From the NCBI GenBank assembly GCA_045047305.1, contig JASFYO010000009.1, positions 1 through 33,188 on the forward strand: 33,188 bases of DNA, in the 5' to 3' direction. The DNA comes from Planctomycetota bacterium (GTDB lineage Bacteria; Planctomycetota; UBA1135). Each line of letters starts with the position of its first letter. Position 1 is the stretch's first letter. A program made the position numbers and the translations under genes. The notes beneath the pieces are model-generated. The model was not told the origin of the DNA and ran no database searches. It saw only the letters and a program-made list of their open reading frames with translations. Shown in pieces: positions 1-33,188 of the stretch.

Positions 1-684
1 ATTAAAAAGATGCAAGAACTTGGTTTTATGGGAATGATGCTGGCGAAAAATGACGACCTGGAGGCTTGGCGTCCCTTTGCACCTGGCATGGCTCTCGGTG
101 CGATTTCGATGGGGCTTATTAGCATCAATCAATTGCTGCAGAACCAATTCGGTTTAGACCGTGCCGGCTTTCGGGCATTTATACTTTCGCCGGTGCCTCG
201 CTATCAGATCCTTATAGGGAAAAACCTCACATTGGCCCCTTTCGGTATCGGTATTGGCCTGATTTCTTTATGTGGTTTGCAGTGGTTTATGCCTGCGGAT
301 TTAACCCATTTTCTCGGCGGCATTCTTCAGATATTCTCGGCCTTTTTGCTGCTTTGCTTGCTCGGGAACATGCTTTCCATTTATGCGCCGATTCGAATGC
401 GGGAAATAGGGACCAAGGCGGTAAAGCCTAAGTTCACAACCTTCATTTTGCAGTTTTTCACCCTCATCTTCGTGCCACTTACTTTATCCCCCTTGCTTCT
501 CCCGTGGGGGGCTGAGTTCCTGCTGCAAAACAAAGCTTGGGCTGCATCTCTCCCGCTTTACTTGCTCTTTCATATCCTCATGCTGTTCGGTTCCTACCTT
601 CTATATCGTGGATTCATTCGAGTGCAGGGCGTCATATTGCAAGAACGAGAACAGGATATCTTGGATATTCTCACGCGCGATTAG
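1..684 (+). CDS. Polytopic membrane protein, ABC-2-type permease-like; 5' end outside window
   Basis: Frame is open from base 1. Several hydrophobic helices; segment NQFGLDRAGFRAFILSPVPRYQILIGKN resembles ABC-2-type permease loops. Confidence 0.6.
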   Translation: MKKMQELGFMGMMLAKNDDLEAWRPFAPGMALGAISMGLISINQLLQNQFGLDRAGFRAFILSPVPRYQILIGKNLTLAPFGIGIGLISLCGLQWFMPADLTHFLGGILQIFSAFLLLCLLGNMLSIYAPIRMREIGTKAVKPKFTTFILQFFTLIFVPLTLSPLLLPWGAEFLLQNKAWAASLPLYLLFHILMLFGSYLLYRGFIRVQGVILQEREQDILDILTRD

Positions 685-1640
685 CGGTCGCGCTTCAGCA
701 AGCTAGCTGGAATCCCAACCTTCTCTAGTCCTGGCATCACTTCTGCCAGCCAGCGTTTACCATCGACGCCATAACCTTTGGTCGGCTTTAACTCGGGTAG
801 TTTTTGTGCCCACCAGGCATTAAATAAATCCATCAAACGCTCGCGGGTCTGTTTGGCGGCAAGAGATCCAAGCGCGACTGGTAAATGCTTGCCGTCGGCG
901 CCTTCGCTGAAGCGAATTTGCACCTCTCGGTTCTCAAACTCTAAGGAATAGGTCGACCCGCTTGGTGCTTCGCCGTGAATTTTGACCATGCGCGGCGCCA
1001 GAGCTCTGCGCAGGGGCTCGGAATAACGCTGACGTCCACCCTGTCGATCCAACTCAATGCGCAGCGGTGCATCGCCGGTCAGGCTCATAATCTGACGTAC
1101 AATCTGCATCGTAACCGCGAAGTTGGCATGGCCTTTGCCACCAGTTTTTTCAAGCAGTTGATTCCATTCTCCTGCAGGTACTGCGCGTGCACCAAATCCA
1201 TTGAGCGCACAGCCATGCAATTCCAAATCCCGTCGCACCGACGCAGCGTCTAAACGTGCGCGGTCATGCGTAATCTCAGGCACTAAATCGCCTTCCAACT
1301 TCTGCAACCACGGTGCTTGATGCAGCATGCGTGCGTCACCAGCCGGAGCTTCTGTCACCCAGCGGTCTAAACTAAAATCATCGGGCTGACCTAACTCACG
1401 GAAGGCGGCGACGGTGCGACCTAAGCGCTTACGTCCATGGGGGCCTTGGTGCACCTTCTTCGAGTCATTCAGCCACAGCCGACGTAAATCCTTGCGCTCC
1501 GGTTTTGGCGCGGTGGAAGTGGACAACACATCCCACAAATTTTGCTCCGGTTTTTGCACCCGGAACAAACTAAATCCAACCGTAAATGGACCGACGAAGG
1601 GGCCGTACCCAGCTTCATCGACTCCCGCGAGAAAGGCCAT
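681..1640 (-). CDS. Ribonuclease HII-family protein (divergent)
   Basis: Motifs GVDEAGYGP, LNDSKK, ELDRQG, GADGKHLPVALGSLAAK and KGYG match the RNase HII pattern (GxDEAGRGP / DSK / D / ASIxAK). Confidence 0.75.
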   Translation of the reverse strand: MAFLAGVDEAGYGPFVGPFTVGFSLFRVQKPEQNLWDVLSTSTAPKPERKDLRRLWLNDSKKVHQGPHGRKRLGRTVAAFRELGQPDDFSLDRWVTEAPAGDARMLHQAPWLQKLEGDLVPEITHDRARLDAASVRRDLELHGCALNGFGARAVPAGEWNQLLEKTGGKGHANFAVTMQIVRQIMSLTGDAPLRIELDRQGGRQRYSEPLRRALAPRMVKIHGEAPSGSTYSLEFENREVQIRFSEGADGKHLPVALGSLAAKQTRERLMDLFNAWWAQKLPELKPTKGYGVDGKRWLAEVMPGLEKVGIPASLLKRDR

Positions 1641-1645
1641 GCAGC

Positions 1646-2611
1646 CTATTTCTTGGTGTTTCCAGCCTTCACTTGCAGTTCCGGCATCTTGCGCATCACC
1701 ACATAAACCAAAGCTGCAATTGCAAAGGTGGCAATGCCGACCATCTGCGAAGTCGAAAGCAGGAGATGTGGGTAGGCGAGTGGATCGCCTTGAATTAGGA
1801 GTTCACGGTAGGTGGCGACATCGGTGATGCGACCTGCGGAGTCGGCAACGCCAACGCTGTTGAGGTAAGCGCTGACATCGGCTGGAGCAGCGCCTTCTTT
1901 GAAAATGCCACCGCGGGCAACCATATCGAAGCGGAAGTATTCCACTACGAAACGCAACACGGCATATCCCATGATGAGAAGCAGAGCAACCTGGCCATGG
2001 AACTTTTTGCGCTTCAACAACCATAGGCCGAAGAAGAACAAGCTGAGTGCCTTCAGCGACATGTACAGTTGGGTCGGGTGGACCGGAACGGAAGCAAGTG
2101 TGGCCTCAAATGCTGATCCCGCTGGTAGTGGATCTGGAAAAGTAATCGCCCAAGGCACAGCGGTCGGGGCGCCGAAGTCATCGCCCACCGCCAAACAGCC
2201 TAGGCGGCCGATGGCTTGTCCAAGGAATCCAGCGGTGAGTCCATAGTCCAGGGTTTGCCAGCCCGGCATGCCCAAACGCTTCGCCTTCCAGACACCAAGC
2301 ACCACAGCTAGAATGAGGCCGCCATACATGACAAGGCCGCCTTCCCATACCTTGAGAATGTCTGCAGGGTGGCTGGCATAGTGGTCGATGTTGACCAACA
2401 CAAAGGCGAGGCGTGCGCCGAGGATCACGCCAATCAAAACCCACCAACTCACATCGGCAAAGCGCTGTGGATCCAACTCTTTGTTGGCTCCGTATCGCCC
2501 AGCCAGCTTCGAGCCAGTGCTAACGCCGACTAAAAATCCCAATGCCACGAGAAGTCCAAAGGACCGCAGTGGGAAATCGAGGAAAGGAATGGTGAACAGT
2601 TCAGGCCACAC
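1646..2611 (-). CDS. lgt: Prolipoprotein diacylglyceryl transferase
   Basis: Motifs GVILGARL, WEGGLVMYGG, GQAIGRLGC, HPTQLY and RFVVEYFR; multiple TM helices. Confidence 0.95.
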   Translation of the reverse strand: MWPELFTIPFLDFPLRSFGLLVALGFLVGVSTGSKLAGRYGANKELDPQRFADVSWWVLIGVILGARLAFVLVNIDHYASHPADILKVWEGGLVMYGGLILAVVLGVWKAKRLGMPGWQTLDYGLTAGFLGQAIGRLGCLAVGDDFGAPTAVPWAITFPDPLPAGSAFEATLASVPVHPTQLYMSLKALSLFFFGLWLLKRKKFHGQVALLLIMGYAVLRFVVEYFRFDMVARGGIFKEGAAPADVSAYLNSVGVADSAGRITDVATYRELLIQGDPLAYPHLLLSTSQMVGIATFAIAALVYVVMRKMPELQVKAGNTKK

Positions 2612-2617
2612 GGCCGC

Positions 2618-2623
2618 ATTCTA
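2618..2623 (-). promoter_or_regulatory. Putative -10 box TAGAAT, 6 nt before the lgt GTG (leaderless-type)
   Basis: Minus strand reads TAGAAT-gcggcc-GTG. Confidence 0.55.
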
Positions 2624-2637
2624 ACTACGCGCACGTT

Positions 2638-3444
2638 TTGACCGAGTCCGAGATCAAGAAACCGCCACTCTACGAGGGCCCCCAACGCATTCTCTTCGAG
2701 GGTCGTTATCGCAAGCTGGTCCGCGACTTGCCGCAGACGATTTTTTATTGCCCAAAGTGCAAGGGGAAGGGCTGCAATACCTGTGAAGGATTTGGCCGCT
2801 TAACGCGGGACTCGGTGCAGGAGCTCATCGCGCGCGTGGCGATGCCGCGGTTTAAGGCGCGGCGCAACAAATTCCATGGCGCTGGGCGCGAAGACATGAA
2901 TGTGCGCATGCTTGGCAATGGGCGGCCCTTCGTATTTGAAATGCAGAAGGCCAAGCGCAGAGATGTGGATTTGGTGGACCTGGCCGATGAAATTAAGCGC
3001 CGCTCCGAGGACCGCATCGAGCTCCTTGACCTGAAATTGTGTGAGCGCTTCCGTGTCGCCGAGGTCAAGGAGATGCATTGTGAAAAGGAATATCTCGCGC
3101 GGGTCCGGTTCGATGAAGGAGTGAAGGTTAACGCTGAAGCGGTCGACGCCAAGCTCGCCGAGTTGCTCGAAGGACCACGCTTAGAGCTGCAACAAAGCAC
3201 TCCGCAACGTGTGGTGCATCGTCGTGCCGATAAGGTGCGTGAGCGCTGGATTGACATCACCGCATGGGAGCGGGATGGCGACGACTGGTTAGTCTCCATT
3301 TTGTCGCAGCATGGCACCTACATTAAAGAAGCAATCTCAAGCGATGGAGGGCGGACGGTGCCGTCGCTCGCGCAACTGCTTGGTGGCGCATGCACCTGTG
3401 TGGAGCTAGATGTTTTGAATATATTGCAGCCGCCCCACGCTTGA
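2638..3444 (+). CDS. pus10: Pus10-family tRNA pseudouridine synthase, catalytic domain only
   Basis: GRYRKLVRDLPQT; CPKC-x4-CNTC; FHGAGREDMNVRMLGNGRPFVFE (catalytic Asp in GRED); QSTPQRVVHRR; GTYIKE...GRTVPSL...ELDV. These Pus10 signatures occur in the expected order. Confidence 0.9.
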   Translation: MTESEIKKPPLYEGPQRILFEGRYRKLVRDLPQTIFYCPKCKGKGCNTCEGFGRLTRDSVQELIARVAMPRFKARRNKFHGAGREDMNVRMLGNGRPFVFEMQKAKRRDVDLVDLADEIKRRSEDRIELLDLKLCERFRVAEVKEMHCEKEYLARVRFDEGVKVNAEAVDAKLAELLEGPRLELQQSTPQRVVHRRADKVRERWIDITAWERDGDDWLVSILSQHGTYIKEAISSDGGRTVPSLAQLLGGACTCVELDVLNILQPPHA

Positions 3445-3604
3445 GCTCCTAAACCTTCACCAACCTATTGCGCCGCAGCCTACAAGGCATGAAGGCAGAG
3501 GCTCAGCAATTATTCGACAGGATCTTGGTGTAGATTCCGACGGCGAAGAAATGATGACCTATCGTGATTATGGTTGGTATCACGATACCTAAACAGTTGC
3601 CTTG

Positions 3605-4132
3605 CTAGGGGCGCCAGTCGCCAACGCCCTTGCCATCCACCCAAGGCCGCCATTGGGTCTTGCGGTTTCCAAGTGGATAAGGGTCCGATTGGTCGCCGGG
3701 AAGCACACGCCACTCTGCCATCGGGGTGTGTCGAACATAGGTTTGGCTGACTTGGCCGTTGGAGTCGAGCTTCCACCTGGCAAGCGCAACGGCATAGTGG
3801 CTGCCAGACACGCGGCATTGTAGATAGTGCCAGCAGCCAGTTTGTTCTTGCGATAAATGGATATTCACGCTGCTTGGACCGCCCGGGCCTAAATAACGGC
3901 TAACCACGGACGCCCCGTCCTCGGCAATAAAGAGGTGCAAGGTTTGATTGAACAGACCGTCGGCATTGGTGTCGATTTGAACGGCAGCCCCACCTTTTCT
4001 GATGGGTAACTGATGGAGCTCTTGCTTTTCTAGCAGCGCATGGCCTGGAATGTCGGAGGACGCAGTTTGCTCTGGTAACACGCAAGATACAGCGGCCTGG
4101 GCAAGGCAAAGACAAGAGAGGAATCGCTTCAT
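3605..4132 (-). CDS. Hypothetical exported protein / putative lipoprotein
   Basis: ATG at 4132 gives MKRFLSCLCLAQAAVSC (lipobox-like AVSC) and avoids overlap with the upstream gene. No recognised family. Confidence 0.55.
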   Translation of the reverse strand: MKRFLSCLCLAQAAVSCVLPEQTASSDIPGHALLEKQELHQLPIRKGGAAVQIDTNADGLFNQTLHLFIAEDGASVVSRYLGPGGPSSVNIHLSQEQTGCWHYLQCRVSGSHYAVALARWKLDSNGQVSQTYVRHTPMAEWRVLPGDQSDPYPLGNRKTQWRPWVDGKGVGDWRP

Positions 4133-4157
4133 GCCTAGTGCTTTGAAGCGATTCCGG

Positions 4158-4649
4158 TTAGAACGAAACACCGGTAATCGTTGCCTGGCTCACCATCACG
4201 CCGTCTTCGCGGATCATTTGGCCTTCCCACTTAAAGTAAGGGCGGCGTTTGCTGGACTTGAGGATTTTGCCTGCGATCCAAAGTTTTTCACCCGCCTCGA
4301 CTGGCTGACGGAAACGCACATCCTCGAGTGCGCCAAATCCCATGAATACGCCGAGTTCTAGCTCCAACTCATGATGCGCATGAATGGAGGCGATTTGCGC
4401 CATGCATTCAATTTGTAGCACCCCTGGAAACAATGGGCGACCAGGGAGGTGGCCACGTTCCCAAAATTCACCCGGCTGCAATAGACGCGATCCAACCACG
4501 AGGTTGCCCGGCAAATCCAAATGCAAAATGGAATCCAATTGTAAGAACTCGAAGCGTTGTGGATTGCGCTTCATGCATTCTTCCGCCGACATGAAAACCT
4601 TGTCGAGCGGGTAATCTTTGGGGTCGATGAAGGGGACGGAGGAACTCAC
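4158..4649 (-). CDS. 3-hydroxyacyl-ACP dehydratase (FabZ/FabA hot-dog fold)
   Basis: PQRFEFLQLD, GHLPGRPLFPGVLQIECMAQ (catalytic His/Glu pattern of FabZ) and VRFRQPV. Confidence 0.9.
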   Translation of the reverse strand: MSSSVPFIDPKDYPLDKVFMSAEECMKRNPQRFEFLQLDSILHLDLPGNLVVGSRLLQPGEFWERGHLPGRPLFPGVLQIECMAQIASIHAHHELELELGVFMGFGALEDVRFRQPVEAGEKLWIAGKILKSSKRRPYFKWEGQMIREDGVMVSQATITGVSF

Positions 4650-4656
4650 GCATAAG

Positions 4657-4662
4657 AATATA
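4657..4662 (-). promoter_or_regulatory. Putative -10 box TATATT, 7 nt before the dehydratase GTG
   Basis: Minus strand reads TATATT-cttatgc-GTG. Confidence 0.5.
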
Positions 4663-4699
4663 GCGCCGAGGCGGCCCTCCGACCTGCATTCATCCGAGC

Positions 4700-6517
4700 T
4701 CAGGGTGTGAGTAGCAAACTATGCGATTCGCTGATGAGGTCGATACTGCCGCCAGCTCCAAAAACGACAAATGCATGCTCTAGCGTGTTTCCCGCGAAGG
4801 CTGCGAAGGCTAGCGGGGGGAAAGTAAGGGTTGCGGTGGCGCGGCCTTGGGCATCGAGGGTGCCACGGAAGGAGCTGAACACGGAGCTGCTGGATTGCAA
4901 CAAGGAGAACTGAAAATACGGCCCATCATTGAGGAAAAGGTGCGCAACACCTTGGTTCAGACCTGGAGACCGCCCCGTATTGCTGCCCAGAACCCAATAA
5001 GCTTTGGCGGCATGTGCTGGGCCGGCGTCTAGGCTAAGGGTGGCGCTTCCGCCAGGAGTGAGTGCGATACTGTCGACGTCGAGTTTCAGATGATCGAGTC
5101 CAAGGTGGCCATCGCTATGGATGTTTTGGCCGAAGATGTCATCGTCGCCGCTACGTTGGTCCTCCCAGAACACCACGGCGACCTCGGAGGAGCTCATCGA
5201 TAAAGAAAGGCGCGTGGACTTGTTGCTGGGCAAACTGCACACGGTTTGAGGCTCTCCCCAAACCTGGGTTCCGGATGCATCCATCAGTGTTGCAATGATT
5301 TGATCTTGCCCGAATCCACCATTCGGCGCCCAGCCAAGTACTGCGAGTGCGCCGTCGGCCATGGCTTCGACGTAACTCAAATATTTGGTCGCCGAGTCAA
5401 CGGGAAGAATCTCTATGCCATTGCCCCAAGTCGCAGAGCCAGCAGCATCGACTTGCTGCGCATACCAGCCACTCAATCCTTGGCTGCTGTCCTTTTCGCT
5501 CCAAAAAGCAAAGATGCTATTGGTTTGGGCGTTGAATGCCGCACGCGGGGCAATGTGATTCATGCCTGGAGCATTGGATAGAGCTACACCGAGATGCGGA
5601 AACAGTTCCGCACCATTGGAGTCCAAGCGTTGTACGTAGGCGTCGAACAAAAAACCACGATTTGGATTGCTCACGTGCCAGCACAAAACCGCGCCGCCCG
5701 CATCATCGGCCAAGAGCTGAGGGCTGTACGCAATCGGTAAATTAGAGGCATCGTAGACTTCGGTGGGTTGCGTCCATGCTGCTGCCCCCGAAGACGTGAA
5801 AGCTTGCACGCGCAGGTGCTTGATATTGGTGAAGAAATTGATATCGCGTACCCAGCTCACGATGACGTTACCGTTATTGCCAGCGACCACTTCTGCAAAT
5901 CCAGGAGAGGCACCAGCTTCGCTTGCAATCGCAACTCCGCCGGGTGCCAACTGAGCTTGTCCAACTGCATTCAGTCGCTGCATTCGAATCACTGGATTTG
6001 CACTGAACTGACTCCACACGAAGACGAAATCGCCGGTGCTGGTCTGGGTTACCATCGGGTCGGCCTCGAAATCGCTGTTTTGCGAAAGGGTGACGCCGTT
6101 TGCTCCCCATACGAAACTACCTGAGGGGGAAATGCTGTAAGCATAGACATCTAAATCGTTGCCGGCGCGGGTGTCGGTAAAAACAATAACCGCATTACCG
6201 TTGGTGCCAGCGATGAGATCCCAGTTGACGAGGCTGGTGGATTGAGGCTGACTACTGATCAACATGCCGCCCAGCGGAAAAACGGCATTGCCTGCCGGGT
6301 CGTAAAGCTGAGCAAAAACATCGTAGTTGCCGGATGCATTGTCAAACCATGCAACCCAGCGGCTGCCATCCGCCGTGGAGGCCGATTTGGGTAAAGCTTG
6401 GTCTCCAATCCGTGTTACTACGGTTGTGTTTACGCTGGAATCCGCACTCCATTGAGCCGAAAGTCCAGGCGTGGAAAGTAAGAGCAGGGGGATGGCAAGG
6501 AAGGCGGGATTGGCCAT
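4700..6517 (-). CDS. Secreted beta-propeller-repeat protein with ~130-aa C-terminal domain
   Basis: Sec signal ending GLSA|Q. About 8 repeats such as DVFAQLYDPAG, DAYVQRLDSNG, WYAQQVDAAG and DIFGQNIHSDG. C-terminal domain aligns with that of the 31543 gene. Confidence 0.75.
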   Translation of the reverse strand: MANPAFLAIPLLLLSTPGLSAQWSADSSVNTTVVTRIGDQALPKSASTADGSRWVAWFDNASGNYDVFAQLYDPAGNAVFPLGGMLISSQPQSTSLVNWDLIAGTNGNAVIVFTDTRAGNDLDVYAYSISPSGSFVWGANGVTLSQNSDFEADPMVTQTSTGDFVFVWSQFSANPVIRMQRLNAVGQAQLAPGGVAIASEAGASPGFAEVVAGNNGNVIVSWVRDINFFTNIKHLRVQAFTSSGAAAWTQPTEVYDASNLPIAYSPQLLADDAGGAVLCWHVSNPNRGFLFDAYVQRLDSNGAELFPHLGVALSNAPGMNHIAPRAAFNAQTNSIFAFWSEKDSSQGLSGWYAQQVDAAGSATWGNGIEILPVDSATKYLSYVEAMADGALAVLGWAPNGGFGQDQIIATLMDASGTQVWGEPQTVCSLPSNKSTRLSLSMSSSEVAVVFWEDQRSGDDDIFGQNIHSDGHLGLDHLKLDVDSIALTPGGSATLSLDAGPAHAAKAYWVLGSNTGRSPGLNQGVAHLFLNDGPYFQFSLLQSSSSVFSSFRGTLDAQGRATATLTFPPLAFAAFAGNTLEHAFVVFGAGGSIDLISESHSLLLTP

Positions 6518-6523
6518 GCCATT

Positions 6524-6532
6524 AATCTATCA
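6524..6532 (-). promoter_or_regulatory. Putative extended -10 (TGaTAGATT), 6 nt before the ATG at 6517
   Basis: Minus strand reads TGA-TAGATT-aatggc-ATG. Confidence 0.5.
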
Positions 6533-7927
6533 GGGATTTCGGAAATGCGCGATTGCTGGGTCGGATTCTTCTTCAGAGGTTTTCGGAGCTTCAAACAGGT
6601 GCAGCCGGCGGAAGAGCAGAAGGATGGCTAGGACCTTGAGAATGTTGCCGACATTGAGTGCCCACCAAATGCCGGCGGCGCCAAATCCGAGCCCCGCGGA
6701 AAACCACCAAGCGATTGGAATTCGTACAAAGTTTCCAGCAATGCTGACATAGGCCATTTGCAAAGTGCGCCCGGCGCCGGTCATGATCTGCTGCAAAGTG
6801 GAATAGGCGGCCGTAGCAGCTTGTGTAAAAGCGACAATCGCTAGATACAAGGCGGCTTCATCCAAGACATCCGGATCCTCGGTAAAGAAGGAGGCAAGTT
6901 CACGGCCATAGAGCAGGAATATGGCGGCGGTGAACAGGGCAAATCCAATGGATAAGCCAAGGCAGCTCATGGCTCCACGTTTTGCGCCGAGGTAGTCCTT
7001 GGCGCCAAGGCGTCGGCCAACAATACTGGAGGCCGCCATCGCGGGGCCCATCATGCCGCAATAACTGACAGATTCTAAGCCGTTGAATCCAACGGCAAGT
7101 CCAGCTTGAACATGGGCACCAAGTGGCGCCACGCTGGTTTTCATAATGGCGAGGAAGCAACCGGAATAAGCCGCGTGCGAAAACCCAACTGGGACACCAA
7201 TCCGAACGATGCGTTTGAGTTCTTCCCAGTCAAAGGTTTTGCGTAGGAAACCGCCGAGCCCAAACCATTGCTTTAAGGCCAAGATCCCGAGTAGTGCACA
7301 GAACCCGCGAGAGATTCCCGTGCTCCAAGCTGCGCCTTCCATGCCCATGGCTGGGAATCCCCACCATCCGTAAATCATCGCGGGATTGAGCACAGCGTTT
7401 AGGGCTACCGATAAGAAGGACAGGAGCATTGGCATGACTGTATTTCCTAAACCCAGAAAAACGCTGTCAATCAGTGGTTTAAAGCCAATTAAAGGAAGCA
7501 CGATGTAGATAGTGCTGAGGTATTCCTCTGCGAAAACGGCCGGGGCGCCACTGCCGCCAGCTACTTTGACCCAAAAGGGTGTCGTTAGCCACCCTAATGC
7601 GCCAATCACACTAAACCACAGCAATCCCGTACGACAGGCGGTGCCGATAGTGCGTTCCACATGTTCGTTTTGCCCGGATCCAGTGTAGAAGGCGACGCGC
7701 GCTAAAACTCCGCTGGTGATAATTGATAAAAACGAAAAGTTGAGGATCAACATAAACGTTGTTAATCCCATCGCGGCTTGAGCGTCGGGGCCAAGGTCGC
7801 CAATCCAAAACTGATCGTTCACGCGATAGCCGGCGTGTAAAAGAAAGGACAGCGTGATCGGCCACGATAGCCGGAAGGCCTCGCGTAAACTCTCGCCGCG
7901 ACTCTTGGAGTGAGCGAGAGGGCGCAT
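6530..7927 (-). CDS. MATE family efflux transporter / flippase
   Basis: About 12 TM helices with two-fold internal repeat; RLSWPI, DQFWIGDLG, GLGNTVMPM, GFPAMGMEGAAWST, GAGRT. ATG 7927 preferred over TTG 7942. Confidence 0.9.
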   Translation of the reverse strand: MRPLAHSKSRGESLREAFRLSWPITLSFLLHAGYRVNDQFWIGDLGPDAQAAMGLTTFMLILNFSFLSIITSGVLARVAFYTGSGQNEHVERTIGTACRTGLLWFSVIGALGWLTTPFWVKVAGGSGAPAVFAEEYLSTIYIVLPLIGFKPLIDSVFLGLGNTVMPMLLSFLSVALNAVLNPAMIYGWWGFPAMGMEGAAWSTGISRGFCALLGILALKQWFGLGGFLRKTFDWEELKRIVRIGVPVGFSHAAYSGCFLAIMKTSVAPLGAHVQAGLAVGFNGLESVSYCGMMGPAMAASSIVGRRLGAKDYLGAKRGAMSCLGLSIGFALFTAAIFLLYGRELASFFTEDPDVLDEAALYLAIVAFTQAATAAYSTLQQIMTGAGRTLQMAYVSIAGNFVRIPIAWWFSAGLGFGAAGIWWALNVGNILKVLAILLLFRRLHLFEAPKTSEEESDPAIAHFRNP

Positions 7928-7949
7928 GTTGCTTGGACCCAAAGTCAGC

Positions 7950-9020
7950 TCAATCCTGGTTTAGACTGCGCATCGGGATGGTGACGAAACTTTGCGTTTC
8001 CACGTGCACGGTGGCGGAGCGCATCACTTTGCGATAAGGACCACCATAAGCAGAGAAACTGTAATCGCCGGGGGGAAGGGAGGTAAACACCACCGTTCCA
8101 TCTTCACGCAACGCTAGGCTCTCGGAAAATCCCAGGCCTTTTTCGGTGCGCGTTGCCTGTACCCGCATCGTGCGCCAATCCTTTTGCGCGGTCTGCGGAC
8201 CATCAAGGAAGTTGACAGTCACGGTCGCGCTCCCCATTTTCTTCACCGTGAATTCCACATAAGCTTCCGGTGCCTCACGGCTAATCCCGATAACCTTCAG
8301 CTCGCTCAATGGGTTGCGGAAAGATCCCACGTAAATGTTGAATTCTCCATCGCGTAAGCCGCTGATGCGGAAGCGCCCATCTTTGTCGGTGGAGGCGGTG
8401 AGGGGTACTTGACTAGCGCCTGGTCGGTGACTGCGGAAAACGGCTGCAACCGGAATATGCGCCACAGGCTCGCCCTGCCCATCCCTTACATAGCCAACCA
8501 CGCTGGCTGCGGGGACCACCGCTACTGCGAAGAAGTGGTTGTTTTGCTCTACGGACAGAGTGAGCAATAAGTTTTGGTCGAGGCACTCTGGAGCAGTGAG
8601 CTTGAGCGTGTATTCACCGAATGGGATTCGTTCGAAGGTAAAAGTCGGGTCTTCTTCGGATGCCGGTGCGGTGGCGATGGCGTCTCCACCCGCCTGTGGA
8701 GTGAGGCTGAGGGTGATCGAGCGCGGCCAAATCACCCAGTTTGCAGCGACCACGCGTCCACCGATGACCCCAAACTTTGGTTGATAGCTGAGGGCGTCGC
8801 GGTTGGGGCGTGGCGGCAAGTCCACCGGTTCCAAAACTGCTCCTTTGGTCAGAGAGTCAGAATCCTGCTTCGAGGAATTCGGTAATCGGGGAACGTCGAC
8901 CTGGTTTGGGCCGATGCTTGAGTCAGAGCTGAGTACCCAAAACGCCGCCAGCGCCAGCATCAAGAGCAGGCCAGGAACCCACAGGTTGGTTCTTCCTCGG
9001 TTGGTGGTACGAAAGGGCAT
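7950..9020 (-). CDS. Membrane-anchored protein with carboxypeptidase-regulatory-like beta-sandwich repeats
   Basis: N-terminal TM; GYVRDGQGEPVAHIPV...TDKDGRFRISGLRDGEF, PFGEYTL and LPPGDYSF repeats. Confidence 0.75.
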   Translation of the reverse strand: MPFRTTNRGRTNLWVPGLLLMLALAAFWVLSSDSSIGPNQVDVPRLPNSSKQDSDSLTKGAVLEPVDLPPRPNRDALSYQPKFGVIGGRVVAANWVIWPRSITLSLTPQAGGDAIATAPASEEDPTFTFERIPFGEYTLKLTAPECLDQNLLLTLSVEQNNHFFAVAVVPAASVVGYVRDGQGEPVAHIPVAAVFRSHRPGASQVPLTASTDKDGRFRISGLRDGEFNIYVGSFRNPLSELKVIGISREAPEAYVEFTVKKMGSATVTVNFLDGPQTAQKDWRTMRVQATRTEKGLGFSESLALREDGTVVFTSLPPGDYSFSAYGGPYRKVMRSATVHVETQSFVTIPMRSLNQD

Positions 9021-9026
9021 CACGCG

Positions 9027-9032
9027 AGAATA
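9027..9032 (-). promoter_or_regulatory. Putative -10 box TATTCT, 6 nt before the ATG at 9020
   Basis: Minus strand reads TATTCT-cgcgtg-ATG. Confidence 0.45.
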
Positions 9033-9066
9033 AACTACGTGCCCCCCTAAGGATTACCAAACCATC

Positions 9067-11562
9067 ATGATTCGCCGCCCTCTTCTTGTTATGGCACTGG
9101 CCCTGTTCGCAGGTTCCGCCACATCTTCCTTGCACGCCCAGACTTCCGACTCTGGCACCGCCACCACCACCAGTGCACAGGGGCAAGCCCAGCGTGTTGT
9201 CGTTCTTGGCATGGACGGCATGGATGCTGAAATGGCCCGTGATTGGATGGACGCCGGGGAGCTGCCTAACTTCCAACGCCTACGCGACGGAGGTACTTTT
9301 GCTCCGCTGATGCCGGCGAACCCCGCACAATCCCCTGTTTCTTGGGCGACCTTGAACACTGGAGTCAACCCTGGCAAGCACGGCATCTTCGACTTTGTGG
9401 GTATTAGTCGTAAGTATGGAAAACGGGAACCAGTGCGACTGAGTGCCGGTTTCCAAAAGGTCAAATACTTCACAGCTGAGGAGCTAGGGTTGACCCCGGC
9501 CCCTGGCGGCTCCAACTATATGTTGATGGGTGGTGGAGTGGTGTTGGGGCTGCTCTTGATGCTTGGTATTGGGCGTGTGAACAAGCCAGGTGGTTTGATT
9601 TTGGGCTTGGCCGTTGCTGGAGGAGCTGTGTTCTTCGGACAGGGTGAAGCTAGCGTGCTGCCAGCGACCTTCAAGGATTACGAAAGCTTGAACCACGCCA
9701 AAACTTATTGGGAATCCTTGGATGAAAATGGAATCCAATTTCGCGGTCAAGGCACGATTGTGGCTTACCCAACCCAAGAGCTTAAGAATGGAAAGCTGAT
9801 TGCCGGTCTCGGTGCCCCAGATGCAAAGGGCGGCTTGAACTCCAGCGCGATTTACACCACGGCTAAGGAGCGGAAGGGACGGCGTCGGAATTACGCTGCA
9901 CTTCCAGCAGCCGTAATCGAAGATGCGGAAGACTTTACCCTTTCGGCGGGCAAAGGTGCTGGTACGACCCGGGTATTTGAGTTCGTTAGCGAAGGCGGAC
10001 TTTTAAAGTCTTATCTTTATGGGCCAGCAAACTCCATTCTGAAGGCAAGCCTCCTTTCCGAACGGGAAAAGTTAATGGAAAGTGGCAGCGACCCAGTTCG
10101 CTTGAAGGAGGTCATCGCGTTGGTCGGTGATGGACATCGCAAGTATGGCAACGCAAGCTTGCTCAACACTTCGGTTCCTATCACGGCCAAATGGAATAAA
10201 GGTGAGTCGGTGGAGCTTTCAGTTGCTGGCGTAGCTCAAAACATTGCCCTCAACAAGTGGAGCGATTTTTACCAGGTGGAATTCCATTGGCACCCTTCTT
10301 ATAGCACTTGGGCTTTGGTTCGCTTTTGGGTGGAGGAGCGCGATGGAGAGCTTGAGGTTTTCGCTTCTCCGTTGCAGATTGACCCGCAAAATCCAACTCC
10401 AGGCAGTCGCATTTGCTGGCCAGCAAACTTCGCCGCCGACATCGAATCACGGATTGGGCGGTTTGAGACCCTTGGTTGGGCATGTCAGACCCACGCAGTC
10501 AAAGATGCAGAACTTTCCGACGACGCCTTTTTGGCCGACATCGAGTTTACTCTTGGTTGGCGTACCAAAATGTTGAAAGACGCGGTCGAGCAAGGTGATT
10601 GGAAAGTGTTGTTCCACTTTTTCGGAACCCCAGATCGCATCTGTCACATGCTGATGCGTCACATGGATCCACTCCACCCGCAGTACGATGAAGCCGAAGC
10701 CAACCGCATCGTGCATTACTTCGGCCAGGATTTTGCGCTAAAGGACAGTGCGCTCGTCATCTATAAGGAGATGGACAAGATCGTTGGCTATGTGCTCGAC
10801 GATGTCCTCAATGAGGAAGATGTCTTGATGATTGTCTCCGACCACGGCTTCGATAGTTTTCGTCGCCAGGTGGACCTGAACGCTTGGTTGGTGCAGGAAG
10901 GATTCATGTCGCTAGCGAATACTACAGCTCTTGGTATTCCGAAAACCGCATCGGACATGAGCAAGAGCACCTTGAAGTTCGTCGACTGGCGTGGCTCCAA
11001 GGCTTACTCGGTTGCGATTGGTAAGATTTACCTCAACATTAAGGGCCGTGAAGCCAAAGGCGTCGTAGCCCAAGAAGATGTGGATTCGGTTCTGGCCGAT
11101 ATCACCGAGCGCCTTTACGCCATGACCGATCCCGATTCTGGCGAGAAGGTGGTGAAGAAGGTTTACTTGCGCGATGAAATCTACAGTGGGCCTTATGTGC
11201 ATCGCTCGAAATCAGGTGACACCGAGGGCGCGGCTGAAATCACCATCGACTTCCATTCGGGTTACCGCGCTTCTTGGACTGTGACGGGCGGCGGCATCAC
11301 TTTGAAAGATGGCGTGAATGAAGACGGTGACACCATTGCGGTGGCTGGCGATTACATTTATGACAACGATTACGCTTGGTCTGGCGACCACTGTGGTGTT
11401 GACATCATGGAGGTTCAGGGCATCTTCTTTAGCAACAAACCACTCAGTCTGCCTTCCGGTGATACGTGGTACGACGCCACCCATCTGGCGCCAACCGTGT
11501 TGTCCTTGCAGGGCGTTGCGATCCCTGAAAATTACGATCGCGCCCCACTACATTTGAAGTAG
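9067..11562 (+). CDS. Exported alkaline-phosphatase-superfamily (NPP/COG3379-like) enzyme with internal hydrophobic hairpin
   Basis: Sec signal (...SSLHA|Q); VLGMDGMD, PAQSPVSWATLNTGVNPGKHGIFDF, PDRICH, VSDHGF, WSGDHC. Two hydrophobic segments at aa ~151-191. Confidence 0.85.
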   Translation: MIRRPLLVMALALFAGSATSSLHAQTSDSGTATTTSAQGQAQRVVVLGMDGMDAEMARDWMDAGELPNFQRLRDGGTFAPLMPANPAQSPVSWATLNTGVNPGKHGIFDFVGISRKYGKREPVRLSAGFQKVKYFTAEELGLTPAPGGSNYMLMGGGVVLGLLLMLGIGRVNKPGGLILGLAVAGGAVFFGQGEASVLPATFKDYESLNHAKTYWESLDENGIQFRGQGTIVAYPTQELKNGKLIAGLGAPDAKGGLNSSAIYTTAKERKGRRRNYAALPAAVIEDAEDFTLSAGKGAGTTRVFEFVSEGGLLKSYLYGPANSILKASLLSEREKLMESGSDPVRLKEVIALVGDGHRKYGNASLLNTSVPITAKWNKGESVELSVAGVAQNIALNKWSDFYQVEFHWHPSYSTWALVRFWVEERDGELEVFASPLQIDPQNPTPGSRICWPANFAADIESRIGRFETLGWACQTHAVKDAELSDDAFLADIEFTLGWRTKMLKDAVEQGDWKVLFHFFGTPDRICHMLMRHMDPLHPQYDEAEANRIVHYFGQDFALKDSALVIYKEMDKIVGYVLDDVLNEEDVLMIVSDHGFDSFRRQVDLNAWLVQEGFMSLANTTALGIPKTASDMSKSTLKFVDWRGSKAYSVAIGKIYLNIKGREAKGVVAQEDVDSVLADITERLYAMTDPDSGEKVVKKVYLRDEIYSGPYVHRSKSGDTEGAAEITIDFHSGYRASWTVTGGGITLKDGVNEDGDTIAVAGDYIYDNDYAWSGDHCGVDIMEVQGIFFSNKPLSLPSGDTWYDATHLAPTVLSLQGVAIPENYDRAPLHLK

Positions 11563-11600
11563 GGGACGCGATGTGGGTATGTCGGGGGCTGAGTTACGAC

Positions 11601-12104
11601 TCAGTCGCCGGCGTAGCCGAGGTCGCTGAGGTCAGCACCTGGGCCTTGGCTACGAATCGCTTCAAAGGCAGCAGCGGGCTTGCCGAGTTTTTCCTTGAGG
11701 TCTGGAAAGGTGGCCAGAGTGTAGGCCACAAGTTCATCGCCGACGTCGGCCATGGCAGAGATGGCTGCGGTATCGCAGAGTTTCAGCAGTGCATCGCCCG
11801 TGAGTTGATCTGAAAAGTCCGACTTGAGGCGCTCAAACGCGGCCATCGCACCGTTTTCGTCACCTTCCTTGAGGTAAAGGTTGACTAGCGATACCAGCGC
11901 ATCGCCCTGAAGCTTTGCATCGCCGTTTTCAGCAGCGTACTCATAGCCAGCTTGCGCGGTCTCCGGATTTCCAGAGGCGGCAGCGGCGTCGGCCTGGTCC
12001 ATAGCGGCAATCGGATCGGTGAAGGTAATCGATTCTTTGGAATCGCCGGAGCAGGCAGTTAAGCCAAGAATCAGGGCAAGGGGGAGGGTGTGAATGAGAC
12101 GCAT
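11601..12104 (-). CDS. Helical (TPR-like) lipoprotein with C-terminal LxxLGY tail
   Basis: Lipobox LTAC; Ala-rich helical body; ends GPGADLSDLGYAGD*. Confidence 0.75.
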   Translation of the reverse strand: MRLIHTLPLALILGLTACSGDSKESITFTDPIAAMDQADAAAASGNPETAQAGYEYAAENGDAKLQGDALVSLVNLYLKEGDENGAMAAFERLKSDFSDQLTGDALLKLCDTAAISAMADVGDELVAYTLATFPDLKEKLGKPAAAFEAIRSQGPGADLSDLGYAGD

Positions 12105-12307
12105 GATGTGTGTCGGGCCGGAGAGCTCCGGCGTGGAATCTTACTCTTTACGGCATGAAGAGGCTCTTTTAGTTTACTTTCTGCTCACAGATGCGGCCGA
12201 AAAACAGGGAATTGCCTATAGAAAGCGGCCAAACACTCCGATAAGGCTACGATTGGAGCCAAAAAGCACTCCTGTGAGGTATCTATTCGCACTCCAATCG
12301 GTTACCC

Positions 12308-12316
12308 TGCTATCCT
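12308..12316 (+). promoter_or_regulatory. Putative extended -10 (TGcTATCCT) for the RHH-sat operon
   Basis: TG-n-TAnnnT ending 18 nt before ATG 12335, in a divergent intergenic region. Confidence 0.4.
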
Positions 12317-12334
12317 TCTGATCCTCTTTGGACC

Positions 12335-12553
12335 ATGCAAAAAGAAACCCGCGTCACTGTTAAAATCCCGCGTCCGCTTTACCGGCGGATTCAGCAGGTG
12401 ATTGAGAATACCGGTTTCTCGTCTCCCACGGAATTCATCGTCTACGTCCTCCGCGACCTGATGAGCGAAGTGGAGTCTAAAGAAGAAAAGGAATTTAGCC
12501 CCGAAGAATTGCAGGCGATTACGCAGAAGTTGAAGAACCTCGGCTACCTGTAA
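12335..12553 (+). CDS. Ribbon-helix-helix (CopG-like) protein with C-terminal LxxLGY tail
   Basis: Beta-strand VTVKIP, then helices (LYRRIQQVI / GFSSPTEFIVYVLR), acidic linker, ends KLKNLGYL*. Confidence 0.8.
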   Translation: MQKETRVTVKIPRPLYRRIQQVIENTGFSSPTEFIVYVLRDLMSEVESKEEKEFSPEELQAITQKLKNLGYL

Positions 12554-12588
12554 ACCCTTTTAACCAAACCATTTAACCCTTCAGAATC

Positions 12589-13740
12589 ATGATTGCTCCG
12601 CACGGTGGAAAACTGATCAACCGCGTCGTCGAAGGTGGCGAGCGCGACTCCTTGCTCGCAAAGGCTGCATCTTTGCCAGTCCTCACCCTCAACTCCCGCG
12701 AAGCCAGCGATCTTGAAATGATCGCCATTGGCGCCATGAGCCCTTTGGAGGGTTTCATGGGTGAAGCCGATTACAACGGCGTCGTGGAAAACATGCACCT
12801 CGCATCCGGTACGGCATGGCCACTTCCTGTGGTTTTTGCTGCAAAAGATGGCGAAACCGCAGCTGCTGGTTCTGAGTACGCTCTGAAAGGCGAAGACGGA
12901 AGCATCTACGGCATCATTGCCGTCGACAGCGTCTACAGCCCAGACAAGAAGAACGAGCTAGAAAAGTGCTACCAGGGCGACGAAGAGCACCCAGCATGGG
13001 GCTACCTCGCATCCATTGGTGACACCTATGTAGGTGGTCAAATCACGGTGGCAAACCTGCCTGCTTACGAGAAGCACAATGAGTACCGCCTCACCCCAGT
13101 GCAGACCCGCGCTGCTTTTGAGGAGAAAGGTTGGGATAGCATCGTCGCTTTCCAAACTCGTAACCCAATCCACCGCGCTCACGAATACTTGACCAAAGTT
13201 GCGCTGGAGCAGACCGATGGCCTCCTGATTCACCCATTGGTAGGTGACACCAAGGCCGATGACATCCCTTCCGATGTCCGCATGAAGTGCTACCACGCAC
13301 TGCTGAACAAGTACTACCCACTCGATCGCACCATGCTCGGCGTTTACCCGCAGGCCATGCGTTACGGCGGCCCACGCGAGGCAATCCTGCACGCGCTTTG
13401 CCGTCAGAACTACGGTTGTACGCACATCATCATCGGTCGCGATCACGCTGGCGTCGGTTCGTACTACGGCACCTTCGATGCGCAACAGATTTTCGAGCAG
13501 TTTGCCGATGGAGAGATTCTCATCGAGACTCTTCTCTTTGAGCACGCGTTCTACTGTAAGTTGACCGGCGGCATGGCTTCGACCAAGTCCAGTCCAGCCA
13601 CCAACGACCAGAAAATCTTCCTTTCCGGCACCAAGGTCCGCGAAATGCTCGCAAACGGCGAACGTCCGCCAGCCGAGTTTACGCGTCTGGAAGTCGCCGA
13701 CATTCTGATCGCATCCTACGCCCAACCGGCGCAGGCTTAG
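12589..13740 (+). CDS. sat: Sulfate adenylyltransferase (ATP sulfurylase, Sat type)
   Basis: PHGGKL, SPLEGFM, FQTRNPIHRAHE, MRYGGPREA, IIGRDHAGVG, LSGTKVR. Confidence 0.97.
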   Translation: MIAPHGGKLINRVVEGGERDSLLAKAASLPVLTLNSREASDLEMIAIGAMSPLEGFMGEADYNGVVENMHLASGTAWPLPVVFAAKDGETAAAGSEYALKGEDGSIYGIIAVDSVYSPDKKNELEKCYQGDEEHPAWGYLASIGDTYVGGQITVANLPAYEKHNEYRLTPVQTRAAFEEKGWDSIVAFQTRNPIHRAHEYLTKVALEQTDGLLIHPLVGDTKADDIPSDVRMKCYHALLNKYYPLDRTMLGVYPQAMRYGGPREAILHALCRQNYGCTHIIIGRDHAGVGSYYGTFDAQQIFEQFADGEILIETLLFEHAFYCKLTGGMASTKSSPATNDQKIFLSGTKVREMLANGERPPAEFTRLEVADILIASYAQPAQA

Positions 13741-13770
13741 TTCCTAATAAACATCGCAAGCTAGAGATTC

Positions 13771-14682
13771 ATGTTTGGATTCGGTAAAAAACGCGAGAAC
13801 AACCATCTGTTCATCATCACCCTCGACTCGTGCCGCTTTGACTCGTTCATGGCGGCCGAGCCGGAGAACATCGCCAAGTTGTGCGGTGGTCTTAGCAATG
13901 TTGAGAAGCGTTATTCCTACGCTGGATGGACGGCTCCGTCGCACTACAACCTCCTGACCGGCCTGGTGCCGCACGTGAGTCCTACCGAGGTCTACGCTTC
14001 GGAGTACTACAAAGAGGATCTCTATAAGTTCAAGGATCGCCTGGGTGTGGAAGACGCTGGCTTTGAAGCCATGATTCCACACCTTTGGCTACCGGCGTAC
14101 ATGAAGAAGAAGGGCTACGAGACCCATGCATTGGTTTCGTTGCCGGTTCTGAACCCTGCAACCGGTATCAACCGCGACTTCGACACTTTCAAACTCATGC
14201 CAAAGCACAACGACATGTTGGCTATGTTGGATGACATGGAAGCGCACAAGAAGCGTGATTCTAAGGGTCTAAAGGGCAATACGCCGCAGTTCTACTTGAT
14301 GAACGTCGGTGAGACCCACTACCCATACGGCTTGCCCGATGAGGACAAGAACGATTTGCCGCACATCTCTGGTGTGAACGGCATCTTCAAGAAGCTGGAT
14401 AAGCAGATTGGTGAAGATGGTGTCCTGATCTCGGACCAAGAGTCCGGGGACTTCATGGATGCAGAACTCATCGAGAAGTGTCGCCAGCGTCAAATCAACA
14501 CGGTGAGGTACCTCGATCAAGAGGTCTTCCCACGGTTCTACGACCTGCTACCGAAAGATAGTTGGGTCATCGTCACCGCTGACCACGGTGAACTGTTCGG
14601 TGAAGGTGGCTATTTTGGCCACGGCCCGATCATGCACGAAAAGTGTTTCGAGGTTCCCTTCCTCGAAGGAAAACTCAAATAA
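13771..14682 (+). CDS. Cytoplasmic sulfatase-fold protein with Thr at the nucleophile position (no formylglycine motif)
   Basis: ITLDSCR, WTAPSH (in place of C/S-x-P-x-R), ETHYPY, TADHGELFGE, GHG, EVPF; no signal peptide. Confidence 0.8.
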   Translation: MFGFGKKRENNHLFIITLDSCRFDSFMAAEPENIAKLCGGLSNVEKRYSYAGWTAPSHYNLLTGLVPHVSPTEVYASEYYKEDLYKFKDRLGVEDAGFEAMIPHLWLPAYMKKKGYETHALVSLPVLNPATGINRDFDTFKLMPKHNDMLAMLDDMEAHKKRDSKGLKGNTPQFYLMNVGETHYPYGLPDEDKNDLPHISGVNGIFKKLDKQIGEDGVLISDQESGDFMDAELIEKCRQRQINTVRYLDQEVFPRFYDLLPKDSWVIVTADHGELFGEGGYFGHGPIMHEKCFEVPFLEGKLK

Positions 14683-14712
14683 TCATCTCCGTTTAACAAA
14701 AAGATTAGACCC

Positions 14713-15264
14713 ATGTCTGACCACAAAGGATTCGTACTCTGGTTCACCGGCCTCTCTGGCTCTGGTAAGTCCACTCTCTCCCGCATGATCGAAGGCGAGT
14801 TGCGTAAGCGCGACTGCAACGTCGAAGTGCTCGATGGCGATGAAGTTCGCGAGAACCTCAGCAAAGGCCTCGGTTTCTCCAAGGAGGACCGTGACACCAA
14901 CGTCCGTCGTATCGGCTATGTTGCCAAGCTTCTGAGCCGTAACGGCGCCATCTGCATCACTGCTGCCATCTCTCCGTATAAGGATGTGCGCGACCAATGC
15001 CGTGCGATGAATCGTCACTTCGTTGAGATTTACGCAGATTGCTCGATTGAGGAGCTCACCCGTCGTGACGTCAAAGGCCTCTACGCCAAGGCGCTTTCCG
15101 GCGAGATCAAGAACTTCACCGGCATCTCTGACCCTTACGAGGCTCCTGAGAACGCGGAAGTCACCATCAACTCCGAGACTCAGTCGGAAGAAGAGTCGCT
15201 CAAGGCCATCATGGATTACCTTGAGGGTCAGGGTTTTATCCCTGCAGTAGCAGCAAACGCATAG
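14713..15264 (+). CDS. cysC: Adenylyl-sulfate (APS) kinase
   Basis: WFTGLSGSGKST P-loop, LDGDEVR, LGFSKEDR, AISPY, RDVKGLY, FTGISDPYEAP. Confidence 0.97.
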   Translation: MSDHKGFVLWFTGLSGSGKSTLSRMIEGELRKRDCNVEVLDGDEVRENLSKGLGFSKEDRDTNVRRIGYVAKLLSRNGAICITAAISPYKDVRDQCRAMNRHFVEIYADCSIEELTRRDVKGLYAKALSGEIKNFTGISDPYEAPENAEVTINSETQSEEESLKAIMDYLEGQGFIPAVAANA

Positions 15265-15277
15265 ATTGTTTCCCTTG

Positions 15278-15314
15278 ACTGAGGGGAAAGGGAAAAAACC
15301 CCTTTCCCCTCAGT
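15278..15314 (+). terminator. Perfect 15-bp stem-loop after cysC (terminator or mRNA-stabilising hairpin)
   Basis: ACTGAGGGGAAAGGG-aaaaaac-CCCTTTCCCCTCAGT followed by TCTGTTTC. Confidence 0.75.
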
Positions 15315-15344
15315 TCTGTTTCACGCATAATTCGCCCCTTCGCC

Positions 15345-17510
15345 ATGAAGCGGTCCCGCAGATTCCTTCTCCCCCTCGCTGTCCTTTTCGCATGGCTCAG
15401 CGCCCCCGATCCCGCCTCGGCCTACATTGGCCCAGGAGCGGGTTTCGCATTTTTGTCAGGCGGCTTGGTCCTTATTGGATCGCTGTTCCTGGCGGTTGGC
15501 ATCTTGCTGATCTATCCACTGAAGATGGTCTACCGGATTGCCACTGGCGCCGGAAAGATTAAGGGCGAAACCAAACGCCTGGTCATCATTGGATTCGACG
15601 GCATGGACCCGCGCCTGGCGCAGCGGTTCATGGACGAAGGTCGCATGCCGAACATGAAGGCGCTTGCGGAGGAGGGAGGCTTCTCTCCATTGCAAACGGC
15701 GTATCCGTCTATGTCGCCGGTTGCATGGTCGTCGTTCTCCACTGGAGTCGATGCCTCGCGCCACAATATCTTTGATTTCATTACACGTGACCCGTGTACT
15801 TATATGCCGATTCTTTCCAGCACTGAGATCACTTCGGCAGAGAAAGCCTTGGTGAAGATTGGCAATCTGGAATTGTTCAAGCGTCCTAGCTCAAGCATCA
15901 GGTTGTTGCGCAAAGGTATTCCTTGGTGGAAGACTTTGGGCGATAAGAAGATTTTCTCCAACATCATCCGTGTGCCGATTACCTTCCCACCGGAAGAACA
16001 TCACGGCGTATTGTTGAGTGGCATGTGTGTTCCCGACTTGAAGGGAACTCAAGGCAGTTTCACTTTTTGGACTAGCGATGAAACCCTGACCGGTCCGGAT
16101 GCCGGCGGCGATGTCTTGCTGGTTGGAAAAAATGGCAACGCCTACCGCTGTCCGATTACCGGCCCGACCGATCCTTCGCAGGAACAGGCCACGCCGATGC
16201 GCGTACCGATGAAGGTCGAGGTCCTTGTGGAAGGCGAGAAGCTTCGCCTTAACATTGGGGCCAAGGGAGATGAGCAAATCGTTGACCTCGGAGTGAAGGA
16301 TTACTCGGATTGGATTACGCTCGAGTTTAAGGCGGCCAAAGGCAAAGCCAAGGTCACCGGAATCGCGCGTTTCTATTGCATGGGCACCAGCCCTGAGTTC
16401 GGCCTCTACATGACGCCGATTCAGATTGATCCATCCAATCCCGCGATGCCGATTTCGCATCCCACGGTTTACTCGATTTACCTGGCGAAGAAACATGGTC
16501 CATTTTCTACGCTTGGACTTGCCGAAGATACTTGGGCCTTGAACGAGCGCGTCATCGATGAGGAAGCGTTTTGGAAGCAAGCGCTGAACATCTGGGATGA
16601 GCGGCGTAAGCAGTTGTTCGATGCGCTGCAAAACACGCCGAAGGGCTCCATCGTCTGTGTCTTTGATGGCACGGACCGCGTGTCGCACATGTTCCATCGT
16701 TACTTGGATGAAAGTCACCCTGCAAACGCAGGCAAGGATACCGAGTGGGGCAAGGATAAGGTCGCCGAGATCTATTCCATCGCCGATGGCTTGGTTGCCG
16801 ATGTACGCAAAAAGCTAAATCCGAAGAAGGATCGCTTAATGATCATCTCGGACCATGGTTTCTGTCAGTTTAAGCGCGGGGTCAACCTCAACGCTTGGTT
16901 GCGCGACAATGGATACTTGGTGCTGAAATCCGATGCACCGGTCGATGACGCAAGTGGCAAGCAGACTTCACGTGATTGGCTGATGGATGTCGACTGGCAT
17001 AAGACCAAGGCTTTTGCACTTGGACTCACCGGCATGTTCATTAACCGCAAAGCGCGCGAGCGTGATGGCATTGTGAAAGAGGGCGCCGAGTTGGAAGCCT
17101 TGAAAGCAGAAATCGTAGAGAAGCTTTCCGCCCTGAAGGATCCAAAGGATGGCGAGTTGATCTTCAAGGAGGTATTCGACGCCGGCAAGATCTTTACTGG
17201 CCCATATGTCTTCCAGGCCCCAGACTTGTTTATGGGCTATAAGCGCGGTTACCGCAACTCGTGGGACTGTGCTACCGGTGCTTGCCCGCCGGAAGTATTT
17301 TCGGATAACACCAAGTCGTGGTCGGGTGACCACTGCATTGACCCGCGTGAGGTTCCAGGAGTCATTTTCTCGGATCGTCCGCTGAACACTGACACCCCAA
17401 ACCTGATGGACCTCGGTCCAACCGCGCTGCGCATGTTCGGAGTCGACGTGCCGAAATATATGCAGGGGCAACCTCTGTATGGCCCTCGCAACGAAGAGGT
17501 GAAGTCATGA
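15345..17510 (+). CDS. Membrane-anchored alkaline-phosphatase-superfamily (COG3379-like) enzyme; signal peptide + YIGPG + TM
   Basis: Signal ending ASA|YIGPGAG, then a TM helix and a basic stretch; IIGFDGMD, PSMSPVAWSSFSTG, TDRVSH, ISDHGF, WSGDHC. Confidence 0.85.
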   Translation: MKRSRRFLLPLAVLFAWLSAPDPASAYIGPGAGFAFLSGGLVLIGSLFLAVGILLIYPLKMVYRIATGAGKIKGETKRLVIIGFDGMDPRLAQRFMDEGRMPNMKALAEEGGFSPLQTAYPSMSPVAWSSFSTGVDASRHNIFDFITRDPCTYMPILSSTEITSAEKALVKIGNLELFKRPSSSIRLLRKGIPWWKTLGDKKIFSNIIRVPITFPPEEHHGVLLSGMCVPDLKGTQGSFTFWTSDETLTGPDAGGDVLLVGKNGNAYRCPITGPTDPSQEQATPMRVPMKVEVLVEGEKLRLNIGAKGDEQIVDLGVKDYSDWITLEFKAAKGKAKVTGIARFYCMGTSPEFGLYMTPIQIDPSNPAMPISHPTVYSIYLAKKHGPFSTLGLAEDTWALNERVIDEEAFWKQALNIWDERRKQLFDALQNTPKGSIVCVFDGTDRVSHMFHRYLDESHPANAGKDTEWGKDKVAEIYSIADGLVADVRKKLNPKKDRLMIISDHGFCQFKRGVNLNAWLRDNGYLVLKSDAPVDDASGKQTSRDWLMDVDWHKTKAFALGLTGMFINRKARERDGIVKEGAELEALKAEIVEKLSALKDPKDGELIFKEVFDAGKIFTGPYVFQAPDLFMGYKRGYRNSWDCATGACPPEVFSDNTKSWSGDHCIDPREVPGVIFSDRPLNTDTPNLMDLGPTALRMFGVDVPKYMQGQPLYGPRNEEVKS

Positions 17511-19651
17511 AGCGCACGCTAAAACTTGCTGCTGTATTGCTTGTTAGTCTCAGCCTTTTGGGTTGTGGCGAAAAGCAGTCGGAAACTCGCGTCGTAGTGT
17601 TCGGTGTCGATGGTCTCGACCCAGAAATGCTGCAGGAGCGTATCGATCGTGGCATGATGCCAAACTTCAAGAAGTTACTGGATAACGGCGCAACCTTTGC
17701 AAAGCTGCAGACTTCTTGGCCTCCGCAATCTCCGGTGGCTTGGTCGAACTTCATCACTGGAGTGAATCCGGGTAAGCATGGTTTGTATGACTTCATTCAT
17801 GCCGACTACGCGAAGAAGAACTACGGAGTGAAGACCTCGATGGCGGATACCAGTCCTGTTGGCATGGATGTCACTTTGTTTGGCTACGACGTCCCGTTGA
17901 CTGGCGGCAAGACTACCAGCACACGCAAATTCCCAGCTTTCTGGGAGACTCTTTCTGATCAAGGCGTACCCACATACGTGCACCGTATGCCTGCAAGTTA
18001 TCCGCTTACGCAAACGAATGCCACGGTTTACCCCGACATGGGCACGCCTGATTTGGTCGGGGCAGCTTCGGGTATCTCTTACCTTTGGACCGAAAAACCA
18101 TGGCAGGGCAAAGCTCTGAGTGGTGAGTCTTATCGTGTGGAGGTCATAGAATTGAATCGCCGCCGCGATGATATGTGGATTCAATGGACCAAACTGTATG
18201 GTCCACCGGAAACCATTCTCAACGTCGATGCCCTCAAGGCTCAAATCCATGAAGCATCTGATGCGGGCGACAACGAAACCGCCAACGCTTTGCAAAAGGA
18301 AATCGAGCGCAAGCAAGAAGTCTCAGTGCCGATTGCTTTGATGGTTGATAATACCGGCGAAGCTCCACAGCTTGCTGTGCAAATTGATCACCAGTACGCC
18401 ACTGCTGCCTTAGGGGAGTGGAGTAACTGGGTTAAGGTGGAGTTCTCGGTGATGGGCGGCTTGATGCCAATCCCCGGCTACACCCGTTTCCGCTTTTTGT
18501 CGGCCGCGCCTTTCGAGGTTTACGCACTTCCAATTCAGTTCGACCCTTTTGCGCCGGCGGCTGAGATTTCCATGCCACCGGAAGCCAGTGCTGAATTAGC
18601 GGAATCCATCGGCCCCTACATCGTGCAAGGATTTGCCGATGCTTATAAGTCCTACAAGGCTGGCTTGCTCGACACCTCGGGATTCATCAACGAGTCCGAC
18701 ATGGTGTTGGCAGAGCGCACCAAGATGATGCACTACGGTCTCGACCAAATCGAGGAAACCGGCGGGCTCTTGTTCCTCTACACCGGCTCGCTCGACATGC
18801 GCTGTCACATGTTGTGGCACACCTCGGATAAGGCTCACCCACACCAAGAACCAGCGGGGGAGTACCTCGGCGTTCCTTACGATGAGCAGATTGACCGTAT
18901 TTACTCGCAGGTCGACATCATGCTTGGCGAAATGGTGAGTCGCATCGAGAAGATGGAGTTAGAAACGGGCAGCAAGATTGAGTTGATTGTGATGTCGGAC
19001 CACGGTTTTGCGCCCTTCCGGCGCAAGATGCATATCAACGATTGGTTAATCCAAGAGAAGTACTTGGTGTTAAAGGAAGGCGTTACGGAAACCCACGATC
19101 TTACATTGAAACTAGATGCCGATGGCCATCCAGAGCCTGGCACTGGTCCTGTGGATTGGAGTAAAACCAGGGCCTATTGTGTCGGTTTCAACGGCATCAT
19201 TTTGAATCGTAAAGGCCGCGAAGCGGAAGGCATTGTCGAAGACTCTGAGATAGAAGCCCTTCTCGCGGAAATCGCCGGCAAATTATTGGCGCTGGAGGAT
19301 GGCGGTGTTTCAGTCCTTACCCGAGTGCTTCCTGCCACGGAAGTCTTCCACGGCCCAGCCGGAATCATGAAGAATGCCCCGGACTTGCAGCTTGGGTTTA
19401 ACGTCGGTTTTGGCGCATCCGATGAATGTGCAACGGGCGGTGTCGTCGGCGAGGGTGAATTCCTCGTGGATAACGATAGCCGCTGGTCAGGTTCTCACCT
19501 GATGGACCCCGAGCTTGTACGGGGTACGATTATTTCTACGTCTGGAAAATCCTTGTCGAAGGACCCGACGCTAGAAGATATCACCGCAACCCTCTACAGT
19601 CTGTTCAACGTCACTCCCCCTGAGGGCCTGGACGGACGCCCTCTCTACTAA
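17507..19651 (+). CDS. Lipoprotein alkaline-phosphatase-superfamily (COG3379-like) enzyme
   Basis: Lipobox LLGC; VFGVDGLD, PPQSPVAWSNFITGVNPGKHGLYDF, LDMRCH, MSDHGF, WSGSH. ATGA overlap with the previous gene. Confidence 0.85.
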   Translation: MKRTLKLAAVLLVSLSLLGCGEKQSETRVVVFGVDGLDPEMLQERIDRGMMPNFKKLLDNGATFAKLQTSWPPQSPVAWSNFITGVNPGKHGLYDFIHADYAKKNYGVKTSMADTSPVGMDVTLFGYDVPLTGGKTTSTRKFPAFWETLSDQGVPTYVHRMPASYPLTQTNATVYPDMGTPDLVGAASGISYLWTEKPWQGKALSGESYRVEVIELNRRRDDMWIQWTKLYGPPETILNVDALKAQIHEASDAGDNETANALQKEIERKQEVSVPIALMVDNTGEAPQLAVQIDHQYATAALGEWSNWVKVEFSVMGGLMPIPGYTRFRFLSAAPFEVYALPIQFDPFAPAAEISMPPEASAELAESIGPYIVQGFADAYKSYKAGLLDTSGFINESDMVLAERTKMMHYGLDQIEETGGLLFLYTGSLDMRCHMLWHTSDKAHPHQEPAGEYLGVPYDEQIDRIYSQVDIMLGEMVSRIEKMELETGSKIELIVMSDHGFAPFRRKMHINDWLIQEKYLVLKEGVTETHDLTLKLDADGHPEPGTGPVDWSKTRAYCVGFNGIILNRKGREAEGIVEDSEIEALLAEIAGKLLALEDGGVSVLTRVLPATEVFHGPAGIMKNAPDLQLGFNVGFGASDECATGGVVGEGEFLVDNDSRWSGSHLMDPELVRGTIISTSGKSLSKDPTLEDITATLYSLFNVTPPEGLDGRPLY

Positions 19652-19672
19652 CCTCCAGAATCGGAGAACATC

Positions 19673-19870
19673 ATGTTTGGTGGAAATAAACTAAAGATCA
19701 ACAAGGACATCATCGAGCGCTGCAAAAAGTGTTCGGAGGTCGCCGGCTACTCTTCCGTGGAGGAGTTCGTCGAGCACATTCTCGAGAAGGAGTTGAAAGG
19801 CATTGAAGGTGCCGGCACTTCTGACGAGGCGATTACCGAAAGCCTGCGTGGCCTCGGTTACATCAGCTAA
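19673..19870 (+). CDS. Small RHH-like protein with C-terminal LxxLGY tail (paralog of 12335-12553)
   Basis: GGAGA SD-like sequence upstream; AGYSSVEEFVEHIL aligns with TGFSSPTEFIVYVL; ends SLRGLGYIS*. Confidence 0.8.
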   Translation: MFGGNKLKINKDIIERCKKCSEVAGYSSVEEFVEHILEKELKGIEGAGTSDEAITESLRGLGYIS

Positions 19871-19900
19871 CTTAAACCGAATCGAAATACCCTTACCACG

Positions 19901-20815
19901 ATGAAACAACGAATCATCGTCATTGGCATCTGCGCACTTCTAGTCGCGGTTGGCGTTCTTGCGCCAGCGGTGATGAATGCAATCTTCGATGTCTTCGACT
20001 TAGCCTTCGGCTGGGCCGGCCCATTCGCGGTCGTCACCATTGTTTCCGGATTGGTTGGGGTGTTGTTCATCCTTGCCTTCCCGCATGTTTCCTCCCAAGA
20101 GGGGATCAAGTCGGTGAAGTCAAAGATCAGCTACAACCTGGTTGCGATTCGATTGTTCCAGGACGATCTCCCAACCGTCATGCGTTCCTTGGGCGCCACG
20201 CTCTCATGGAACTTTGCTTACTTGGGTTTGAACATGCTACCGATGGTGGTGCTTGCTGCGCCATTCATGATTGTGTGGTTCCAGCTCAACGCGCTTTATG
20301 CTTATCAACCAGTCCATGCTGGTTCCGATCAGATGGTGGTGGTGGAGTTAAGTGAAGCCGTGAGTAAGCCTCAAGATGTGGTCGTCACCATGCCTTCGGG
20401 GGAGGTGCTTCAATCCCGCGTCAATCTTGCTTCACGCCACGATGGCACCAACCTCATTCCGGCGACCGTGCTGGTGCGCTACACCCCGAGTGTTGCAGGT
20501 AGCCAAGAGTTGACCTTCAGTTACGCCGGGGAAAAGGTCACTAAAACGGTAGAGGTCGATACCGATCCACGCCGTTTGTCGCGTGTCCGCACCTCCGACC
20601 CGATGGGCGGTTTTATTGCCCAGACCGATCCAATCGTGCTTTACGGTGATCCTATTCTTCCGTCTAGTTCCTTCGTGAGCAACGTCACCGTGGATTACGC
20701 CGCAGCACCACTTGGCTTTCTTGATGGTGGGGAAATGTCGATCATGATTTGGTTCGTGGTGATGTCGATGGTGGTTGGCTTTGCACTAAAAGGCCCTCTT
20801 GGGGTTGAGATTTAG
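19901..20815 (+). CDS. Membrane protein, DUF106/EMC3/TMCO1 (Oxa1-superfamily)-like, with an extracytoplasmic beta-rich insert
   Basis: TM, then SQEGIKSVK helical linker, then LPMVVLAAPF TM, a ~140-aa beta-rich domain, and a final TM WFVVMSMVVGFALKGPLGV. Family assignment is by eye. Confidence 0.55.
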   Translation: MKQRIIVIGICALLVAVGVLAPAVMNAIFDVFDLAFGWAGPFAVVTIVSGLVGVLFILAFPHVSSQEGIKSVKSKISYNLVAIRLFQDDLPTVMRSLGATLSWNFAYLGLNMLPMVVLAAPFMIVWFQLNALYAYQPVHAGSDQMVVVELSEAVSKPQDVVVTMPSGEVLQSRVNLASRHDGTNLIPATVLVRYTPSVAGSQELTFSYAGEKVTKTVEVDTDPRRLSRVRTSDPMGGFIAQTDPIVLYGDPILPSSSFVSNVTVDYAAAPLGFLDGGEMSIMIWFVVMSMVVGFALKGPLGVEI

Positions 20816-20841
20816 GCTCAAGCTGACACCACGCTGAAGCT

Positions 20842-20873
20842 ACAAGGCTCCGAGGCTCTCCTCGGAGCCTTGT
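20842..20873 (+). terminator. Perfect 14-bp stem-loop at the end of the sulfur/AP operon
   Basis: ACAAGGCTCCGAGG-ctct-CCTCGGAGCCTTGT, 26 nt after the stop at 20815; weak U-tract. Confidence 0.65.
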
Positions 20874-21067
20874 GCATTCTGTTGAGAAAAGGGAGCCAGA
20901 CCTGGGCATGGGAAATCTCATCAATCTTCTCCTTTGAAGGAAATAGGGCATAAGGTCCTCCTGCCGCACAGAAATATTTGTGAGCCTCTTGCCTAACTCC
21001 ACGTCTACCTAGCAAACGGGGAAGGCACGCATTCTTCCTCATTCTAGAAATTCAGGATGAAATCGAA

Positions 21068-21490
21068 ATGAGAGTCTCAAGACAAGTTTTATGCTCCGCA
21101 GTGTTCCTTTTTGGAGCTGCGGCTTTTGCTCAATCTGGAACCACTGGGCCCAAAGCCAAGTGTCCCAATAAATCGGTAGACCATGTAGCTGGCACGTTTT
21201 CGGTTGTCGGTCCGGCAGCCTGCGACAACGGTTTTCTAGAGTTTTCCTGGGGCGGTATTAGCATCACCTGGGAGGACCCTGTATGTCCATTGATGATGGT
21301 CTGGACACCACCCTATGACGTCATTGTCGATGGTGCAGGAACCACCATCTCAAACCCCCAAGCGGCTCGTGCGATGGCCTTTTTCTTTGAATGCACGGAA
21401 GATACTTGCGTTCTAACTAGTCATATTCATTTGAGCGGGGATTACCTCACTTACACGGTGGAAGCCTGTCAAGGCGGGGATCCTAGGTAG
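21068..21490 (+). CDS. Small secreted Cys-rich hypothetical protein
   Basis: Signal ending AFA|Q; six Cys in the mature part; AGGA upstream. Confidence 0.7.
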   Translation: MRVSRQVLCSAVFLFGAAAFAQSGTTGPKAKCPNKSVDHVAGTFSVVGPAACDNGFLEFSWGGISITWEDPVCPLMMVWTPPYDVIVDGAGTTISNPQAARAMAFFFECTEDTCVLTSHIHLSGDYLTYTVEACQGGDPR

Positions 21491-21492
21491 TC

Positions 21493-22923
21493 ATGAAGCT
21501 ATTTCCCCTTCTTTTCCTCACTCTCATAGGGCTCGTAGTGTGCTTGCTGCTGTCTATGCAAAACGAAGCCACGGAATCTTCCCAAGTGACCGGCTCGAGC
21601 GCCCAAGAGCTATCGCAAGTGGATCCTGGATTTGCGCCAAGCTCCTTTTCACGCCAATCAGTTCTTCTGGATTCTTCTGCCGTTACTGAATCGTTAAACG
21701 AGCGTTGGCAGGTCATTAAGCCGATGCTACTGCAAAGGAAAACGCGTAGTGTCGGTCTGGCTTTGGCGATGGAGATGCGCGGGATTCCAAGTTTCTTTTT
21801 GGGAAGAATCCAAATAGATATGGAAAAGAATCAGGAATTCGCGAATCCCTTTGGACATCTACTTGCCGTCATCTTGGAGGGATGGCCGCAAATCCCAGGA
21901 GAAACGGATCGCTCCTTAGCGTTGTTTCTCCCGCAGATCTTCGCAGAGGCGGAGCACTCAGAACATGTTTGTGATGTTGCAGCTAGAGCATGGAAAAACC
22001 GCCGCATCCTAGAAACCGGAGATCTTGATTTGGTGCTAGGCATTCGCCCGATGCCTGTGGATACATCTCCCTTATCCGCTCGCATTACGTTTTTCCTCCT
22101 GGCACTCGAAGACGTTTTTCACGCCTTTATGGAAGCTGGAGATTCTGGCCGCGTCGAACGATTTCTGACCGACCCGTCGCAAAAGGTGCGTCTCGTGGCC
22201 ATCCGGGTCTTGTTCGAGGGTAAATCCTCGGCAGAATGGGCCAACATCATGGCACTGCTTGAGGGCATGAGCCCGGAAGATGTCATTGGCCTGGCGGAGT
22301 GGATTGCGGATACTCAAGATCCACAAATTGCTGCTGAGCTGTTGCGCATGATTGCTTCCAGTATGGAAACCACAGGCGGTTTTTTGTCCGCTTGGGCAAG
22401 GCTCGGCAGGAGAGATCTTCGTGTGCTTGAATGGACTCTGCGTTCGGAATTTGACCAGTTAACCGTAGAGCAAACCGCTGAGCCTAACTCCGGTTTCATT
22501 CCCATCGAAAATGTAGGGGAGTTGGACTTCCTTTATCATGAAGGCGCATTACGCAAAGAGGTGATGGATGCCTACTTTTTGAATGCACTCTCGAAAGGGG
22601 AGCCGATGGATGCAGAGATGTTGAATTGGCTTGCACGCCTGGACCAAAACCCCTTAACCCGGGGCCAAGCCTGGAGGACGTTGGGGCGTTCGCCAGACGA
22701 TGCCAACTTGGCACTTACCCTCGGCCTCTTCGCGCAACCGGGCTATCTGGCAACTTTGCGTTTGCCCGGAGAGGAGAGTGACCAGCGTGCCGCCGAGTTC
22801 TTGATTCAATACGTTTCGCCACGCCTGGATGCGAATGAACGGAGCCTGGTTCTCGCACAATCACAGGAGATGCTGTTGTCTGAGGCCGAACGGGAAGCTT
22901 TCCAGAAAGCTTTTTCGGACTAA
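21493..22923 (+). CDS. Membrane-anchored alpha-helical (HEAT-like) hypothetical protein
   Basis: N-terminal TM; DPSQKVRLVAIRVL resembles a HEAT repeat; starts 2 nt after the previous stop. Confidence 0.65.
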   Translation: MKLFPLLFLTLIGLVVCLLLSMQNEATESSQVTGSSAQELSQVDPGFAPSSFSRQSVLLDSSAVTESLNERWQVIKPMLLQRKTRSVGLALAMEMRGIPSFFLGRIQIDMEKNQEFANPFGHLLAVILEGWPQIPGETDRSLALFLPQIFAEAEHSEHVCDVAARAWKNRRILETGDLDLVLGIRPMPVDTSPLSARITFFLLALEDVFHAFMEAGDSGRVERFLTDPSQKVRLVAIRVLFEGKSSAEWANIMALLEGMSPEDVIGLAEWIADTQDPQIAAELLRMIASSMETTGGFLSAWARLGRRDLRVLEWTLRSEFDQLTVEQTAEPNSGFIPIENVGELDFLYHEGALRKEVMDAYFLNALSKGEPMDAEMLNWLARLDQNPLTRGQAWRTLGRSPDDANLALTLGLFAQPGYLATLRLPGEESDQRAAEFLIQYVSPRLDANERSLVLAQSQEMLLSEAEREAFQKAFSD

Positions 22924-22945
22924 ATCAGAGCTTCTAGAGGGCGGT

Positions 22946-22951
22946 TAACAT
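22946..22951 (+). promoter_or_regulatory. Putative -10 box TAACAT, 6 nt before the GTG at 22958
   Basis: TAACAT-gggcac-GTG. Confidence 0.5.
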
Positions 22952-22957
22952 GGGCAC

Positions 22958-24268
22958 GTGAAGATGCACACCAAGATTGCTCTGGCCATGGTGCTGGGCG
23001 CCCTCGCTGGATGGGGGCTACAGACCTTTGCCAGCGCCGATTACATCACCTCGACCGTGATGAAAGGCGGCATGGAGGCGCAACTCCAGGTACTCAGCCC
23101 AGATAGCCAACGCGCGCAATGGCTCACGCCTTTTGTGATGGCCGCCGACATTTTCATGCGTCTACTGAAGATGCTCATCGTGCCGCTAGTTTTGAGCAGC
23201 ATTGTGACTGGCGTGGCTGGCATCTCTGGCGGTAAGGAATTCGGACGCCTTGGTCTGAAGACCATCGCGTATTACATGACCACTTCCTTATTGGCGATTG
23301 TCACTGGCTTGCTGGTCATCAATCTCACCTCGCCTGGTGTCGATGCCGCGCTCAACCTAGCCATCCCGGAGCATTTTAATCCTGGTGAAGGCTCCAGCTT
23401 CCTCGACATTTTGCAGCGCATGGTGCCGCCAAACATCTTCAGCGCGCTTTCCGATAACGGACAAATGCTGCAGATCATCGTTTTCGCGCTGCTGCTCGGC
23501 ACCTTCATCGGACGTGTCGGTGAACCGCACTCCACTCGTATGCGTGAGTTCTTCGACAGCTTCTTTGCCGTGATGATGGCGATTGCAACCGCGATCCTCA
23601 AACTCATCCCGTATGGAGTTTTTGCCTTGGTCGCCAAGGTCGTGGGGGAAACCGGATTCGATGTCTTCGTGCCATTGCTGAAATACATGGGCATTGTTGC
23701 CTTCGCGCTGTTATTCCACGCATGTGTGGTGCTGCCGCTGTTACTGAAATTCGTCGGCGGAATCTCACCGATTGCATGGTTTAAGGCCATGTCGCCCGCG
23801 ATGATGACGGCGCTCTCCACCTCGTCTTCCTCCATCACTCTGCCCGTGACCATGGAGAGCGCGGAACATCGCGGCGGAGTTTCCAACAAGCACACCTCCT
23901 TTGTGCTTCCCCTCGGCGCCACCATCAATATGGACGGCACCGCGCTGTACGAATGTGTTGGGGTGATTTTCCTTTGTCAGTATTATGCTTCGACGGGGGA
24001 TTTCGACCTCACTATGGGCAAGCAGGTTTTCATCGTGATGACCGCGTTATTTGCATCGATTGGCGCAGCAGGAATCCCCTCGGCCGGCCTGATCATGATG
24101 ACCGCCATCCTTAGTGCCCTTGGCTTACCGACCGAAGGTGCCCTCATGCTTCTCGCCATCGACCGCCCGCTAGACATGCTTCGCACCATGGTCAATGTGT
24201 GGTCGGATTCTTGTGGCGCTGCACTCATCGCAAAGTCGGAAGGCGATGCGATACTGTCGCAATCATGA
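22958..24268 (+). CDS. Dicarboxylate/amino acid:cation symporter (DAACS/SDF, GltP/GltT-like)
   Basis: FMRLLKMLIVPLV, STSSSSITLP, PLGATINMDGTALY, SIGAAGIP, DRPLDMLRTMVNV. Confidence 0.93.
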   Translation: MKMHTKIALAMVLGALAGWGLQTFASADYITSTVMKGGMEAQLQVLSPDSQRAQWLTPFVMAADIFMRLLKMLIVPLVLSSIVTGVAGISGGKEFGRLGLKTIAYYMTTSLLAIVTGLLVINLTSPGVDAALNLAIPEHFNPGEGSSFLDILQRMVPPNIFSALSDNGQMLQIIVFALLLGTFIGRVGEPHSTRMREFFDSFFAVMMAIATAILKLIPYGVFALVAKVVGETGFDVFVPLLKYMGIVAFALLFHACVVLPLLLKFVGGISPIAWFKAMSPAMMTALSTSSSSITLPVTMESAEHRGGVSNKHTSFVLPLGATINMDGTALYECVGVIFLCQYYASTGDFDLTMGKQVFIVMTALFASIGAAGIPSAGLIMMTAILSALGLPTEGALMLLAIDRPLDMLRTMVNVWSDSCGAALIAKSEGDAILSQS

Positions 24269-26697
24269 GTGGTGATGACCCCTTTGGTGACCCTGTAGAC
24301 GTCATCCTCCCCGGCGAAGAAGAGCAGAGTCTCGAACAAGTCGCGAAGGAAATCCTGGCGCTTCCGGCGGTCAAAAACGAAACTCCGCCGCAGTTATTGG
24401 TGGTGTTTCCATTGCGTAAATCAGTCCCTTTTCCGGGTCTGATCATGCCGGTACATGCGCAGGATGGCTATGAAGCGAACATCATGGAGAAGGCGCTCGC
24501 GCAGGGCAAACGCGTGGGGCTGCTCTTAGCGCCTGGCATGACCGAAGAAGGTCGAGTCGAAAAAGCTAAGGATTTCGCCATGACAGGTGTCATTGCCGAA
24601 GTCCATCGCCGCATCAAGCTGCCAGATGGGAACACCAACTATCTTTGCCGCGGCCTGCAGCGCTTTCACATTGATCGTTTTGTGCGGGTGAAAGAAGTGC
24701 CGGTGGCGAAAGTCGCTTACCCAGACGATGTCTACCCAGCCGGCGTTGAAACCGAGGCTTTAGCGCGCAATGTGCTGAGCTTGGCGACCAAAGTTGCAGG
24801 CCACAATCCAGGTTTGGGCGACGGCTTCAATCTGGCTGCTCTGAACATCGACCCTGCCGGCAACCTGGCCGACTTTGCTGCGGCTTATCTGCTCAAAGAC
24901 ACCACTGTGAAGCAGAAGGTGTTGGATACGCTGAATGTGCGCGACCGCCTGATGGAGGTCGATGAAGGCCTCACCCGTGAGTTAGTTACTTTGGAGTTGG
25001 GTGACCGCATCCAAAAGGAAATCCATGAGCGCATCGAGGCGCAGCAGAAGGAGTATTTCCTGCGCGAACAAATCCGCATTATTCGCCGCGAGTTAGGGGA
25101 GGAGCAAGATCCCGAGGAACAGGACCGCGAGTTATTTCTCGGTCGTTTGAAGGAGTTTGAATACCCCGAGGAAGTGGAGGCCAAGGTGCGCGATGAAGTG
25201 CAGCGCTTAGGCACCATTCCGCAGGCCTCGCCGGAGTATTCCATCGTGCGCAACTACTTGGAGTGGTTGACTGACTTGCCGTGGTGTATCAGTTCCGAGG
25301 ACCGGATTGATATCGACCATGCCGAACAGCTTTTGGAACGCGACCACTTTGGCTTGAAAGAGGCCAAGGAACGCATTCTGGAGTTTCTGGGTGTGCGCAA
25401 GGTACGCCCCGAACATACCGGTGCGATTTTGTGTTTCGTCGGCCCTCCGGGAGTCGGCAAAACTTCGCTCGCCATGTCGATCGCAGAATCGATGGGGCGG
25501 AAGTTGGAACGCATGAGCCTAGGTGGCATGCGCGATGAGGCAGAAATCAAAGGCCACCGTCGAACCTACATTGGCGCGATGCCAGGTCGCATGTTGCAAA
25601 TGATTCGCCGCGCTGGTGCCAACAACCCGGTCATTGTGCTGGATGAAATCGATAAGTTAGGCAAGGACTTCCGTGGTGATCCTTCGAGTGCGCTTTTGGA
25701 AGTACTGGATCCTGCACAAAACCATAACTTTCTAGACCTGTTTATGGACGTGCCATTCGATTTGTCGAAGGTCATGTTCGTCGCAACGGCAAACAACCTA
25801 TATGAAATCCCAGGACCCTTGCGCGACCGCATGGAAATCATTGAGCTTCCGGGTTACTTACGTTCTGAGAAGGTCAAAATCGCGCAGAAGTATTTGCTGC
25901 CACGTCAGGTTGAGGAACACGGCTTAGATGCCAAGCGCATTAAAATCCCGGTGACAACCATGCGTAGTATCGTGGATGGCTACACCCGAGAGGCGGGCGT
26001 GCGTGGTTTAGAGAAAAAGATTGCTTCCATCTGCCGTAAACGCACCTTGGAAATCGCGCGCAAAAAGCGTCCTGCTGCGGAGATCAAGCCGGCGAAGCTA
26101 GAGGATTACCTCGGCCCAGCTAAGTTCGTGGATGATCCAGTACGCCTACGCCCAGGTGTGGGTGTTGCCCTTGGATTAGCCTATACCTCTTACGGGGGCG
26201 ATGTGCTCGAGATTGAATGCGCAGCCTTTAAGGGGACTGGCCGCGTGCAAGCAACTGGCCGTCTCGGCGAAGTGATGACCGAATCCTGTCGCATTGTGCA
26301 CAGCTTTCTGCGTGACCACCATCTTGACTACGGTCTCGAGGTCGACATGTTCGCCAAGCAAGATCTGCACCTGCACTTCCCTGCGGGCGCAGTGCCTAAG
26401 GATGGACCGAGTGCTGGCATTGCAATTGCCTCGGCCATGGTTTCACGCCTGACGGGCAAAAAACTCAAGGCGCGTTTGGCAATGACCGGTGAAATCACTC
26501 TCACTGGAGAAGTGATGCCGATTGGCGGTGTCCGTGAAAAAGTGTTGGCGGCAAAACGCCTCGGTGTCAAAACCGTGTTGCTGCCGGCCGAGAACGAGCG
26601 CGACGTCAAGCAACTCGATGAAAGCTGGACTCGTGGTTTGAAAATTCAATTCGTCAGCCACTTCTCCGATGTCATGAAGTTGGCCTTTGGACGCTAA
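24265..26697 (+). CDS. lon: ATP-dependent Lon protease
   Basis: LON N-domain, GPPGVGKT, LDEIDK, HRRTYIGAMPG, PKDGPSAG, GGVREK. Start at ATG 24265 (ATGA overlap with the symporter stop). Confidence 0.96.
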   Translation: MSGDDPFGDPVDVILPGEEEQSLEQVAKEILALPAVKNETPPQLLVVFPLRKSVPFPGLIMPVHAQDGYEANIMEKALAQGKRVGLLLAPGMTEEGRVEKAKDFAMTGVIAEVHRRIKLPDGNTNYLCRGLQRFHIDRFVRVKEVPVAKVAYPDDVYPAGVETEALARNVLSLATKVAGHNPGLGDGFNLAALNIDPAGNLADFAAAYLLKDTTVKQKVLDTLNVRDRLMEVDEGLTRELVTLELGDRIQKEIHERIEAQQKEYFLREQIRIIRRELGEEQDPEEQDRELFLGRLKEFEYPEEVEAKVRDEVQRLGTIPQASPEYSIVRNYLEWLTDLPWCISSEDRIDIDHAEQLLERDHFGLKEAKERILEFLGVRKVRPEHTGAILCFVGPPGVGKTSLAMSIAESMGRKLERMSLGGMRDEAEIKGHRRTYIGAMPGRMLQMIRRAGANNPVIVLDEIDKLGKDFRGDPSSALLEVLDPAQNHNFLDLFMDVPFDLSKVMFVATANNLYEIPGPLRDRMEIIELPGYLRSEKVKIAQKYLLPRQVEEHGLDAKRIKIPVTTMRSIVDGYTREAGVRGLEKKIASICRKRTLEIARKKRPAAEIKPAKLEDYLGPAKFVDDPVRLRPGVGVALGLAYTSYGGDVLEIECAAFKGTGRVQATGRLGEVMTESCRIVHSFLRDHHLDYGLEVDMFAKQDLHLHFPAGAVPKDGPSAGIAIASAMVSRLTGKKLKARLAMTGEITLTGEVMPIGGVREKVLAAKRLGVKTVLLPAENERDVKQLDESWTRGLKIQFVSHFSDVMKLAFGR

Positions 26698-26710
26698 AGC
26701 GCAGCTGCGC

Positions 26711-27382
26711 TTAATCCAGTAGCGCAATCACTTCTGCAATCGAAGCGAGAGTGATATCGGCTAAGGCGCTTTCAGTAGTTGGGTGGCTCGCGCACGGCAC
26801 GCAGGCAGTGAAGCATCCGGCAGCCTTGGCAGCACGGATACCCACTCCAGAATCTTCCACTGCAATGCAGCTTTTGGGGTCTACTTCTAAGGCAAGAGCT
26901 GCTTCGAGATAAACATCTGGAAACGGCTTGCCGCGGTCAGGTCCGACATCTTCATGACCGGAGCGCCGAATCGGGAGTGCTTGCGCCAACCCGGCTGCTT
27001 CCAAGCCTGCAGCGATTTGTCCACGCGGTGCCGCCGACGCAACTGCCATCGGGATTTGCCGTTGGTTTGCAGCTTGCAAAAGGTCGAGAACACCTGGCAG
27101 TGCTTCTATGCTGGTAGCTTGCAAAATCCGCACATACTCCTCGGTGCGACGTTCCGCCAAGCGGGCCGCGTTATGAGGTATGTCAAATCTGTCGCACAAA
27201 GCATTCCAGAAAGGAACGTCGGAGAAGCCGATGAATGGAGCGAAGTCTTCTGCCGAAAGATGCACATTCCACTCGGCCAAAACCGCCAAAGTACTTTCGT
27301 AATGAAACTGCTCGGTGTCGACCAGGGTGCCATCAAGATCAAGCAGGAGACCGGCAACAGGAGAGGGGGGCGAGGCAGACAT
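26711..27382 (-). CDS. HAD-superfamily phosphatase (beta-phosphoglucomutase/CbbY-like)
   Basis: DLDGTLVDTE, ALPG, VASA, GKPFPDVY, VEDSGVG. ATG 27382 is the plausible start. Confidence 0.9.
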   Translation of the reverse strand: MSASPPSPVAGLLLDLDGTLVDTEQFHYESTLAVLAEWNVHLSAEDFAPFIGFSDVPFWNALCDRFDIPHNAARLAERRTEEYVRILQATSIEALPGVLDLLQAANQRQIPMAVASAAPRGQIAAGLEAAGLAQALPIRRSGHEDVGPDRGKPFPDVYLEAALALEVDPKSCIAVEDSGVGIRAAKAAGCFTACVPCASHPTTESALADITLASIAEVIALLD

Positions 27383-28588
27383 TTTGCAGCTTGGATTGTC
27401 GTCGTGCTGTCCGCCTGTGCAAGCCCGCAAAGAGACCGCGCGGCCGCGACATCCGATTCGCCAGTAGCCTTGATTCCCCTGCAGCTGGAGCTGCCGCCGC
27501 GTTACGAGGCTTGGCGTAAACCACTGCTGCAAGAGTGGGCGCAGATGACGCAACGCTTTCCCGAGGTGGCCGCACGTTGGCCACGCAACTTGGAGATGCA
27601 GAAACTCGTGCTGCGCGTGGTGGTGCCTGCAGACACCGAAGCAGCGATTGCGTTCTATCAAACCGCCCAGCTTGATGGCGACCCCAGTGTGCCGCGGACC
27701 TTTCCGAACCTAGGTTTGGCAGTGGTTCCTTTGCCCCGCAACGATGCATTGATTGCAGCTTTGCCCGCACCGCTGGAAACATGGAAACATGGATTCCGCC
27801 ATGAGTGCGCGCATCTATTGAGTTTGGACCGCCCTGGCTTACGCGCTTCCCCAAGTTGGTTTCAGGAAGGCTTTGCTGAGTTGTGGTGTGCTTCGGGTGC
27901 AGGAGAGGGCGGGCAGTTGTTGGATTTACCGCATGCCTGGCCCTTTTGGGGGAGTATGCACCGCTGGTGGAGAGATACAGGGGGCGGCCCTCCAGAAATC
28001 GTTTACAACCGATCGGCAGCATGGGTTGCAGAAGCATTGCAGAAGGATTCCGGGCCGACGCCTTGGCCGCACATGCCGCGGAGCCCGCAGTATGCAGAGG
28101 CCGGGACCGACTTTGTGGGATTACGCGGGCGCCATGCTGACTGGAACGTCGCATCTGGCCGTTATCTGTTAGCGGCTCGCCCTGGGCAGCAGGTGGATTT
28201 AGATTTGCCTCAGACTTGGGATGGGGAAGAATCTTTGCAGCTCATCATGCAGGTCGGTCGCAGTGCCGGGGACCCTGAAGCTGGCGTGGTCTTGTTCGGT
28301 TCTGGCGTTAGCGAGACCCGTATAAGACTCCGCTACGGTCTCGGTGGTGGATTTACAGCCTATATAGAAAATGGCACGGCTGCTGGGTTTGAAACTTTTG
28401 CGGTCCCCAATGAACGCGACTCGGTTGGAGTCGCACGGACTGCAACTCTGCGTTTGCAAGACGGAAAATTAGTCGTCGCGATGTTGAATTTTGAACGATT
28501 TTTCGACCTTGGAAAACTAAACCTGCATCCGCCATTCCAGCTGCGTATGGTGGTGCGAGATGGAGCTTTTTTGCTCTACACAAAATGA
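27302..28588 (+). CDS. Putative lipoprotein with gluzincin-like Zn-metallopeptidase motif; start uncertain
   Basis: Lipobox LSAC; RHECAH (HExxH) plus WFQEGFAE downstream Glu; C-terminal beta-rich domain; ATGA overlap with sppA. Confidence 0.65.
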   Translation: MKLLGVDQGAIKIKQETGNRRGGRGRHFAAWIVVVLSACASPQRDRAAATSDSPVALIPLQLELPPRYEAWRKPLLQEWAQMTQRFPEVAARWPRNLEMQKLVLRVVVPADTEAAIAFYQTAQLDGDPSVPRTFPNLGLAVVPLPRNDALIAALPAPLETWKHGFRHECAHLLSLDRPGLRASPSWFQEGFAELWCASGAGEGGQLLDLPHAWPFWGSMHRWWRDTGGGPPEIVYNRSAAWVAEALQKDSGPTPWPHMPRSPQYAEAGTDFVGLRGRHADWNVASGRYLLAARPGQQVDLDLPQTWDGEESLQLIMQVGRSAGDPEAGVVLFGSGVSETRIRLRYGLGGGFTAYIENGTAAGFETFAVPNERDSVGVARTATLRLQDGKLVVAMLNFERFFDLGKLNLHPPFQLRMVVRDGAFLLYTK

Positions 28589-30342
28589 ACGAATTCCTCA
28601 AAACTACCCTCGCTAGCGTCATCGGATTGCTGCTTGCGCTGGGTATTCTTTTCACGATTTTCACCAGCTATTTCGTTGCGGATCCCTTGCCGGATATCCC
28701 TGACAGCTGTGTTCTGATTTTGGATGATAGCCTGGTTACCTCTGAGGCTGGCTCCACTCCATCCCTCATGGGCTGGGCAACCGATCAGGAGCAGGCCAGT
28801 CTGCCCTTGCGCAAGGTCATTCAAGGCATTCGCGTTGCCGCCACCGATGGTCGCATTCAAGCCATCCTGTTGCTCAACGAAGGTCAGTACCACGGGATGA
28901 CGGCACGTAAGGAATTGCAGCAAGCGCTCATGAGTTTTCGTGAAACGGGTAAGAAGGTGTATGCTTATGCAGCGGATTATGCACAGAGCGGATATTACTT
29001 AGCGTCGGTCGCCAATCCCGTGGTCATGCCGCCACTAGGGATTTTCGACATGAAGGGTTTCGCCGCAGAAGTGGAGTATTATGCCGATGCCATGCAGTCG
29101 CTTGGCGTAGAGATGCAAGTGACGCGTGTGGGCAAATACAAGTCTGCCGTCGAACCGTTTTTGCTAAGTGCAAGCAGCGAGGCCAATCGCGAGCAAATGA
29201 TGAACTTGCTTACGGAAATCCAATCCACGTTTCTGTACGACGTCGGTAAAGCGCGTGGCCTAAGCGAGGAGACTCTGCAATTGGTGGTGGCAAATGGAGG
29301 TCTGCTTTCGGCCGACCAAGCCAAGCAAGCTGGCTTGATTGATCAGGTGGCTTACTACGATCAAATGTTGCAGGAGCTGGCGGATCTTGTCGGCGGCGGA
29401 AATGAGGACGAAGGCTTCGCCCAAGTTGGATTGCATCGTTACCTTGCGGAAATGGATGCCCCCGACGATGCGCAAAACGGCCCCGTCATCGCGGTGGTGT
29501 ATGCCGAAGGTGAAATCGTCGACGGCTATCCTGAGGATGGCATCGGCGGCGATGCCTTGGCCGAACAACTGCGTTCTGTACGCTTAGATCCGTATTTCAG
29601 TGGTGTGGTGTTGCGCGTAAACAGCCCTGGCGGAAGTGCGACCGCAAGCGAGGTCATCTTGCGTGAAATGCAGCTATTGAAGCAGGCAGGCAAGCCGGTG
29701 GTCGTCTCTATGGGGCCGGTCGCAGCCAGTGGTGGCTATTGGATTTCCTGCCAAGCCGATGTCATCCTCGCCGAGCCGAACACCATCACCGGTTCGATTG
29801 GGGTGTTTGGCATGTTCCCGAATATCGAGGGATTGCTGGATGAAGTGGGAGTCAACGTAGAGGTGTTCAAGACCGGCCCTCATGCCGATTTGTTTTCGCT
29901 CTACCATCACAAATCCGGGCAACAGATGGCAGTCATGCAAACTTATGTCGACAACATCTACCAAGGCTTTCTCGACCGCGTTGCACAAGGCCGCAACATG
30001 GACCGTGATGCCGTGCATGAAATCGCGCAGGGACGCGTGTGGACTGGATCCCGTGCCATGGAGCTTGGCTTAGTCGATGGGCTCGGCGATTTAGATTCTG
30101 CGATTGCCAGCTGTGCCGGTCTTATCGGCACCGAAGAATGGCAGGTCGATTACTTGGAAGAGGAGTTGGAAGGCATCGAGCTCTTCTTAGAAGGACTGAT
30201 GGCTGCGGAGGATTACCCCGCGGTTCAACTCGGCATGCCGCAAGAAGTCCAGTCGTTGTGGCATGGTCTACAAACCTTCCGTGGCTATGCGCAAAGCCCT
30301 GGTGTTTATGCGCGCTTGCCATTTGCTTTGAATATTCACTGA
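28585..30342 (+). CDS. sppA: Signal peptide peptidase SppA (67K type)
   Basis: RVGKYKSAVEPF, RVNSPGGS, SMGPVAASGGYW, TGSIGVFG, AQGRVWTG; N-terminal TM. Confidence 0.95.
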   Translation: MNEFLKTTLASVIGLLLALGILFTIFTSYFVADPLPDIPDSCVLILDDSLVTSEAGSTPSLMGWATDQEQASLPLRKVIQGIRVAATDGRIQAILLLNEGQYHGMTARKELQQALMSFRETGKKVYAYAADYAQSGYYLASVANPVVMPPLGIFDMKGFAAEVEYYADAMQSLGVEMQVTRVGKYKSAVEPFLLSASSEANREQMMNLLTEIQSTFLYDVGKARGLSEETLQLVVANGGLLSADQAKQAGLIDQVAYYDQMLQELADLVGGGNEDEGFAQVGLHRYLAEMDAPDDAQNGPVIAVVYAEGEIVDGYPEDGIGGDALAEQLRSVRLDPYFSGVVLRVNSPGGSATASEVILREMQLLKQAGKPVVVSMGPVAASGGYWISCQADVILAEPNTITGSIGVFGMFPNIEGLLDEVGVNVEVFKTGPHADLFSLYHHKSGQQMAVMQTYVDNIYQGFLDRVAQGRNMDRDAVHEIAQGRVWTGSRAMELGLVDGLGDLDSAIASCAGLIGTEEWQVDYLEEELEGIELFLEGLMAAEDYPAVQLGMPQEVQSLWHGLQTFRGYAQSPGVYARLPFALNIH

Positions 30343-30447
30343 GTTCTTGAAAGTGTGATTAAACCCCGTAACCGCTCTCGAATAGGTGGTATAGTCAATC
30401 ACCTCTATCCCTCTTTCTTTTAACCTGTGCCCCACGGCAGAAATAAA

Positions 30448-31490
30448 ATGAGACTTCTTCGCTCTTCGCTCTTCGCTCTTCGCTCTTCGCTCTTGTAGCT
30501 TTTTTCTTTGCGTCAAACCTTGATGCACAAATAGTTTATGTTGATTCTACCGTGCCCTCCGGAGGCGCCGGGACAGAGGCCAGCCCCTATCGCTCACTCA
30601 CCTATGCTTTAACATTGAGGAGCATGATTACAGGCCCTGCCGAATACCGGATTGCTGGAAATGGCCCATCCGCTCCATACACCAACGTTGGTTTGGGCTT
30701 AGATATTGGTCCAGATACGGCTGGGCATGGTTTGTATGCGACGATCCTGGACAGCGTGTTCGAGTTAGAGGCTCATCGTTCCGTTTTTTCTGGAAATCAC
30801 TCCGGTGGTTTGAGTTTACTGTTTCGGAGTGGCGAAGGTGGGCGTGCAGAGCGATTGGAACTAACCAACTCCACCTTTTCCGGGAATCTTGGAATTGCTC
30901 CCACAGTGGTCGCAGGAGGATATCCGATTGATACTAGCCCGATAGCAGTTGTGATTGATGACCCATTTGATGCGACTACTTTGCAGGTTTTACTTTCCCA
31001 AGTATCGGTCACAGATAACCCTTCGGCTTATGCTGTGGCTCTTTTCGGTTCAGACCTTACCAACCAGGACAATGTCTTTGCCGCCGGCTCCGTGATTGAG
31101 AATTGTGTGCTTAATTTAAACGGGCTCACCTCAGCGGGAGGAACTTTTTCCGACCAGGCGTATTTCCCAACGCCCCCCATGCCAGGTTTTACCAACAAAT
31201 GGAACGACCTTTTTGATGCCACCTTTAACAGTAATCTTGGCCGACTCAATCCAATCGTCTTGCCAGCCTACATCGTGGCTCAACAAAACTTTTACGATAT
31301 CCCAACCTTTAGTGCTTTCTCCTTGTTTGGACAGGCTGCTGGTCTCGTTTTCCCGGCAGACGCAACGCTGGTGGATCGGGGGAGAATGCCAATAATCGCT
31401 ACGGAAGCAACCGACAATCGGGGCCCAGGCAACCCAAGGCCGCTTCCGCCCCTTCTCCTCTTCGACGTAGGCTCCTTTGAAACCCAATAA
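30448..31490 (+). pseudogene. Secreted DUF1565/beta-helix-like protein frameshifted within a tandem repeat in its signal peptide
   Basis: ATG 30448 hits TAG at 30496-30498. The other frame reads ...LFALVAFFFASNLDA|QIVYVDSTVPSGGAGTEASPYRSL... to 31490. The C-terminus (VDRG...TDNRG...PR...DVGSFE) resembles a choice-of-anchor-Q-type ending. Confidence 0.7.
30456..30494 (+). repeat. Perfect heptamer tandem repeat (TCTTCGC)5 + TCTT
   Basis: Read directly; units start at 30456, 30463, 30470, 30477 and 30484. Confidence 0.97.
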
Positions 31491-31542
31491 GACGGACCGA
31501 GTACCCTTCCATCCACAAGACAGACCTGACTGAGCAAACACC

Positions 31543-33188
31543 ATGAACACATTCCGCTTTCCTATTTCCCTTGCCGTTCTTGCCCTTACAGGTGCCGCAT
31601 CCGCACAAACCGTTGGTGGGGGTTGGGACACACTTGGCCAAATCGATGGGGAAATGGATGGTGATTCCCTTGGCACCTCGATGGATCTTGGCCCCGATAT
31701 AGACGGCGACGGTTTCCCCGAAATCGTCGCCGGCCTCGGTTGGCGCTATGACGCACAAAGCCAACTTGTCGGAGGGGTGCAATTGCTTTCTGGGCGCACC
31801 GGGGCGCGCCTGTGGTCCTATATTCCAGTCAGTGGCCCTGTTTTTGGATCACAAGCTGGAATGGTGGTTTCTTTTGTGCCAGACCTAAATGGTGATGGCG
31901 TCGTCGACGTCATTAGTGGCTCGTATCTAGCGAACGATTGGGAGGGGAAGGTGATTGTCTTAAGCGGGCGCGATGGAAGTGTCATTCGTGAGCATGATGG
32001 TGAGCGGAGCCTTTTTCACGGAAACGGTGAAAGGTGGGGAGCCGCTGTTCTTGGAGTACCAGATATGAACGGTGATGGTGCCGGAGACTATGTGGTTGGG
32101 GGGCCGTCTCATGAAGGCCCGAGTGGCGAGCGTATCGCTGGCAGAGTGGTTTGCTTTTCGGGTTTGACCGGCATGATGCTCTGGGAGAAGATAGGGTTAA
32201 ATTTTTCTGATGGTATCGGTGAAATTTTGACCATCGGCCCAGATCTGAATGGCGACGGCAGGCTGGAAATCCTGGTGAGCACCTCGATCGATCCACCAGG
32301 TTTCCTTCGAGTTGGAACAGCTCTTTTACTTGATGGCCGCAATGGAAACACCCTTCGGTCTTACCAACCATCGGTGATTTCTGATGACCACCTGTTTTCA
32401 ACATCTCTGGCGACGATCGAAGATATGGATGGTGATTCCTTGGTCGATTTTGTTGTGGGAGCTCCAGGAGATTTCGGTAAATTGGGATATGTAACACTAA
32501 TTTCCAGCGCAACTGGGAACGAAATTTGGACTTATACAGGTGATGACCCCTATTATTTGCTTGGGCAAAAAGTTTTCGTGGTGGATGACCTCAATCAAGA
32601 TGGGGTGCAGGATGTCATTGTCTATGAACCAGGCAATCGTACAGCGGGAGTGGAAAGTGAAAACCCACTCCATGTCATCTCGGGCTTAACTGGTGAGAGG
32701 CTTTGGTTTCTCGGCCCTGACGGAGGATTTGGAAGTTTATTTTATGGCGTTTCCATCCTCGCCTTTGACCGGGCTGGTGACAGTATCCCGGAACTTTTTG
32801 TTGGGCAAGCTGGGAGTGGCCCGGACCCTTACACCAGCCTCGGCCGCATCCAAGTGCGCAACTATTCGCCATTCCTTTCCACAACCAGCCCGAGTCTCTC
32901 AGCCTCGGCCGCCACACCTTTACGCTTTGAGTTGGATTTCCCTAACTCTGAGGCCGGCCACACCTATCGCATCATGGCTTCGGCTGCGGGGATAGGAACT
33001 ACAGTTCTTGGTGGACTTGCCATCCCGTTGGTGAACGACAGTTACTTCCAGCAAACTCTTGTTGCGCCGCCTCAGGTTTTTCAAGGCCGGCTCAATGCTT
33101 CCGGAGATTTATCGGTGCAAATGAACTTTTCTACAGCATCCCTAACTCCGTTGATTGGAACTACCATGCAGTTTGCCGCGATTTCAAA
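31543..33188 (+). CDS. Secreted FG-GAP (integrin-alpha-like) 7-bladed beta-propeller with C-terminal domain; runs off the 3' end; absent from the ORF track
   Basis: Hand translation: MNTFRFPISLAVLALTGAASA|Q; seven Ca-loop motifs DIDGDG, DLNGDG, DMNGDG, DLNGDG, DMDGDS, DLNQDG, DRAGDS; VVGAP. No stop before 33188. Confidence 0.9.
   Translation, partial: MNTFRFPISLAVLALTGAASAQTVGGGWDTLGQIDGEMDGDSLGTSMDLGPDIDGDGFPEIVAGLGWRYDAQSQLVGGVQLLSGRTGARLWSYIPVSGPVFGSQAGMVVSFVPDLNGDGVVDVISGSYLANDWEGKVIVLSGRDGSVIREHDGERSLFHGNGERWGAAVLGVPDMNGDGAGDYVVGGPSHEGPSGERIAGRVVCFSGLTGMMLWEKIGLNFSDGIGEILTIGPDLNGDGRLEILVSTSIDPPGFLRVGTALLLDGRNGNTLRSYQPSVISDDHLFSTSLATIEDMDGDSLVDFVVGAPGDFGKLGYVTLISSATGNEIWTYTGDDPYYLLGQKVFVVDDLNQDGVQDVIVYEPGNRTAGVESENPLHVISGLTGERLWFLGPDGGFGSLFYGVSILAFDRAGDSIPELFVGQAGSGPDPYTSLGRIQVRNYSPFLSTTSPSLSASAATPLRFELDFPNSEAGHTYRIMASAAGIGTTVLGGLAIPLVNDSYFQQTLVAPPQVFQGRLNASGDLSVQMNFSTASLTPLIGTTMQFAAIS

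Follow-up and report, generated by a model that had tools for sequence, protein, structure and literature searches.

The window analysed here is the whole 33,188-nucleotide stretch from a Planctomycetota bacterium; every open reading frame named in the preliminary description was located in its DNA where it had been placed, and the genes are real. A co-oriented run on the plus strand opens with RHH1 (12335..12553), an RHH-like protein with an LGY tail (Tyr71), and continues with the ATP sulfurylase Sat (12589..13740; PF01747, E 8e-93, and TIGR00339 above cut-off), the soluble sulfatase-fold protein SULF (13771..14682; PF00884, E 1e-9, with Thr54 as nucleophile) and the APS kinase CysC (14713..15264; PF01583, E 5e-61). 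There follow the NPP-fold enzyme AP1 (15345..17510; PF01663), its lipobox-bearing paralog AP2 (17507..19651; PF01663), the RHH-like core subunit RHH2 (19673..19870; LGY tail, Tyr63) and the membrane protein MEM (19901..20815). The hairpin said to close the run is present on the plus strand 3' of the last gene (20841..20874), with 15 pairs, a weak U tract, a free energy of -31.4 kcal/mol and a single copy in the genome, and is a possible terminator. A promoter scan returned fewer sites than shuffled sequence did. The co-orientation of the run stands, but of the two genes placed just upstream of it the TPR-like lipoprotein (11601..12104; LGY tail, Tyr164) lies on the minus strand, divergent from RHH1, and thereby cuts off the third AP paralog, the peripheral AP0 (9067..11562, plus strand; PF01663, hydrophobic hairpin, Ser89). 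Gene order is kept in nearly all of 33 close loci, as far as the contigs reach, and recurs in distant lineages too; it is not due to chance.

What is the PAPS from this cluster for? Sat and CysC make PAPS by established chemistry, in the cytoplasm, and no second copy of either was found in the genome. As had been reported, the window holds no P-loop sulfotransferase, PAPS reductase or sulfite reductase: none of the 28 open reading frames scanned matches these families, the sulfotransferase families PF00685, PF13469 and PF03567 included. Neither a PAPS/APS reductase nor a sulfite reductase was found in the genome (87.7% complete), in support of a non-assimilatory use of PAPS here, and sulfate assimilation was rejected as the role of the cluster. 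The possibility that a canonical sulfotransferase or CysH elsewhere explains the demand for PAPS is partly borne out: five ordinary sulfotransferases in polysaccharide loci elsewhere in the genome are also PAPS users.

The core AP1-AP2-RHH2-MEM recurs across Planctomycetota and Acidobacteriota. The module was detected by strong matches in 48 of 351 Planctomycetota genomes (56 with weak matches included) and in 59 of the 201 genomes of an Acidobacteriota sample. We compared 80 module genomes with 80 controls lacking the module, both drawn from the same two phylum samples. All 80 module genomes encode APS kinase against 44 of the controls, which upholds the proposed tie to PAPS, although counts across genomes are not independent because the genomes are related. 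Within 6 kb, sat, cysC, cysQ and a sulfotransferase are all absent at 25 of 59 loci, and a CysQ-like PAP phosphatase is found at 13. One apparent fusion of AP2 and RHH2 (P0264) was set aside as a likely frameshift artefact.

AP0, AP1 and AP2 are mutually 26-30% identical, match PF01663 above cut-off and have NPPs as their best Foldseek hits (E 3e-10). They keep the two-metal ligand set, and their nucleophile motif reads S-P-V-[AS]-W, not the T-F-P-N-H of NPPs; the closest solved structures to AP1 are two-zinc phosphodiesterases. AP1 has a signal-like segment, the sequence Y27-I-G-P-G, one membrane helix and a predicted cytoplasmic catalytic domain with Ser124 and D85, D444, H448, D503, H504 and H663 as active-site residues, while AP2, with its lipobox LLGC and Ser75, is predicted to lie on the outer face. 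This agrees with the topology first predicted, AP1 facing the cytoplasm and AP2 exported. Two hydrophobic segments flank YIGPG in all four sulfotransferase-AP1 fusions read, which places AP1 on the PAPS side. The YxGPG tyrosine is present in 96 of 96 AP1 proteins, but so are two other AP1 tyrosines, so invariance is no proof of a carrier role. The proposal that all four AP/sulfatase-fold enzymes act as one chain finds no support for AP0: of the 21 close loci whose upstream flank is complete, 10 lack it, and it belongs to a separate clade, with the same active site plus a membrane hairpin, that occurs in genomes where no sat, cysC or MEM was found. AP0 was rejected as a member of the PAPS chain.

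Which enzyme would take the group from PAPS? Three families are candidates for this first step, and in the 80 module genomes we found a P-loop sulfotransferase in 40, SULF in 22 and a short AlkP in 7, with overlap in a single genome (G041) and none of the three in 12; the 80 controls have the small sulfotransferase in 6 and SULF in none. Since the three almost never coincide, they likely fill one PAPS-using slot, whose occupant changes 12 times on the AP1 tree (59 tips), with sister tips differing. This complementary distribution suggests that SULF is likely the first-step PAPS-using sulfotransferase. Its motif is W-T54-A-P-S-H, with the threonine at the nucleophile position in 11 of 11 proteins, and D19, T54, H183, D271, H272 and H284 are invariant; phmmer returned no solved relative. 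Formylglycine sulfatases (S1) carry the catalytic motif (C/S)-x-P-x-R (PMC5066984), which is absent from SULF and its relatives, and formylglycine sulfatase activity was rejected. No small sulfotransferase, a P-loop family of about 200 residues, turned up in this genome. The best 120 of the 2373 long forms of that family include 13 with a fusion to AP1 and 89 that combine AlkP, LGY, in some cases TPR, and sulfotransferase parts in one protein, in all 89 of which the LGY helix lies between the enzymes. Its solved relatives are of the tyrosylprotein and cytosolic types, both at E about 5e-4, and so do not indicate the acceptor. Given its presence in half of the module genomes and its fusion to AP1, the claim that AP-superfamily enzymes act instead of a canonical sulfotransferase is not supported as a general feature of the system: the replacement of the small P-loop sulfotransferase by SULF is confined to this lineage and some others.

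RHH1 and RHH2 are homologous (28% identity, E 9e-8), and RHH family scores stay under cut-off (best RHH_1, E 0.007; 5 of 19 members match). RHH1 adjoins sat in 14 of 17 sat-carrying distant loci, and 55 of the 59 distant loci have an RHH2 gene. Upstream of RHH1 lie three CACTCC repeats on the plus strand (12234..12298; at 12234, 12267 and 12290). At least one CACTCC/GGAGTG occurs in 41 of 47 RHH1 upstream regions and at least two in 27; in random stretches of 200 bases the corresponding shares are 8.4% and 0.3%. RHH1 is likely an autoregulator of sat-cysC with these repeats as its predicted operator, and this conserved operator would make at least one RHH a regulator. An operator before AP1 was rejected (one motif in 13 of 92 regions, two in none).

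RHH1, RHH2 and the TPR lipoprotein share the LGY tail with 16 sulfatase-like proteins of this genome that are predicted to be exported; the module enzymes lack it. Among 150 representatives its tyrosine column holds Tyr in 144 and Phe in 1, whereas Phe occurs 40 times in another tyrosine column of these proteins. RHH2 is a candidate sulfuryl carrier and the TPR-like lipoprotein, found in close relatives only, a candidate periplasmic one. In the 15 tailed sulfatase-like proteins read, the nucleophile is always Thr and the formylglycine motif is absent. A profile restricted to the tail recovered few proteins other than those it was built from and was too poor for counting, so the whole-domain profile A9 was used across genomes. 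Among at most 20 scored candidates per genome, Thr-type LGY proteins have a median of 9 per module genome and 1 in controls; they occur in 78 of 80 module genomes and 43 of 80 controls, 23 of the 80 controls having five or more. Members of the AP0 clade and LGY proteins of the Thr type also occur in genomes without sat, cysC or a PF01507 match (G312, 93% complete; G257, 91% complete; G355; G365), so the tail does not serve sulfate only.

MEM is a Ylp1/DUF106-like protein of the Oxa1 superfamily with an inserted beta-sandwich (model pLDDT 90; helices 41-63, 66-85, 90-133 and 277-295, which would fit the family layout). Its profile matches MJ0480 (PDB 5C8J; E 1.5e-4), the sole match under E 1, across TM1, the coiled coil and TM2, and weakly over the last helix. 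Foldseek with the MEM model gave no hit at E 0.001, and the fold searches listed no Oxa1-family structure (best Z 8.1, a helical hairpin); the Oxa1 link therefore rests on the sequence profile, which relates MEM to Ylp1, an archaeal member of the Oxa1 family. None of 28 distant homologs matches Pfam. A distant homolog does reach PF01956 below cut-off (E 6e-4), and the window MEM does not match PF01956. A canonical YidC is encoded elsewhere in the genome.

The preliminary interpretation is thus partly supported. We favor, at a probability of roughly 0.55, a relay that carries the sulfuryl group covalently from PAPS into the periplasm and serves envelope sulfation by the predicted exported sulfatase-like enzymes, probably via candidate tyrosine carriers. 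Sat and CysC would make PAPS, and SULF, in the role its distribution suggests, would use it to load a carrier, most likely the LGY-tail tyrosine of RHH2. AP1 would accept the group on Ser124 at the cytoplasmic face and, aided by MEM, pass it to a membrane-crossing carrier, either a lipid or Tyr27 at the outer end of its own membrane helix. The lipoprotein AP2 would then accept it on Ser75 and charge the TPR lipoprotein and the 16 predicted exported proteins at their LGY tails, and these exported proteins would transfer sulfate to glycans or proteins. RHH1 likely acts as a repressor of the operon through the CACTCC repeats, and AP0 likely runs a parallel, PAPS-independent branch. A fully protein-borne version, in which PAPS loads the tyrosine of a swinging LGY tail, AP1 moves the group via Ser124 to its own Tyr27, Tyr27 crosses the bilayer in the groove of MEM as a repurposed Oxa1-family insertase, and AP2 charges the tails of Thr-type 'sulfatases' that are periplasmic sulfotransferases, is a speculative elaboration to which we give limited credence. 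In favor of a sulfuryl relay are the APS-kinase tie, the exchange of the first-step slot, the fusions, the CysQ-like neighbors, the nearly invariant tail tyrosine, the excess of Thr-type LGY proteins in module genomes and, as precedents, Agl30/31 (PMC11980604) and Cpz8/Cpz4 (as described in PMC4257720). The two-zinc phosphodiesterase relatives and kept metal ligands count against it, as do the AP0 clade and Thr-type LGY proteins in genomes without PAPS genes, the controls with Thr-type proteins, the 12 module genomes that have none of the first-step families, the 25 loci with no sat, cysC, cysQ or sulfotransferase nearby and the PAPS use by the five ordinary sulfotransferases.

What else could these genes do? 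Sulfate might cross inside a phosphodiester: the first enzyme would sulfate either a small alcohol or a head group activated by a nucleotide. AP1 and AP2 would then do phosphoryl chemistry, placing the sulfated phospho-head group on a lipid and removing it again outside. LtaS, EptA and OpgB transfer phospholipid head groups, and the NPP fold with its complete two-metal ligand set, the AP0 sister clade without PAPS genes and Thr-type LGY proteins without cysC all speak for this scheme. We hold it unlikely in view of the sulfotransferase, LGY helix and AlkP domain fused in one chain, the absence of a nucleotidyltransferase family from the recurring neighbor clusters and Agl30/31, which put bare sulfate on sugars (PMC11980604).

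A distinctly improbable alternative has the module make one sulfated membrane lipid or lipid-linked glycan, with the exported sulfatase-like proteins unrelated, MEM only inserting the short N-terminal tail of AP1 and the LGY helix a mere docking tag. AP1 homologs with almost no leader before YIGPG (L123, L120) could need a dedicated insertase, the RHH1 operator fits a regulator, and AP2-RHH2-MEM occurs without an adjoining AP1 at L086 and L088; yet Thr-type LGY proteins are commoner where the module is present, and the Phe that is so rare in the tail should be acceptable in a docking helix. Least credible is simple hydrolysis, with cytoplasmic trimming of APS, PAPS or PAP by AP1, scavenging of sulfate esters or nucleotides outside by AP2, and PAPS destined for ordinary sulfotransferases only. 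The nearest characterized relatives are indeed hydrolases and the five ordinary sulfotransferases exist, but the invariant Ylp1-like pairing, the sulfotransferase-AP1 fusion and the three-way slot exchange would be left unexplained, PAP is already covered by CysQ-like genes, reductases for scavenged sulfate were not found in this 87.7% complete genome, and the formylglycine motif is missing from SULF and related proteins.

The favored sulfuryl relay makes the module a testable route for activated sulfate out of the cytoplasm, likely an outward route to decorate the envelope; our literature searches, with subscription papers and bioRxiv supplements outside their coverage, found no description of such a system. 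If it is correct, many Thr-type 'sulfatases' build sulfated envelopes and do not degrade sulfated polymers, which would change the reading of marine and soil genomes. A tyrosine relay would be the sulfate counterpart of DsbD, which serves electrons, and many genes now annotated as sulfatases would need a new assignment. An Oxa1-family protein would have been recruited into an enzyme operon, and SULF, a soluble and assayable protein of 303 residues, is proposed as a new type of sulfotransferase.

How does the module compare with known systems? LtaS, EptA and OpgB combine a Thr nucleophile, a membrane anchor and an exported sulfatase-like domain, as do 10 of the tailed proteins here, and use phospholipid donors; they are not known to have a PAPS link or an LGY tail. 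NPPs (Xanthomonas NPP, 2GSN and 7N1S; ENPP1) share the fold and two-metal ligand set with the module enzymes, which are only 10-11% identical to them and differ in their Ser nucleophile (S-P-V-A-W), an insertion some 250 residues long and pairing on two membrane faces. MEM resembles the Ylp1/MJ0480 (DUF106), EMC3, TMCO1 and Get1 family in its profile match, but is bacterial, has an inserted beta-sandwich, sits in an enzyme operon and is additional to canonical YidC (PMC5868721). In caprazamycin synthesis, a PAPS-dependent sulfotransferase (Cpz8) loads a phenolic carrier and a PAPS-independent enzyme (Cpz4) passes the sulfate on; unlike in the module, the carrier is a small pyrone, the second enzyme is an arylsulfate sulfotransferase and no membrane crossing appears in the account (as described in PMC4257720). 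Agl30 and Agl31 of Halobacterium salinarum, likened here by description, are AP-superfamily sulfatase-like proteins, one membrane-bound and one soluble. In the Discussion of their report the sulfate donor goes unnamed and the mode of action is left open, and a relay, an AP1/AP2 pair or a Ylp1 partner is not described (PMC11980604). The pair is needed for glycan sulfation and sufficient for it in Hfx. volcanii, and, being of the AP fold like the module enzymes, offers a genetic precedent for AP-fold sulfotransferases (PMC11980604).

Sat and CysC together make PAPS. What uses it? At a probability of roughly 0.55, we favor a direct sulfuryl relay in which SULF, a sulfatase-fold protein, would take the first step with the PAPS made by Sat and CysC, and AP1, MEM and AP2 would carry the group over the membrane. 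The open reading frames of the window agree in place, strand and family with those of the preliminary description. Its co-oriented run also stands: RHH1 (12335..12553, +), Sat (12589..13740, +), SULF (13771..14682, +), CysC (14713..15264, +), AP1 (15345..17510, +), AP2 (17507..19651, +), the small RHH2 (19673..19870, +) and the membrane protein MEM (19901..20815, +), followed by a hairpin at 20841-20874. The upstream paralog AP0 (9067..11562, +) lies outside this run, since the lipoprotein gene (11601..12104, -) is on the minus strand. Elsewhere in the window, 2638-3444 (+) encodes a Pus10 C-terminal domain, an archaeal/eukaryote-type tRNA pseudouridine synthase in a bacterium (TIGR01213, 266 bits, above the cut-off), and 681-1640 (-) a 319-residue RNase HII-like protein with weak, split family matches. 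The host genome (2.83 Mb, 87.7% complete) yielded single copies of Sat and CysC, and neither PAPS reductase nor sulfite reductase was found in it.

AP0, AP1 and AP2 form three clades on the tree and share an NPP-type core with two-metal ligands, a beta-rich insertion and a serine nucleophile in S-P-V-[AS]-W. The best structural matches of the predicted AP1 model (pLDDT 88) are NPPs, and the AP1 relatives retrieved are for the most part from Planctomycetota. Read by eye and with a hydropathy script rather than a dedicated predictor, the AP1 N-terminus consists of a signal-like segment followed by Y-x-G-P-G, a single membrane helix and then a run of basic residues; AP2 carries a lipobox or other export signal. 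The Y-x-G-P-G tyrosine (Tyr27) is kept in 101 of 102 AP1 sequences, an invariance matched by further tyrosines of AP1. At two loci (L086, L088), AP2-RHH2-MEM occurs without adjoining AP1, with a twin-arginine-like leader on AP2. SULF is soluble and has a threonine nucleophile, which excludes the formylglycine sulfatase motif (PMC5066984). When searched against solved proteins, the profile of MEM matched only one significantly: MJ0480/Ylp1 from archaea (E 1.5e-4), which belongs to the Oxa1 superfamily (PMC5868721). A canonical YidC is encoded elsewhere in the genome. Insertases are reported to scramble lipids (10.1101/2023.09.01.555937). A second, distant bacterial DUF106-like family (L068:7696-8601, L069:8008-8859) adjoins PEP-utilising PPDK-like and beta-propeller genes, not AP genes.

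Among 351 Planctomycetota genomes, MEM gave a match in 56 (strong in 48; the 8 weak ones were left unused), and it was also found in 59 of 201 genomes of the Acidobacteriota sample (the phylum of G351), the latter count taking in the unpublished G402. Of the 59 distant loci whose flanks both extend for 2.5 kb or more, two (L068, L069) are weak and have MEM only, and one is a duplicate (L046 = L050). The set has a long AP gene at 57 loci, MEM at 57, RHH2 at 55, cysC at 18, sat at 17 and a CysQ-like gene at 13. A PAPS-related gene lies within 6 kb at 34 of these loci, and none does at 25. APS kinase is present in all 80 MEM carriers (from 106 published strong carriers, 40 per phylum sample, chosen for spread) versus 44 of 80 control genomes without a MEM match (unpublished G377 among them), counts that come from related, not independent, genomes with MEM-negative status based on few scored candidates.

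Which enzyme takes the first step? The module's most frequent additional neighbor, seen at 20 loci, is a small P-loop sulfotransferase of 200 residues. Among the 80 carriers, 40 have this enzyme, 22 have SULF and seven a short AlkP family (PPITVPAW); two of these families meet in G041 alone, and 12 carriers have none of the three. The 80 controls, searched for the first two families, include six genomes with the small sulfotransferase and none with SULF. On the 59-tip AP1 tree, the slot label, taken from the locus alone for metagenome loci and loci retrieved with AP1, changes 12 times (SULF 5, short AlkP 5). Here SULF sits between sat and cysC and the small P-loop sulfotransferase was not found in the genome; we therefore infer that SULF stands in for it. 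The distribution of SULF makes it the probable first step. The preliminary description's reading, with no canonical sulfotransferase in the system, applies to this and some other lineages, and the genome has five ordinary sulfotransferases within polysaccharide loci (contigs C7 and C53). Among the best 120 of 2373 long forms of the small sulfotransferase, as read from protein sequences, 13 are fused to AP1, 89 to a short AlkP domain, in 89/89 cases with an LGY helix between the two enzymes, and 18 have no AlkP domain. In the four fusions to AP1 that were read, YIGPG stands between the former signal segment and the membrane helix, which would place AP1 and the PAPS-using domain on the same, cytoplasmic side. 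At L072-L078, L047, L049 and L154, a further short AlkP family (PEISSVSW) is encoded between cysC and AP1, often in genomes with the P-loop sulfotransferase as well.

The C-terminal helix L-x-x-L-G-Y ends RHH1, RHH2 and the lipoprotein and is absent from SULF, AP0, AP1 and AP2. It also ends two short cytoplasmic AlkP proteins of this genome and 16 sulfatase-like proteins that bear either export signals or several membrane helices (many have 3-5 at the N-terminus); the nucleophile is threonine in all 15 whose active site was read. These 16 proteins are scattered over contigs C4, C5, C7, C14, C15, C19, C25, C28, C31, C37, C41, C58, C77 and C88 (L168-L184). One lies in a C7 polysaccharide locus (L172, G000:C7:50000-69000) with an ABC exporter, a GSCFA protein, three ordinary sulfotransferases, a MurJ-like flippase and a Wzy-like protein; others adjoin a polysaccharide flippase or UDP-glucose dehydrogenase gene. 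The Thr-type family occurs in 78/80 carriers (median 9) versus 43/80 controls (median 1). Across 150 RHH representatives, collected with a profile biased towards tyrosine, the tail column has 144 Tyr and 1 Phe and an internal tyrosine column 105 Tyr and 40 Phe. Tandem duplicates of the LGY lipoprotein occur at L006, L007, L011, L020 and L027, with the tail decayed in some copies. A CACTCC repeat conserved upstream of RHH1 (41/47; background 8%) makes RHH1 likely a true regulator; RHH2 is located inside the operon. Just one further close pair of the strict operator-like motif exists in the genome, at G000:C2:137027-137079.

Do AP1 and AP2 transfer sulfuryl or phosphoryl groups? Six of 10 controls rich in Thr-type proteins have a long AP, five of the AP0-like hairpin type and one that lacks the hairpin, and in four of the six (G312, G257, G355, G365) cysC, sat and PF01507 gave no match. 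AP0 itself is missing in 10 of 21 close loci with full flank. AP0 and the LGY tail can accordingly function where PAPS is absent, perhaps using a phospholipid as donor, and for AP1 and AP2 phosphoryl chemistry thereby stays a live rival. The single chain of four enzymes first proposed is not supported: AP0 is absent from those close loci, and its clade also occurs in genomes in which no cysC or sat was found. An exported CarboxypepD_reg protein (7950-9023, -) is divergent from AP0, and this pairing recurs in G312 and G257, both without the PAPS module. However, absent cysC does not exclude sulfation: sulfation of glycans by Agl30/31 took place in Hfx. volcanii (PMC11980604), where our control search for APS kinase gave no match. 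For the sulfuryl relay, topology and fixed gene linkage tilt the balance towards AP1, MEM and AP2 passing the group across the membrane. That tyrosines serve as carriers, as the fusions, tail pattern and tyrosine invariance might suggest, is a tentative and rather doubtful addition.

No description of this system was found in the openly accessible literature searched. The nearest known systems are Agl30/31 (PMC11980604), the relay of Cpz8 and Cpz4 described in PMC4257720, the NPPs and Ylp1. None of them unites a PAPS module, a pair of AP-fold enzymes at opposite faces of the membrane and a member of the Oxa1 family.

Follow-up and report, generated by a model that had tools for sequence, protein, structure and literature searches.

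Why should three small proteins of one sulfate-activation locus, predicted to act on either side of a membrane, end in the same LxxLGY motif? The locus lies in a 33,188-nucleotide stretch of DNA from a Planctomycetota bacterium, hereafter the window (features in Table 1). An earlier note on its sequence had proposed that the Tyr of this tag transiently carries a sulfuryl group, in parallel with the Tyr motif of DltX. Our analysis of sequence and gene context points, with slightly more confidence than doubt, to a sulfotyrosine relay that would lead from cytoplasmic PAPS to acceptors beyond the cytoplasmic membrane or at the cell surface. Its parts would be the three tagged small proteins, a membrane-helix Tyr and the insertase-like protein MEM. 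Such a relay is likely undescribed; literature searches, most subscription papers being outside their scope, returned no description of the tag, of a Y-x-G-P-G peptide or of the relay.

Table 1. Coordinates of the features of the locus within the window.
Feature	Position	Strand	Description
AP1	9067..11562	+	NPP/COG3379-type AP-fold enzyme, predicted periplasmic; PF01663 97 bits
TPR-like lipoprotein	11601..12104	-	lipobox LTAC18; C-terminal end LSDLGYAGD
Lipoprotein tag LSDLGY	11613..11630	-	LxxLGY
RHH1	12335..12553	+	ribbon-helix-helix protein, first gene of the operon; C-terminal end LKNLGYL
RHH1 tag LKNLGY	12530..12547	+	LxxLGY
sat (ATP sulfurylase)	12589..13740	+	TIGR00339 429.5 bits, above cut-off
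Sulfatase-fold enzyme 13771	13771..14682	+	predicted cytoplasmic; PF00884 38.6 bits
cysC (APS kinase)	14713..15264	+	TIGR00455 above cut-off; no tail in the window
AP2	15345..17510	+	signal peptide, cleavage ASA/Y, one membrane helix, basic residues, COG3379-type domain
AP2 Y-I-G-P-G-A-G and membrane helix	15423..15518	+	second conserved tyrosine (Y27)
AP3	17507..19651	+	lipoprotein (LLGC20), COG3379-type enzyme, predicted periplasmic; no tail
RHH2	19673..19870	+	RHH-like protein; C-terminal end LRGLGYIS
RHH2 tag LRGLGY	19844..19861	+	LxxLGY
MEM	19901..20815	+	membrane protein, remote DUF106/Ylp1 (Oxa1/YidC superfamily) homologue with an inserted filamin-like Ig domain

The three open reading frames and their tails were found as the earlier note had described them, and its observation that LxxLGY is missing from the C-termini of all four AP-fold enzymes in the window (AP1, AP2, AP3 and enzyme 13771) was borne out by the sequences. 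Among 2656 non-overlapping ORFs of the genome, 7 have the motif within six residues of the stop codon, where the genome's internal LxxLGY rate predicts 0.6. The full six-frame list contains eight such ORFs: these three and five AP-superfamily enzymes. LxxLG followed by an aromatic residue is a frequent helix cap. At internal LxxLG sites of the genome, the next residue is Phe 46 times versus Tyr 27 times, and this ratio, compared with the strict use of Tyr in the tag, rules out a generic helix cap as the whole story. Indeed, the exchange of Tyr for Phe in orthologs, which the earlier note had raised, was seen in none of 293 distinct RHH1, RHH2 and lipoprotein homologues. The Tyr is kept in 131 of 133 distinct RHH1 homologues, the two untailed matches being NikR-like false hits, and in 196/198 when RHH1 and RHH2 are taken together. 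For RHH2, LGY is present in 65 out of 65 distinct homologues, and G60, L61, G62 and Y63 are invariant over 49 alignment rows. Loss of the tail from lipoprotein orthologs, also raised in that note, is uncommon (tail kept in 86 of 95 distinct homologues). The lipoprotein gene diverges from the operon, and its homologues keep both this position and the tail down to 27% identity. A profile built from RHH sequences without their tails gave, among its best 150 representatives, 91 with LxxLGY and none with F or W at the Tyr position; 58 had no tag, with a clear frameshift signature in just 4 of them.

RHH1 matched CdrS (17.3 bits, cut-off 100) and NikR (16.2 bits, cut-off 111) weakly, and RHH2 gave no match. 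RHH1 shows the beta-strand pattern VTVKIP, and RHH homologues are named CopG/RHH by their sources. TPR matches of the lipoprotein were weak, both in Pfam and in Atlas. No RHH relative was found in the viral contigs or plasmids searched, and scanning the stretch between the diverging lipoprotein gene and operon for sigma-70 sites gave none. We propose RHH1 as a cytoplasmic carrier, possibly also a regulator, and the lipoprotein as a periplasmic sulfate carrier.

The enzymes themselves were then placed by family. AP1 to AP3 matched PF01663 with 86-105 bits (cut-off 23) and retain the NPP-type two-metal ligand pattern (G[FMV]DG, SPVxW, DxxxH, SDHG, SG[DS]H); the AP-fold profile matches proteins named 'predicted AlkP superfamily phosphohydrolase/phosphomutase'. 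Enzyme 13771 carries the Thr motif WTAPSH and is only distantly related to the STM4013/SEN3800 hydrolases (NF038075, 57.3 bits, cut-off 250); it is a candidate loader of sulfate from PAPS onto Tyr. Neither the four window enzymes nor the motifs read for tailed paralogues include the formylglycine motif [CS]-x-P-x-R. The genome's only formylglycine-type sulfatase (C24, CTPTR) bears no tag, nor do two exported Thr-motif enzymes (C3 and C36).

Outside the window the tag is found in cis, as the earlier note had stated for many sulfatase-like and COG3379 proteins. Eighteen of 23 AP-superfamily proteins end in the relaxed motif xxx[LM]GY, counted up to 27 residues from the stop, all with Tyr. Among in-cis homologues the tag Tyr is present in 119/120 and 116/120. 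In 15 paralogues of 21-30% identity, the tag Gly and Tyr are among just seven invariant columns, along with the Asp/His ligands. AP2 aligns with an in-cis tailed paralogue and stops before its linker and tail; in an AlphaFold2 model of such a paralogue, the tag helix is predicted to be ordered (pLDDT 88, 81) and the linker has low confidence (76, 65). The tag is also fused to CysC in 14 of 86 distinct related loci. Its presence there follows the neighbouring gene: CysC is tagged in 13/13 loci with a 460-aa COG3379 enzyme, in 0/66 with a 13771-type enzyme and in 1/7 with neither, so that across related loci the 13771-type enzyme alternates with the 460-aa enzyme plus tailed CysC. In three loci the tag occurs on a PF01507 protein read as CysD; no PF01507 gene was found in this genome, which is 87.7% complete. 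Overall, within the sets examined, the LxxLGY tag is confined to sulfate-handling proteins.

Two further occurrences lend independent support to the aryl-sulfate idea of the earlier note, whose scheme is partly supported. The tag precedes an arylsulfate sulfotransferase (ASST) domain in 22 of 30 loci, and the sulfate donors of ASSTs are phenolic (PMC12297285, PMC4257720). In addition, the C-termini of Halobacterium salinarum Agl30 (HLEDLGYL) and Agl31 (LEELGYT), read from published primers, carry the tag (primers as given in PMC11980604). The ASST of our genome (C55) gave no significant PDB sequence match, and its assignment therefore relies on Pfam (95.5 and 60.6 bits, above cut-off) and on its His motifs. 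Four ordinary Sulfotransfer_3 genes of the genome could also consume PAPS.

The DltX parallel drawn by the earlier note was misplaced: the DltX/PatA motif, as described in the available text of PMC12148441, is a C-terminal FXYXXF on a membrane helix, whereas here we find LxxLGY and an N-terminal Y[IVL]GPG. We would regard Y27 of AP2, which that note had missed, as the closer counterpart. A Tyr precedes [IV]GPGAG in 62 of 62 AP2 ORFs, and topology read from the sequence predicts a cytoplasmic location for the COG3379-type domain. The same helix exists as a free microprotein in 13 other loci, the Tyr of the Y[IVL]GPG motif being present in every one. Of 15 regions with short-peptide matches, five were left out of the count: two that hold the complete AP2 block, read as split or fused (L330, L331), a split AP2 (L327), a weak match without neighbours (L329) and one at a contig edge (L332). 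An ASST gene adjoins the free microprotein in 13/13 loci and a Sulfotransfer_3 gene, encoding a PAPS-dependent sulfotransferase, in 12/13. A DUF106-like gene was detected in six of the 13, always in the order ASST-peptide-MEM-sulfotransferase; AP3 occupies in our locus the place of this ASST. The ASSTs next to the free peptide are mostly untagged (tag 1/14). In many of the free peptides the N-tail is short and a signal peptide is absent. The best solved relatives of the neighbouring sulfotransferase include tyrosylprotein sulfotransferases, over the PAPS-binding loop only. We propose that the Y-I-G-P-G helix of AP2 is a transmembrane sulfate shuttle.

The partner in this crossing would be MEM. 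Its profile found MJ0480 (5c8j) as the best match among 177,635 sequences (E 7.9e-6), over TM1, the coiled coil and TM2, with a weak match at TM3; a narrower profile gave E 0.017. PF01956 was detected in one of 36 members of the MEM family, below cut-off (E 0.082), and in 17% of the members of a related Atlas cluster. The model of MEM (pLDDT 90) has a helix order that fits TM1, coiled coil, TM2 and then TM3, and two fold searches with it returned lists filled by the Ig domain and generic helical hairpins, with no Oxa1 protein. MEM is probably a remote DUF106/YidC homologue, the Oxa1 link resting on one profile match. A canonical YidC is encoded elsewhere in the genome (C10), making MEM an additional protein. 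Weak MEM homologues adjoin PPDK-like genes in four loci, showing that the family is not confined to sulfate. Y27 of AP2 and MEM are proposed to supply the membrane crossing that was missing from the earlier scheme.

AP2, AP3, RHH2 and MEM form a block in homologous loci, of which RHH2 is a fixed member. Across 301 Planctomycetota genomes, the 41 with a strong MEM match are the same 41 that have the AP2 N-terminus, and all 41 have RHH, these counts being from related genomes used in part to build the profiles. Four genomes that are 93-99% complete (G180, G033, G084, G021) encode exported enzymes with the tail, as well as an AP1-like gene, and gave no match to the AP2 N-terminus or to MEM. Therefore, the AP2/MEM crossing step is not required everywhere. 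A genome-wide comparison of tailed exported enzymes with the block, in which at most 10 candidates were scored, was blurred by ordinary sulfatases; the follow-up spoke against the block as a requirement for these enzymes. AP1, which is found in part only of the related loci, has a signal peptide and an internal two-helix membrane hairpin by topology read from sequence. Since this hairpin contains no conserved Tyr, we discarded it as a candidate for a second crossing.

Several known systems resemble parts of this arrangement. In MBOAT-SGNH shuttles (DltB-DltX-DltD; PatA-PatB), a Tyr of a membrane peptide has been proposed to carry the acyl group from a cytoplasmic donor to an extracytoplasmic enzyme (PMC12148441, available text). 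The predicted topology here likewise puts an invariant, membrane-anchored Tyr (AP2 and free peptides) between cytoplasmic and exported enzymes. However, the cargo would be sulfate instead of acyl, the membrane partner is DUF106/YidC-like, and the proposed soluble tagged carriers on both sides have no equivalent there; none of the 27 window proteins matched MBOAT or SGNH families in Pfam or NCBIfam. In caprazamycin biosynthesis, as described in PMC4257720, the PAPS-dependent Cpz8 produces a phenolic sulfate, which the PAPS-independent ASST Cpz4 then uses as its donor. Members of these two families border the free microprotein at 12 of the 13 loci; the shuttle described for Cpz8/Cpz4 is a small-molecule pyrone, whereas here it would be a membrane-crossing protein tyrosine. 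The window lacks such a pair, both enzymes being encoded elsewhere in the genome, and AP-fold proteins would replace them.

For Agl30 (VNG1056C) and Agl31 (VNG1057C), which are sulfatase-like members of the AP superfamily, a role in glycan sulfation was established by deletion and heterologous expression (PMC11980604, available text). The words PAPS and donor are absent from the main text of that article, whose available part makes no mention of the tag. Compared by fold and tag, the 18 paralogues of our genome likewise combine the AP fold with a C-terminal LxxLGY; the four window enzymes differ by being untagged. The Pyrococcus yayanosii cluster copG-sat-pApase-NPP-cysC, from a genome in which the available text of PMC8268124 reports no identified sulfotransferase or reductase, similarly unites by its description an RHH gene, sat, an NPP-type gene and cysC. 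It has in addition a pAp phosphatase, and the AP2-AP3-RHH2-MEM block is not part of that description. Archaeal Ylp1/DUF106 (MJ0480, PDB 5C8J) belongs to the Oxa1 superfamily according to the accessible part of PMC5868721. Unlike it, MEM has an inserted Ig-like domain, sits in a sulfate operon and is proposed to act in group transfer and not in protein biogenesis only.

Taken together, the relay would probably run as follows, each transfer step being drawn from sequence and gene context. Sat and CysC make PAPS, as follows from their families. Enzyme 13771, or in the other layout the 460-aa COG3379 enzyme, would put sulfate on the Tyr of the RHH tag, giving an aryl sulfate. AP2 would hand it to its own N-terminal Tyr, and MEM would let this short segment switch membrane faces. 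At the outer face, AP3 would remove the sulfate and load the lipoprotein tag, the in-cis tags of exported non-formylglycine 'sulfatases' and the ASST of the genome. In a last step, the tailed enzymes would work as sulfotransferases, with glycans of the cell surface or other acceptors as targets, the genetics for this covering their relatives Agl30 and Agl31. LxxLGY tags would thus be swinging carriers on each side of the membrane and the Y-I-G-P-G helix the crossing, with untagged enzymes serving the tags of other proteins and terminal transferases carrying their own. A Ser/Thr sulfate intermediate would be hard to discharge onto a phenol, which counts against the relay. Predicted as a complex, the catalytic domain of AP2, two Zn and the RHH2 tail scored 0.07 and 0.23 (mark 0.32), values weighed neither way.

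We consider it rather unlikely that the tag is instead a non-covalent docking or active-site-completing peptide, with a Tyr hydroxyl that binds and is not sulfated. In cis, such a peptide would close the site of its own enzyme; in trans, it would tether three kinds of protein to tail-less enzymes: CysC, for PAPS channelling, the RHH regulators, linking transcription with the state of the enzyme, and the lipoprotein. The exact coincidence of tagged CysC with the 460-aa neighbour is tether-like, RHH1 heads the operon with a beta-strand pattern, and the in-cis model predicts an ordered tag. Nevertheless, sharing of one tag by beta-propeller ASSTs and two AP-fold families is unexpected for a fold-specific peptide, ASSTs need a phenolic sulfate donor, and docking leaves unexplained the second invariant Tyr between a PAPS-dependent sulfotransferase and an ASST.

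The Y-x-G-P-G Tyr could also be a sulfated end product or one-way passenger, as a RaxX-like signal or an insertase substrate, MEM being a private insertase or chaperone for AP2 and the LxxLGY tags working separately; we judge this improbable. Oxa1-family proteins are known insertases of simple substrates with short translocated tails (PMC5868721, accessible part), which suits the many free peptides with a short N-tail and no signal peptide; the resemblance of the neighbouring enzyme to tyrosylprotein sulfotransferases over its PAPS-binding loop and the genomes with tailed enzymes lacking AP2/MEM also fit this reading. Yet a periplasm-type ASST adjoins the free peptide more constantly than any other gene, which points to onward transfer of the sulfate, tagged RHH2 is fixed between AP3 and MEM, and a canonical YidC is already present. 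Still less credible is a hydrolytic role of the AP-fold enzymes (in turnover of APS/PAPS/pAp or pyrophosphate, or in sulfate scavenging) or a role in moving phosphoryl or nucleotidyl groups, with the tag a structural helix cap unlinked to sulfate transfer. The two-metal ligands of AP1 to AP3, the pyrophosphate hydrolysis guessed for the P. yayanosii NPP-type gene (PMC8268124, available text) and the PPDK-like neighbours of weak MEM homologues would fit. Against this, glycan sulfation requires the tailed relatives Agl30 and Agl31 and can be conferred by them (PMC11980604), Phe would be tolerated in a helix cap, and the only formylglycine-type sulfatase of the genome is untagged.

Beyond this locus, we regard it as quite possible, if on balance somewhat doubtful, that bacteria and archaea share a PAPS-independent currency: sulfotyrosine on portable LxxLGY tags would cross membranes via a Y-x-G-P-G helix in a repurposed YidC-family groove and be the physiological donor for periplasmic ASSTs, thousands of annotated non-formylglycine 'sulfatases' would be surface sulfotransferases, and RHH tags would read the state of the pool for gene control. 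PAPS synthesis is cytoplasmic, yet many of the enzymes that handle sulfate in these genomes are exported; the sulfotyrosine relay is one testable supply route. It would offer a sulfate donor for Agl30 and Agl31, for which none is named in the available text of PMC11980604. If true, an Oxa1/YidC-family protein would be used outside protein biogenesis, and a sequence rule would separate sulfotransferases from sulfatases among AP-fold proteins, with 18 candidates already in the 2.8 Mb of this one genome.

The three small ORFs and their C-terminal LxxLGY tails were found where the earlier note had placed them, and it was also right that none of the window's four AP-fold enzymes ends in the motif. 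The assembly holding the window (contig C9) comprises 2.83 Mb and is 87.7% complete. LxxLGY lies at most six residues from the stop in 7 of its 2656 non-overlapping ORFs, as compared to 0.6 expected; the full six-frame list contains eight ORFs with the motif near the stop, namely the lipoprotein, RHH1, RHH2 and five AP-superfamily enzymes. Scanning genomes with RHH1 gave 43 complete loci, all with both tag and cysC. Over all gathered loci, the tyrosine is present in 131 of 133 distinct RHH1 sequences, the other two being NikR-like false matches, and in all 65 distinct RHH2 sequences. The earlier note expected lipoprotein homologues to keep the tail and Tyr not to be exchanged for Phe. Indeed, 86 of 95 distinct lipoprotein sequences keep it (exceptions: one second copy with Cys, eight outside the strict pattern), and no Phe occurs among distinct RHH1, RHH2 and lipoprotein homologues. 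Tandem copies of the lipoprotein gene are frequent, and the tag of the second copy is sometimes decayed (QIGCAHD, ETGYGHD). A tail-free RHH profile, designed to avoid selection on the tail, was searched against 1.84 billion representatives. Among the best 150 matches, which were scored, LxxLGY was terminal in 89, internal in two, replaced by LGH in one chimera and absent from 58, with neither Phe nor Trp in the tag position; four of the untagged ones contain a frameshifted tag and many others diverge directly after the RHH domain. A plain helix cap does not explain this retention of Tyr, because within the genome's proteins internal LxxLG precedes Phe (46 cases) more often than Tyr (27 cases).

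Coordinates of the features (window positions unless a contig C or homologous locus L is named; families from Pfam/NCBIfam; topologies of AP1, AP2, AP3 and the sulfatase-fold protein are predictions from sequences and homologues)
Feature	Position (strand)	Description
Pus10-type tRNA pseudouridine synthase catalytic domain	2638-3444 (+)	TIGR01213, 266 bits
MATE transporter	6530-7942 (-)	
Ig protein	7950-9023 (-)	carboxypeptidase-regulatory-like
AP1	9067-11562 (+)	PF01663; signal peptide, internal membrane hairpin
Lipoprotein	11601-12104 (-)	TPR-like; opposite strand to RHH1 operon
RHH1	12335-12553 (+)	
sat	12589-13740 (+)	
Sulfatase-fold protein	13771-14682 (+)	export signal absent by sequence reading
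cysC	14713-15264 (+)	
AP2	15345-17510 (+)	PF01663; signal peptide, YIGPGAG, membrane helix, basic residues
AP3	17507-19651 (+)	PF01663; lipobox
RHH2	19673-19870 (+)	
MEM	19901-20815 (+)	membrane protein; no family assigned
Arylsulfate sulfotransferase (ASST)	C55:10141-11496 (= L010:4142-5497)	lipoprotein; PF14269, 95.5 bits
Exported Thr-motif sulfatase-like enzymes, untagged	C3:10767-12065; C36:43341-45545	
Tagged PF01507 proteins	L102:315-1247; L103:3438-4397; L104:12646-13449	C-terminus QKLRALGYM
Tandem lipoproteins	L011:3619-4689; L012:8744-9813; L020:8737-10006; L031:8744-9842	
Four-gene unit	L255:8749-11353; L256:6117-11165; L257:5703-9449; L318-L326; L328	
Weak MEM homologues beside PPDK_N/PEP-utiliser genes	L248:8696-15423; L249:8464-12174; L250:2521-10909; L251:168-3820	

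The earlier note mentioned the tail in cis on related enzymes. Outside the window, it is present on 18 of 23 AP-superfamily proteins, always with Tyr; the untagged ones are a single formylglycine-type sulfatase (CTPTR) and four others. Fifteen exported tailed paralogues, 21-30% identical to the first, share only seven invariant columns, five from the catalytic core plus the Gly and Tyr of the tag. Homologues of two tailed paralogues carry the tag in 119/120 and 116/120 cases; in 53 of the latter 116 it is internal and links the enzyme to a C-terminal extension, mostly a TPR domain. The sulfatase-like/TPR fusions P0447-P0507, with LxxLGY between the two parts, mirror the TPR-plus-tag lipoprotein. 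The alignment of AP2 with a cytoplasmic paralogue that has the tail covers the entire core and ends before linker and tail. In the AlphaFold2 model of this paralogue (pTM 0.92), the tag helix is ordered (pLDDT 88, 81) and the preceding linker has low confidence (76, 65). The untagged exported enzymes of C3 and C36 are candidate clients, in trans, of the lipoprotein tag.

The tag also moves among sulfate proteins: CysC, a PF01507 protein and ASST. CysC is tagged in 13/13 loci with a 460-residue cytoplasmic COG3379-type enzyme, in 0/66 loci with an enzyme of the 13771-14682 type and in 1/7 with neither. The PF01507 protein adjoining RHH1, presumably CysD, is tagged in three loci, which also contain a cytoplasmic COG3379-type gene and belong to genomes without MEM; no PF01507 gene was found in the 87.7% complete assembly. 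The genome's own ASST carries LQALGY between lipobox and propeller, and a tag precedes the propeller in 22 of 30 ASST loci, this one included, never with Phe. Sulfate donors of ASSTs are phenolic sulfates (PMC12297285, PMC4257720). According to the accessible part of PMC11980604, glycan sulfation by the AP-fold proteins Agl30 and Agl31 was shown by deletion and heterologous expression, and both tolerate a C-terminal affinity tag. Translation of the reverse cloning primers given there yields HLEDLGYL for Agl30 and LEELGYT for Agl31, so that the tag is present on both AP-fold proteins for which glycan sulfation has been shown genetically. A third gene, VNG1063H, ends in KELGYIE; that part of the paper gives it no sulfation role.

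The earlier note proposed the tail tyrosine as a sulfuryl carrier. Its observation stands and the carrier interpretation is partly supported; it missed a proposed membrane step involving AP2 and MEM. The catalytic domain of AP2 is predicted to be cytoplasmic, because basic residues follow its signal peptide, YIGPGAG and membrane helix. Tyr precedes [IV]GPGAG in 62/62 AP2 ORFs. The MEM profile (36 rows) best matched, among PDB entries, the archaeal DUF106 protein MJ0480 (E 7.9e-6; Pfam support weak), which belongs to the Oxa1 superfamily and has a hydrophilic groove (PMC5868721). Fold searches with the MEM model gave mainly matches to its Ig domain and generic helical hairpins. Among 301 Planctomycetota genomes, a strong MEM match was found in 41 and the AP2 N-terminus in the identical 41, which are kin to each other and partly the source of the profiles themselves; RHH was present in 40 by search match and in the last by inspection (a tailed RHH2). 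In three further genomes the helix stands alone as a free microprotein; ten more such loci came from 251 searched genomes of another class, 33 of which had a match. In these 13 loci, Tyr and an adjacent ASST are constant (13/13) and a Sulfotransfer_3 gene is present in 12; our genome has four such genes, all outside the window. A DUF106-like gene was detected in 6/13, in the order ASST-peptide-MEM-sulfotransferase, with a similar ORF seen by eye in a seventh. ASSTs beside the free peptide carry LxxLGY in only 1/14 cases; in two loci, tagged ASSTs stand directly ahead of an AP2-AP3-RHH2-MEM block. The same peptide and MEM thus occur in two settings, flanked by a PAPS-dependent sulfotransferase and an ASST in one and by AP2 and AP3 in the other.

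Sat and CysC make the activated sulfate donor PAPS. From sequence comparisons we favor, with little more than even confidence, a sulfotyrosine relay from cytoplasmic PAPS to surface acceptors. Sulfate would pass from PAPS to the Tyr of the RHH tag, then to the N-terminal Tyr of AP2, whose segment would move with the help of MEM; AP3 would hand it to the lipoprotein and in-cis tags, and these to surface acceptors. Transfer may be direct or run through the active-site Ser/Thr; since Ser sulfate esters are kinetically trapped, the direct route from Tyr to acceptor would be favored. Many close relatives retain the Ig protein and MATE transporter as neighbors of the locus; these two proteins may have to do with the acceptor or with exporting it. 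Also in the window of this bacterial genome is a Pus10-type domain, of a mainly archaeal and eukaryotic family.

Against the relay, tailed enzymes occur together with an AP1-like gene in four genomes (93-99% complete) that lack the AP2 N-terminus and MEM, so that either sulfate is supplied there by a different route or the tags function with no such supply. AP1 is moreover missing from many related loci. Weak MEM homologues also adjoin PPDK-like genes; two of these loci further contain a PQQ-type propeller, and one an NPP gene. These homologues are possibly a phosphate-carrying version of a membrane relay. Docking or regulation by the tag, with no sulfation, appears rather unlikely. We judge it improbable that MEM is a dedicated insertase whose substrate is a sulfated end product; a canonical YidC is encoded elsewhere in the genome. 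Hydrolysis or phosphoryl chemistry as the role of the system itself is very improbable.

The proposed relay resembles in working principle the DltX/PatA tyrosine shuttle (PMC12148441) and Cpz8/Cpz4 two-step sulfation, but belongs to neither, since motif, enzymes and membrane partner all differ. In PMC8268124, the account of an archaeal copG-sat-pApase-NPP-cysC cluster includes no sulfotransferase. A literature search, with most subscription papers outside it, found no paper on the LxxLGY tag, the Y-x-G-P-G peptide or the relay. The recurrent Planctomycetota unit of four genes, encoding ASST, a Y[IVL]GPG membrane microprotein, a DUF106-like protein and a PAPS-dependent sulfotransferase, represents the proposed relay in its simplest form.
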